Source of the DNA: Kiritimatiellia bacterium
Lineage (GTDB): Bacteria > Verrucomicrobiota > Kiritimatiellia > RFP12 > UBA1067
DNA length: 41,454 nt
Direction of reading: 5' to 3'
NCBI GenBank assembly: GCA_017648225.1
Contig: JAGCJE010000271.1
Coordinates: 1-41,454, forward strand
How positions within the stretch are numbered: position 1 is the first letter of the stretch; the number at the start of each line of letters is the position of its first letter. Below the pieces are notes generated by a model. The model did not search any database, had not been told where the DNA came from, and saw only the letters and a program-made list of their open reading frames with translations. Positions 1-41,454 of this stretch are shown in pieces. The position numbers and the translations under genes are program-made.

Positions 1-1
1 G

Positions 2-187
2 ATGAAAAATGTCCCGTGTCGATATTGTGAGACTCGTGTCCTCGGGTGTCACGATCGATGTGAAAAATATTTAGAATATAAGCGCGAGAGGGAGCAGATT
101 ATCAAGGCTCGACAAGGTGCGAACGACGCGAGTGGTCATATCGTTGATGTGCGGAGAAAGCAATTGAAGCGGAGGCGGAGAAAGTGA
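2..187 (+). CDS. Small Cys-rich (CxxC...CxxxC) basic protein, first gene of the late operon
   Basis: ORF track. Motif CRYC..GCHDRC followed by a KRRRRK tail. In the duplicated copy, SD AGGAGG (41377-41382) precedes ATGATG at 41387/41390; position 41390 equals window position 2. Confidence 0.6.
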   Translation: MKNVPCRYCETRVLGCHDRCEKYLEYKREREQIIKARQGANDASGHIVDVRRKQLKRRRRK

Positions 188-606
188 ACGAGCAGGAAAG
201 AAACGCAAAGATCGATTATCTGAAATCGTACCGGTGGATTGAGGCCGAGATCATGGATGATGAGGAGCGTCTCGCTCGACTCGATGCTCGGTTGTATTCC
301 CCCGGTGCGGTGAAGATTTCGGACATGCCTCGAGGCGGTCAACCGATCACGATGGAAACTCTGGTCGCTGAAAAGATTGAATTGCAGGATCGCATCAATG
401 CGAAGAATGCTCGCCGCCGTGCGATCCTCGAATCAATCGAGCGTATGCCCAGCGAACGCGACCGGCGAATCCTCAAGCTCCGATTCGTGGACGGCATGAC
501 TCACGAGGAAGTCGCGGAGCGAATCAATTACTCCACGATGCAAGCTCGGCGATATTGTGACGCAGCTCTCGAGCGTTTCGATATGTTGAACATAAATGAT
601 CGTTGA
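184..606 (+). CDS. Sigma-70 region-4-like / ArpU-RinA-type phage late transcription regulator
   Basis: C-terminal HTH segment RRILKLRFVDGMTHEEVAERINYSTMQARRYCDAAL resembles sigma region 4. GTG start overlaps the upstream stop (GTGA). Sits ahead of HNH and terminase. Confidence 0.7.
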   Translation: MNEQERNAKIDYLKSYRWIEAEIMDDEERLARLDARLYSPGAVKISDMPRGGQPITMETLVAEKIELQDRINAKNARRRAILESIERMPSERDRRILKLRFVDGMTHEEVAERINYSTMQARRYCDAALERFDMLNINDR

Positions 607-705
607 TGTTCTTGTATGTTCACGCCTTATGATATATCATGATATCGTCCCGCAGGTGGGGCGGACGACATGTGTCGTACGTGCGGGGCTACCTCCTTTC
701 TGCTA

Positions 706-745
706 GGGTTCGCGTCTACACGAGTGGCGCGAGCCCGATTTATTT
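706..745 (+). terminator. Candidate intrinsic terminator/attenuator between the regulator genes and the HNH gene
   Basis: 9-bp GC-rich stem GGGTTCGCG (706-714) / CGCGAGCCC (727-735, one G-U pair) followed by GATTTATTT. Confidence 0.35.
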
Positions 746-751
746 GGAGGG

Positions 752-1162
752 ATGAATATGATTCTCAAACTGTGTAACAAGTGCGGCAAGCCGTGCGCGT
801 ATCCTGCGAAGTATTGCGATGTGTGTCTCCCCGATGTGCTCGCAGCACGAGAGGCCCGAGAAGCTGAGACGAAAGCCCGGGCGGATAAAGCGTATAACTC
901 TCGGCGTGATCCGAAGTATGTGCGCTTCTATCGATCGAAGCCGTGGCGAATGCTGTCGGCTCGATACATGCAGGATCATGCGTGGACTTGTGAACGTTGT
1001 GGTGGTCTCGCTGTCGAGGTTCATCACATGCAGCCGATACAAACGCCCGAAGGATGGGAACGGCGATTCGACGTAACGAATTTGAAAGCTGTATGTGTTG
1101 ACTGTCACAACAAAGAACATAATCGATTTCAATCAAAAGCGAAACGCTCTCAGAGGCTCTAG
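752..1162 (+). CDS. HNH endonuclease (terminase-associated type)
   Basis: N-terminal CxxC..CxxC. C-terminal EVHHMQP...NLKAVCVDCHNKEH is an HNH motif. Lies just upstream of terS/terL. ATG at 758 has better spacing to GGAGG (746-750). Confidence 0.85.
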   Translation: MNMILKLCNKCGKPCAYPAKYCDVCLPDVLAAREAREAETKARADKAYNSRRDPKYVRFYRSKPWRMLSARYMQDHAWTCERCGGLAVEVHHMQPIQTPEGWERRFDVTNLKAVCVDCHNKEHNRFQSKAKRSQRL

Positions 1163-1367
1163 GAGCCGATTTGAGGCGTTTTATTTTTATGCGAACATTT
1201 CCTCGATGAGTTACGAAACGTGACTCTGAATGTCATTCTGTGACTCTGGGAGGGGTGTCTGAAAAAGTTTGAAATAATATCGGGGGAATCGGTGCAGGGG
1301 GAGGTCTTTAGAGCAAAAACTCCCTTTTGAAAGTCAATGAAGGTCAAGCGTGAAAGGTGGTAGCAAA

Positions 1368-1634
1368 ATGAGCAAGAACGACGCCATGCTGAACAAGGCA
1401 AAAAGAGTGGTTATTGATTATTTCAACAGTCGTTGCGATCGAACTGATAATTTTAAGCTGACCGAGGACGATGTGTTCATCGTTTGGTTCAGCAAAACGC
1501 TCCAGAACTGGAAAGCACTTGTGAGCACCACGGTTTTCGACGGTATGTATTATGAAGTCACCTATAACGGCGACAAGAAGGAGACCTACGTTGACGCCTA
1601 TAAGAAATGGGAGAACAAGTGCATACCCGATTAA
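1368..1634 (+). CDS. Hypothetical protein
   Basis: ORF track, trimmed to ATG 1368 after SD AAAGGTGG (1354-1360). Confidence 0.6.
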   Translation: MSKNDAMLNKAKRVVIDYFNSRCDRTDNFKLTEDDVFIVWFSKTLQNWKALVSTTVFDGMYYEVTYNGDKKETYVDAYKKWENKCIPD

Positions 1635-1671
1635 GCGAGCGAATTGATTGGCGAATGGAGGTGCTCGCTCA

Positions 1672-2148
1672 ATGGGACGCAATAAAGAACCGATCGCTCT
1701 CGTTCAGGCGAAGGGCAAAAAGCACCTGACGAAAGCAGAAATCGAACAAAGAAAATCCGAGGAGCTCGACGTTCCCACTGACGCGATTGAGGCTCCGTCG
1801 TATCTGACGAAAGCACAGAAAGAGGAGTTCGACAAGATCGCAAAGATTCTCATCGATCTTGAGATCATGACGAATCTCGACTGTGACGCGCTCGCCGGTT
1901 ACATTGTCGCGCGTGACGGGTGGGTCATGGCTGGTAAGAAACTCCGCTCGAAAGATGTGAGGAACGATCCGTCCATCTTCGACAAGTGGACGAAAATCGA
2001 AGATCGATATAGAAAGCAGATGCGCAGCGCGGCCTCCGATCTCGGTCTGACGATCACCTCTCGAGGAAAGATCGTCGCTCCGGTCAAGGAAACGCCGACG
2101 CCGCCTGAGAATAAATTCGCGGTGTTCGCGGGTGGCGGTGGATCATGA
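1672..2148 (+). CDS. terS: Terminase small subunit (P27-like)
   Basis: MGRNKEPIALVQAKGKKHLTKAEIEQR... is typical of the P27-family small terminase N-terminus. Immediately upstream of and overlapping terL (ATGA). An in-frame TTG at 1648 is an alternative start. Confidence 0.75.
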   Translation: MGRNKEPIALVQAKGKKHLTKAEIEQRKSEELDVPTDAIEAPSYLTKAQKEEFDKIAKILIDLEIMTNLDCDALAGYIVARDGWVMAGKKLRSKDVRNDPSIFDKWTKIEDRYRKQMRSAASDLGLTITSRGKIVAPVKETPTPPENKFAVFAGGGGS

Positions 2149-3872
2149 TGGATCGAGTCACAGAACACGCGACCCGGGTCGTCGCCGATCCGCATGCTGA
2201 GAATGCCGGACGACTCCACGTCCTCGCGTGTAAGCGACATTTGAAAGACCTCGAGCGTCAAGGCTCGAGCGAATTTCCGTATGTGTGGGATGAGAAAGCG
2301 AGCGATCGCGTCCTCCGATACTCCGAGACGCTGACCGTCCTCGAGGGTTCAAAGCCTCGCCCGGTCAAGTTGCTCGACTGTCAAGCGTTCGACGTGGGCG
2401 CGACGTTCGGTTGGAAGAAGCTCGACGGGAACCGTCGATTCCGCCGCCGATACAAGTCCGTTGCCCGTCAGAACGGCAAGACGTTCGAGAACGGCATCAT
2501 CGGCTCGTATATCTCGAATTTCTCCGGCTATAAATACGGTAAGCTGTTCACCGTCGCGACAAAACAGGCTCAGGCGAAACTTGCATGGGATGAAATCGCG
2601 AAATTCATTCGCGCTGACAAGGATCTGAGCGAACTGTTCCGGATTCAGGACTATAAGCTCATGATCACGGCTCTGCAAACGTTTTGCACGATCGAGGCTC
2701 TCTCGAAGGAGCGCAGTCTCGACGACGGTTTCCGATCGATCTTCGCGAGCGTGGACGAAATCCACCAACATCCGGACAACTCGATTTATAAAGCCATTTA
2801 CAACGGTCAGCGATCTCTCCCTGAGGCTCTCGTCTCGATGATCACGACCCGAGGCAAAAAGCTCAACTCCTTTTGTAAGGAGATGGACGACTATTGCATC
2901 TCAATCCTCTCCGGTGTCGCCACCGCTGAGGATTTTTTCATTGATATCTATTGTCTCGACGAGCATGACGACATCTGGAATCCGGAGAACTGGATCAAGG
3001 CGAACCCGTTCCTCTGCTCCACGTCGCACGGACGAGAGACGATCGCCCGAGACGCTCAGACCGCAAAGGACATGGGCGGCGCAGACCTCCGAGATTTCAT
3101 CACGAAAGGTCTGAACATGTGGGTCACGTCCTCTGACGACGCGTTCGTGGATGCTGAGAAGTTCGCCCGATGCGGTTCCGACCGTGACCTCGAGCATTTC
3201 CGAGGCCGTCAGTGTTACGTCGGACTCGACCTGAGTGCCGGCGGCGACCTCACGACGATCGCGCTCGAGTTCATCAAGGACGACGGCTCTCCGTATTTCT
3301 GGAGTCATTCGTTCATGCCGAGGGGTCGACTCGACGAGCACATCGCGAGCGATCTCGAGCCCTATGACGTGTGGGAGGCCGAGGGCCTGATCACCGTCAC
3401 CGGCGGGGAGATGGATTTCAAAAACGACTATAAATTCATTATGAAAACACTGCGCGATCTGATCGCCGAATACGAGATCAAGCCTCTCGGCATCGCCTAC
3501 GACCCGCACAACGCCGACGGCATTCTCTCCGATCTGGAGGGGTTCGGCGTTCCGCTGATGATGATCACGCAGTCGGCGCGATTCCTCAACGACGCGACCG
3601 TGGACATTCGACTCCTCGTCAAGTCCGAAAAGTTCGAGTATGACCGGCGAAATGAGCTCATGGCGAAATCGTTCATCGACGCCGCCGTCATTCGAAACTC
3701 GTTTGATGAGGAGAAGGTCGACAAGAAACCCGGAGCGCGTACATCTCGAATCGACCCGGTCGACGCTTGCGTGGATGCTCACACGATGTATCTCAAGACT
3801 CGCGAAACCGTCAAGGTCGATGTCGAGAGCGAGCTTGCAAAGTATCTCCAGATGATGAATTGGAAGAGGTGA
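2145..3872 (+). CDS. terL: Terminase large subunit
   Basis: 575 aa. P-loop-like VARQNGKT. Position between terS and portal. Confidence 0.9.
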   Translation: MMDRVTEHATRVVADPHAENAGRLHVLACKRHLKDLERQGSSEFPYVWDEKASDRVLRYSETLTVLEGSKPRPVKLLDCQAFDVGATFGWKKLDGNRRFRRRYKSVARQNGKTFENGIIGSYISNFSGYKYGKLFTVATKQAQAKLAWDEIAKFIRADKDLSELFRIQDYKLMITALQTFCTIEALSKERSLDDGFRSIFASVDEIHQHPDNSIYKAIYNGQRSLPEALVSMITTRGKKLNSFCKEMDDYCISILSGVATAEDFFIDIYCLDEHDDIWNPENWIKANPFLCSTSHGRETIARDAQTAKDMGGADLRDFITKGLNMWVTSSDDAFVDAEKFARCGSDRDLEHFRGRQCYVGLDLSAGGDLTTIALEFIKDDGSPYFWSHSFMPRGRLDEHIASDLEPYDVWEAEGLITVTGGEMDFKNDYKFIMKTLRDLIAEYEIKPLGIAYDPHNADGILSDLEGFGVPLMMITQSARFLNDATVDIRLLVKSEKFEYDRRNELMAKSFIDAAVIRNSFDEEKVDKKPGARTSRIDPVDACVDAHTMYLKTRETVKVDVESELAKYLQMMNWKR

Positions 3873-3877
3873 AAACG

Positions 3878-5167
3878 ATGGGCGTTTTCAAAAAGTTTCG
3901 CGGATGGTTCTCGCGAAAATCCGTGTCCAGAAGCACGGAGGTCGATCGGCTGCTGACGTTTCTCGGGGTCGATAAGTCAACCGGGAAAGCGATCAACGAG
4001 GCGACTTATTTCGCGTGTCTCCGACTGCGAAGTGAGTCCGTCGGCAAGCTCCCGCTCAAGCTGATGCGATACACCGATCGACACGGCGTTCAGACGATGC
4101 GTCGTGATCCACGTTATCGCATTCTCGGCAGCAGACCGAACCCGTATCAGACGGCGACGACGTTCTGGAGCACGGTCGAATATAATCGATCGCATTTCGG
4201 CAACGCATACGTACTGATTCACGGCGCGGGTGCAAAAATGACGCTGTGGATCCTCCCGTCTGATCAGGTGACGATCGTCAACGACGACAAAGACCTGTTC
4301 AACCGAGGCGCGGACAAAATTTATTATGTGTATTCCGGAGCTCAGGGAACGTATACGTTCAGCGATGAGGAGATTCTCCATTTCAAAGAATCGAGCACGT
4401 TCGACGGCATCACCGGCGTATCGGTGCGTGATCGACTGAGCTCTGTCATTGAGGGCAACGTTGACGCTCAGAAGATGCTCAACAAGATGTATCGTAACGG
4501 GTACACCGGAAAAGCTGTTCTTCAGTATACCGGTGATCTGAGCGACGATCTCGTCAAGACTTATGTCAAGGGTATCGAGAGATATGCAAAGGGCGCGAGC
4601 CTCGACGCTGACGGCGAGGAGATTTCAACGATCATTCCGATCCCGGTCGGATCGACTCTGACCCCGCTGAACGTCAAGCTCACCGACGGTCAGTTCCTCG
4701 AGATCAAGAAGTATTCGGCTCTCCAGATCGCTGCCGCGTTCGGTATCAAGCCGAATCAAATCAACGATTACGAGAAATCGTCGTTCGCGTCTGGCGAGCA
4801 TCAGCAGCTCGCTTTCTACGTCGACACGATGCTGTACATCCTCAAACAGTACGAGGAGGAGCTCTCTTATAAGCTGCTCTCGACTGAGGAGATTGAGGAG
4901 GGTCTGTTCTGGAAATTCAACATCGACGTTGTCTTGAGAGCCGATTTCGCGACAAAGGTGGATTCGCTCTCCAAGGCGGTCAATAATTTCCTGATGACCC
5001 CCGATGAGGCTCGAGAAAAACTCGACCTCGGAACTGTGGAGCACGGCGACCGACTGCTCGGTCAGGGAGCGAACATCTTCCTCGATCAGATCGGCGCACA
5101 ATATAATGCTCAATCACCGGCGGCACAACCGAAGCCGGAGGAAGGAGAAAGCGAAAATGAAAGATGA
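3878..5167 (+). CDS. Portal protein (HK97-type)
   Basis: About 429 aa, following terL. The track ORF (3767) was trimmed to ATG 3878, just after the terL stop. Confidence 0.85.
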   Translation: MGVFKKFRGWFSRKSVSRSTEVDRLLTFLGVDKSTGKAINEATYFACLRLRSESVGKLPLKLMRYTDRHGVQTMRRDPRYRILGSRPNPYQTATTFWSTVEYNRSHFGNAYVLIHGAGAKMTLWILPSDQVTIVNDDKDLFNRGADKIYYVYSGAQGTYTFSDEEILHFKESSTFDGITGVSVRDRLSSVIEGNVDAQKMLNKMYRNGYTGKAVLQYTGDLSDDLVKTYVKGIERYAKGASLDADGEEISTIIPIPVGSTLTPLNVKLTDGQFLEIKKYSALQIAAAFGIKPNQINDYEKSSFASGEHQQLAFYVDTMLYILKQYEEELSYKLLSTEEIEEGLFWKFNIDVVLRADFATKVDSLSKAVNNFLMTPDEAREKLDLGTVEHGDRLLGQGANIFLDQIGAQYNAQSPAAQPKPEEGESENER

Positions 5168-5963
5168 TTTCATGGAAAACATGCCCGAGGGTATGGTGTT
5201 CAAGGCGGCGGAAGTCGAAGCCTCCGCTATCACTGAGGACGATCTCCGAAAGATCAACAAACTGACGCTCGCTCCGCTGACGGCTGACGACGTGTTTGTT
5301 TTCAAGGCGGTTCTCGGTGACAACGAAACCGACGACCGCAATCACGAGCCGTTCAATCTGAACGCTCTGAAAGACCTGAAAAGACTGTACGTCGGAAAGA
5401 CTGTGATCAAAGATCACATGCGTCGGGCGGATAATCAGGTCGCTCGTATCTACGATACCGAGCTGATCTCGGAAGCCAAGACCACCGGCGCGGGTGAAGC
5501 CTATGCGCAGCTCGTCGCGAAATGCTACATGATCAAGACCTCTCGAAACGCCGATCTCATCAAAGAGATCATGGGCGGCATCAAGAAAGAAGTCTCGACC
5601 GGCATGTCGCCGAAGCGCGTAATCTGCAACATCTGCGGCACCGACAACTCGAAAACCTACTGTCCCCACTGGCCCGGTCGTGAATACGATCACGCTGAGG
5701 GAAAGAAGGTTTGTCAGATGACTCTCGACGGCGCGAAGGATGCGTTCGAGCTCAGTCTCGTCGCGGTTCCCGCACAGCGTCGAGCGGGTGTCGCTAAAAA
5801 CTACGGCGGCGAATCCGTCAAGGAAACCGTCGCACCCGAAGCGGTGGACGTTCCGAACGAGGAACCGACCACTCCTGATCCCAACATCAAGGACGCAGAG
5901 CTCCGACTGAGAGCGACTGAGTCCTTTTTGTTTACCAAGAACAACGAATCCGAGGAGGAATGA
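5157..5963 (+). CDS. Putative prohead maturation protease/scaffold
   Basis: Position between portal and capsid. ATG 5157 preceded by GGAAGGAG. Track ORF trimmed from 5004. Confidence 0.6.
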   Translation: MKDDFMENMPEGMVFKAAEVEASAITEDDLRKINKLTLAPLTADDVFVFKAVLGDNETDDRNHEPFNLNALKDLKRLYVGKTVIKDHMRRADNQVARIYDTELISEAKTTGAGEAYAQLVAKCYMIKTSRNADLIKEIMGGIKKEVSTGMSPKRVICNICGTDNSKTYCPHWPGREYDHAEGKKVCQMTLDGAKDAFELSLVAVPAQRRAGVAKNYGGESVKETVAPEAVDVPNEEPTTPDPNIKDAELRLRATESFLFTKNNESEEE

Positions 5964-5966
5964 ATC

Positions 5967-7097
5967 ATGAATAAGCGTATGCGTGAACTGCTGGCAAAGA
6001 TCGAAGCCAAGCAGAAGGAAGCCCGTTCCTACATGGACGGCGAAAACAAGGACGTGACCAAGGCTACCGCCCTGCTGGACGAGTGCGATTCTCTCAAGGC
6101 TGAGTTCGAAGCCGAGAAGCGTCTGTTCGAGGCCGAAAAGGCCGAAGTCGAGCCCGAGGCCGAGAAGAAGGTCGAGGAAAAGAAGCAGACCGACAGCGTC
6201 AAGGCGTTCGCCGATGCTGCTCGTAACGGTTTCCAGAAGGACATGAGCGAAGGTTCCGGCCTCGACGGCGGTTATACCGTTCCTGAGGACATCGTGACCA
6301 AGATCGAACACTATCGCGACGCAAAGGCATCTCTCCGTCAGCATGTCCGCGTCATTCCCGTTCAGACTATGTCCGGTGCTCGCACTTTCAAGGCTCGTGA
6401 AACCGTGACCGGCTTCTCCAAGGTGCTCGAGAATGGCAAGTTCGCCAAGAAGGCGACTCCCAAGTTCGAACGCCTGGCCTACAATATCAACAAGTTCGGC
6501 GGCTATTTCGTACTGTCTGACGAGGTCATCGAGGACTCCGACGCAAATCTGGTGGACGAGGTTGTCGCTCTGATCGGCGACGAATCCCGCGTAACCGACA
6601 ACGTCGAGATCATCTCCGCGATCAAGGCCGCGAAGCCCGCTCCCGTCAACTTCGAAGATCTGGACGGCATCAAGGAAGCTCTGAACGTGACTCTGGGTCA
6701 GGCATTCCGCGCGACCTCCAAGATCTACACCAACGACAACGGCCTCCAGTTCCTCGACACTCTGATCGATGGCAACAACCGTCCTCTGCTGGCTCCCTCT
6801 CCCGTCGAGCCGATGAAGATGGTTCTCGGCTGCGGCCCGACCACCGTCGAGATCGTGGTTCTGCCCAACTCCGATTTCCCGAATCTGGAGCAGGGTATCC
6901 CCTTCATCGTCGGCGATCTGAATGAGGGCGTCGCACTGTTCGACCGTCGTCGCGTGACTCTGAGTCAGTCCAAGACCGCAAGCGTCGAGGGCTACAACGC
7001 TTTCGAGCAGGGCGGTCTGCTGATCCGCGCTGACGAGCGCGCCGACTATGTCGTCCGCGATGCTGCCGCATTCGTGCTGGGCTATATCGCCATCTGA
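5967..7097 (+). CDS. Major capsid protein, HK97 fold, with N-terminal coiled-coil delta domain
   Basis: 376 aa. E/K-rich N-terminus followed by GLDGGYTVPEDI, typical of HK97-family capsids. SD GAGGAGG. Confidence 0.9.
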   Translation: MNKRMRELLAKIEAKQKEARSYMDGENKDVTKATALLDECDSLKAEFEAEKRLFEAEKAEVEPEAEKKVEEKKQTDSVKAFADAARNGFQKDMSEGSGLDGGYTVPEDIVTKIEHYRDAKASLRQHVRVIPVQTMSGARTFKARETVTGFSKVLENGKFAKKATPKFERLAYNINKFGGYFVLSDEVIEDSDANLVDEVVALIGDESRVTDNVEIISAIKAAKPAPVNFEDLDGIKEALNVTLGQAFRATSKIYTNDNGLQFLDTLIDGNNRPLLAPSPVEPMKMVLGCGPTTVEIVVLPNSDFPNLEQGIPFIVGDLNEGVALFDRRRVTLSQSKTASVEGYNAFEQGGLLIRADERADYVVRDAAAFVLGYIAI

Positions 7098-7106
7098 TGA
7101 CTCTGA

Positions 7107-7136
7107 TCTCCCGCGTGGTTTCGACTGCGCGGGAGA
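7107..7136 (+). terminator. Stem-loop after the capsid gene (possible partial terminator or RNA-stability element)
   Basis: TCTCCCGCG (7107-7115) pairs with CGCGGGAGA (7128-7136). The downstream tail is T-poor. Confidence 0.3.
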
Positions 7137-7160
7137 ATCTATTTCGAGGAGGGGTTTGAC

Positions 7161-7460
7161 ATGAGTGCATTGTCTGTCCAAGATGTCAAGGATTATCTCG
7201 GCATCGATTTCGCCGATGATGCGACTGACCGCCTCGTGACTGCGATGGTGTCCACGGTTGACGGGTACATGAAAGGTGCTCTCGGCGCGGGTTATCCGGC
7301 TGATGACGAGCGCGTGAAGATGGTTGCAAAGATCATCATCTCCGATCTGTACGATCACCGCGACCTCTCCGACAAGGTCACCGGGGCGACACGTCGCCTC
7401 GTGGATTCGATGCTCCAGCAGGTGCGACTCGAGATGAGAGCGGCGGGTGATGGCGTATGA
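7161..7460 (+). CDS. Head-tail connector (gp6-like)
   Basis: LSVQDVKDYLGIDFADD... N-terminus is typical of the family. Position after the capsid gene. Confidence 0.75.
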   Translation: MSALSVQDVKDYLGIDFADDATDRLVTAMVSTVDGYMKGALGAGYPADDERVKMVAKIIISDLYDHRDLSDKVTGATRRLVDSMLQQVRLEMRAAGDGV

Positions 7461-7765
7461 CGTACAATCTCCCGATCATGCTGATCATGTACAACGACAG
7501 CTCGAGCGCGTGGGAGGACGTTGCTCTCCTGCATGCCCGGATCAATAAGACCGGCGGCTCTGAGAACTGGAGCTCCGGCGCGTATCAGAGCCGAGCGACG
7601 CTGACGTTCGAGGTGAGATATTCGCCCGTCGTCGCGTCGATCTTTTTGAACACGCAGCTTTATCGCATCCGGCACAACGGCGCGGAGTTCGATGTCGAGG
7701 ACGTGGACGATTATCTCCAGCAGCATCGAACCCTCAAGATCGTGGGGGTGGCGCGGGGTGTCTAA
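7457..7765 (+). CDS. Head closure / head-tail joining protein
   Basis: 102 aa. Synteny, and an ATGA overlap with the upstream gene. Confidence 0.7.
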   Translation: MTYNLPIMLIMYNDSSSAWEDVALLHARINKTGGSENWSSGAYQSRATLTFEVRYSPVVASIFLNTQLYRIRHNGAEFDVEDVDDYLQQHRTLKIVGVARGV

Positions 7766-8153
7766 CGTTGACATCAATCGTGTCTCGAACACCATTCGAA
7801 CAACGTTGAACACGTACTCTCAACGGGTCGTCGAGGGTGTCGAAAAGGCCGCCGACGAGACCGTGAAAGAGATGGTCAAAGAGACGAAAAAGCGTCCCGG
7901 AGGGCGATATTCGACCGGGCGATATGCTCGAGCGATCGCGTCTCAGGTGGGTGAGAATACCATTTACGCGAGGTCGCGAATTTGGTACGTCAAGGCACCG
8001 CGCTATCGACTCACGCATCTGATCAACAACGGTCACGCGGTTCGAGGTGGCGGACATTACGCCGGTGACAAGCACGTCACGAGAGCGACCGATCGCGCGA
8101 TCGAACGTTTCGAGACCCGCGTCCGCGAGGTGATTGGAAATGCATCGAATTAA
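7758..8153 (+). CDS. HK97 gp10-like tail component
   Basis: LTHLINNGHA motif. The in-frame GTG at 7758 overlaps the upstream stop. The track start at 7692 would overlap by 74 nt. Confidence 0.65.
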   Translation: MSNVDINRVSNTIRTTLNTYSQRVVEGVEKAADETVKEMVKETKKRPGGRYSTGRYARAIASQVGENTIYARSRIWYVKAPRYRLTHLINNGHAVRGGGHYAGDKHVTRATDRAIERFETRVREVIGNASN

Positions 8154-8484
8154 CTTGAAATCGGAGCTCAACGCGCTCGGTATCCCGTTCGCGCTGATCG
8201 GTTATCCGACCAAGGCTCCCGCGTATCCGTACGGAATATATCTCGAAAACATCAACGTGTCAGGTGGCGATGACGTGAGTCGTTATCGCATCGTCGACCA
8301 CGATGTGACGATCGAGCTATACCACAAAACCGACGAGGGACTGTTCGCCGCTTGCGAGATTCTCGAAACGTGGCTCGACTCTCTCCCTCTCGACTATCGC
8401 AGAGAGATGACGTACATCCCGGAGGATGATCATCTCCTCGCGAGCTATACTCTGAACTATACGACCAAGAGAAAGAAAGGATGA
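8140..8484 (+). CDS. Putative tail terminator / tail completion protein
   Basis: Synteny (precedes the major tail gene). ATG 8140 follows GAGGTG (8127-8132). Confidence 0.55.
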   Translation: MHRINLKSELNALGIPFALIGYPTKAPAYPYGIYLENINVSGGDDVSRYRIVDHDVTIELYHKTDEGLFAACEILETWLDSLPLDYRREMTYIPEDDHLLASYTLNYTTKRKKG

Positions 8485-8490
8485 TCATAA

Positions 8491-9030
8491 ATGGCACAGC
8501 CTGATAGAATCATTCTCGGCTCCGGTAAGATTTTCGCCACCGAATTCACCGGTAACGCGATCCCGGAAAACACCGTCATCGAGACCGCCGACAATCGTCT
8601 CGGTCACATCAAGGGCGGCGCGACTCTGGAATATACTCCGGAGTTCTACATCGCAAAGGACGATCTGGGTGAAGTCCAGAAGTCCCGACTCGTCAATGAG
8701 GAAGTGAAGCTCAAGACCGGCATCATGACTCTCGACGGCAACAACATCTCCAAGCTCGCCGCGACCGCTCGTGTCACTGAGGCAAGCGGCAAGCGCACCG
8801 TCAAGATCGGTGGCGCGGGCAACGACAACGGCAAGAAGTATCTGATCCGTTTCCTGCATGAAGACGCTGAGGACGGCGACATTCGCGTGACGATCGTCGG
8901 TCGTAACGAGTCCGGCTTCTCTCTGTCCTTCGCAAAGGACGCCGAGACCGTCGTGGACGCCGAGTTCACCGCATTCCCCAACGACTCCGAGGGTACTCTC
9001 GTTATCTACGAAGAAGAAACCGCAGAGTAA
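8491..9030 (+). CDS. Major tail protein
   Basis: 179 aa. Lies between the connectors and the chaperones and is followed by a strong terminator. Confidence 0.8.
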   Translation: MAQPDRIILGSGKIFATEFTGNAIPENTVIETADNRLGHIKGGATLEYTPEFYIAKDDLGEVQKSRLVNEEVKLKTGIMTLDGNNISKLAATARVTEASGKRTVKIGGAGNDNGKKYLIRFLHEDAEDGDIRVTIVGRNESGFSLSFAKDAETVVDAEFTAFPNDSEGTLVIYEEETAE

Positions 9031-9036
9031 CATCAC

Positions 9037-9064
9037 GAGGGTGGATTCGTCCACCCTCTTTTTT
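9037..9064 (+). terminator. Rho-independent terminator after the major tail gene
   Basis: GAGGGTGGA-TTCG-TCCACCCTC followed by TTTTTT. Confidence 0.8.
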
Positions 9065-9083
9065 ATGAAAAGGAGGATTCCCC

Positions 9084-9413
9084 ATGGCTAAAATGTTGGA
9101 TTTCAGCAAGGCAAAAAAGCCCACTCTCCCCGTCAAGTTTGACGACGGCTCAATGGTGTATGTTTATACACCGTCTAAAATTGAGTTCGACGAGATGACC
9201 GATGCTCAGGATTATTTCAACGGTGCGCTCGAGGGTGAGCGCGAGAGCATTTACAAGCTCTACGAAATCACGGCACGACTCATGAGTAATAACAAAACAG
9301 GTCGAGAAATCACGGTGGAAGAGCTCGCCGGTTATCTTGACGTGAGCGACATGGTCGTGTTTTTCCGAGCATATGCGCAGTTCATCTCGGAAGTTATCGC
9401 AGAAAAAAACTGA
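9084..9413 (+). CDS. Tail assembly chaperone (G-like)
   Basis: 109 aa, directly upstream of the tape measure gene. Ends at a slippery site. Confidence 0.8.
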   Translation: MAKMLDFSKAKKPTLPVKFDDGSMVYVYTPSKIEFDEMTDAQDYFNGALEGERESIYKLYEITARLMSNNKTGREITVEELAGYLDVSDMVVFFRAYAQFISEVIAEKN

Positions 9414-9685
9414 AGCTCCCTCAGTATCCAGTCGAGGACTCTGAGGGAGATCATTATGATATAACGACACATTGGGAGAAACTGGTCGCAGATTATGCGC
9501 GAGTTTCTCTTTTTGACGTGCAGAGAATGGACATCATCTGTTATCTGCAACTGAGACGCGATGCGTATATCCACGCTCTCCGACAGACGGAGAAGGGCCG
9601 AGAGTATCTCGAAAACGCATGGCGACTCGAACAGATGGAACCGGAGCGCGACAAGCTCCGAAAGAAAACCGGCGTAAAGAGGTGA
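9084..9685 (+). CDS. Tail assembly chaperone frameshift fusion product (GT-like)
   Basis: Hand translation of the -1 frame from 9410 gives LKLPQYPVEDSEGDHYDITTHWEKLVADYARVSLFDVQRMDIICYLQLRRDAYIHALRQTEKGREYLENAWRLEQMEPERDKLRKKTGVKR*. It contains no ATG-initiated ORF. Confidence 0.7.
9404..9410 (+). promoter_or_regulatory. -1 programmed ribosomal frameshift site A_AAA_AAC
   Basis: The heptamer is in X_XXY_YYZ register with the 9084 frame, 1 nt before its TGA. The -1 frame is open for about 92 codons, to TGA 9683-9685. Confidence 0.75.
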
Positions 9686-9689
9686 TTTT

Positions 9690-12431
9690 ATGGCATCGAG
9701 AGACTTGAGAGGTTTGACAATCGAAATCGGCGGCGATACGTCAAATTTGACCGATGCGCTCCGCAACGTTGACGGAGAGTTGTCGAACCTTCAAAGCAAT
9801 CTCCGAACCGTAAACAGCGCACTGAGACTCGATCCGGGCAATGTGGACGCGCTCGCTCAGAGGCAGGCCCTTTTGACGGACGCAGTCGCAGAGACCACCC
9901 AACGCCTCGAACTGCTCCGAGAAGCGCAGCGACAAGCCGATCAGCAGATCGCCGACGGTGTCGAGGTGGATCAGAGAGCATATCGCAATCTGCAATCCGA
10001 GATCGTTCGAGCCGAGGCGAGTCTCGCCGACTATGAACGTCAGGCGAACGACGCGGGCGACGAGTCGAACGATGCAGCACAAGAGTCCGCCGAGGGTTGG
10101 ACGATTGTCAAGGATGTCATCGCCGATCTCGCCTCTCAAGCAATTCAGGCGGCGATTGATGGGTTCAAAGACCTTCTTTTCGAAGGTGAAAAAGCACTCG
10201 ATACATTTCAGGCGAAAACGGGACTGTCGAGCGACGCGATGGAATATTTCGGCGACGCGGCTCGCGACGTTTTCAAAGGTGGATGGGGCGAATCACTGAG
10301 CGACGTGTCCGGTGTCATGGCTGAGATTTACAACACGCTCGGCGACATGGATGCTGACTACATGAAAGCATTTGCCGAAAATGCGATGACGTTGACTGAT
10401 GTGTTCGGATGGGACACTCAGGAACAGCTCCGAGCCGTCAATTCGCTGATGAATCAATTCGGACTCACATCCGATGAGGCGTTTAATCTGATGGTGCAGG
10501 GTGCTCAGTTGGGCCTCGATCAGAACGGCGATCTCCTCGATACGATCAACGAATATTCAGTTCAATTCAAAAACGCAGGATATTCCGCGAATGACATGTT
10601 CAACATGCTCGCGAACGGTGCGGAAACCGGCACGTGGTCGGTTGATAAACTCGGCGACGCGGTCAAAGAGTATAACATCCGCATGTCGGACGGCACAGTC
10701 ATCGACTACATCAACGAAAACGCTAAAGCTCTCGGATTGACGGCAGCGCAAGCCGAAAGCCTCGGAAAGAAGATGCTCGAGAGCGGCGGTGCGAGCAAAG
10801 AGGCGATGGGGGCGATCCTGAACGGTATCCTCTCGATCGAAGACCCGACCGAGCGTTATAAAGCGGGTGTCGGTGCATTCGGTACGATGTGGGAAGATCT
10901 CGGCGAGGAAGCTGTAAAAGCTCTGTTCGACACCAAGGGCGGCATCGATTCCACGAATGCAGCGATGAGTCAGGTTAAAACCGACGCATACGACAATCTC
11001 GCGGCGTCGATCACATCACTTGGACGCACGTTGAAAGACGAGCTCCTTCAACCGATAGTCGACGCGTTCACACCCGCCCTCAAGGCGTCCGCCGATGCGA
11101 TGCGTGAGTTCGCAGCGGGATCGATTTCGATGGATGAGTTGTTTGCCCGAATAGGCGCGGCTGCGTCCGAGATGATTGCGATAATTAAAAACAATCTTCC
11201 ACGACTCGCAGAGATGGGCGGACAACTACTCTCGAATCTCGTTCAGGGTATCGTGAACGGTATTCCGAAATTGATCTCGGCGGCGGGCGAGATGATCCGA
11301 TCTCTCTCCAACGGCATCAAGTCGAATATGGGCGAATTCATCAGCAAGGGCCTCGATCTCATCAATGGTCTAGCTGATTCTCTCGCTCGGAGTCTGCCGA
11401 CTCTGATCGCGAGCGGCGTTCAGATGCTCCGAAATCTCGTTCAGGGCTTGATGAGTGCGCTCCCCGAGCTGATTTCTCGTGTGCCTGAGATCATCTCGAA
11501 ATTCGCGAATCTGATCAACGACAACGCGCCGACAATCATCGCGGCGGGTTTCGGTATCATCAAAGATTTGATCGTCGGTATCATCAATGCGATCCCCACG
11601 TTGATTCAGAATATCCCGAAAATCATTACCGCGATCGTGGACGTGTGGGAAGCTTTCAACTGGGCGAACCTCGGTAAAAAGGCGATCACCCTGCTGAAAG
11701 ACGGTTGTCTCGCAGTTGTCAATCTCGTCAAGAATGCCGGTAAAACCATTCTCGACGGAATCGTGAACGTCATCAAAAATCTCCCGCAGAATTTGGCGAC
11801 GCTCGGTCGAAATGCGATCTCCGATCTCGGCGGTGCAATCCGTGGAATGTTGAGCAACGTGAAATCCGCAGCGACCGAGATTTTCAATGGAATCGTGAAC
11901 ACGATCAAAAATCTCCCGTCGCAGATGCTCAACATCGGTAAAGACATCGTTCGCGGTTTGTGGAACGGCATTTCCGACATGACCGGATGGGTGATCGGAA
12001 AAATTCAGGGGTTCGGCGACAGCGTGTTGAGCGGAATCAAGAAATTTTTCGGTATTCAGTCTCCGTCGAAACTCATGCGTGACGAGATCGGCCGTTATCT
12101 CGCCGAGGGTATCGGTGAAGGTATTGAGGAAAACGCTGACTCCGCGCTCGATCCGATGCAAGCTCTCAGAGATGATCTCGCGGCGATTGACAGTCTGAAT
12201 GTGAGCCGGACCATCGGCATCAACGCTGACTCGTCTCAGGGTGAAACTCGTCGTCTTGCGGCACAGATGAACGAGCTCACAGCTCTCGTGAAAGCATATC
12301 TCCCGGAGATCGCGAACAAGGCGTCTAAAAACATCTACGTTGACAAAAAGCGTCTCGTCGGCGAGCTGATCTCCGACATTGACGAGGGTCTCGGCGAAAT
12401 TGCAAACAGAAGGGCGGTCGGTGCAGTATGA
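9690..12431 (+). CDS. Tape measure protein
   Basis: 913 aa, after G/GT. N-terminal coiled coil and repetitive Gly/hydrophobic segments. Confidence 0.9.
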   Translation: MASRDLRGLTIEIGGDTSNLTDALRNVDGELSNLQSNLRTVNSALRLDPGNVDALAQRQALLTDAVAETTQRLELLREAQRQADQQIADGVEVDQRAYRNLQSEIVRAEASLADYERQANDAGDESNDAAQESAEGWTIVKDVIADLASQAIQAAIDGFKDLLFEGEKALDTFQAKTGLSSDAMEYFGDAARDVFKGGWGESLSDVSGVMAEIYNTLGDMDADYMKAFAENAMTLTDVFGWDTQEQLRAVNSLMNQFGLTSDEAFNLMVQGAQLGLDQNGDLLDTINEYSVQFKNAGYSANDMFNMLANGAETGTWSVDKLGDAVKEYNIRMSDGTVIDYINENAKALGLTAAQAESLGKKMLESGGASKEAMGAILNGILSIEDPTERYKAGVGAFGTMWEDLGEEAVKALFDTKGGIDSTNAAMSQVKTDAYDNLAASITSLGRTLKDELLQPIVDAFTPALKASADAMREFAAGSISMDELFARIGAAASEMIAIIKNNLPRLAEMGGQLLSNLVQGIVNGIPKLISAAGEMIRSLSNGIKSNMGEFISKGLDLINGLADSLARSLPTLIASGVQMLRNLVQGLMSALPELISRVPEIISKFANLINDNAPTIIAAGFGIIKDLIVGIINAIPTLIQNIPKIITAIVDVWEAFNWANLGKKAITLLKDGCLAVVNLVKNAGKTILDGIVNVIKNLPQNLATLGRNAISDLGGAIRGMLSNVKSAATEIFNGIVNTIKNLPSQMLNIGKDIVRGLWNGISDMTGWVIGKIQGFGDSVLSGIKKFFGIQSPSKLMRDEIGRYLAEGIGEGIEENADSALDPMQALRDDLAAIDSLNVSRTIGINADSSQGETRRLAAQMNELTALVKAYLPEIANKASKNIYVDKKRLVGELISDIDEGLGEIANRRAVGAV

Positions 12432-13096
12432 GAGGAATTGAATTCGTCAGTTTGACGGACGAAACGTTCCGTCGACATACCGCTGACGACTGGGATCTCG
12501 TGATGATCGAGAAGATCATCGGAACCCCCGTCGTCAAAGAAAAAATCATCGATCTCGCCGATCGTGACGGTGTTCTCGATCACACCGAGGCTCTGACGGG
12601 AGTTCCTGCGTATGAGACGCGGGAACTCTCTTTCGCGTTTGAATATCTCGACGCGATTGAGGACTGGGCCGATCTTTTTACCGAGATTCGGAATTTCCTC
12701 CACGGTCGACGATTGAAGATCCACGAGCCCGACGATCCGAATTATTATTATCTCGGACGCGTATCGGTCAGCGATCCCACCGGCGGGCGCGTGAAAGCCT
12801 TTACCGTCACGGTTCGAGCGGATACGTGGAAATATCCGATCACCGGTGAAACGGTCATCACGGAGGCGGTGAGAGCCTCTGAGACCATCATTCTCCCGAA
12901 CAACTGGAGACCCGTGTGTCCGACGATCACGACCACGGGTGCTGTGACGTTCGAGTTTGGTGGCGCGAATTATTCCATCGCCGGAGCGGGATCGTTCCGG
13001 TTCCCGAGATTCCGTCTCGGCTATGGTGCGAATGAGGTGAAGATCGTCAGCGGCTCCGGTGAGATTACATTCACCTATCAGGAGGGGGCGATCTGA
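12428..13096 (+). CDS. Distal tail protein (Dit)
   Basis: 222 aa, directly after the tape measure gene. Siphovirus tail-component-like sequence. Confidence 0.8.
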   Translation: MRGIEFVSLTDETFRRHTADDWDLVMIEKIIGTPVVKEKIIDLADRDGVLDHTEALTGVPAYETRELSFAFEYLDAIEDWADLFTEIRNFLHGRRLKIHEPDDPNYYYLGRVSVSDPTGGRVKAFTVTVRADTWKYPITGETVITEAVRASETIILPNNWRPVCPTITTTGAVTFEFGGANYSIAGAGSFRFPRFRLGYGANEVKIVSGSGEITFTYQEGAI

Positions 13097-14775
13097 TGGC
13101 GTATACCATTCGCAACGATGCGACGGGCGTGATCGTGTATGATCCACGGCTCGACGACGCGATTCTGATCGACCCCGAGCTGCATCAAAAGGACAACGCG
13201 TTCGGCTCGTTCGAGTGCGAGATGTTCTCGAATCATAGTGAATATGGCAATCTGCACAAGCGTCGAACGATTTACGCGATCTATAAAGACGACGCGCCTG
13301 ATCCAATGTGGAAGGGCATTTTCATCGAAGGTTCGGACGGTCTCTCGTCCTCCATGAGCCTCTATTTTGAGGATTTTATGAGCGTCTTGCGTGACTCTAT
13401 GCAAGACGCTTTCGTTTTTACCGGTCAACCGAACGAGTTCCTCGCGTCTCTGATTGATGCGCATAACGCTCAGGTCGACCCGTGGCAGCGTGTGACACTC
13501 GGTCACGTCACGGTCGTCGACCCGAACGATTATGTCCGCCGCTCCAGTGAGAGCGAGCTCTCCACGTGGGACGTGATAAAGACTCGACTCATCGATACAC
13601 TCGGCGGTCATGTCCGCATGAGATATGAAGGCGGTGTCGCGTATCTGGATTATTTGGAGGGCGACACGGCGAACACTGATCCCCATCTGAACACGTCGAC
13701 GCAGATCATCGAGTTCGGCGAGAATCTGACGGATTTCTCTCGCGTCGTGAGTGCGTCCGAGACGTATACTGCATGCATCCCCAAGGGTGCAAAGGTGGAT
13801 CAGTACGACGACGAGGGTGAGCTCCACTCCGTCGCGCTGACGATCGAGAGCGTGAACAACGGCTCGAAATATCTCATCGATGAGGTGGCTCGAGCTCTTT
13901 ACGGGTTCCGGTGCGCTCCTCTCGATTTGACGACGTGGGAGGATGTGACCGTCGCCGCGAACCTGATGAGCAAGGGCGACGCGTGGCTGCATAGTCAGGG
14001 CGTGAAACTGGCAAACACGATCAAGCTCAGCGCAGTCGACCTCAAACGGCTCGGCATCACCTCGGACTCGTTCGCGTTCCTCGATTATGTTCGGGTGAGC
14101 ATCTATCCGCTCGACATCGAGGCTCTGTATCTGCTGACCGAAATCACGATCCCGCTCGACGATCCGTCGGAGCTCTCGATCAGTTTGGGTGAGACGTTCA
14201 TGTCTCTCGCCGATCGACAGCAACAGAACGCGTCTCAGCTCCAGCAGAGCATTGAGAAGGTCGAGCAATCGATCCCCGGCAAAGTGCAGACGGGTGTTCA
14301 GAACGAGATCGCGGAGACACTGACCACGGTTCAGACGCTCATTGAGCAGACCGGTAACTCGATTCTTTCACAGGTCTCGGAGATTTACACATCGACGAGC
14401 TCGTTTGAAGAATTTCAGAGTCAGGTCTCCACGATGATCGAACAGACCGCGAACTCGTTCGAGATGCAGTTCTCGACGATCACGTCGCAGATCACGAGCC
14501 TCGACGGCTCCGTGAGCTCTCGATTCTCGGAGATCAGCAAATATATCAGATTCGTCGACGGTAACATCATTCTCGGTGTCGACGGCGATCCTCTGATTTT
14601 GAAGATCACGAACGAGAGACTCCAGTTTTTGCACAATAACGTCGAGATCGCGTATTTCTCGAGCGGTCGTCTGTACGTTGACAAACTCCATGCGATCACG
14701 TCGCTGACGCTGGGAGATTTCGCATTCTCTCCGGACTCCTCCAGAGGAATGAATCTGAAATATATCGGAATGTGA
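13096..14775 (+). CDS. Tail-associated lysin-like / Tal (prophage tail endopeptidase family) with C-terminal coiled coil
   Basis: 559 aa. Synteny after Dit. Q/S-rich heptad region near the C-terminus. Confidence 0.75.
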   Translation: MAYTIRNDATGVIVYDPRLDDAILIDPELHQKDNAFGSFECEMFSNHSEYGNLHKRRTIYAIYKDDAPDPMWKGIFIEGSDGLSSSMSLYFEDFMSVLRDSMQDAFVFTGQPNEFLASLIDAHNAQVDPWQRVTLGHVTVVDPNDYVRRSSESELSTWDVIKTRLIDTLGGHVRMRYEGGVAYLDYLEGDTANTDPHLNTSTQIIEFGENLTDFSRVVSASETYTACIPKGAKVDQYDDEGELHSVALTIESVNNGSKYLIDEVARALYGFRCAPLDLTTWEDVTVAANLMSKGDAWLHSQGVKLANTIKLSAVDLKRLGITSDSFAFLDYVRVSIYPLDIEALYLLTEITIPLDDPSELSISLGETFMSLADRQQQNASQLQQSIEKVEQSIPGKVQTGVQNEIAETLTTVQTLIEQTGNSILSQVSEIYTSTSSFEEFQSQVSTMIEQTANSFEMQFSTITSQITSLDGSVSSRFSEISKYIRFVDGNIILGVDGDPLILKITNERLQFLHNNVEIAYFSSGRLYVDKLHAITSLTLGDFAFSPDSSRGMNLKYIGM

Positions 14776-14789
14776 GGAGGCGATGCCCC

Positions 14790-15221
14790 ATGGCTCAATG
14801 GGACGGAAAAGAGGAATCGTGCTCGTGTGACTGTGGTTTCGACATCCCCAAAGGTGGGAAGCTTAATCAACTGACTCTCACGAATGCGCTCGGTGTCGCA
14901 TCCGGCGGAACGGGTGCGAAAACCGCGTCTCAAGCGCGGGTGAATCTGGGCATACAATGCGGTTACGCGTCGGTCGCGGTGGCGAATCTCGCGTCGTTCG
15001 GTGTGGCGAGTTCGAATCAAATCACGTTTCCGACTGCGTTCAAATCGACGCCGGTTGTGGCAATCGCGCCGGTATATGAAGAGTTTACGGGCTTTTTTGT
15101 GTACTCTATTTCAAACGGTTCGTCGACGGGTTTCAAGATCAACGCGACGAACATCACGGTCGCCGTGGCGGGTAACATCCCGCCCCGTGTGGTTCACTGG
15201 ATCGCGATCGGCAATATGTAA
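14790..15221 (+). CDS. Tail-fibre-associated protein
   Basis: LGVASGGTGAKTASQARVNLG motif is common in phage fibre proteins. ATG 14790 follows GAGGAGG (14774-14780). Confidence 0.6.
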   Translation: MAQWDGKEESCSCDCGFDIPKGGKLNQLTLTNALGVASGGTGAKTASQARVNLGIQCGYASVAVANLASFGVASSNQITFPTAFKSTPVVAIAPVYEEFTGFFVYSISNGSSTGFKINATNITVAVAGNIPPRVVHWIAIGNM

Positions 15222-15237
15222 TCGGGAGGTGGCGTGA

Positions 15238-17151
15238 ATGGCGTCAGGATCGTTTACCGGCACGACCGGCAATAAATATATAAAAGCTCGAATCGTGTGG
15301 TCGAGTACGCCGAACACGCTGAACAACCGCTCATCCGTGACGGCAACTCTGTATTATGGTAAAAGCTCGAGCTCGTCGTCCGCGACATACGGCACGATAG
15401 AATGCGCTCTCACGATCAACGGATCGACTAAGAGTTTTAGTCAGAGAGTCACGCTGAATCCGAATGATACATGGGTCGCAGTCGGATCGCACACTGTCAC
15501 GGTCAATCACTCGACCGATGGCGCGAAATCGATTGTAATCAGCGCGAGCGGCGGCATCCCGGGACTGACGTTCTCGTCGACGAACTGCTCCGCGACTGTC
15601 ATTCTCGACAAGATCCCGAGAGCGACGACTCCGACATTCGGAGCATCGACTCAGACGATCGGTTCAAATGTGGTGATCAATCTCCCGGCGGCGGATTCGA
15701 GTTTTTATCACACTCTGACGTATTCGTGGGGCAATCTCTCCGGAACGATCGGAACGAATCTCAAAACGTCGAAAACGTGGGGGATTCCGATCACGTTCTG
15801 TGAGGGTGTTCCGAACGGTACGCAGGGAACGCTATTCGTTACGGCGGAGACGTTCATGTCGAACGGCACGTCGCTCGGCAAAGTGACGAAATCCACTCCG
15901 TGCAATGTTCCCGCGTCTGTTGTTCCCTCGATCAGTGAAATCGCCCTCAGCGACTCCGGCGGACAAGTTCCGTCAAGCTGGGGTGTGTATGTGCGAGGAA
16001 AGAGTCAGCTCCACGTCAATGTCACGGCGGCGGGTCGATATTATTCGCGTATTGTCGGATATAGTATCAAGGCTCTCGGCGTGACGGTCACGTCGAACGA
16101 CAGCGATGTCGGCATCATTCCGACTGCTGGAACGATGAACGTCGAGGTCACGGTCACCGACTCCAGAGGCCGAACAGCGACCTCCACAAAGTCGATCACC
16201 GTCGAGGACTACACAGAGCCCACGGTCGAATCGTTCAGCGTTGAGAGAGCGAACAGCTCTGGCACTGCGACCGATAACGGCACGTATGCAAAAATCCCGC
16301 TCAAGGTGAGTGCGTCGCCGATTAGTAACAAGAACACCGTCGAGGCGAAAATCTATCACATGCGATCCGATGCGACGACGTGGACGCTCGCGAGAACGAT
16401 TCCCGTCGCGTATTCCATCGATCAGACCGTCATGGTTGCGAACATGATCGCGTCACGATCCTATGCGATCAAGGTGGAAGTCGTGGACGTATTCGGAACG
16501 ACGGTCGCTGAGAGCACTCTGAACGCTGAGGGCGCGGTTATGGGTTGGATGCCCGGAGGAATCGGCATCTCGTTCGGTAAAGCTGCTGAGGAGGATTATA
16601 CCGCCGATTTCGACTGGGTGATCCACGGGCGAAAAGGTGCTCAGTTCGACGACGATGTAACCGTGGACGGCAAAATCACCGGCGACTCGAGCGGACTCAC
16701 TCGAAACGGGCTCCCGACGCTCCAGTGTGTCGACATTGCGACGTTGACCCTCGGCGGAACGAACTTTCAGCTCGGAACGGCGAACACATACATGAAAATA
16801 CCGTTCAGCAAATACGCGTATAACCTCACGAATGTGCTCACCATTTCCGAGAACGGCATTCTTATCCCGGCGGGAGTTCGGGCCGTCAAGGTTTCCGCTC
16901 AGATTTGCCTCGGTGCAGCGACGGCGGGTGTCAGATATGCGCAAATCGCGAAAAACGGATGGGTTGACGCTGTCGCACGTTCTCAGCGACATCACGCATC
17001 GACTGCGACCCCGGAGACACACTCGATCCCGAGCGCACTTTTGACCGTCTCCGAGGGCGACATCATTGTTCTCGGCGTATACGGTAACGCGAGCGATTGG
17101 GTGTATGGAAATCACAATCAGACGTATTTGATGGTCGAGGCGTACGCGTAA
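15238..17151 (+). CDS. Minor structural protein (DUF859-like N-terminus), probable baseplate/receptor-binding component
   Basis: 637 aa. The N-terminus SGSFTGTTGNKYIKARIVWSSTPNTLNNRSSVTATLYY resembles the siphovirus DUF859 family. Confidence 0.65.
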   Translation: MASGSFTGTTGNKYIKARIVWSSTPNTLNNRSSVTATLYYGKSSSSSSATYGTIECALTINGSTKSFSQRVTLNPNDTWVAVGSHTVTVNHSTDGAKSIVISASGGIPGLTFSSTNCSATVILDKIPRATTPTFGASTQTIGSNVVINLPAADSSFYHTLTYSWGNLSGTIGTNLKTSKTWGIPITFCEGVPNGTQGTLFVTAETFMSNGTSLGKVTKSTPCNVPASVVPSISEIALSDSGGQVPSSWGVYVRGKSQLHVNVTAAGRYYSRIVGYSIKALGVTVTSNDSDVGIIPTAGTMNVEVTVTDSRGRTATSTKSITVEDYTEPTVESFSVERANSSGTATDNGTYAKIPLKVSASPISNKNTVEAKIYHMRSDATTWTLARTIPVAYSIDQTVMVANMIASRSYAIKVEVVDVFGTTVAESTLNAEGAVMGWMPGGIGISFGKAAEEDYTADFDWVIHGRKGAQFDDDVTVDGKITGDSSGLTRNGLPTLQCVDIATLTLGGTNFQLGTANTYMKIPFSKYAYNLTNVLTISENGILIPAGVRAVKVSAQICLGAATAGVRYAQIAKNGWVDAVARSQRHHASTATPETHSIPSALLTVSEGDIIVLGVYGNASDWVYGNHNQTYLMVEAYA

Positions 17152-17166
17152 AGGAGGCGATGCAAC

Positions 17167-19530
17167 ATGGATAAGGTAATTAACATCAAGGTGCGAAATC
17201 GAATCGCGATCGCCGATCCCGGTCAGTGTATCATCTGCGGCAATGAGGATTATACCGCCGTTTTTGAGTTCGATGACGAGTGGAGCGAGATTGAAACCAA
17301 GACCGCGCGATTCTATCGCAAAAATAATTTCACCGACGTAATTTTCACCGGAAGCGAGGTCAACATCCCCGAGATGGTGAACGTTTCGAACGTCAAGATC
17401 GGCGTTTTCGCGGGTGACATGACGACGACTCCGGCGGTTGTTCGCTGCTATAAATCCATCCTCTGCGATGGTGGAAACGTCGCCGAACCTGATCCGGATG
17501 TGTATGATCAGATCATTAAGATGATCGAGAACATCGAAGTCGGCGGAGGTGGAGGAACCGGTGTTTCGCCAACCATTGATGTTATCGAGATCGAGGGCGG
17601 TCACAGAATCACGATCACGGATATCAACGGCACATCGTCGATCGATGTCATGAATGGTTCCGACGGTTCACCCGGCAAGGATGGCAATCCCGGCAAGGAT
17701 GGCGTATCGGCGACGCATAGCTGGAACGGCACGGTGTTGACCGTAACTAGCGCAAGCGGCACGTCTTCCGCTGATTTGAAAGGTGAACCGGGAAAAGATG
17801 GCAGTCCGGGCAAAGACGGCTCTGCCGGTGCGGCGGGTGCAGACGGCATCAGTCCCACGGTATCCGTCAGCAAATCTGGAAGGGTTACAACCATCTCCAT
17901 TACTGACAAGGACGGCACGAAGACCGCGACGGTTAGCGATGGTGCAGACGGAAGCCCCGGCGCGGCGGGTAGTAACGGCAAGGACGGCAAAACGCCCGTC
18001 AAGGGCGTGGATTATTACACCGCTGCCGATCAGGAAGCTATCGTGCAGGATGTCATCGCCGCACAGAATGTCCCGGACTACGTTGTTGCTGAAGCGATGG
18101 AAGTGCTTGACAAGGTTGTATCTGCGCAGGCTGACCGGACTTTCACCTTTGCGGCAATAAGCGATATGCACTACGGAAGTAGCGATTACATCGACGGCGT
18201 AATCCACGCTTGTCAGGGTATGCGGCATATCTCGGAGCGGATCAAGCTGGATGCTGTGGCGGTGCTGGGTGATTTTACTGACGAGCATCAGATGGATTCT
18301 GACGCAGCCGTCACCGATCTGGAAGAGATGAACGCGCTGCTTAACCCGCTGCGTGAGAATGTCAATCTACGCGTCAAGGGTAATCACGACCACCGTCCGA
18401 ATGGAGCGGCGCAGACATATCGTTATATTATGGCATTCAGCGACACGACTGTATGGGGCAGCAGAATCGGCGGCTATTTTTACCGAGATTTCCCAGAGTA
18501 TAAGTTGAGAGCAATCTGTCTTAATACAACGGATACGGTCAGAGATAATCTGTATGTGACGGATGAACAATATCAGTGGTTCGCCGACTCTCTCGATCTG
18601 TCTGCAAAGGATGACGCAGCAGAATGGGGAATCCTTATTCTGTCTCATCATCCATTGGATTGGACAGTAACGAATGGAAAATATAGATTTGGTCCGATTA
18701 TCAATGCTTACCAGAAAGGTACAAGCTGGACGGATGGAGTAGTGTCCTGCGATTATACCGACAAAAATGATGCGTCGATCATTGCGAACATTCACGGACA
18801 CATCCACAATCTGCTCATGGATAAAATCTATATTGGCGAGGCTGGGAACAGCGCACAAACAAACGTCTGGAGATTGGCGACGCCTGCTTCTCGTGTGGAT
18901 GTAGTCAACCATTACAGCGCACCGTGGGCCGAGGCAACATGGTACAACAAAACAAAGAATACGGCGAAAGATACATCTTTTGTGATCTATTGCATTGATC
19001 TGGACGCGCGCACTATCAAGGCATTCTGTTATGGTGCAGGATACGACAGAAGTGTTGAGTATGCATCAAGCGGCAGTACTACCCCCGCATACACTAACCA
19101 GATTCCGATTTCTACCGACGTAGACGGAGGCATTTATAACGGTAAAGGTTATAAGACCGCATCAAGACTAAATTCGTCTGGAGCTGCGGTCGATGGCGAT
19201 TATAATGTAACAGGATTTATTCCATTCACAAGCGGAAGTGTAATTCGTACCAGCGAAGGTATGTTCGATGCGACGGATGCAACCGGCTATCTGCGCGTAA
19301 CGGCGTATGATGCGAATAAAGCTCATGTTTCTGAGGCTAAGATCACGCCGACTGACTTGTCCGGCTGGCTTAGCGAATATATGACCGTGACCAATGGTGC
19401 GCTGTATTTTAATTACGACATAAACTATATGCAAGGTTCGGAAGTAGGCAGCAAAGTCCGATTTATCCGTGTTGTTGCATCTCATATCGATGACAGTTCT
19501 GTCATTACAATAGATGAAGAGATTACATGA
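17167..19530 (+). CDS. Tail fibre: BppU-like N-terminus, collagen-like G-X-Y segments, calcineurin-type metallophosphoesterase domain, C-terminal putative binding domain
   Basis: GSPGKDGNPGKDG, GEPGKDGSPGKDGSAGAAGADG and GSPGAAGSNGKDG repeats. Metallophosphoesterase motifs ISDMHYG, VLGDFTDE, VKGNHDH, LSHHPL, NIHGHIHN. Confidence 0.8.
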   Translation: MDKVINIKVRNRIAIADPGQCIICGNEDYTAVFEFDDEWSEIETKTARFYRKNNFTDVIFTGSEVNIPEMVNVSNVKIGVFAGDMTTTPAVVRCYKSILCDGGNVAEPDPDVYDQIIKMIENIEVGGGGGTGVSPTIDVIEIEGGHRITITDINGTSSIDVMNGSDGSPGKDGNPGKDGVSATHSWNGTVLTVTSASGTSSADLKGEPGKDGSPGKDGSAGAAGADGISPTVSVSKSGRVTTISITDKDGTKTATVSDGADGSPGAAGSNGKDGKTPVKGVDYYTAADQEAIVQDVIAAQNVPDYVVAEAMEVLDKVVSAQADRTFTFAAISDMHYGSSDYIDGVIHACQGMRHISERIKLDAVAVLGDFTDEHQMDSDAAVTDLEEMNALLNPLRENVNLRVKGNHDHRPNGAAQTYRYIMAFSDTTVWGSRIGGYFYRDFPEYKLRAICLNTTDTVRDNLYVTDEQYQWFADSLDLSAKDDAAEWGILILSHHPLDWTVTNGKYRFGPIINAYQKGTSWTDGVVSCDYTDKNDASIIANIHGHIHNLLMDKIYIGEAGNSAQTNVWRLATPASRVDVVNHYSAPWAEATWYNKTKNTAKDTSFVIYCIDLDARTIKAFCYGAGYDRSVEYASSGSTTPAYTNQIPISTDVDGGIYNGKGYKTASRLNSSGAAVDGDYNVTGFIPFTSGSVIRTSEGMFDATDATGYLRVTAYDANKAHVSEAKITPTDLSGWLSEYMTVTNGALYFNYDINYMQGSEVGSKVRFIRVVASHIDDSSVITIDEEIT

Positions 19531-19663
19531 TTAACGGCATCCTACTGGCTGGACACGACGCTGCGAAGCGTGGCGGCGGGGACGTACACGGATTCCGCAG
19601 GGGCGACATCGACGTAATGGCGTGAGCCCGAGTACACTCTCATCATGAAAAGGAGGAATCGCA

Positions 19664-20698
19664 ATGGCAAAATGTGATCTGAATGCAGTCGTTCAGATAG
19701 CCGAGAACGAGGTCGGTTATCTGGAGAAAAAGAGCAACAGTCAGCTCGACCACAAAACCGCCAACGCGGGAAGCAAGAACTACACCAAGTACAACCGCGA
19801 TTATAACGCGTGGGGCGGCGGTGGTGCGCAGCCGATGGAATGGTGTGCGGCGTTCGTTTCGTGGTGTTTCGTAATGGCCTACGGCCTCGAAGCGGCGAAA
19901 GCTCTGCTCTGCGGTGGTCTGCATCACTACACGCCCACCGGCGCGAACCGTTTCAAGGGGAAAGGTCGATACATCAAGCGCGGCGAGGGTACGCCCAAGC
20001 GCGGCGACGTGGTGTATTTCTTCTCTAAGGCAAAGGGACGGATCGGTCACGTTGGCATCGTCTACAAGGTCAGCTCGACCCGAGTTTACACGATCGAGGG
20101 CAACACGTCCGCCGGTAACACGCTGATCACCAACGGCGGCGGCGCGGCGTTCAAGTCCTACGCGCTTTCTAGTACGTACATCGACGGCTATGGTCGCCCG
20201 AATTACGCGGCAATCGAGGCCGGAACCGGCGAGATCGTGGCTCTCGATCTGGGCGATCGTCTGCTGACGAACGGTTGTCGAGGCGATGATGTCAAGGAGC
20301 TTCAGGAGGCTCTCATCTCCCTCGGTTACGATCTCGGCAAATGGGGCGCGGATGGTGATTTCGGCGATGCGACTGAGATCGCTGTCGAGAAGTTCCAGAG
20401 AGACCACGGTTGCACTCCGGACGGCGAGTTCGGCCCGATCAGTTTCGCGGCTCTGCAGACTGCGCTCATGGATCGAGAGCACTCCGCGCAGAAGGGCGGA
20501 AAGGTTCGCATCATCAACGGTAACTGTTGGGTGCGATCCGAACCCGACAAGATTCTCCCCGACACTCGTCTCGGTGTCGTCACTGAGGGGACGATCCTCG
20601 AGTATCGCGGTGAGAAATCTCCGGGCGGTTGGCTGGCGGTGCGATATGAAAATCGCGACGCCTGGGTCTCCGGAAAATATTCTAAGCTGGAGGAGTGA
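19664..20698 (+). CDS. Endolysin: CHAP amidase/peptidase + PG_binding_1 + SH3-like domains
   Basis: WCAAFVSWCF (Cys) and GHVGIVY (His). GDDVKELQEALISLGYDLGKWGADGDFG. C-terminal GWLAVRYENRDAWVSGKY. Confidence 0.85.
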   Translation: MAKCDLNAVVQIAENEVGYLEKKSNSQLDHKTANAGSKNYTKYNRDYNAWGGGGAQPMEWCAAFVSWCFVMAYGLEAAKALLCGGLHHYTPTGANRFKGKGRYIKRGEGTPKRGDVVYFFSKAKGRIGHVGIVYKVSSTRVYTIEGNTSAGNTLITNGGGAAFKSYALSSTYIDGYGRPNYAAIEAGTGEIVALDLGDRLLTNGCRGDDVKELQEALISLGYDLGKWGADGDFGDATEIAVEKFQRDHGCTPDGEFGPISFAALQTALMDREHSAQKGGKVRIINGNCWVRSEPDKILPDTRLGVVTEGTILEYRGEKSPGGWLAVRYENRDAWVSGKYSKLEE

Positions 20699-21012
20699 TT
20701 CCATTGGAGAACATTACACTCGCTGACGCGTGGGCGTGGATACTCGCAGCGGCAGCGGCGATCGTCGCGCTGTCGAAAGCGTGGGACGTGATTGCTCGGA
20801 AACTCAAACCTCAACGCGAGATCAGCGATCGACTCAAGACGATCGAGACGATGCTCGCGAGCGACAAGAGGCGACTCGACGAGCAGGACAAAGCGAACGG
20901 CGTCATTTTCCGCGCTCTGTATGCTCAGATCAACCACGAACTCAGCGGGAACGGAGATCAAATTCTCCGTGACTCCCGCGATGAAATTCAGAAATATCTC
21001 ACCACCCGATAA
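20695..21012 (+). CDS. Single-pass membrane protein with coiled coil (lysis accessory or holin-like)
   Basis: TM segment WAWILAAAAAIVALSKAW. GTG start overlaps the endolysin stop. Lies between endolysin and holin. Confidence 0.55.
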   Translation: MIPLENITLADAWAWILAAAAAIVALSKAWDVIARKLKPQREISDRLKTIETMLASDKRRLDEQDKANGVIFRALYAQINHELSGNGDQILRDSRDEIQKYLTTR

Positions 21013-21025
21013 AGGAGGAATCGTC

Positions 21026-21268
21026 ATGGATTGGAAGCGCAAGCTCACGAGCCGGAAGCTCTGGCTCGCTATCGCCGATTTTGTCGGCATGCTGATCATT
21101 GCGTTCGGCTATGCCGAATCTACTGCGACTCAGGTCACGTCCATCATCATGGCGGGTGCGGGTGTCATCGGCTATCTGATCGCCGAGGGCCTCGCGGATT
21201 CCGCGAACGGCACGACCACCACGATCGTCGATGAAACGATCAAAAAGACCGAACCTGAAACCGAATAA
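21026..21268 (+). CDS. Holin (two TM segments, phi-LC3-like)
   Basis: MDWKRKLTSRKLWLAIADFVGMLIIAFGY...IIMAGAGVIGYLIAEGL. SD AAAGGAGG. Track ORF (20792) trimmed. Confidence 0.7.
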   Translation: MDWKRKLTSRKLWLAIADFVGMLIIAFGYAESTATQVTSIIMAGAGVIGYLIAEGLADSANGTTTTIVDETIKKTEPETE

Positions 21269-21280
21269 ATAACACACGAA

Positions 21281-21313
21281 ACGCCCGGGCGAAATGCTCG
21301 GGCGTCTTTTTTT
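21281..21313 (+). terminator. Rho-independent terminator ending the late operon
   Basis: ACGCCCGGGC-GAAAT-GCTCGGGCGT followed by CTTTTTTT. Confidence 0.85.
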
Positions 21314-21580
21314 ATTCGCATTTTATTCGCGTGTGCGAATAACATGATCCGCGAAAATAGTCCAACATCATCACAACATTACTAACATCATTTTTCTGAA
21401 AAACGGCCCGATCTGAGCCGAAAATCGCTAATTATTACGAAATCGTAATAATTGAAACATTTGCGAATATCTCAAAAACGGGTCAAAAATAACATGAAAC
21501 GGGCTTTTTATAACATCAAATAACATGATCATTTTCGGATGATGTTATGCTCAAAACCGTTGCGACACAATGGTTTTCAG

Positions 21581-21717
21581 TATTATATAACATCATAATA
21601 TTATTTTTCTTTAATTATAAGAAGAATATATAATAATATAGATATATAATATATAAGAGTATAAGAGATAAAAGAAAGTATATAAGAAAACGCGGAAAAA
21701 TGGTGTTATGATGTTAT
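21581..21717. repeat. AT-rich ~137-bp block, copy 1 (partner at 41231-41367)
   Basis: Shared strings in the same order: TATTATATAACATCATAATATTATTT, AATTATAAGAA, ATAGATATATAA, TATAAGAGA, AAGAAAGTATATAAGA, GAAAAATG. Confidence 0.85.
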
Positions 21718-21736
21718 CGGGCCGATTTTCGGTGTA

Positions 21737-21765
21737 GTGACAACGCCTCCGAAACGTGGTATAAT
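21737..21765 (+). promoter_or_regulatory. Sigma-A-type promoter for the moron gene
   Basis: GTGACA, 17-nt spacer, TATAAT with TGn extension (TGGTATAAT). SD GAAGGAGG and ATG 21799 lie downstream. Confidence 0.6.
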
Positions 21766-21798
21766 ACGCGCGGATAAAAGCGAAGGAGGCTCCCCATC

Positions 21799-22524
21799 AT
21801 GGAACGTGGACAACGTATATCCCCGCAGCAAACCCGTCCCGGACAACCTCAGAGACGACCCCAGAGCTCCACTCAGCGACCCGCTCAGAGACCGCCTCAG
21901 AGTCGCCCTCAAGGATCACAACAGCGTCGACCGGCTCAGTCCGCTCGCCCCACGCAGCCGACTCGACCCGTATCCCGCAAGCGCAGAAAGAACAAGTCAA
22001 AAAAGCCGTGGATCATCGGCGCGGCGGTTCTCCTACTCCTGATCATCATTTTCGGCTCTGGCGGTGAGAATGACAACGTCGCAACTCAGACCCCCACCTC
22101 TGCGCCAGTTAATAATGACACTGCCGTCACGACAGCGACCGACGCGCCTATTCAGACCCCATCTCTGTACCCTCAGACGATTTTCAATCAAAACGGTGTG
22201 ACAATCACTCTGATCGGATTCGATAAAGCTCCGCTCATGGGGCCTGAAATCAAGTTCACCGTCGAGAACAACAGCGGTGAGAGTCTGATCGTTCAGACCG
22301 GATCACTCCACTGCAACGGATGGCAAATCGTAGACGCGACGAGTTTCATCGAGGTTGCCAACGGTGCGAAAGCCGGAGAAACGATTTACGTCTGGAGTAC
22401 GTATCTCGACGAATGTCAACTCAAGGCGAGCGACCTTGTGAATGTTGAGTTCAAGGGCGCGTCGATCACGACGAGCGATTACATGAAAACCTATGAGTTC
22501 GACATGACTGCGACTCTCCAATAA
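21799..22524 (+). CDS. Type II membrane protein: P/Q/R-rich cytoplasmic N-terminus, one TM, beta-rich ectodomain (moron; possible superinfection exclusion or surface protein)
   Basis: QRP-type low complexity (aa 1-70), TM WIIGAAVLLLLIIIFG, about 150-aa ectodomain. Has its own promoter and terminator. Confidence 0.7.
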   Translation: MERGQRISPQQTRPGQPQRRPQSSTQRPAQRPPQSRPQGSQQRRPAQSARPTQPTRPVSRKRRKNKSKKPWIIGAAVLLLLIIIFGSGGENDNVATQTPTSAPVNNDTAVTTATDAPIQTPSLYPQTIFNQNGVTITLIGFDKAPLMGPEIKFTVENNSGESLIVQTGSLHCNGWQIVDATSFIEVANGAKAGETIYVWSTYLDECQLKASDLVNVEFKGASITTSDYMKTYEFDMTATLQ

Positions 22525-22526
22525 TT

Positions 22527-22562
22527 CAAAAGACCGAGGGGATCATCCCTCGGTCTTTTTTT
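22527..22562. terminator. Bidirectional terminator shared by convergent genes
   Basis: AAAA-AGACCGAGGG-GATCAT-CCCTCGGTCT-TTTTTT. The stop codon of the minus-strand RHH gene lies in the loop. Confidence 0.8.
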
Positions 22563-22743
22563 CGTTGTCTCGGATCATGGCCTCCTCGATTGCTCGATTG
22601 ATGAAGCCGTTCACAGATTCGCCCATGCGTTCGGCGTGGGCTTTTATTTTGTCCTTATCACCTTTAGGAACTCTGATTTTGATTTCCTCTAGTTTCTCGA
22701 GATATTTATCCACATACTTTTTGTTGTACTCATATGTCGGCAT
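22543..22743 (-). CDS. Ribbon-helix-helix (Arc/Mnt/CopG-like) DNA-binding protein
   Basis: IKIRVPKGDKDKIKAHAERMGESVNGFINRAIEEAM fits a beta-strand plus two helices. ATG 22743 follows GAAGGAGGG. Confidence 0.7.
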   Translation of the reverse strand: MPTYEYNKKYVDKYLEKLEEIKIRVPKGDKDKIKAHAERMGESVNGFINRAIEEAMIRDNEKKTEG

Positions 22744-22768
22744 TGTTTCGCCCTCCTTCAATGGGAGC

Positions 22769-22797
22769 ATTATATCACAAGTTATTTACTATGTACA
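22769..22797 (-). promoter_or_regulatory. Candidate promoter of the RHH gene
   Basis: On the minus strand: TGTACA, 17-nt spacer, TGaTATAAT. The -35 overlaps the TACTATGTAC operator copy. Confidence 0.45.
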
Positions 22798-22833
22798 CAT
22801 AGCATCTGCATGTTTAACAACATGTTTACATAA

Positions 22834-22877
22834 TATGGGTACATAGTATATTGACTTATCTATGGGTACATAGTATA
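22834..22877. repeat. Two direct copies of TATGGGTACATAGTATA (22834-22850, 22861-22877), plus an inverted core TACTATGTAC at 22787-22796: candidate RHH operators
   Basis: Exact 17-mers spaced 27 bp apart, overlapping the -35, spacer and -10 of the rightward promoter. Confidence 0.7.
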
Positions 22878-22879
22878 AT
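22851..22879 (+). promoter_or_regulatory. Consensus sigma-A promoter driving the antirepressor operon
   Basis: TTGACT, 17-nt spacer, TATAAT. Confidence 0.7.
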
Positions 22880-22902
22880 ATAATTGTTCCAAGGCAAGGA
22901 AC

Positions 22903-22932
22903 AAAAGAAAAACCGCCCGGTGACGCGGGCGG
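22903..22932 (-). terminator. Orphan minus-strand intrinsic terminator inside the antirepressor-operon leader
   Basis: CCGCCCG-loop-CGGGCGG. On the minus strand the stem is followed by TTTTTCTTTT. No minus-strand gene lies upstream of it. Confidence 0.5.
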
Positions 22933-22952
22933 CAGGAAAGGAGGTGAGCCGA

Positions 22953-23051
22953 ATGACTGAGTACACAGTCGAGTATCGAGGGAAACGGTACGAGTTCCCA
23001 ACATGGTCTGAGATGATGGAGTTCATCGAAGAACATGAAATCCACGGCTAA
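22953..23051 (+). CDS. 32-aa ORF, first gene of the antirepressor operon
   Basis: Hand-translated as MTEYTVEYRGKRYEFPTWSEMMEFIEEHEIHG. SD GGAAAGGAGG. Below the track length cutoff. Confidence 0.5.
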   Translation: MTEYTVEYRGKRYEFPTWSEMMEFIEEHEIHG

Positions 23052-23147
23052 CTCTCCAGCGTGGGGAGCGGCGGCAACCGCTCCTCACGGTTCGGATTAT
23101 AACATAGATTGATAGATAAAGCAAGATTGAAAATGGAGGATCACACC

Positions 23148-23297
23148 ATGTACGAAATCGTCAAGACCGTCAAGGGTTACAACATCGAGCGCATGATCGG
23201 AACCAAGGGTCAGTTTTTCGTCAAGACCCGCCCGAACGTGTCCGTCTGGTTCAGAACCATTAAGGCCGCGACGGCCTACATCGAAACGAGACTGTGA
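23148..23297 (+). CDS. 49-aa hypothetical protein
   Basis: Track ORF trimmed to ATG 23148, after GGAGGA (23135-23140). Confidence 0.55.
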   Translation: MYEIVKTVKGYNIERMIGTKGQFFVKTRPNVSVWFRTIKAATAYIETRL

Positions 23298-23309
23298 GGA
23301 GGTGCTTCC

Positions 23310-23999
23310 GTGAATGAGATGCAGATTTTCGAACGTGAGGAGTTCGGGCAGATCCGGACGACCACCGTCGACGGTGAGCCGTGGTTCGTGGCGGTCGATG
23401 TTTGTCGGGCTCTGGAACACAGCAACGTTTCGTCCGCTCTCGCTCGACTCGACGACGATGAACGGTCTAAGTTGAACTTAGGGCGTCAGGGTGAGACGAA
23501 CGTCGTCAACGAGCCCGGATTGTATACGCTCGTTCTCGGATCGCGAAAGCCCGAGGCGAAAGCGTTCAAACGGTGGATCACTCACGAGGTTCTCCCGAGC
23601 ATTCGCAAGACCGGAGCCTATGCGACCGACTCTCGACTCATGGAGGCCGCTCAACTTCTCGCGAGCTGTCGGAACCCGGCGGCGATCCCCGCGCTCGTCG
23701 CCGTCCTCAGCGAATATACCGGAGTTCAGATCGAGGCTTCCGGCCCGATGTGGGAGGGATCGAAGTTCGACAACCTCGTCCACGTTCGCAACTGGATCGA
23801 GACGTCGAACCTTAAGGTCGAGGATATGGTGAGCAATCCGACAACCGTCCTCTATCATCGTTTCACTAGCTGGCTCAGTCTCAATCACCTCGGAGTCAGA
23901 ATCTCCAGTAAAGCATTCTGCGCGATCATGCGCAAGATTTACGGATTCGACAAGAGGCTCCGACAAGGTTACGCCGGAAAATGGTATTTTCAAGTATGA
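23310..23999 (+). CDS. BRO-N domain antirepressor with a C-terminal domain homologous to the primase C-terminus
   Basis: FEREEFGQIRTTTVDGEPWFVAVDVCRALE...EAKAFKRWITHEVLPSIRKTGAY matches BRO-N. The C-terminus aligns with residues near the end of the 34383..36317 product. Confidence 0.8.
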   Translation: MNEMQIFEREEFGQIRTTTVDGEPWFVAVDVCRALEHSNVSSALARLDDDERSKLNLGRQGETNVVNEPGLYTLVLGSRKPEAKAFKRWITHEVLPSIRKTGAYATDSRLMEAAQLLASCRNPAAIPALVAVLSEYTGVQIEASGPMWEGSKFDNLVHVRNWIETSNLKVEDMVSNPTTVLYHRFTSWLSLNHLGVRISSKAFCAIMRKIYGFDKRLRQGYAGKWYFQV

Positions 24000-24063
24000 C
24001 GAAAATGACGAACACTATCGCATATAATAGATTTAGAGCCGTTGAATGAATGGAGGTTACATC

Positions 24064-24225
24064 ATGAACAATCGCATCAATATCAAAGCCGTCGTCGATT
24101 TCGCTTTCGCCTCTGACCCCGATCTCAGCCCCGCCGAGATGATGGAGGAGCTCATCGACTGAATCAGATCCGGCGAGTATCTCCCGAGCGATCTCGTCAA
24201 ACTCCAAGTGATTTCAGCAGTATAA
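24064..24225 (+). pseudogene. Small acidic protein gene interrupted by an in-frame TGA (24160-24162); paralog of 24473..24640
   Basis: MNNRINIKAVVDFAFASDPDLSPAEMMEELID*IRSGEYLPSDLVKLQVISAV*. The paralog has ...EIEDRIRSGEYFPTD.... SD GGAGG. Confidence 0.5.
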
Positions 24226-24230
24226 ACATG

Positions 24231-24260
24231 AGTCGGCTTTATGCCGACTTTATGTTTGTT
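24231..24260 (+). terminator. Candidate terminator
   Basis: AGTCGGC-TTTAT-GCCGACT followed by TTATGTTTGTT. Confidence 0.5.
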
Positions 24261-24276
24261 AAATCTCACGGGTGTA

Positions 24277-24305
24277 TTGACAAAATATAGAAAAAGTAAT
24301 ATTAT
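24277..24305 (+). promoter_or_regulatory. Sigma-A promoter for the second small acidic gene
   Basis: TTGACA, 17-nt spacer, TATTAT. A leader of about 165 nt follows, containing several hairpins. Confidence 0.65.
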
Positions 24306-24472
24306 GTGGGCGTAGATTATTGAATATCTACAATAACTCTGTCGGTACTAATTAACGTTGTCTCGATTATTTGTCGAGAGGAGGCGCGTTTTTTGCGTGT
24401 GAGTGCTGAAACAGATCGAGGGTGAGCTCCATATTGTATCTCATTACATGTCGATTGCATCGAGGTGCAAGT

Positions 24473-24640
24473 ATGGAGAGAATTATCAAGACGATCGCAA
24501 TGATCGAATATATGTTTTCTGTTTCCGACGATCTCGACGAAAAGGAGACGTTGGATGAAATCGAGGATCGCATTCGATCCGGTGAGTATTTCCCGACCGA
24601 CGTTGCAAACTGCAAACTGGTGAGCGTCGTTCCACAATAA
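24473..24640 (+). CDS. Small acidic protein (55 aa), intact paralog
   Basis: MERIIKTIAMIEYMFSVSDDLDEKETLDEIEDRIRSGEYFPTDVANCKLVSVVPQ. SD GAGGTG. Has its own promoter and terminator. Confidence 0.6.
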   Translation: MERIIKTIAMIEYMFSVSDDLDEKETLDEIEDRIRSGEYFPTDVANCKLVSVVPQ

Positions 24641-24646
24641 AAATTC

Positions 24647-24675
24647 AAGGAGCCGAGAGATCGGCTCCTTTTTAT
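24647..24675. terminator. Bidirectional terminator (small acidic gene and integrase)
   Basis: AAGGAGCCGA-GAGA-TCGGCTCCTT followed by TTTATT. The minus-strand side is followed by GAATTTTTA. Confidence 0.8.
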
Positions 24676-24685
24676 TGTGTTCGAA

Positions 24686-24737
24686 TTGTTGTACTAACGA
24701 TACCGCTCCGAACGGTGCGGGTTGAATAGTACAACAA
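24686..24737. other. Candidate attP core for the serine integrase
   Basis: 52-bp imperfect palindrome. Perfect 11-bp arms TTGTTGTACTA / TAGTACAACAA with partly symmetric inner sequence. Lies 5 bp from the int stop. Confidence 0.4.
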
Positions 24738-24742
24738 CCCGC

Positions 24743-26155
24743 TTAAAAAAATCTCGGATCGATTTTCCCGTCCGGATAGATGTATATCTCAGAGACCACA
24801 GAACGCCACAAGGCGCGTTTTTCCTCACGGGTAAGGGTTTTATAAACCTCATCGAGATCGAGTCTCAGAAAGGCTCTCAGGGGCTCAAGGTCACGTTCTG
24901 TAACCTCAGGCGCGTTGTCCTCGATACGTAACGTGTTCATTTCCTCGACGATGGCCTTATATTTCTGATCGTACTCCTCCTGAGAAATGCGATCCTCCTC
25001 ATATTGATAATTGACACGTTGGAGCTTCTTCTCCAGCTTTTTTATTTTGTCGGCGTTCGACGGCTTTTTGACCGGCTCTTTTTGTGCGATCTCATACTCG
25101 GCGATGAATCGCTCGATCTCCGGTTTGATCGTTGTGAGCAAGTGCTCTTCGATTGCGAGTTCCGGGGCCGAATACGCGTTCGTGCATTGCTTGTGTAGTC
25201 GGTACTTATTGCAACGATAATAATAATATTCTCGATACGATCCCGCCCAGTGACCCACCATACGAGTTCCACATTCGGGACAGATGCAGAGCTGTGTGAA
25301 GATGTATTCTCGTGTTGTTTTGCGAGCTCGGACATTTTTCTTTTGTATTTCCTGCCACGTGGCCCAGCGTTCTTTTGTGACGATGGGGTCGCAATAATTG
25401 TCGTTGCCTTTATAATGACCGTACATGAGCGTGTTGTTCATGGCGTTCGTATATGTGTTGTAATTGTGTTTCGCGCCGGTCATCTCGTTCGCGTGGATCA
25501 TTGCGGCCCGTTTCGAGTGATTCATCTCATAATGATTGATATACGCCCAGAATGCCGGGAGTTGCTGCGGATCGGGAATAACGATTTTATCGCCGCGATC
25601 ATTGATCCCGATCGTGTGGGTGAACGGGAGACATTGCGCTCCGGTGATCGGTGAGCCTTTTTGAATGCGGACTTGAGCCGTTGCGATGATACGTTCGGAA
25701 ATGTTCGCGATCTCCTGCTGACCGATGCCCAGATAAAAGAGGATCAGCGTTTGACCCATCGGCGTATTCAGATCGAGCTCCGACTGCATTATCGCTCGCC
25801 ATTGAACACCGGCAGCGTCGAACGTCTCCATCATTTTGTAATACTCTGCCGGATTTCGAGTGAAGCGGTCGAACCTTGTGAAGATCACAAGATCGATTTT
25901 CCCGGCCTCGATGTCGGCGAGCATTTCGTGGATCGCCTTGCGTTTCCGGATCTGTTTTGCCGCCGTTTTACCCTCATCGGCATAGAGACCGACGACTCGC
26001 ATCCCATTCTCTTTCGCATACTCTTCGAGCGCGATTTTCTGCGCTGGGAGCGAATTTTCTTTCGAAACCTGCTCCGATGTTGATACTCGTATATAGAACG
26101 CAACGCGGATTACGCGCTGCATTTCTTTATGTTGTTCGATGAGATTCATCGACAA
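24743..26155 (-). CDS. int: Large serine recombinase (integrase)
   Basis: Resolvase catalytic motif YIRVSTSEQ. Recombinase domain. Zn ribbon CPECGTRM...YYYYRCNKY. C-terminal coiled coil. Confidence 0.9.
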   Translation of the reverse strand: MSMNLIEQHKEMQRVIRVAFYIRVSTSEQVSKENSLPAQKIALEEYAKENGMRVVGLYADEGKTAAKQIRKRKAIHEMLADIEAGKIDLVIFTRFDRFTRNPAEYYKMMETFDAAGVQWRAIMQSELDLNTPMGQTLILFYLGIGQQEIANISERIIATAQVRIQKGSPITGAQCLPFTHTIGINDRGDKIVIPDPQQLPAFWAYINHYEMNHSKRAAMIHANEMTGAKHNYNTYTNAMNNTLMYGHYKGNDNYCDPIVTKERWATWQEIQKKNVRARKTTREYIFTQLCICPECGTRMVGHWAGSYREYYYYRCNKYRLHKQCTNAYSAPELAIEEHLLTTIKPEIERFIAEYEIAQKEPVKKPSNADKIKKLEKKLQRVNYQYEEDRISQEEYDQKYKAIVEEMNTLRIEDNAPEVTERDLEPLRAFLRLDLDEVYKTLTREEKRALWRSVVSEIYIYPDGKIDPRFF

Positions 26156-26163
26156 TCCCCCTC

Positions 26164-26487
26164 TTATAATTCGTCATTGCTGACAAGGTCAGCGTATTTT
26201 TGAATTTTCTGTATCTGCTCTTTTGTGAAATTTCCGTGTATAATGTTTGTAGACGCATCCGATCGATATGAGTTCCCTAGTAATTCATCCATGCTGACAT
26301 TGTACAGAGCTGCAACTCTGGTCAGCACATCGACCGGTATGCGTCTATCGTTGTTTTCATACGAACGATACGCAGGTTTGCTCACCCCGATTCGATCCGC
26401 GACATCCTGCTGAGTATATCCATATCTATCGCGCAGCGTTCTCAATCGAGCGACTAAGTCCTCCCAGAACATATTCTCGTTATTCAT
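26164..26487 (-). CDS. XRE-family HTH repressor (CI-like)
   Basis: YGYTQQDVADRIGVSKPAYRSYENNDRRIP HTH. Divergent from the Cro-like gene. ATG 26487 follows GGAGGG. Confidence 0.8.
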   Translation of the reverse strand: MNNENMFWEDLVARLRTLRDRYGYTQQDVADRIGVSKPAYRSYENNDRRIPVDVLTRVAALYNVSMDELLGNSYRSDASTNIIHGNFTKEQIQKIQKYADLVSNDEL

Positions 26488-26532
26488 TTTTATTCCCTCC
26501 ATTGAAATTAGTTAGTAAACCTATCTATTCAA

Positions 26533-26561
26533 ATTATAAAGCATCGGTTACAAAATGTAAA
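26533..26561 (-). promoter_or_regulatory. Leftward promoter for the repressor
   Basis: On the minus strand: TTTACA, 17-nt spacer, TATAAT. The -35 overlaps the GTTACAAAATGTAA operator-like site. Confidence 0.6.
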
Positions 26562-26646
26562 GTTAATAGCACGTTTTGTGATTTTTCACATTTGTTACTA
26601 AATGTGACGCAATTATTACATAAGTTTGAACAATCACATAATGTAG

Positions 26647-26675
26647 TTGACAGCGCACGAAACGTGACCTATAAT
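26647..26675 (+). promoter_or_regulatory. Rightward early promoter (PR-like) with an embedded operator
   Basis: TTGACA, 17-nt spacer, TATAAT. The spacer is GCGCACGAAACGTGACC, and the same 17-mer recurs at 26688-26704. Confidence 0.8.
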
Positions 26676-26740
26676 GCAAATTGTGAAGCGCACGAAACGT
26701 GACCCGCATCACGAAATGATCCACGGAAGGAGGAAAAACG

Positions 26741-27016
26741 ATGAAAGGAAGAAAGCCCGAGAAGATCGTGACGGTTCAGAAAACGAGAATGTCGGTCGCG
26801 ACGATCTATCCGAATCTGCTCGCAATGATCACGGATCGTGACATGACTGTCGCCGATCTGGGCAACATCCTCGGCGTCAGCGATCAGGCGATGCGTCGTC
26901 GTCTGCTGGGTAGAGCGAACGGAGGAACGGACATCACGGCCTATGAGTGTCACATTCTGTGTGAACATTTTCACAAGTCGTTCGAATGGTTGTTTGCGAC
27001 CGGTGATGTTGCGTGA
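26741..27016 (+). CDS. Cro-like / early HTH regulator
   Basis: Divergent from the repressor. MTVADLGNILGVSDQAMRRRL is HTH-like. SD GGAAGGAGG. Confidence 0.65.
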   Translation: MKGRKPEKIVTVQKTRMSVATIYPNLLAMITDRDMTVADLGNILGVSDQAMRRRLLGRANGGTDITAYECHILCEHFHKSFEWLFATGDVA

Positions 27017-27106
27017 ACGTGGTTCGATTTTACGAGACGCTCGCGAAGATCATCGGCGAACGAGAGGGAGTCGAGATTCGCGTGAGTGTCCGGGAGGTGA
27101 CAGAGA

Positions 27107-28429
27107 ATGATCGAACTGTATCGTCACCAACAGATCGCCCTATCGCATATGAGGACGAACTCAAGTTTCCTCCTTGCGATGGAGCAGGGCACGGGAAAGA
27201 CTCTGACGGCCCTCACAAGGCTCGCAGAACTAGCCGAACGAGGAAAGATCGACAGCGCGTTGATCGTGGCTCCGAAAGCGGTGCTCGCCTCATGGGAGCG
27301 TGATGTTGAGAAGTTCGACCGCGACCGGCAACGGCTGCTCCGACGAATCCTCACGATCGTCAATTATGATCTCGTGTGGAGACGCTCAGAGTATCGTCGA
27401 CACTGGGGAGCGATCGTCATCGACGAGGCCCATTATGTGAAGAACCGCACGAGCAACCGCTCGAAAGCGATCCTCGAAATGGCTCTCGATTCTGATTATC
27501 GATATGCGCTCACCGGAACACCGATCTCGAATGGAGCACTGCACGATATCTGGTCTCTGATGGCATTCCTCGAACCGGTCAAGATTCCGAGAGGGATCGG
27601 GACGACGGCATTCCCCGAGGCCGGGCCGACGTATTACAATTTTCAAGATCGCTATTGTTTCCTCGATCAGTATTTCAAGCCGTACCGATACCGACATGTC
27701 GACGAGCTCCAAGAGGTCATCGCTGATCACTCCTATAGGGTGAAGAAGATCGACTGTCTCGATCTCCCGGACAAACTGCCCGACGAGATTTATGAGATCG
27801 ATCTCGCAGAGCCGAAACTGTACAAGGAACTCGTCAAAGAGTCCGCGATCATGGAGATCGAGCTCCTCGCAGAGAATCCACTGCTCCGGATGCTGAGACT
27901 CCGACAATTGTGCTCAGGACATCTCCCGAACGTGGGTAGCCTGAAATGCGGAAAGCTGAAAGCCCTCGGAGAGTATCTCGACGGCTACGATGACAAGCTC
28001 GTCATTTTCGCTCAGTTCACCGCATCAATCGACGACATCTCCGGTCTGCTGAAAAAGCGCAAGGTCAAACATGTGGTTCTCGACGGACGGTCGAAGGATA
28101 AAGCGATTTGGAGGAAGTTCCAGACCGACGACTCGATTCGAGTGATCATCTGTCAGTATGAGGCCGGTGCGACGGGAATCGACCTGTTCGCGGCGAGCAC
28201 GATCCTATACTACGAGCCGACAATTCGATCGAACACACTCGAGCAGAGTCGGGACCGAATCCACCGCGTCGGGCAATCTCACCCGTGTTCGTATGTACAT
28301 TTCATAAGTAAAGGTACGATCGAGCGAGAGATATACCGAGCGTTGCAAGGGTTCGCGGATTTCTCCGAAAAGCTGTTTTCGGAGTATATATCGGAATATG
28401 CGCGGTCGCACAGAGGGGGTGCGCGATGA
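27107..28429 (+). CDS. SNF2/DEAD-like helicase
   Basis: LYRHQQ, EQGTGKT, VIDEAH, LTGTPISN and C-terminal helicase motifs. Confidence 0.85.
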   Translation: MIELYRHQQIALSHMRTNSSFLLAMEQGTGKTLTALTRLAELAERGKIDSALIVAPKAVLASWERDVEKFDRDRQRLLRRILTIVNYDLVWRRSEYRRHWGAIVIDEAHYVKNRTSNRSKAILEMALDSDYRYALTGTPISNGALHDIWSLMAFLEPVKIPRGIGTTAFPEAGPTYYNFQDRYCFLDQYFKPYRYRHVDELQEVIADHSYRVKKIDCLDLPDKLPDEIYEIDLAEPKLYKELVKESAIMEIELLAENPLLRMLRLRQLCSGHLPNVGSLKCGKLKALGEYLDGYDDKLVIFAQFTASIDDISGLLKKRKVKHVVLDGRSKDKAIWRKFQTDDSIRVIICQYEAGATGIDLFAASTILYYEPTIRSNTLEQSRDRIHRVGQSHPCSYVHFISKGTIEREIYRALQGFADFSEKLFSEYISEYARSHRGGAR

Positions 28430-28908
28430 GGGTTGACATAACTGGAGAACGTTTCGGACATCTGGTTGCGACAGAAAGAATAGAGACGGATCACAATTCG
28501 CAATCTGTATGGATGTGTAAATGTGATTGCGGAAATTTTCATCGAGCGACGTTGTCAAACCTGAGAAGCGGACGAACGCTGAGTTGCGGTTGCCGAAGGT
28601 GGAACCGTGAAAAGACTCGCAAACATCGCGGCAAGGGTACGAGATTGTATCGAATTTGGCAAGCGATGCTCAATCGTTGTCGAAATCCGAATACAGTCAA
28701 TTATAAATACTACGGGGGACGCGGTGTGCGGGTTTGTCCCGAATGGAGTCACGATTACGTGGCTTTTGAGCGGTGGGCTCTTTCGAATGGGTATGCTGAC
28801 AATCTCACAATCGACCGAATAGATGTTGATGGAGATTATTCTCCCAATAATTGCCGGTGGGCAACCATGAAGGAGCAACGGCACAATCAAAGATCGTTCA
28901 GGAAGTAG
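28426..28908 (+). CDS. AP2/HNH-like DNA-binding protein (free-standing homing-endonuclease-like)
   Basis: LSCGC...YRIWQAMLNRCRNPN..YKYYGGRGVRVCPEW...LTIDRIDVDGDYSPNNCRWAT pattern. Confidence 0.6.
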   Translation: MRVDITGERFGHLVATERIETDHNSQSVWMCKCDCGNFHRATLSNLRSGRTLSCGCRRWNREKTRKHRGKGTRLYRIWQAMLNRCRNPNTVNYKYYGGRGVRVCPEWSHDYVAFERWALSNGYADNLTIDRIDVDGDYSPNNCRWATMKEQRHNQRSFRK

Positions 28909-28916
28909 GTTTTTAT

Positions 28917-28946
28917 TTTTACCCACAAGGTTACAAAATGTGACCT
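28917..28946 (+). promoter_or_regulatory. Conserved 30-nt element TTTTACCCACAAGGTTACAAAATGTGACCT upstream of polB
   Basis: 25/30 identical, ungapped, to 31738-31767. Contains the palindrome GGTTACA-AAA-TGTGACC. Confidence 0.7.
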
Positions 28947-28979
28947 GACGACACGAAATGAAAGGAGGGCTCAAACGGG

Positions 28980-31598
28980 TTGAACATCTACATATACGAT
29001 TTCGAAGTTCTCTCTCACGACTGGATCGTGGTGATCCGTCGAGTCGATAGTCCACATCACACGGTAATCCACAACGATAATTATCGTTTGAAAGAATGGA
29101 TTCTCGCCCATCAGGACGACGTGATCGGAGGTTATAACTCGAAGGGGTACGATGACTGGATTCTCCAGTCTATCCTCAACGGAGCCGATAACGCGACGGT
29201 GAAAGCTCACAACGATTTCATCATCGCAGAGCACCGAAACGGATGGGAGTTCCCGTTCATTCAGTATCAACGAAAGTTGTTCCGGTCATTCGATCTCAAG
29301 GACGATCTCCCGAAGGGCCTGAGCCTCAAGGCGATCGAGGGGAACATGTATCTCCCCATCGTCGAGAGTTCCGTCCCGTTCGATATCGATCGACCGCTGA
29401 CGCCCGAGGAGCTCGACGAGCTGATCTACTACTGTAAAAAGGACGTGGACGCGACTGTCGCTCTCTATGAACGCCGAAAGGAGTACATCAAGAGCAAACT
29501 CACCGTCGCAAAGCTGAAAGGTCTCGACCCGGCTGTCGCGCTCGCTCAGACGAACGCAAAGCTCGCGGCGATGTATCTCGACGCGAAGCCAGTCGAACGC
29601 GTAGACGGTCGCCGGTACGAGATCCCGGAGAATCTCGATCAGACGATGATTCCCCGCGAGGTGCTCGATTTCTTCAATCAGATTCGAGATGAAAGCATCC
29701 CGGACGAGGAACTGTTCGAAAAGAATCTCGTCGTCGAGATCGCCGGTTGCGAATGTGTTTTCGCATGGGGTGGCGTACACGGTGCGGTTCCGAACACGAT
29801 CGCCGAGAGTGATCCCGAGGGGACACCGGATCGTCGAATCATCGTGAACTATGACGTCGCCTCGCTTTACCCGAACTCGATGCTCAATTTCGGATATGTT
29901 TCCCGAAGCTGCGAGAACCCGAACGCGTTCCGCGATCTGGTTGAAACCCGTCTCAAGGCCAAGAAAGCCAAGGACAAGGACACCGCGAACGCTCTGAAAC
30001 TCGTCATCAATACGACATACGGCGCGATGTTAAATGCTTATAATCCACTCTACGACGAGCGAGCCGGTCGATCGGTCTGCATCTCGAATCAGCTCTCGAT
30101 GTGCGAGCTTGTGTGTAGACTTGAGCAAAATGTCCCGTCGTTCGAGATTCTGAATTTCAACACCGACGGCGTGATGTTCCGAGTTCTCGAGTCCGAGATG
30201 ACCACGGTCGAGCCGATCCTCGAGGAATGGCAGAAGCGAACGCGATTCGCACTCGAGCGCGACGATGTGATTCGACTCGTTCAGAAGGACGTGAACAACT
30301 ACATCGCCGAGGAGGGCGGAGGAAAGATCAAAGCATGCGGCGACTACGTCAAGCGATGGCAAGGCGACAATGTCACCGATGAGAACGACATCAAGGCCCG
30401 TCTCATCAACAACGACCTCACGATCGTTCAGATCGCTCTCGTCGAGAGATTGCTTCACGACGTACCGGTCGAAAAGACGATCACCGAGTGTCAGAACATC
30501 CACTATTTCCAGCAGATCGCGAAGTTTGGCAGCTCCTACGACTCAGCGTTTCACGAGGTGAACGGCGAGCGCGTACCGGTGCAAAAGGTCAATCGTGTAT
30601 ATGCTGCGAAGGATGAGCGGTTCGGAACCGTGAAGAAGGTTCGTCCGAACGGCAAGGTTGAAAAGATCGCCTCTCTCCCGGATCATTGCATCATTGACAA
30701 TGAGAACCGGTTGACGGTGGATCAGATCGACAAACAGTTTTACATCGATCTCGCGAACGAGCGAGTCGAACAATATCTCGTCGGCAAGAAGTCGACAAAG
30801 AAGAAAAAGAAGGAGGACAAACAAATGGCAGTAGCAAAGCCCACGACCCCGATGAACGTCTATCAGAAGCTCATCGCCGCCCGAAAGATGTTTCAGGAGG
30901 CCGACGTGAAGAAATCCGGTATCAACCGATTTGCCGATTTCAAATATTTTGAACTCGCCGACATCGTCCCGGCAAAGACTCACATTTTCGCCGAGCTCGG
31001 TCTCGTCGACTGCGTGACGTTCACGCCCACCGACGCGACGCTCTATCTGTTTAACGTGGACAATCCCGATGAGGTGATCCCGTTCCAGTCTCCCATGAGA
31101 CCGCTGACCGTAGTCTCTCAGACCGGTAAAAACAAGATGAACGAGCTGCAGGGCCTCGGAGCCGAGGAGACATATCAGCGTCGTTACCTCTACATGATGG
31201 CTCTGGACATCGTTGAGGCTGACAGTTTCGACGCAACGAGTGGACAGAGCGAGACCTCGAAGTCACAGAATGTAACCAAGAGCTCGCAGGAGACCGCAGA
31301 ACCGACGAGCGTCGTGAGTGCGAACAAATCCTCGTCCACGAGACCGGCGTCTCAGAACGAGCGTGAGGCCGTCAAAAAGGCATTGACGAACACTGACGGC
31401 AATGCTGACACCGCTCAGGTGAACGCAATCATCCGCGCATTGAAGAAGCTGCGCGAAAAGGACGCCGACAGATATGAGGCGTATATCGGCGAGTGTCAGG
31501 CGAAGATCCCGACCAAGAAGAACCCGGAGAGAGTGATCTCGAAGAAGGACGCGGACGACATGTTGATCGCCATCGGCGAGAAGATTGAGGAGGAATAA
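28980..31598 (+). CDS. Family-B DNA polymerase (aa 1-615) continuous in frame with an ERF-type single-strand annealing protein (aa 616-872)
   Basis: Exo motifs YDFEV, GYNSKGYDDW, YYCKKDVDAT. Pol motifs DVASLYPNSM, KLVINTTYGAM, NFNTDGV. TTG start after AAAGGAGG. Confidence 0.8.
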   Translation: MNIYIYDFEVLSHDWIVVIRRVDSPHHTVIHNDNYRLKEWILAHQDDVIGGYNSKGYDDWILQSILNGADNATVKAHNDFIIAEHRNGWEFPFIQYQRKLFRSFDLKDDLPKGLSLKAIEGNMYLPIVESSVPFDIDRPLTPEELDELIYYCKKDVDATVALYERRKEYIKSKLTVAKLKGLDPAVALAQTNAKLAAMYLDAKPVERVDGRRYEIPENLDQTMIPREVLDFFNQIRDESIPDEELFEKNLVVEIAGCECVFAWGGVHGAVPNTIAESDPEGTPDRRIIVNYDVASLYPNSMLNFGYVSRSCENPNAFRDLVETRLKAKKAKDKDTANALKLVINTTYGAMLNAYNPLYDERAGRSVCISNQLSMCELVCRLEQNVPSFEILNFNTDGVMFRVLESEMTTVEPILEEWQKRTRFALERDDVIRLVQKDVNNYIAEEGGGKIKACGDYVKRWQGDNVTDENDIKARLINNDLTIVQIALVERLLHDVPVEKTITECQNIHYFQQIAKFGSSYDSAFHEVNGERVPVQKVNRVYAAKDERFGTVKKVRPNGKVEKIASLPDHCIIDNENRLTVDQIDKQFYIDLANERVEQYLVGKKSTKKKKKEDKQMAVAKPTTPMNVYQKLIAARKMFQEADVKKSGINRFADFKYFELADIVPAKTHIFAELGLVDCVTFTPTDATLYLFNVDNPDEVIPFQSPMRPLTVVSQTGKNKMNELQGLGAEETYQRRYLYMMALDIVEADSFDATSGQSETSKSQNVTKSSQETAEPTSVVSANKSSSTRPASQNEREAVKKALTNTDGNADTAQVNAIIRALKKLREKDADRYEAYIGECQAKIPTKKNPERVISKKDADDMLIAIGEKIEEE
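30825..31598 (+). CDS. ERF-family annealase, possible independent translation from an internal start
   Basis: GAAGGAGG, 7 nt, then ATG 30825. NVYQKLIAARKMF...FADFKYFELADIV...GAEETYQRRYLYMMALDI is ERF-like. Confidence 0.6.
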   Translation: MAVAKPTTPMNVYQKLIAARKMFQEADVKKSGINRFADFKYFELADIVPAKTHIFAELGLVDCVTFTPTDATLYLFNVDNPDEVIPFQSPMRPLTVVSQTGKNKMNELQGLGAEETYQRRYLYMMALDIVEADSFDATSGQSETSKSQNVTKSSQETAEPTSVVSANKSSSTRPASQNEREAVKKALTNTDGNADTAQVNAIIRALKKLREKDADRYEAYIGECQAKIPTKKNPERVISKKDADDMLIAIGEKIEEE

Positions 31599-31601
31599 AT
31601 C

Positions 31602-31721
31602 ATGACTGTGGGTGGGGCGTTGGGCTTTATGGCTCTCGGCGGTGTTATCGTTTTTCTGTTTGATTATCGCGCATGGCGAATGTATCTGCAAGGGAGAAAA
31701 GACCCATATCGTCAGAAATGA
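31602..31721 (+). CDS. 39-aa single-TM peptide
   Basis: Hand-translated as MTVGGALGFMALGGVIVFLFDYRAWRMYLQGRKDPYRQK. SD GAGGAGGA lies 7 nt upstream. Confidence 0.45.
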   Translation: MTVGGALGFMALGGVIVFLFDYRAWRMYLQGRKDPYRQK

Positions 31722-31737
31722 GTCGAAAGCCCTATAG

Positions 31738-31767
31738 TTTTACCCACAAGTTCACATTTTGTGACCT
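31738..31767 (+). promoter_or_regulatory. Conserved 30-nt element TTTTACCCACAAGTTCACATTTTGTGACCT upstream of the exonuclease gene
   Basis: Partner of 28917-28946. Followed by AAAGGAGG and a TTG start. Confidence 0.7.
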
Positions 31768-31789
31768 ACAAGCGAAAGGAGGACACAGT

Positions 31790-32845
31790 TTGAGTATCAG
31801 GTTCAATCAGGAACTCCAGAGGATCGAGATCGATCCCCCGAAACGCCCGAAGAAGATCACCGGAACCCGTCTCGCTGCGATTCTGGGCGCGAACAAATGG
31901 AGCACTCCGTTCGAGGCGTGGTGCGCAATCACTCGCACCTATGAAAAGCCGTTCGAGGGTTCCATCTACACCGAGGCCGGTAAGGTGATCGAGCCCAAGA
32001 TCACCGAGTATCTGCGAAAGCGGTATTTCATGGAGCTCAAGAGACCCGAGGATGTTTACGGCGAGGATTTTTTCAAAAAGACGTGGGGTGATTTTTTCGG
32101 ACACGTCAAGATTTTCGGCGGCATGTGGGACGCGCTCGGCGAGGACTATGTCGTCGAGATCAAGACTACGAAACGCGCCGAGGATTGGGGGAAAGAGCCT
32201 CCGTTGAATTACATGCTGCAAGGTGCGCTCTATGCATGGTTGCTCGGGTTCGACGACGTGCTGATGGTCTGCGCGTTCCTCGAGGATAAGGATTATGAGC
32301 ATCCGGAGAATTTCGTCCCGACGATCGAGAACACGTATCAATATCCGTTCAAGATTTCCAAGCGGTTCCCGAATTTCGAGGACGAGGTCATTCTCCCGGC
32401 GACACTGTGGTGGACTGAGCACGTTGAGAAAGGCATCTCCCCCGAGTACGACATCGCGAAGGATGCCGAAATCATCAAGGCTCTGAGAACGAACGTCGTC
32501 GGCGACGATGCGAACGACGAGTCTCGATCGCTCTCCGATCTGGTGAGCGAATACGAGTCCGTCACCGAGGACATCGATCGACTGCGCGAGCGTTACGGCA
32601 TCGACAAGCTCGAGAAGCTGGCGAAAGAACTGAACGATCGGATCAAGACTCAGCTCGTCGCGCAGTTCCGCGAGAGTGACAAGTCGGTGAAATACAGTTC
32701 GCCGTCGCAGACCTACACCGTGACCAAGTCGGAGAGAGCCTCGATCGATGCGAAAGCTCTCAAGGCCGACAAACCGGACATTTTCGCGCAGTATGTGAAA
32801 ACGTCCACGTCCTACACGCTCAAGGCGAGCGCGAACAAGGAGTGA
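31790..32845 (+). CDS. YqaJ/lambda-Exo-type PD-(D/E)XK exonuclease
   Basis: ITGTRLAAILGANKWSTPFEAW and GMWDAL..DYVVEIKTT motifs. The track ORF (31673) was trimmed to in-frame TTG 31790, after AAAGGAGG. Confidence 0.8.
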   Translation: MSIRFNQELQRIEIDPPKRPKKITGTRLAAILGANKWSTPFEAWCAITRTYEKPFEGSIYTEAGKVIEPKITEYLRKRYFMELKRPEDVYGEDFFKKTWGDFFGHVKIFGGMWDALGEDYVVEIKTTKRAEDWGKEPPLNYMLQGALYAWLLGFDDVLMVCAFLEDKDYEHPENFVPTIENTYQYPFKISKRFPNFEDEVILPATLWWTEHVEKGISPEYDIAKDAEIIKALRTNVVGDDANDESRSLSDLVSEYESVTEDIDRLRERYGIDKLEKLAKELNDRIKTQLVAQFRESDKSVKYSSPSQTYTVTKSERASIDAKALKADKPDIFAQYVKTSTSYTLKASANKE

Positions 32846-32851
32846 TCCGAC

Positions 32852-33022
32852 ATGATGTGTCCTGTGTGTCAGTGTGAACACACCAAGGTCATCGACAGTC
32901 GACCGAATGACGAGGAGGTCGTCCGCCGTCGCGAGTGCCCGAAATGTGGCGCGAGATGGATCACTCAGGAAAGACTCCTCCGAGTAATTGAACCGAAAAA
33001 GAAAAGGAGCAATGAATCATGA
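32852..33022 (+). CDS. NrdR-like zinc-ribbon protein lacking the ATP-cone (56 aa)
   Basis: Hand-translated as [56 protein letters not shown]. Compare the NrdR N-terminus M.CP.C....TKVIDSR...RRRR.C..C..RFTT.E. Confidence 0.65.
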
Positions 33023-33558
33023 AGTTTGAAAAGCATCTCAAGAATACCGGCATCTATGGCATCGTTTGCACTGCCTACAATGGCGACAAGTATCTCCGCA
33101 CCGGCAAGAACGGCCACGTCCTCGCACGTGTCCCCGCCGGATTCGCTCCCGTCGGTCAGGCCGTGACCCACGATCTCGAGGGTTGGATCAACGACATTCT
33201 CATCAAGGGCGCGGAGGAGCTCCACGAGGCGAAGCTGTTCGCCGCAAAGCTGGAGAAGGACGGCAAGGCGAAGGACATCCGTCGCATCTGGGCCGACGAC
33301 AATCGCCTCGGCGACGATGGGTTCGGTCTGCGTCGATGCGAAATCGACAACGCTGCTTTCGGCCTGATCGAGCGCGGCGACGACGTGCGCATCTTCGACC
33401 CGAATGTCGATTGTTCTCTGCTCGACGCGGATGATCTGGAGCCCATCGACGAGCCCGTCGAGGCGAAGGACGCCGAGACGATCACTCCCGCGCTCGTGGT
33501 TCTGGATCGTGACGAGACGGTCGTCGGCATCATTCTCGAGCCGTGGTGGGAGAATTGA
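33019..33558 (+). CDS. Hypothetical protein with an acidic C-terminal half
   Basis: ORF track. ATGA overlap with the upstream gene. Confidence 0.65.
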
Positions 33559-33665
33559 CCGCCGTGGTGATCGTGCTCCTGGGGATCGTGTTGATGATCT
33601 CTCTGGGCGCGTACTGGAACAATGATTTTGAAGAAGTCCAAGAGGACGCAGACAACGAAAAATAG
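33555..33665 (+). CDS. About 36-aa single-TM peptide (start uncertain: TTG 33555 or GTG 33564)
   Basis: Hand-translated as [35 protein letters not shown]. Confidence 0.35.
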   Translation: MTAVVIVLLGIVLMISLGAYWNNDFEEVQEDADNEK

Positions 33666-33677
33666 GAGGATATAACA

Positions 33678-34103
33678 ATGGCAAGAATCACTCTGAGCAA
33701 AAACACTGGTTTCACCCTGATCCCCGAAGGATTCCACGTTTTCAAGGTCGTTGATGTGGACATGAGCAAATACGACGGTTTCGGCAAGATCGAGGTCAAG
33801 CTCGAGACCGCGAACGGTCAGAAACATTCCGAGCGTTTCTCCCTGCTGAATAACAAGGGCGAGGTCAACGAGGGCGCGCTGAACGCGTTCAGCTATTTCG
33901 CCCGCACCGTCCTGAACGACTACAAGGCCGAGGACATCGATCCCGCCGAACTGATTGGTCATTTCATCCGCGCCGAGATCAAGCACGTCGTTTCCGATCG
34001 CATCAACGAAAAGACCGGCAAGCCGTACGTCAACGCGAACCTCGGCGACAAGGAACCCGCTCTCGGTTTCGACGGTGAGTCCGACGAACTGGAGGAGCTG
34101 TGA
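33678..34103 (+). CDS. Replication-module protein with an acidic C-terminal tail (DUF669-like, possible ssDNA-binding)
   Basis: 141 aa. Tail DGESDELEEL. Context between the recombination and nuclease/primase genes. Confidence 0.5.
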   Translation: MARITLSKNTGFTLIPEGFHVFKVVDVDMSKYDGFGKIEVKLETANGQKHSERFSLLNNKGEVNEGALNAFSYFARTVLNDYKAEDIDPAELIGHFIRAEIKHVVSDRINEKTGKPYVNANLGDKEPALGFDGESDELEEL

Positions 34104-34390
34104 TTCACGAGCGCGATCTCCAGTCGAAGTGTCTGAAATGGCTGCGGGATCGCGACATCTACACCATCAACACACACGGTGACGGCTGGGGCGGCAAAGG
34201 GACGCCGGATCTGACGATGTGCGTCAACGGTCGTTTCGTCTGCGCAGAACTGAAAGTCGGCGCGGGTGAAATGAGTTCCGCTCAAAAACTGCATCGCGTG
34301 TGGATCGAGCGCAACGGGGGGATCTTCTTCTCCCCGTACACGCTCGGGGAATTTATCGAAAAAATGGAGGGGATCATCAAAAATGAATAG
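34100..34390 (+). CDS. VRR-NUC domain nuclease
   Basis: GTPDLTMCVNGRFVCAELKVGAGEMSSAQKLH is a PD-(D/E)XK pattern typical of VRR-NUC. Confidence 0.75.
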   Translation: MIHERDLQSKCLKWLRDRDIYTINTHGDGWGGKGTPDLTMCVNGRFVCAELKVGAGEMSSAQKLHRVWIERNGGIFFSPYTLGEFIEKMEGIIKNE

Positions 34391-36317
34391 AGAATATGTG
34401 ATCCTCAATGAGAACAAAGAGCCGACTCACAAATTCAAAAATGGCGGAAAACCGTGGGAATCCGTCAAAAATGAGCCGAATCTCGCGCTGATCGTGCCCG
34501 AAGGATTCGTCGTTCTGGATTTTGACACCGAGTCTGATGCAAAAATCATCAAGGACATCGTCGACGGGATGGACCTCCCCGTTCGCGTGATGCAGACGAC
34601 GAGAGGCGTTCATGTCTGGTTTAAGGCCCCGGAGGGCGAGGAGATCAAGAACGGCATCAAGCAGCGACTCGCGATCGGTATCTATTCCGACCGCAAAGCC
34701 GGAGGCCGAAACGCATATGTCAAGATTCGCGACGGCGGTAAGAATCGCCCGTGGATCAAGTCGACGAGCTTTGATGACCTGATGGTTCTCCCCCGCTGGC
34801 TCCGCCCGATTCAGGGCATCCGCGACGGTGGGTTCGATTTCAAGGCTCTCGGCGAGGGCGGCGGACGGAATCAAAAGCTCTTTAACTACATCGTGTATTT
34901 GCAGAGCAAAGGATTCACCCGCGAGGAGATCAGAACCACGATTCGAGTGATTAACGACTATGTGTTCGAGAGTCCTCTCGACGACGAGGAGATGGACAAG
35001 ATTCTCCGTGATGAGTCGTTCAAGCCCGAGGAGCAGATCGCAGCAGAACAAGCCGAACGCAAGTCGAGCCGAGAGTTCAGACACAATGATTTCGGCGAGG
35101 AACTGATCGCGATGTATCACATCATTACATACAACGGTCAGCTCTACATCTACGAAGACGGCTTTTATCAGGCCGATGAGCGAATCATTGAGAACAAGAT
35201 GATCGAGATGTTCCCTGGCATCAAGCAACGCCAACGCGCCGAGGTGCTCGCGTACATACGCATTCGCACTCATGTCCCGGCGGGTGATCTGAGGTTCGAC
35301 CCGTGGACGGTCAATCTCAAGTCGGGCCGACTTAATCTCCGGACGCTGACTCTCAGTGAGCACACGCCGGACGCGATTGAGTTCGACCGCATCCCGGTCG
35401 ATTATGATCCGGATGCATATTGTGCAGCTCTCGACGGAATGCTCGACAAGGTGTTCTGTTATGACGAGGAGGTTCGCAAGCTGTTCGAGGAGATGGTCGG
35501 ATATACGCTGATGCGTCACGCGAATTATCAAAAGGCGTTCATGTTCTACGGCTCCGGCTCGAACGGAAAATCCACGATCCTCGATCTGATCAAGGCGTTT
35601 CTCGGTAAGCACAATTATGTATCGATCGACATTCGTGAACTGACGAAAAAGCAGTTCAGCGCGGCGGAACTCGAGAACAAGCTCGCGAACGTCGGCGACG
35701 ACATCAACGACGGCGCGATCGAGGGAACCGGCGTTCTCAAGAAGCTGTTCGCAGGAAACTCGATGCAAGTCGAGCGCAAGGGCGAAAGGCCCTTCCAGCT
35801 CGAGCCCTATGCGACCCACATTTATTCATGCAACGACATCCCGAGATCGGCGTCCGACAAGACGTTCGGATTCTATCGCCGATGGGCGTTCATCCCGTTG
35901 AAAGCGAAATTCTCGACCGCTGACGCCGATTATGATCCGCTGATCAAAGAGAAGATCGTCACGCCCGAGGCTCTGTCGTATCTGCTGAATCTGGCTCTCG
36001 AGGGTGCTCAGAGACTCATTCAGAGCAACGGATTCACCGAGCCGAAAGTCGTCGCGGAAACGCTCGAGTCGTACAAGATCGACAACTCCTCGACGCTGTC
36101 GTGGGTGGATGAGTGCAAGATCGCTCTGAGCGTGATTCTCGAAAAGCCGACGACTGAACTATATAGCATGTTTGCGGATTGGTGCAAACTGTCCGGCGTG
36201 AAGTCGACGCCGTCTCGAAAAACATTCTGTCGCGAGCTGCGCGATCGTTTCGATCTTGACGATGGCTTGCGTCAGGGTAAGGGCGGAAAGTGGTATTTTC
36301 GCGTAAATCTCGATTGA
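34383..36317 (+). CDS. Bifunctional primase-polymerase / D5-P4-type helicase
   Basis: AEP motifs VVLDFD and GVHVWF. Walker A GSGSNGKST. 644 aa. Confidence 0.85.
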   Translation: MNREYVILNENKEPTHKFKNGGKPWESVKNEPNLALIVPEGFVVLDFDTESDAKIIKDIVDGMDLPVRVMQTTRGVHVWFKAPEGEEIKNGIKQRLAIGIYSDRKAGGRNAYVKIRDGGKNRPWIKSTSFDDLMVLPRWLRPIQGIRDGGFDFKALGEGGGRNQKLFNYIVYLQSKGFTREEIRTTIRVINDYVFESPLDDEEMDKILRDESFKPEEQIAAEQAERKSSREFRHNDFGEELIAMYHIITYNGQLYIYEDGFYQADERIIENKMIEMFPGIKQRQRAEVLAYIRIRTHVPAGDLRFDPWTVNLKSGRLNLRTLTLSEHTPDAIEFDRIPVDYDPDAYCAALDGMLDKVFCYDEEVRKLFEEMVGYTLMRHANYQKAFMFYGSGSNGKSTILDLIKAFLGKHNYVSIDIRELTKKQFSAAELENKLANVGDDINDGAIEGTGVLKKLFAGNSMQVERKGERPFQLEPYATHIYSCNDIPRSASDKTFGFYRRWAFIPLKAKFSTADADYDPLIKEKIVTPEALSYLLNLALEGAQRLIQSNGFTEPKVVAETLESYKIDNSSTLSWVDECKIALSVILEKPTTELYSMFADWCKLSGVKSTPSRKTFCRELRDRFDLDDGLRQGKGGKWYFRVNLD

Positions 36318-36318
36318 G

Positions 36319-36534
36319 GTGATGATCGTGCCGAGGGAACGGTTGATCGACTCACCCGAAATGATCGCGCGTTGTTTGTCGTGTCCTCTCAAGGAGTGCA
36401 TTTGTAACACTCGCGGAAAATGTCCGATACTCGACCGGGAGGTGATAAATCATGACGGGAATCAAACTCGCGGTTCTGATCTGGATCGTCGCGGTATTGT
36501 TTTCGATCGTCGTGCATATACGGGACGACGATGA
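36319..36534 (+). CDS. Small Cys-rich protein (uncertain; 3' part overlaps the next micro-ORF)
   Basis: CLSCPLKECICNTRGKCP. The C-terminal third looks like off-frame sequence. Confidence 0.35.
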   Translation: MMIVPRERLIDSPEMIARCLSCPLKECICNTRGKCPILDREVINHDGNQTRGSDLDRRGIVFDRRAYTGRR

Positions 36535-36556
36535 TTTCGATGATGATCTTTTATAA
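36452..36556 (+). CDS. 34-aa single-TM peptide with an acidic tail
   Basis: Hand-translated as MTGIKLAVLIWIVAVLFSIVVHIRDDDDFDDDLL. SD GGGAGGTG. Confidence 0.45.
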   Translation: MTGIKLAVLIWIVAVLFSIVVHIRDDDDFDDDLL

Positions 36557-36576
36557 ATGAGTTGGAGGTATATTTC

Positions 36577-37242
36577 ATGAAAATCATTGAACCTTCGTTC
36601 AGATGGCTCGACGGGAAGATCCCCGACGGCCGAGCGATCCTCGCGAACATTGCGACCGCCGGTCGCGTTTGCTATCAGTCCGAACCGACCTCGGACGACG
36701 CGACGTTCGTTCGGAATCTCATCAAGCGCGAACACGAGTCTGTTATCGAACACGGATTGATCAGCGTTTTGCTCACGTGCGACCGTGGTGTCACGCATGA
36801 GGCCGTGAGACATAGAATCGCGAGCTATTCTCAGGAATCCACCCGCTACTGTAATTATAGCAAGGGGAAATTCGGAGCCGAGATCACTTATATCGACATC
36901 TCCCGAGGGATCGAGCTGTGTCCGGTGACTTCGAAGCTCGCGCCCGAGACGATCTCGGAGATCGTCGGCGTATGGTGGGCCGCTTGTCTGTATGCTGAGA
37001 ATGCATATATGCACATGATCGAGCTCGGAGCATCACCCCAGATCGCTCGATCCGTACTCAACAACTCCACGAAAACGGCGATCGTGGTCTCGATGAATCC
37101 TCGCGAGTGGCGACATTTTTTCAAGCTGCGCAACGATCCGGCGGCACATCCTCAGATGAGAGAAGTCGCGGGAATGATGCTCGCCGAGTTCAAAAACGCC
37201 GTACCGGTGATCTTCGACGATCTGGAGGTGCAGGATGATTGA
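36577..37242 (+). CDS. thyX: Flavin-dependent thymidylate synthase ThyX
   Basis: ThyX signature RHRIASYSQESTRY. ATG 36577 follows GGAGG. Confidence 0.85.
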   Translation: MKIIEPSFRWLDGKIPDGRAILANIATAGRVCYQSEPTSDDATFVRNLIKREHESVIEHGLISVLLTCDRGVTHEAVRHRIASYSQESTRYCNYSKGKFGAEITYIDISRGIELCPVTSKLAPETISEIVGVWWAACLYAENAYMHMIELGASPQIARSVLNNSTKTAIVVSMNPREWRHFFKLRNDPAAHPQMREVAGMMLAEFKNAVPVIFDDLEVQDD

Positions 37243-37816
37243 CAACGCAAAGAAAGACGCAGAAGCGTTGCGCGAGATATTGGTTGATGATTGCGTTGAC
37301 TTTCCGCATGTTGTTCACACTATGCTCCATAAAGCCGCCGACCTGATCGAATCCCTCGCCGCAGAGCTGGAGCAGGTCAAGCGGGAGCGGGATGGTCTGC
37401 AGGCGGAACTCGATGAGCTGAAAGAAGAGTATTATGTGGACATACACACCGCTCGTGACCCTATGGCGGACAAGATCAAGCAGCTTGAGGCGCGCGAGTG
37501 GGATTTGTTCGACCTTCTTTCATCCGCATGGTTTGGTAAGCGGTGCTATTTTCGACAGGATGACGGCAATGTTTACAGCCGCTTGACCGGAGAATATATG
37601 TTGTTTGATCAGGCGATTGATGAACTTGCGCACGAGCTGACCTATGACCGCGAATGCGAGCGGGCCGAACCCGTGCGGCATGGGCGGTGGGAACTCGAAA
37701 CATCAAAGTACCTTCGCCGCTGTTCTGCATGCGAAAAGGTGACCTTCTATCGCGGCGCTGGGCGTCATTACGACTACTGCCCCAACTGCGGCGCGAGGAT
37801 GGATTTGGAGGTGTAA
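37235..37816 (+). CDS. Hypothetical protein: coiled coil plus C-terminal zinc ribbon
   Basis: CSACEKV...YCPNCGARM. Codon style differs from neighbouring genes. Confidence 0.65.
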   Translation: MIDNAKKDAEALREILVDDCVDFPHVVHTMLHKAADLIESLAAELEQVKRERDGLQAELDELKEEYYVDIHTARDPMADKIKQLEAREWDLFDLLSSAWFGKRCYFRQDDGNVYSRLTGEYMLFDQAIDELAHELTYDRECERAEPVRHGRWELETSKYLRRCSACEKVTFYRGAGRHYDYCPNCGARMDLEV

Positions 37817-37818
37817 TC

Positions 37819-38250
37819 GTGAGTATATTCGACTACGTGCCCGAGAATCGAGCGGGTCGACGAGCTGAGAGTCGCAGACTCCAGCAGGAGGCCGAGGCGG
37901 AGGCGAAATATCTCGCAAGGCGTGATGCTGCAAAACGTGCGGCGATGGAAAAGATCGCACGTAACGGAATCACCATCGACGATCTCAAGCGCGAATATGA
38001 GCGCGGACGGAACGAGTCGATCACCGAGGTTTCTGAGTATGCGATGAAAATGATTTATTGCGGATTCGCTCTCGCGCTTAAGCGAGAGTTCAAGTTCGGA
38101 GCCGAGCGCGTTCTTCGAACGCTCCGCGCCGCTGATCAGATCATTCTCGAGGAGCTCACGACCGAGGACATCATCGATCGTGTGAGCCGAGAGCTCGGAA
38201 TCACTGTTCGGTTCGACTGTAAGAAGGGAGAGGAACTGTTTGACGTTTGA
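37819..38250 (+). CDS. Hypothetical protein
   Basis: Track ORF trimmed to GTG 37819, after GGAGGTG. Confidence 0.6.
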   Translation: MSIFDYVPENRAGRRAESRRLQQEAEAEAKYLARRDAAKRAAMEKIARNGITIDDLKREYERGRNESITEVSEYAMKMIYCGFALALKREFKFGAERVLRTLRAADQIILEELTTEDIIDRVSRELGITVRFDCKKGEELFDV

Positions 38251-38575
38251 TGAATATCAAGCACTCGCTCAGAGGACGAGCTCGAAATGGCACAGTCGCA
38301 TTTTGAACGGTGCGCTCGGTCTCTCGGGTGAGGTCGGTGAGTGTGCTGACCACGTGAAGAAGCATTTTTTTCAAGGTCACAATCTCGATTGTGCTCATCT
38401 CGCCGAGGAGATCGGCGATGTGCTGTGGTATTGTGCGGAACTGGCCTCGGGAATCAATCGATCTCTCGATGAGATCGCTGAGATGAACATCGCAAAGCTC
38501 CGCAAACGATACCCGGACGGGTTCGATTCTGAGAGAAGTGTCCACCGCGCCGAATATGAGGTGATTGAGAAATGA
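38240..38575 (+). CDS. MazG-like nucleotide pyrophosphohydrolase
   Basis: LSGEVGECADHVKK...LAEEIGDVLWYCAELA...MNIAKLRKRYP. TTG start. Confidence 0.8.
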   Translation: MTFDEYQALAQRTSSKWHSRILNGALGLSGEVGECADHVKKHFFQGHNLDCAHLAEEIGDVLWYCAELASGINRSLDEIAEMNIAKLRKRYPDGFDSERSVHRAEYEVIEK

Positions 38576-38886
38576 GTTGTCTCGGATGCAAGCATTATCT
38601 CGGCGGCGGGTGCTGCCGAATGAATCTTGAGAGCGAATGCGCTGCCGGTGGTTTCGAGATGTACGAAACCGATATGTATCAATATTATTGCAAGGCTAGA
38701 CCGCCGATGCCCGGGACGATTCCGACCGACAGAGCGTTGATCGTCGAAGTCGAGGCGTACGACGAGCGTCGATATGTTCCGGAGGTCGACTGTATGGCGT
38801 GGGGTTGGGTCGTGTACGATCGTCCGTTGACGTCGGATGAAATCTTCGATTATGAGCTGAGATCAGCTCCGAGGGAGGTGGAATGA
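38572..38886 (+). CDS. Hypothetical protein (Cys-rich N-terminus)
   Basis: ORF track. ATGA-type coupling to neighbouring genes. Confidence 0.6.
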   Translation: MSCLGCKHYLGGGCCRMNLESECAAGGFEMYETDMYQYYCKARPPMPGTIPTDRALIVEVEAYDERRYVPEVDCMAWGWVVYDRPLTSDEIFDYELRSAPREVE

Positions 38887-39188
38887 TGAGAAAGTTCAAT
38901 GAAAGGATCATCGGAGATTTAGCTCCAGAACCTCAAACCGTTCCCCCGATGCCTCCGATCAAGCAGGTGCGATCCGCCGTCGATCATCCGAGTCACTACA
39001 ATGTCGGAAAGATCGAAGTCATCGACGCGATTGAGGCGTGGGGCCTGAATTTTAGCCTCGGGAACGCTGTCAAGTATATTGCTCGAGCCGACCACAAGGG
39101 CAAGCCGATCGAGGATTTGCAGAAAGCCCGGTGGTATATCGAGCGCGAGATCGAAAGGAGAATGAACGATGAAATTGATCGTCGATAA
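38883..39188 (+). CDS. DUF3310-family protein
   Basis: HPSHYNVGKIEVIDAIEAW...GNAVKYIARADHKGKPIEDLQKARWYI pattern. Confidence 0.7.
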   Translation: MMRKFNERIIGDLAPEPQTVPPMPPIKQVRSAVDHPSHYNVGKIEVIDAIEAWGLNFSLGNAVKYIARADHKGKPIEDLQKARWYIEREIERRMNDEIDRR

Positions 39189-39489
39189 GATGCCGGAAAC
39201 GGCGAAAGAATGTCTGTTCGCGGCGATGGGAACCGGAAAGCCTCGCTGTCGCCATGATTCGAAGCTGTGTCCGCTGTTGCGCGGTGAGGAGTGTCCTCAC
39301 ATGATGGAGATTCCCTCCCCCAAGTCTGTTACGCTCACTCAGGCATGTGAAATAATGGGTCTCACCAAATCGACCCTCGAGTCTAAGAAGCTAGATGGTT
39401 ATAACGCCCAGATGAGCGTCATTGACGAACTGGCCCCCGAGCCTAAGAAGCGCACGACCAAGCGATCCACGGCTAAGAAAGCCGACTGA
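39169..39489 (+). CDS. Hypothetical protein
   Basis: ORF track. Confidence 0.55.
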   Translation: MKLIVDKMPETAKECLFAAMGTGKPRCRHDSKLCPLLRGEECPHMMEIPSPKSVTLTQACEIMGLTKSTLESKKLDGYNAQMSVIDELAPEPKKRTTKRSTAKKAD

Positions 39490-39509
39490 CATCTGAGGAG
39501 GTGTCCCAC

Positions 39510-39830
39510 ATGAAGAAGGGAAAAAAGAATCGACGTTGGAATCTCTCCGTCGCCGAGACTCTCACTCTCCATCAACTGTATTGTGATCTCCATCGACCTA
39601 AGATTTTCAAAATGGAAATGGAGGGCAAGATTTTCGAGGTTGTCGCTCACGTCGATTTGCGCGACCCTGTCCCGGTGAAGTATGTGAAGGAACAACTCGC
39701 TCGAAAGCTCGCCGAGGCGATGATCGCTAATGATGTGGTGAAAATCGACGTTGTGGATGATTCTGCTCTATGGGGTGAGAAGTTGTTGCGCGGGACATTG
39801 CGAGTCGTCGTTCCGAAAGGGGTGTTCTAA
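39510..39830 (+). CDS. Hypothetical protein
   Basis: ATG 39510 follows GAGGAGG (39496-39502). Confidence 0.6.
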   Translation: MKKGKKNRRWNLSVAETLTLHQLYCDLHRPKIFKMEMEGKIFEVVAHVDLRDPVPVKYVKEQLARKLAEAMIANDVVKIDVVDDSALWGEKLLRGTLRVVVPKGVF

Positions 39831-40162
39831 TGGAATATGTTTTCCGTTTTCTGTCCGGGTTCGCTGTGACGCTCATGGGCTGTCTGATCGCGCTCCTGAG
39901 CATGCGTCGAACCATTCGGGAGAACGCGCACGAGCTGGAGGAGACCGAAAAGAATCTCACGAAGCTCCCGTCGTATATCTGGGTTGATGTGAACGATCGT
40001 CTCCCGATAAGCGACGGCGAGTATCTCGTCGAGTATTGTTTCGAGAATTATCCCGACGTGAGAATGCATGCTATTTACGATTTCGATGTTCGTCTGGATC
40101 GTTTTCAGCATGAGGGTTTTCACGGGATGAAGGTTGTCCGCTGGGCCGAGCTGCCGAGATGA
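39830..40162 (+). CDS. Membrane-anchored protein with a DUF551-like C-terminal domain
   Basis: TM FLSGFAVTLMGCLIALL. IWVDVNDRLPISDGEYLV is DUF551-like. Confidence 0.55.
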   Translation: MEYVFRFLSGFAVTLMGCLIALLSMRRTIRENAHELEETEKNLTKLPSYIWVDVNDRLPISDGEYLVEYCFENYPDVRMHAIYDFDVRLDRFQHEGFHGMKVVRWAELPR

Positions 40163-40172
40163 GGTGATTTTG

Positions 40173-40550
40173 ATGTACGATTGCGAAGTTGAATTGAGAC
40201 CGTTGACATTGGCGTTCATCGGTTACGATGAGGGACAAACTCGTCGATATTTCGCCGAATTTGCGAAAGTGAATTCCGATCAGGTTTCACATTTCCTCGA
40301 TCGCGACGGTCGTATTTTGTTTAAGGATGGCACAGTCGTTCGTCGCGTACATTACGATCGTAATCGTCTGATGGGTTGTCAGTTCGATCAGGTGATCATC
40401 GCGGTTGACTGGCGCGGAGTTTACAATTGGCCCGAGGAGCGGTTTGTCCTGATGCGTGAAGTGTACGAGCGAACGTCGAGGAGTTGCGTCCCGGGTCAGT
40501 TCCTCACCATTATCTATGATCTGGATTCGGAGGTGGTCCACGATGAGTGA
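40173..40550 (+). CDS. Hypothetical protein
   Basis: ATG 40173 follows GAGGTG (40161-40166). Confidence 0.6.
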   Translation: MYDCEVELRPLTLAFIGYDEGQTRRYFAEFAKVNSDQVSHFLDRDGRILFKDGTVVRRVHYDRNRLMGCQFDQVIIAVDWRGVYNWPEERFVLMREVYERTSRSCVPGQFLTIIYDLDSEVVHDE

Positions 40551-40971
40551 TCTGATCGATCGTTCCAAGCTGCCGACAATTCGCATCACGATTCCCGCGC
40601 ATCTCTGCGATGCGAGCTGTCGCGGCATCGTCGAGATCGTGGCGAACGGTTTTCAAACCTTGATTGACTCGGCTCCGGCGGTCGACGCCGTTCCTCGCGA
40701 CGAATACGATGCTCTGTTGAAACGGTTCCGGCATCTGCTCGAGAGCGATTTCATCCGGAGTTTCGACGAGTATGATCCTCGGACTCAGACGTACAAGCGC
40801 GACATCATAGAGGCGGACGACGCTGTTCGGATGGTTCGTTGCAAGGACTGTGAACACTGGCAGCAGAGTCGACGTACACCGCTCGGATCGTGTTATTGTG
40901 AGTGCCTCGGGGTATATCGCCCCATTCATTTCTACTGTGCATACGGTAGGAAAATAGTCAAAAACGACTAA
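40543..40971 (+). CDS. Hypothetical protein with a C-terminal Cys cluster
   Basis: ATG 40543 overlaps the upstream stop. CKDCEHW...CYCEC. Confidence 0.6.
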   Translation: MSDLIDRSKLPTIRITIPAHLCDASCRGIVEIVANGFQTLIDSAPAVDAVPRDEYDALLKRFRHLLESDFIRSFDEYDPRTQTYKRDIIEADDAVRMVRCKDCEHWQQSRRTPLGSCYCECLGVYRPIHFYCAYGRKIVKND

Positions 40972-41230
40972 CACGATCCAACATAACCGACTAACATGAT
41001 CTAACATCATTAACATCATTTCGCCGGTGATCGGCTGTTCGGGCCCGAAAATCCGTCGACGAGAAAAATTGAAAATTTCAATCAGACCGTCGAAACGGTC
41101 GATCTCGGCGAAAATGATGTTATCATTTAAGGATCATGTTGAAAATGATGTTAATGCAGATTGCACAAAAAGAGGTGTTGAAAACGCCGATTTGATGGGG
41201 TTCTTTTGTTCAAGGTCTCTATATTTTATA

Positions 41231-41367
41231 TATTATATAACATCATAATATTATTTCTTTCAAATTATAAGAAAAATAATAGATATATAAATATATAAGA
41301 TATAAGAGAGATAAGAGAAAAGAAAGTATATAAGATTTTCGAGAAAAATGATGTTTTCATGTTATTG
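41231..41367. repeat. AT-rich ~137-bp block, copy 2 (partner at 21581-21717)
   Basis: Same ordered shared strings as copy 1. Ends about 20 bp before the SD of the first late gene. Confidence 0.85.
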
Positions 41368-41388
41368 CGTGATTTCAGGAGGTGCGAT

Positions 41389-41454
41389 GATGAAAAATGT
41401 CCCGTGTCGATATTGTGAGACTCGTGTCCTCGGGTGTCACGATCGATGTGAAAA
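41389..41454. repeat. 66-nt exact copy of window positions 1-66 (circular-assembly overlap or terminal redundancy)
   Basis: Character-by-character identity of GATGAAAAATGTCCCG...GATCGATGTGAAAA at both ends. Confidence 0.95.

Follow-up and report, generated by a model that had tools for sequence, protein, structure and literature searches.

A duplicated, origin-like iteron module brackets the late operon of an uncultured temperate siphophage

The temperate siphophage genome analysed here carries two copies of a ~400-bp module of short iterons, a small hairpin and a very AT-rich core, one on either side of its late operon. We consider it fairly probable that the AT-rich blocks are the unwinding cores of origin-type, initiator-binding modules. 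The arrangement would then be a SaPI/P4-type origin module that has been duplicated and displaced from its rep gene in a widespread uncultured phage family, with the presence of two copies far from that gene as its unusual part. Replication origins of uncultured gut phages have almost never been mapped; this family is abundant, and its members carry an easily recognised module (iterons, hairpin, AT core, iterons). Were the modules origins, they would provide a sequence rule for the origin and the specificity determinant in hundreds of PriRep/P4-type phages and satellites, natural sets of orthogonal initiator/iteron pairs, and a tractable temperate phage that keeps two complete origin-like modules at opposite late-operon ends. 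Such a two-module case bears on replication-mode switching and on the coupling of replication to late expression.

Genome organization

The window (the whole 41,454-nt stretch of DNA that was analysed) has the same sequence at positions 1 to 66 and 41389 to 41454 (repeat family D4), and given this terminal 66-base redundancy, the phage genome is a circle of 41,388 bp. Genes were mapped from Pfam annotation. The late operon opens with a small Cys-rich ORF (41388, wrapping to 187), whose ribosome binding site (RBS) and ATG (41388) come directly after copy B of the AT-rich block, followed by a sigma-70 region-4/DUF1492-like late regulator (184 to 606, plus strand), which is the second gene 3' of module B and a rival candidate for binding the repeats described below. 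HNH, TerS and TerL genes follow (~1 kb beyond module B), and the operon runs on to an endolysin (19664 to 20698) and a small membrane protein. A strong intrinsic terminator (21281 to 21313, plus strand) stands directly 5' of module A, which lies between this terminator and a sigma-70-type promoter (GTGACA-17-TGgTATAAT; 21737 to 21765, plus strand). That promoter, 3' of module A, is the canonical promoter of a membrane “moron” ORF (21799 to 22524), and beyond the ORF are a Bro-N gene, a serine integrase gene (int) and, on the minus strand, a repressor gene. The early operon (26741 to 40971, plus strand) encodes an SNF2 helicase, an 872-aa ERF fusion, YqaJ, a 644-aa Prim-Pol/D5 primase-helicase, Thy1, MazG and others, and module B lies between its end and the first late-regulator genes.

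On a circular genome, the two copies therefore bracket the late operon, as a preliminary description of the sequence had proposed: copy B precedes the first late genes (wrapping to position 1), and copy A follows the late terminator and precedes the moron promoter, where that description had also placed a copy. On the circle, 19.6 kb separate the two module anchors in one direction and 21.7 kb in the other, so that they are nearly opposite each other. GC skew climbed monotonically with the direction of transcription and was uninformative on origins.

Anatomy of the repeated modules

The preliminary description had noted, by eye, a directly repeated AT-rich block of ~137 bp and ~85% identity. 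Global alignment of positions 21581 to 21717 (copy A) with 41231 to 41367 (copy B), both on the plus strand, gave 117 identical columns out of 142 (82%; score, 84), compared with 60 ± 2% identity (maximum, 65.5%) and a score of 14.2 ± 5.5 (maximum, 31) for 1,000 dinucleotide-preserving shuffles of one copy. The duplication thus stood up to the formal alignment against shuffled sequence that had been suggested as its check, with identity well above the shuffles. The strings quoted as common to both blocks were found in both, and no ORF of at least 50 aa was found in either, in agreement with the earlier statement that neither holds a credible ORF. The blocks are the two most AT-rich spots in a genome of 52.8% GC, with minima of 9 to 10% GC per 80 bp.

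Two other points of the description had to be revised. Similarity does not end with a 137-bp unit, and the informative repeat is not the TATAAGA-like unit but a flanking 8-mer of the form AACAYSAT. The ~260 bp lying 5' of each block aligned at chance level (53% identity, versus 52% for shuffles), and yet both upstream stretches have a common layout of the repeated 8-mer. What is shared there is therefore the arrangement of sites and not the sequence, and the block forms the proximal third of a module of ~400 bp. The window has 13 copies of a related 9-mer, TAACATSAT; of these, 12 lie inside the two intergenic regions, against 0.5 expected.

Module A (21341 to 21715, plus strand) comprises 11 AACAYSAT-type 8-mers, a hairpin and the AT core. 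Its distal cluster (21341 to 21391, plus strand) holds four direct 8-mers (21341, 21364, 21375 and 21384), and its middle cluster (21491 to 21546) holds three direct 8-mers (21491, 21512 and 21522) and one inverted 8-mer (21539). Between the middle cluster and the block, just 5' of the latter, lies a short hairpin, CAAAACC-N13-GGTTTTC (21551 to 21579, plus strand), of a CAAASCC..GGGTTT motif class that was also found in relatives and in cultured phages. The block of copy A has one 8-mer on its left (21589, plus strand) and two on its right (21700 and 21708, minus strand), with a ~90-bp AT core, purine rich on the top strand, and the fixed string AAAAGAAAGTATATAAGA (21670 to 21687) between them. 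On the left side of this core, the intact 8-mer at 21589 is followed by a degenerate second unit; relatives have two intact left units (TATAACACCATAACATCAT) and two to three right units.

Module B (40970 to 41363, plus strand) has 10 8-mers, a hairpin-like element and the AT core. Four direct 8-mers (40970, 40993, 41003 and 41012) form its distal cluster (40970 to 41019, plus strand) and three inverted ones (41114, 41133 and 41145) its middle cluster (41114 to 41152, minus strand); together, these two clusters make up a 29-nt imperfect inverted repeat (I14). The block of copy B repeats the plan of copy A, with a left 8-mer at 41239 (plus strand), an AT core, AAAAGAAAGTATATAAGA at 41318 to 41335, and right 8-mers at 41348 and 41356 (minus strand).

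In both modules, the ~90-bp core has a GC content of 9 to 18% and 8-mers of opposite orientation on its two sides. Site offsets from the invariant AAAAGAAAGTATATAAGA were near-identical in module A, module B and all relatives: four direct 8-mers at −350 to −285, the middle cluster (mixed orientation) at −205 to −130, one direct 8-mer at −80 (left edge of the block) and one to three inverted 8-mers at +30, +38 and +47 (right edge). In several contexts, the right-hand iterons are only ~25 to 50 bp from an RBS.

Modules in related phages

The sigma-like protein had 98 homologues in metagenomes, and every contig that encodes one has module B 5' of the Cys-rich ORF and the sigma-like gene. Copies of the A type were recovered by a pattern scan of JGI metagenomes and IMG/VR; they follow tail and lysis genes and precede a canonical promoter and a membrane ORF. 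Among cultured phages, no close DNA relative was found (best TerL match, 46% identical); an IMG/VR search with an exact 23-mer, and one with the sigma-like protein alone, gave no match, and neither did a search of GTDB representative genomes with the block pattern. Genes just 5' of module B differ among close relatives.

Within this close family, the repeats change in concert. In one clade, most sites have switched from AACATCAT (T form) to AACACCAT (C form). The window has the T form in both A and B, an IMG/VR contig of 41,717 bp (UViG_3300032167_000309) has the C form in both, and all three genomes in which both modules were seen carry the same variant in their two modules. That ~10 sites have changed together at each locus, with 20 kb between the two loci, suggests that the 8-mer is read by a protein of the phage itself. 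The AT core is strongly conserved in sequence within the close family (z, 7 to 10). AT-core signatures specific to A or to B and conserved across the T and C lineages were considered and were contradicted by the identity matrix; position-specific signatures are present within the ATAACAAAA family introduced below.

Farther away, at least seven uncultured lineages have kept the module layout with entirely different repeat sequences, and at least eight iteron types share the one layout across lineages. Iterons of uncultured relatives include TAACACCAT, ATAACAAAA, CAAACTnTGTT, AAATCAC and ATGACAC. One relative (L016) led to a large distant family with the iteron ATAACAAAA and the same module layout (TerL, ~65% identical; primase-helicase, 55 to 60%; sigma-like protein, 31 to 33%). 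Its modules take two positions, one 5' of the sigma-like regulator and one beside the serine integrase; in UViG_3300012979_000078, the two are mutually inverted, one facing int and the other the sigma-like gene. In three more lineages (primase 64 to 68% identical), the module is in the same position, with the iterons CAAACTnTGTT, AAATCAC and ATGACAC. Between distant families, similarity of the AT core is near chance (z, 1.6 to 3.8); what is kept is its length and composition, a purine-rich top strand (69% purine over the last 60 nt) and a few short strings (TATATAAG-N5-6-GCG). Conservation mainly of composition and length is as expected of an unwinding element.

The nearest cultured homologues by primase (35 to 40% identity) are Paenibacillus phage Wanderer, Bacillus phage BMBtp15 and Staphylococcus phage PI-Sepi-HH2. 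In all three, a module of iterons, hairpin, AT core and inverted iterons stands directly after the primase stop codon, each phage having its own iteron (GTAACAGAT in Wanderer, GGTTACAG in BMBtp15 and ATAAGACA in PI-Sepi-HH2). The likeness to our modules extends to the homologous primase-helicase, the CAAASCC..GGGTTT-class hairpin and an AT core with a ATATATAAAAGAAA-like end; the differences are that the cultured modules abut the primase gene and that the records do not annotate them as origins. Wanderer has a single module. Module B is separated from the primase gene by one small ORF in L056, by ~1.2 kb in L053 and by 4.65 kb in the window, and this variation among relatives marks it as the positional equivalent of the cultured-phage modules, with accessory genes inserted.

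Candidate binding protein

The candidate trans factor is the primase-helicase (644 aa; 34383 to 36317, plus strand), which has Prim-Pol, PriCT_1, D5_N and SF3 helicase (DUF5906) domains and a C-terminal domain. It matched SaPI5 PriRep5 (PDB 7OLA; E value, 2.9e-26; residues 254 to 615) and TIGR01613, the model of the P4-family primase C terminus (189 bits; cut-off, 108.7), and it belongs to a family of >1,300 clusters (90% identity) with E values below 1e-20. The C-terminal ~85 aa are its most diverged part, with 43 to 47% identity, against 61 to 63%, between families and 69 to 77%, against 83 to 89%, within the family. Substitutions in this domain partition with the T and C iteron types, a pattern confounded with phylogeny; the wing sequence, for example, is GKWYFRV in T-iteron genomes and GKR(F/Y)FRV in C-iteron genomes.

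An AlphaFold2 (AF2) model of residues 529 to 644 (116 aa; pLDDT, 82) had three helices followed by a beta hairpin and looks like a winged helix; a single-sequence model of the C-terminal domain was poor (pLDDT, 51). The top Foldseek matches of the domain model were all winged-helix DNA binders, none of them significant (best E value, 0.2), and the P4 origin-binding domain (1KA8) was listed at rank 28 (E value, 0.77). Searched alone, the C-terminal domain found four homologous proteins only and had no significant sequence match in the PDB.

The other candidate reader of the 8-mer is the sigma-like protein. Module B always adjoins the sigma-like gene and also sits 3' of the primase gene, so adjacency does not tell the two candidates apart. 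The recognition helix of the sigma-like protein is identical (YSVTQTRRYYE) in the genomes L009 (T iterons) and L007 (C iterons), while the C-terminal domain of the primase differs between them, which favours the primase-helicase as the reader in a comparison confounded with phylogeny.

Comparison with known origins

The SaPI origin has 6 to 12 iterons, a central AT-rich region and at least two opposed iterons per side, and the Rep helicase, which loads itself, recognises the iterons through a winged-helix C-terminal domain (PMC9371898). Our modules agree with this SaPI/PICI plan in having 11 (A) or 10 (B) clustered short iterons, within the range of 6 to 12, in a non-coding stretch; an AT-rich centre with opposed flanking iterons; an encoded SF3 helicase homologous to SaPI5 PriRep5; and an iteron sequence that varies by lineage along with the helicase C-terminal domain, albeit confounded with phylogeny. 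They differ in number and place: the SaPI origin is single and immediately 3' of rep, whereas here there are two modules, one 4.65 kb downstream and the other about half a genome away. A position directly 3' of rep, absent in the window, is found in Wanderer, BMBtp15 and PI-Sepi-HH2 and very nearly in L056. The modules described here are also longer (~400 bp), with an extra distal iteron pair-set and the conserved small hairpin.

[quoted passage not shown] Our genome resembles SPP1 in the two similarly organised modules, one of which SPP1, too, has in the late region next to morons. The replication proteins are different: SPP1 uses the initiator gp38, the DnaB-type helicase gp40 and the loader gp39, its oriL is inside gene 38, and its repeats are unrelated to ours. 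Among 20 early-region proteins scanned with Pfam, no gp38-type initiator, DnaB-type helicase or loader was found; the replication genes in this region are those for SNF2, the ERF fusion, YqaJ and Prim-Pol/D5.

With P4, the phage shares a P4-family primase-helicase and two separated cis regions that lie kilobases from each other and have one octamer-type iteron in common. The P4 alpha protein needs both ori and crr, which share the same octamer, and crr is a pair of 120-bp repeats, 4.5 kb from ori, that is not known to have an unwinding core of its own; these facts reportedly go back to Flensburg and Calendar in 1987 and to Ziegelin et al. in 1993. In contrast to crr, both copies in our phage are complete and equivalent in anatomy. 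The host here is also of the Gram-positive type, and the N-terminal primase is a Prim-Pol and not of the P4 type.

Interpretation

From the anatomy of the modules, their conservation, the co-variation of their repeats and the helicase homology, we infer initiator binding, melting of the core and origin firing, as well as any role of the second copy. The primase-helicase would bind the 10 or 11 AACAYSAT iterons through its C-terminal DNA-binding domain, and the opposed iterons flanking the ~90-bp core would place helicase assemblies so as to melt it; the Prim-Pol domain could then prime synthesis. Module B would occupy the ancestral position, 3' of the primase gene and 5' of the late regulator, with the 4.65 kb of accessory genes now intervening. 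Its place is within the early transcript or at the transcript's end, and it is probably the primary origin. Module A appears to be an old second copy, retained in every lineage in which the region was seen, and might serve as a second origin, as a helper in the manner of P4 crr or as a barrier to forks, formed by bound initiator, as has been proposed for SPP1 oriR. The genome offered no other origin candidate, and the DNA following the primase gene (36317 to 36562) has neither iterons nor an AT-rich region.

Four functions had been suggested for the blocks at the outset. Of these, origin or DNA-unwinding sequence is the one we favour; an activator-dependent or sigma-70-type promoter and a non-coding RNA found no support, and a recombination cassette explains none of the repeat anatomy. 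Several observations count against origins. Neither module in the window abuts the primase gene. The modules are polar, with an orientation that tracks the downstream gene, and their right-hand iterons are close to an RBS, features that fit a regulatory element as well. Conservation of the core at the sequence level within the close family is more than an unwinding role alone would need.

It is possible, if somewhat doubtful, that only B is an origin and that A is a site that binds the initiator without initiating, i.e., an enhancer like crr, a fork barrier that makes theta replication give way to the rolling-circle mode, or an iteron “sink” whose pairing with B controls initiation. Module B is the copy in the position equivalent to the modules of the cultured relatives, and Wanderer manages with one module. 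P4 alpha needs both ori and crr, with one octamer in common. SPP1 has two similar origin regions and a proposed fork-stalling oriR (PMC6316719). Against a purely auxiliary module A stands its complete anatomy, AT core and opposed flanking iterons included, in which the sequence bears no mark of a defect, and two modules with complete cores have been kept across distant lineages.

The strongest rival, although we judge it unlikely, is that the modules are promoter/operator cassettes, in which the 8-mers would be operators (for the sigma-70-region-4/DUF1492 regulator, for example) and the AT block a non-canonical promoter (TATAAG ~7 nt before the conserved GCG) for the late regulator, int or the moron gene. 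Module polarity always matches the downstream gene, including in the inverted pair of UViG_3300012979_000078; in modules of the B type and in some near int, an RBS directly follows the right-hand repeats; TATATAAG-N5-6-GCG has been kept in families with different iterons; the iteron core ATAACA, on our own reading of the sequence, resembles a −35 hexamer; and module B always adjoins the sigma-like gene. A consensus scan, however, found no plus-strand −35/−10 pair in the blocks above shuffle expectation, and the best pairs in 30 modules were weak (5.5 to 9.5 of 12) and inconsistent in position. Module A has no need of a promoter, since the gene that follows it already has a strong canonical promoter. 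Operators are not usually laid out as 10 or more sites scattered over 400 bp with a 90-bp AT core among them. The constancy of the sigma-like recognition helix between L009 and L007, against a differing primase C-terminal domain, also tells against an operator for that regulator, as does Wanderer, whose primase ORF runs at its 3' end into the first iterons and whose module is not next to the regulator, another gene lying in between. The hairpin loop together with the block's left edge was also considered as a sigma-A promoter and rejected as weak and inconsistent.

A module could serve as origin and as regulatory element at once; among viruses with SF3 initiators, SV40 and the papillomaviruses are examples in which the origin overlaps a promoter region. 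A combined role, which we regard as a rather long shot, would make the modules, which stand at the two ends of the late operon and always point at the gene that comes next (late activator, integrase or moron), replication-coupled gates. Occupancy by the primase-helicase, or pairing of the arrays, would then license or block transcription entering the late regulator and int; or else an R-loop, arising from rightward transcription over the purine-rich core, might open the origin and prime it, in the manner of T4 oriF/oriG. If gates they were, a very abundant gut phage family would have a built-in link from genome replication to the lysis/lysogeny programme.

Very improbable is the idea that the blocks are conserved linkers for homologous recombination that swaps the structural module, with no role in the individual phage. 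The blocks do sit exactly at module boundaries, the genes just 5' of module B vary among close relatives, and the phage encodes ERF and YqaJ recombination proteins. Linkers would leave unexplained the positioned and oriented iteron arrays, the concerted change within genomes and the complete turnover of iterons under a retained layout, and between distant families, the near-chance similarity of the cores would make them a poor recombination substrate. Still more improbable is a non-coding RNA or structured leader encoded by the blocks: block A and the whole of module B folded better than shuffles (z, −4.6 and −6.4), but the signal came from the inverted 8-mers only (block B; z, −0.2), module A lies between a terminator and a promoter, the core varies between families with no compensatory structure, and Rfam 15 at gathering thresholds gave no match in the whole window.

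Two further element types were considered and set aside. A partition site was rejected, since integration is by a serine recombinase and genes of the ParA/ParB/ParM type were not found. An attP or cos/pac site was rejected on the presence of two copies and on the wrong architecture, with the HNH-TerS-TerL packaging genes a further ~1 kb on. The cI/cro operators and a second operator set at 22780 to 22880 have motifs that differ from the 8-mers.

At the right end of the AT core, both origin-like modules carried the string TATATAAG, found within positions 21670-21699 (module A) and 41318-41347 (module B) and also in the module loci of relatives (L069, L071, and the K-family loci). Downstream of the string came GCG or CGC, 5 to 6 nt on, followed by a run of A or T. 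The distance from TATATAAG to the right-hand iterons was constant across families whose iterons are unrelated. The element may mark where priming or another start takes place, or it may be a noncanonical −10 element together with its start point.

Between their AT core and their iteron clusters, nearly all modules, those of cultured phages included, had a small hairpin (CAAA(A)SCC-N8-13-GG(G)TTT(T)G). It was located at 21551-21579 in module A and 41180-41203 in module B, recurred in relatives' loci L053, L055, and L063 and in the cultured phages BMBtp15 (L066) and PI-Sepi-HH2 (L067), and could serve either to bind a protein or to terminate transcription weakly in both directions. A further hairpin, with a perfect 9-bp stem (ATTATTACG-AAAT-CGTAATAAT; 21431-21452), was present in the module A spacer and had no counterpart in module B. 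Immediately 3′ of the distal 8-mers of module A was ATTTTTCTGAAAAAC (21389-21404), which two A-type copies (L010 and L011) retained and B-type copies lacked; in our own comparison, it agreed with the CodY box consensus, AATTTTCWGAAAATT, at 12 of 15 positions.

Positions 1-66 of the window were repeated exactly at 41389-41454. This 66-bp terminal repeat is an assembly overlap, and the genome is 41,388 bp long and circular or circularly permuted; genes and features therefore wrap across the window ends. Homologues of the phage's primase-helicase formed 1,308 clusters (90% identity; E < 1e-20), the majority of them in gut assemblies from humans and animals, which indicates that the phage family is very common, though it has no close cultured member. 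When GTDB representative genomes were searched for the block pattern, no prophage carrying it was found.

Other motifs were noted outside the modules. The repressor/cro intergenic region contained a set of operators (26570-26704), comprising two copies of AGCGCACGAAACGTGACC (26652 and 26687) and an inverted CACGTTTTGTG (26570), all unrelated to the module 8-mers. A 17-bp repeat, TATGGGTACATAGTATA, occurred twice, with an inverted copy (22784-22877), in an AT-rich divergent region flanked by small open reading frames (22543-22770, reverse strand; approximately 22934-23051, forward strand); the arrangement resembles another regulatory switch, independent of the first. Two copies of a motif of approximately 30 bp, TTTTACCCACAAGKTCACAWWWTGTGACCT (28914-28946 and 31735-31767), each with an internal TCACA..TGTGA palindrome, were positioned just 5′ of the ribosome binding sites of two early genes, one for an ERF fusion protein and one YqaJ-like; the motif may act as an internal site for early or middle regulation. 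The ERF fusion protein (872 amino acids; 28980-31598) had its single-strand-annealing domain confined to residues 628-772, and approximately 600 N-terminal residues were without domain assignment. The ATAACAAAA phages, a distant family, have conserved this protein at 46% identity.

Follow-up and report, generated by a model that had tools for sequence, protein, structure and literature searches.

The DNA analysed here (referred to as the window, 41,454 nucleotides in length) is the entire contig C303 of a 1.88-Mb MAG (53% GC) from a gut metagenome, and its two ends repeat each other (positions 1-66 are the same as 41389-41454), so that it closes into a circle of 41,388 bp. It represents the genome of a temperate, siphophage-like phage which carries nearly all of its genes on the plus strand, and for this reason GC skew is uninformative in the window. 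The gene content, as obtained from Pfam scans of the window, is given in Table 1 together with the non-coding features discussed below, and includes a serine integrase, a CI-like repressor, a fused PolB-ERF protein, a primase-helicase and a sigma-like protein. A near-contiguous inverted repeat of 25 nt, located immediately 3' of the serine integrase gene (24686-24737), is a candidate attP core. Between the primase-helicase gene and the non-coding gap that precedes the Cys-rich gene lie approximately 4.6 kb of accessory genes (36319-40971), which encode ThyX, MazG, DarA_C, DUF3310 and unknown proteins.

It had been suggested, in a sequence-only reading of this DNA, that the latter gap contains an iteron-like array of the 9-mer TAACATSAT in both orientations, with three palindromes in between. 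All copies listed in that reading are indeed present, the sole slip being the last one, which starts at 41356 and not at 41357, and the palindromes were likewise confirmed at the coordinates where they had been placed. The motif is moreover enriched against shuffled sequence, as the window contains 13 exact copies compared to 0.50 expected and none of 100 dinucleotide shuffles reached this number. All but one of these 13 copies fall within two AT-rich gaps, i.e. 40969-41388 and 21313-21736, the second of which is absent from the sequence-only reading and holds six exact and several one-mismatch copies. A motif-blind test of the 429-bp region returned AACATCAT as the top 8-mer with six occurrences (the maximum in 1000 local dinucleotide-preserving shuffles being four), and the gap 21313-21736 by itself gives the same top 8-mer. 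In the remaining 1.83 Mb of the MAG, 14 scattered copies of TAACATSAT and no clusters were found. The array had also been described as lying upstream of the late operon; because the window is circular, it is instead located directly upstream of the genes for the 61-aa Cys-rich protein and the sigma-70 region-4 (sigma-r4)-like protein, and not of the terminase/structural operon.

Table 1. Genes and non-coding features of the window, in order of position on the closed circle starting from the Cys-rich gene.
Feature	Coordinates	Strand	Remarks
Cys-rich protein	start at 41390		61 aa; ATG at 41390 corresponds to window position 2
Sigma-70 region-4 (sigma-r4-like, ArpU-like) protein	184-606	plus	Pfam
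Gap after the sigma-like gene	607-751	plus	145 bp, before HNH and terminase genes; not part of the origin
Late-operon terminator	21281-21312	plus	immediately upstream of module B
Module B, left part	21340-21547	plus	direct iterons at 21340, 21363 and 21383, then spacer with palindrome AATTATTACGAAATCGTAATAATT; after the spacer, direct iterons at 21490, 21511 and 21521 and inverted iteron at 21539
Module B, AT core	21574-21722	plus	direct iteron at 21588; TATATAAGA at 21679-21687; inverted iterons at 21700 and 21708
Sigma-70-type promoter	21737-21765	plus	GTGACA-17-TATAAT with upstream TG; drives the 241-aa gene 21799-22524
Serine integrase	24743-26155	minus	Pfam
CI-like HTH repressor	26164-26502	minus	Pfam
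PolB-ERF fusion	28980-31598		Pfam
SNF2 helicase, YqaJ exonuclease, ThyX, MazG and DUF3310 proteins			Pfam
Mini-NrdR zinc ribbon	32852-33022		Pfam
PrimPol / D5_N / SF3-helicase / Pox_D5 protein	34383-36317	plus	Pfam
Module A, left array (direct iterons)	40969-41019	plus	first iteron at 40969 (one mismatch) is TAACACGAT and overlaps the TAA stop of ORF 40456-40971; degenerate copy near 40980; exact copies at 40992, 41002 and 41011, spaced 9-10 bp
Module A, spacer between converging iterons	41020-41113		small palindromes at 41038-41049, 41068-41082 (AATTGAAAATTTCAAT, AT-rich) and 41085-41100
Module A, inverted iterons opposing the left array	41114-41153	minus	exact copies at 41114 and 41145; one mismatch at 41133
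Module A, AT core	41224-41347	plus	about 100 bp at about 10% GC, lowest 80-bp GC 0.09; opening direct iteron (exact) at 41238-41246; TATATAAGA at 41327-41335
Module A, right arm	41348-41364	minus	two inverted one-mismatch iterons, at 41348 and 41356
RBS AGGAGG	41377-41382		for the Cys-rich gene; 12 nt past the end of the module A right arm

The two gaps share a common plan, in which converging sets of iterons surround a spacer and are followed by an AT core that is itself flanked by converging iterons. In module A (40969-41375) the order is direct iterons, a spacer of about 95 bp, inverted iterons, a linker of about 70 bp and the AT core, while module B (21330-21722) is equally complete. An AT-rich block of about 150 bp is common to both gaps (41224-41375 and 21574-21722), and the core of module A, which is presumed to be an unwinding element, shows homology to 21574-21699 as well as to its counterparts in relatives. 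With respect to the primase-helicase gene, module A is situated 4,652 bp past the stop codon and module B 12.6 kb upstream. Module B, with a terminator before it and a promoter after it, resides in a terminator-promoter gap. The product of the gene that follows (21799-22524) is a proline-rich, moron-like protein of 241 aa without a Pfam match and with its own strong sigma-70 promoter; at that place the complete 41.7-kb relative G001 encodes a proline-rich protein that is shorter (115 aa) and includes a hydrophobic segment (L124:1670-2017, minus strand). DnaA boxes were found in neither module, and their total in the window is at chance level.

Relatives of the phage were retrieved with the primase-helicase from IMG/VR (84-88% identity) and by a scan of GTDB genomes, which yielded 20 prophage loci at 31-58% identity. 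All of the relatives found in IMG/VR possess the module at the equivalent place, with an iteron that mostly reads (C/T)AACACCAT, and in at least 12 of the 20 prophage loci the start of an iteron cluster plus AT core is located at -30 to +200 bp relative to the stop codon of the helicase gene. In two Peptostreptococcus prophages the module lies 3.6-4.0 kb downstream of the helicase gene, as it does in the window, and in contig G011:C103 an origin-like module is located directly downstream of this gene. Since the module directly follows the helicase in L129, L130 and G011:C103, the accessory genes of 36319-40971 look as if they had been inserted between rep and ori. The AT core shows homology throughout the family, and its terminal TATATAAGA precedes the right-arm iteron by 12-20 nt; this word or a close variant of it is present in every module, across a helicase identity of 34-100% and a genome GC content of 26-53%, and it could be a -10-like element or an entry site for the primase/helicase. 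The iteron itself, on the other hand, is lineage-specific (ATAACAAAA, TGTCACAAA, ATCTGTTACC, GCGTAACC, ATCTTTGACA and AACTTGTCC), and mapping of the iteron word on the helicase tree requires six changes, which is the minimum possible and which none of 200 label shuffles attained.

Searches with the non-coding DNA itself returned little. No match to either gap was obtained by BLASTN against 50,697 phage records, and an exact 20-mer from the AT block had no match in IMG/VR; a 16-mer from the same block gave 111 IMG/VR matches, mostly due to chance, among which the only real relatives were L006, L075, L083 and L114. A search for related loci with the sigma-like protein was also without a match. 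In Bacillus-type relatives a second repeat family, absent from the window, occupies the region from the helicase stop to the main iterons (TGACCATTTT / GGTCAAA / GGTCACGAAAA; L133, L134 and L135 at 11850-11990, L137 at 9960-10130 and L138 at 11860-12010). The MAG G011, labelled Parabacteroides, contains two contigs of this Firmicutes-type phage family, C38 (L130) and C103, both with TGTCACAAA iterons, which may represent two related phages or a binning artefact.

Two modules placed 16-23 kb apart occur in five contigs, i.e. the window, G001, G006:C93, G007:C29 and G011:C103. Orthologous modules of the window and G001 are 73% and 72% identical, compared to 68% and 59% for modules A and B within one genome; as orthologues are more alike than copies within a genome, the duplication predates the split between the window and G001, and both copies have co-evolved with one reader. 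The relative orientation of the twins is direct in the window and likewise in G011; in the Peptostreptococcus prophages it is inverted, and the second module there adjoins a tyrosine integrase gene. In G011:C103 one of the two modules has remained beside the helicase gene. Only one module is present in Bacillus-type relatives, and the single-module relatives G008-G010 indicate that one module suffices.

The presumed reader of the iterons, and initiator, is the 644-aa primase-helicase, which contains the Pfam domains Prim-Pol, PriCT_1, D5_N, DUF5906 and Pox_D5. Its sole PDB relative is PriRep5 of SaPI5 (7OLA/7OM0; E = 2.9e-26, query residues 254-615). In an AlphaFold model of the C-terminal domain (pLDDT 84) the final 60 or so residues are predicted to adopt a helix-helix-beta-hairpin arrangement (helices 71-85 and 93-104, strands 106-112 and 118-122), with a putative wing at ...RQGKGGKWYFRV. 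Comparison of this model with the PDB by Foldseek gave a non-significant best E value of 0.23, and the top weak matches were all winged-helix DNA-binding domains, among them those of Zur, RFX and ORC2. The mini-NrdR protein was also considered as a reader, given that the paired iterons resemble ACAC...GTGT boxes, and is not supported, as the covariation described below points to the helicase wing.

This covariation is most apparent in the pair L134 and L135, from the cultivable hosts Bacillus sp. FJAT-29814 and Neobacillus niacini MER531, respectively. Their helicases (9962-11836 in both) are 97.3% identical, with 17 differences in 624 residues, three of which fall in the C-terminal wing (GKNKRIF in L134 versus GKSTRLF in L135), and in their modules (11990-12260 in both; 81% identical) the iteron core has switched in eight of eight copies, from GTTACC in L134 to GTAACC in L135. 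On the basis of these sequences the pair appears to be a natural specificity switch, for which the evidence is strong but not proof: the two phages differ in other genes as well, and the covariation therefore points to the wing without proving it to be the reader. The module nearly always precedes a sigma-r4-like gene, and the sigma-like protein consequently had to be excluded as the reader. In this regard, the region-4 (C-terminal) helix of the sigma-like protein is identical between L134 and L135, and L137 agrees with L133 and L138 in its iteron and wing but has an unrelated downstream regulator (18-22% identity); together these comparisons argue strongly, without amounting to proof, that the sigma-like protein does not read the iterons. 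The same trend is seen closer to the window, whose helicase is 88% identical to that of G001 with a different wing (GGKWYF versus NGKRFF): position 6 of the iteron is T in 15 of the 17 window copies and C in 23 of the 28 G001 copies, in both modules of each phage. Iteron specificity thus follows the C-terminal domain of the helicase in a correlative manner.

Hints on transcription were derived from metatranscriptome contigs that belong to relatives (about 90% identity), in which contig ends are weak indicators and DNA carry-over is possible. A contig from run X8 (depth 57, about 92% identical) covers 729-1328 and 1675-2320 and skips 1329-1674, from which it follows that the relative in question is without ORF 1350-1634. 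It ends about 73 nt upstream of position 729, inside the 607-751 gap, which probably harbours the true late promoter. At the other end of the late operon, the depth of the RNA libraries is 34-50 on the last late gene and drops to 0-2.6 past the terminator, and module A is covered at a depth of only about 2 (low-depth contigs over 41131-41397), which could be due to DNA carry-over. These data fit a transcriptionally quiet module B and a module A that receives read-through at most. No plus-strand terminator was found in the stretch that leads from the early genes to the Cys-rich gene, so that read-through from the early operon can express the Cys-rich and sigma-like genes, and their transcription is most simply explained by such read-through across module A. 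The sequence-only reading had found no convincing -35/-10 pair before the first late gene, and a promoter scan of 40972-41388 detected no ordinary promoter. Module A contains no conserved sigma-70 promoter (a minus-strand match at 41291-41264 is not kept in module B), no -35/-10 pair is conserved in the module and no -35 element is conserved across the family; a weak promoter within the AT core is possible.

Taken together, the region 40969-41375 is best explained, with a probability of about 0.72, as a PriRep/SaPI-type replication origin, one of two such copies on the circular genome (41.4 kb) of this temperate phage, whose own primase-helicase would read it. The enrichment of the motif, the conserved architecture, the homology to PriRep5, the helicase-adjacent position of the module in relatives and the covariation with the wing all lead to this reading. 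We infer from these lines of evidence that the helicase binds the iterons in this phage, that the core melts, that the origin fires and that the second copy has a role. In mechanistic terms, the 9-bp iterons (consensus YAACAYSAT) would be bound by the winged-helix C-terminal domain of the PrimPol-SF3 helicase, and the converging iterons would position helicase rings on either side of the spacer and of the core of about 100 bp and 10% GC; the AT core would then melt, the helicase would load itself, the PrimPol domain would prime and the phage PolB would extend the primers. Several observations count against an origin. Neither module adjoins the helicase gene, in contrast to SaPIs and most relatives; the module is almost always co-oriented with, and placed before, a sigma-r4-like gene, which makes some transcriptional role possible; and TATATAAGA renders the AT core more conserved than is required for a plain unwinding element.

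The sequence-only reading had considered a promoter dependent on a phage activator and an origin to be equally likely. The origin part of that view has gained from the helicase homology, the helicase-adjacent modules and the iteron/wing covariation, whereas the promoter part has lost ground. It is improbable that the iterons are operators or activator sites of the sigma-r4/ArpU-like, Cys-rich or mini-NrdR protein which control a promoter of the late regulators or of the late operon. Such a function would be in line with the location and orientation of the module, directly ahead of regulator genes in the window and most relatives, with the lack of an ordinary promoter in 40972-41388, with the resemblance of the conserved TATATAAGA, 12-20 nt ahead of the right-arm iterons, to a -10 element and with the low-depth RNA-library contigs over 41131-41397. 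However, the iteron word switches between L134 and L135 under an identical region-4 helix, it is retained in L137 despite an unrelated downstream regulator, and module B as well as the second modules of the four other related contigs precede no such regulators; these findings argue against an activator-dependent late promoter. Furthermore, the gene downstream of the module is not sigma-like in L129 and L143, no Cys-rich gene intervenes between the module and the sigma-like gene in L130, L131 and G011, and no -35 element is conserved. The RNA data point in the same direction, as the depth-57 contig of a relative begins in the 607-751 gap rather than in module A, where the depth of about 2 could reflect DNA carry-over.

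An unlikely, though less improbable, alternative holds that the helicase does bind the iterons and that at least one of the modules is not a firing origin, being instead a fork barrier, a handcuffing/copy-control site or a cis enhancer similar to crr of P4. A precedent for a barrier is offered by the fork stalling proposed for SPP1 oriR (PMC6316719; PMC3485210); the spacing of the twins by about half a genome in five related contigs, the ERF annealase and YqaJ exonuclease encoded by the phage and the location of module B, unlike module A, in a transcriptionally quiet terminator-promoter gap are all compatible with it. Nevertheless, both copies have retained the architecture in full, with the AT core and TATATAAGA, which would be needless for a pure barrier, and one module suffices in the single-module relatives G008-G010. 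Very improbable is a mobile or recombination element, be it an insert of the MITE kind bounded by terminal inverted repeats, or sites at which the serine integrase or an invertase would act. The AT block of about 130 bp, with inverted arms of about 23 nt and present twice, would suit such an element, but it has no copies beyond these two in the 1.88-Mb MAG, for which reason a MITE was rejected, and the positions of the modules are orthologous in relatives, with a duplication older than the window/G001 split. The number of iterons per arm also varies (two versus three), as in protein-binding arrays, and the relative orientation of the twins differs by lineage, direct here and inverted in the Peptostreptococcus prophages. 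The variable number of iterons per arm among relatives also led to the rejection of an RNA stem between the inverted arms. A centromere-like partition site or a packaging site deserves equally little credence: plasmid centromeres are typically iteron arrays too, but genes of the ParA, ParB or ParM type were not found in the Pfam scans of the early genes, the phage is not plasmid-maintained in view of its serine integrase, the terminase genes have a separate upstream region and the covariation is with the helicase wing.

Within the origin reading, it may tentatively be proposed, as a rather doubtful extension, that twin PriRep-type origins about half a genome apart represent a conserved functional design in this phage clade. 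Under this equally tentative proposal, module A would be transcribed through before the late regulators and the other copy would be insulated between the late terminator and a promoter. By analogy with SPP1 oriR, the second module could possibly serve as a barrier to forks once the initiator is bound to it, and thereby bring about the change from theta to concatemeric replication. Another possibility is that TATATAAGA is a -10-like start gated by helicase at the right-arm iterons, which would couple origin firing to the expression of the late regulators; the two options are not mutually exclusive within a twin-origin design.

If the origin reading holds, the SaPI-type origin with a self-loading helicase is not confined to satellites but also serves complete temperate phages of Firmicutes from gut and soil, and it can be separated from rep and be present in two copies. 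A family-wide origin core marked by the conserved TATATAAGA is defined as well. The joint change of three wing residues and one iteron base in L134 and L135 could provide a handle on DNA reading by winged helices, and, as a warning for annotation, AT-rich iteron gaps of this sort should not be called late promoters.

The ori of SaPIs consists of iterons in opposite orientation around an AT-rich centre of about 100 bp, with a total length of about 300 bp, and is located directly after rep, the iterons being read by the wing of the C-terminal winged helix of Rep (PMC9371898; bioRxiv 10.64898/2026.10.17.759575); in SaPI5, AT-rich stretches of the AAAATTTT type lie between the inverted iterons (bioRxiv 10.64898/2026.10.17.759575). 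Both modules of the window resemble this SaPI/PriRep design in that opposed short iterons flank an AT-rich centre of about 100 bp within an overall length of about 300-400 bp. The likeness extends to the fused primase-SF3 helicase, a sequence homologue of PriRep5 (E = 2.9e-26), and to the position of the module right after the helicase stop codon in most relatives. In contrast to SaPIs, the iterons measure 9 bp (YAACAYSAT) instead of 5-7 bp, 4.65 kb of accessory genes intervene between the helicase gene and module A, and the module is duplicated. The host element is a complete temperate phage with its own PolB and not a satellite, the primase is of the PrimPol type and the AT core bears the conserved TATATAAGA.

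A comparable arrangement is known from SPP1, a siphophage with a genome of about 44 kb, in which oriL and oriR are similar modules of direct repeats plus AT-rich unwinding DNA, about 13 kb apart and served by one origin-binding protein, and in which one of the origins occupies a gap bracketed by transcription in the late, moron-containing gene region (PMC6316719). In the model proposed for SPP1, gp38 on oriR stalls forks, and an exonuclease and an annealase restart replication to give concatemers (PMC6316719; PMC3485210). The phage described here shares with SPP1 two similar modules of repeats and AT-rich DNA at distant sites, a likeness of layout only, for which no sequence relationship is expected. 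It differs in that SPP1 employs gp38, a loader and a DnaB-type helicase in place of a self-loading SF3 PriRep, and in that oriL of SPP1 is located inside gene 38. The alpha protein of P4, which combines a primase and an SF3 helicase with a DNA-binding domain at the C-terminus, recognises one short iteron both at ori and at the distant crr, the latter being enhancer-like and without origin architecture; unlike ori and crr of P4, both copies in the window are complete modules. In conclusion, the overall origin design is known from these systems, while its detachment from rep, its conserved duplication and the conserved core word are new.
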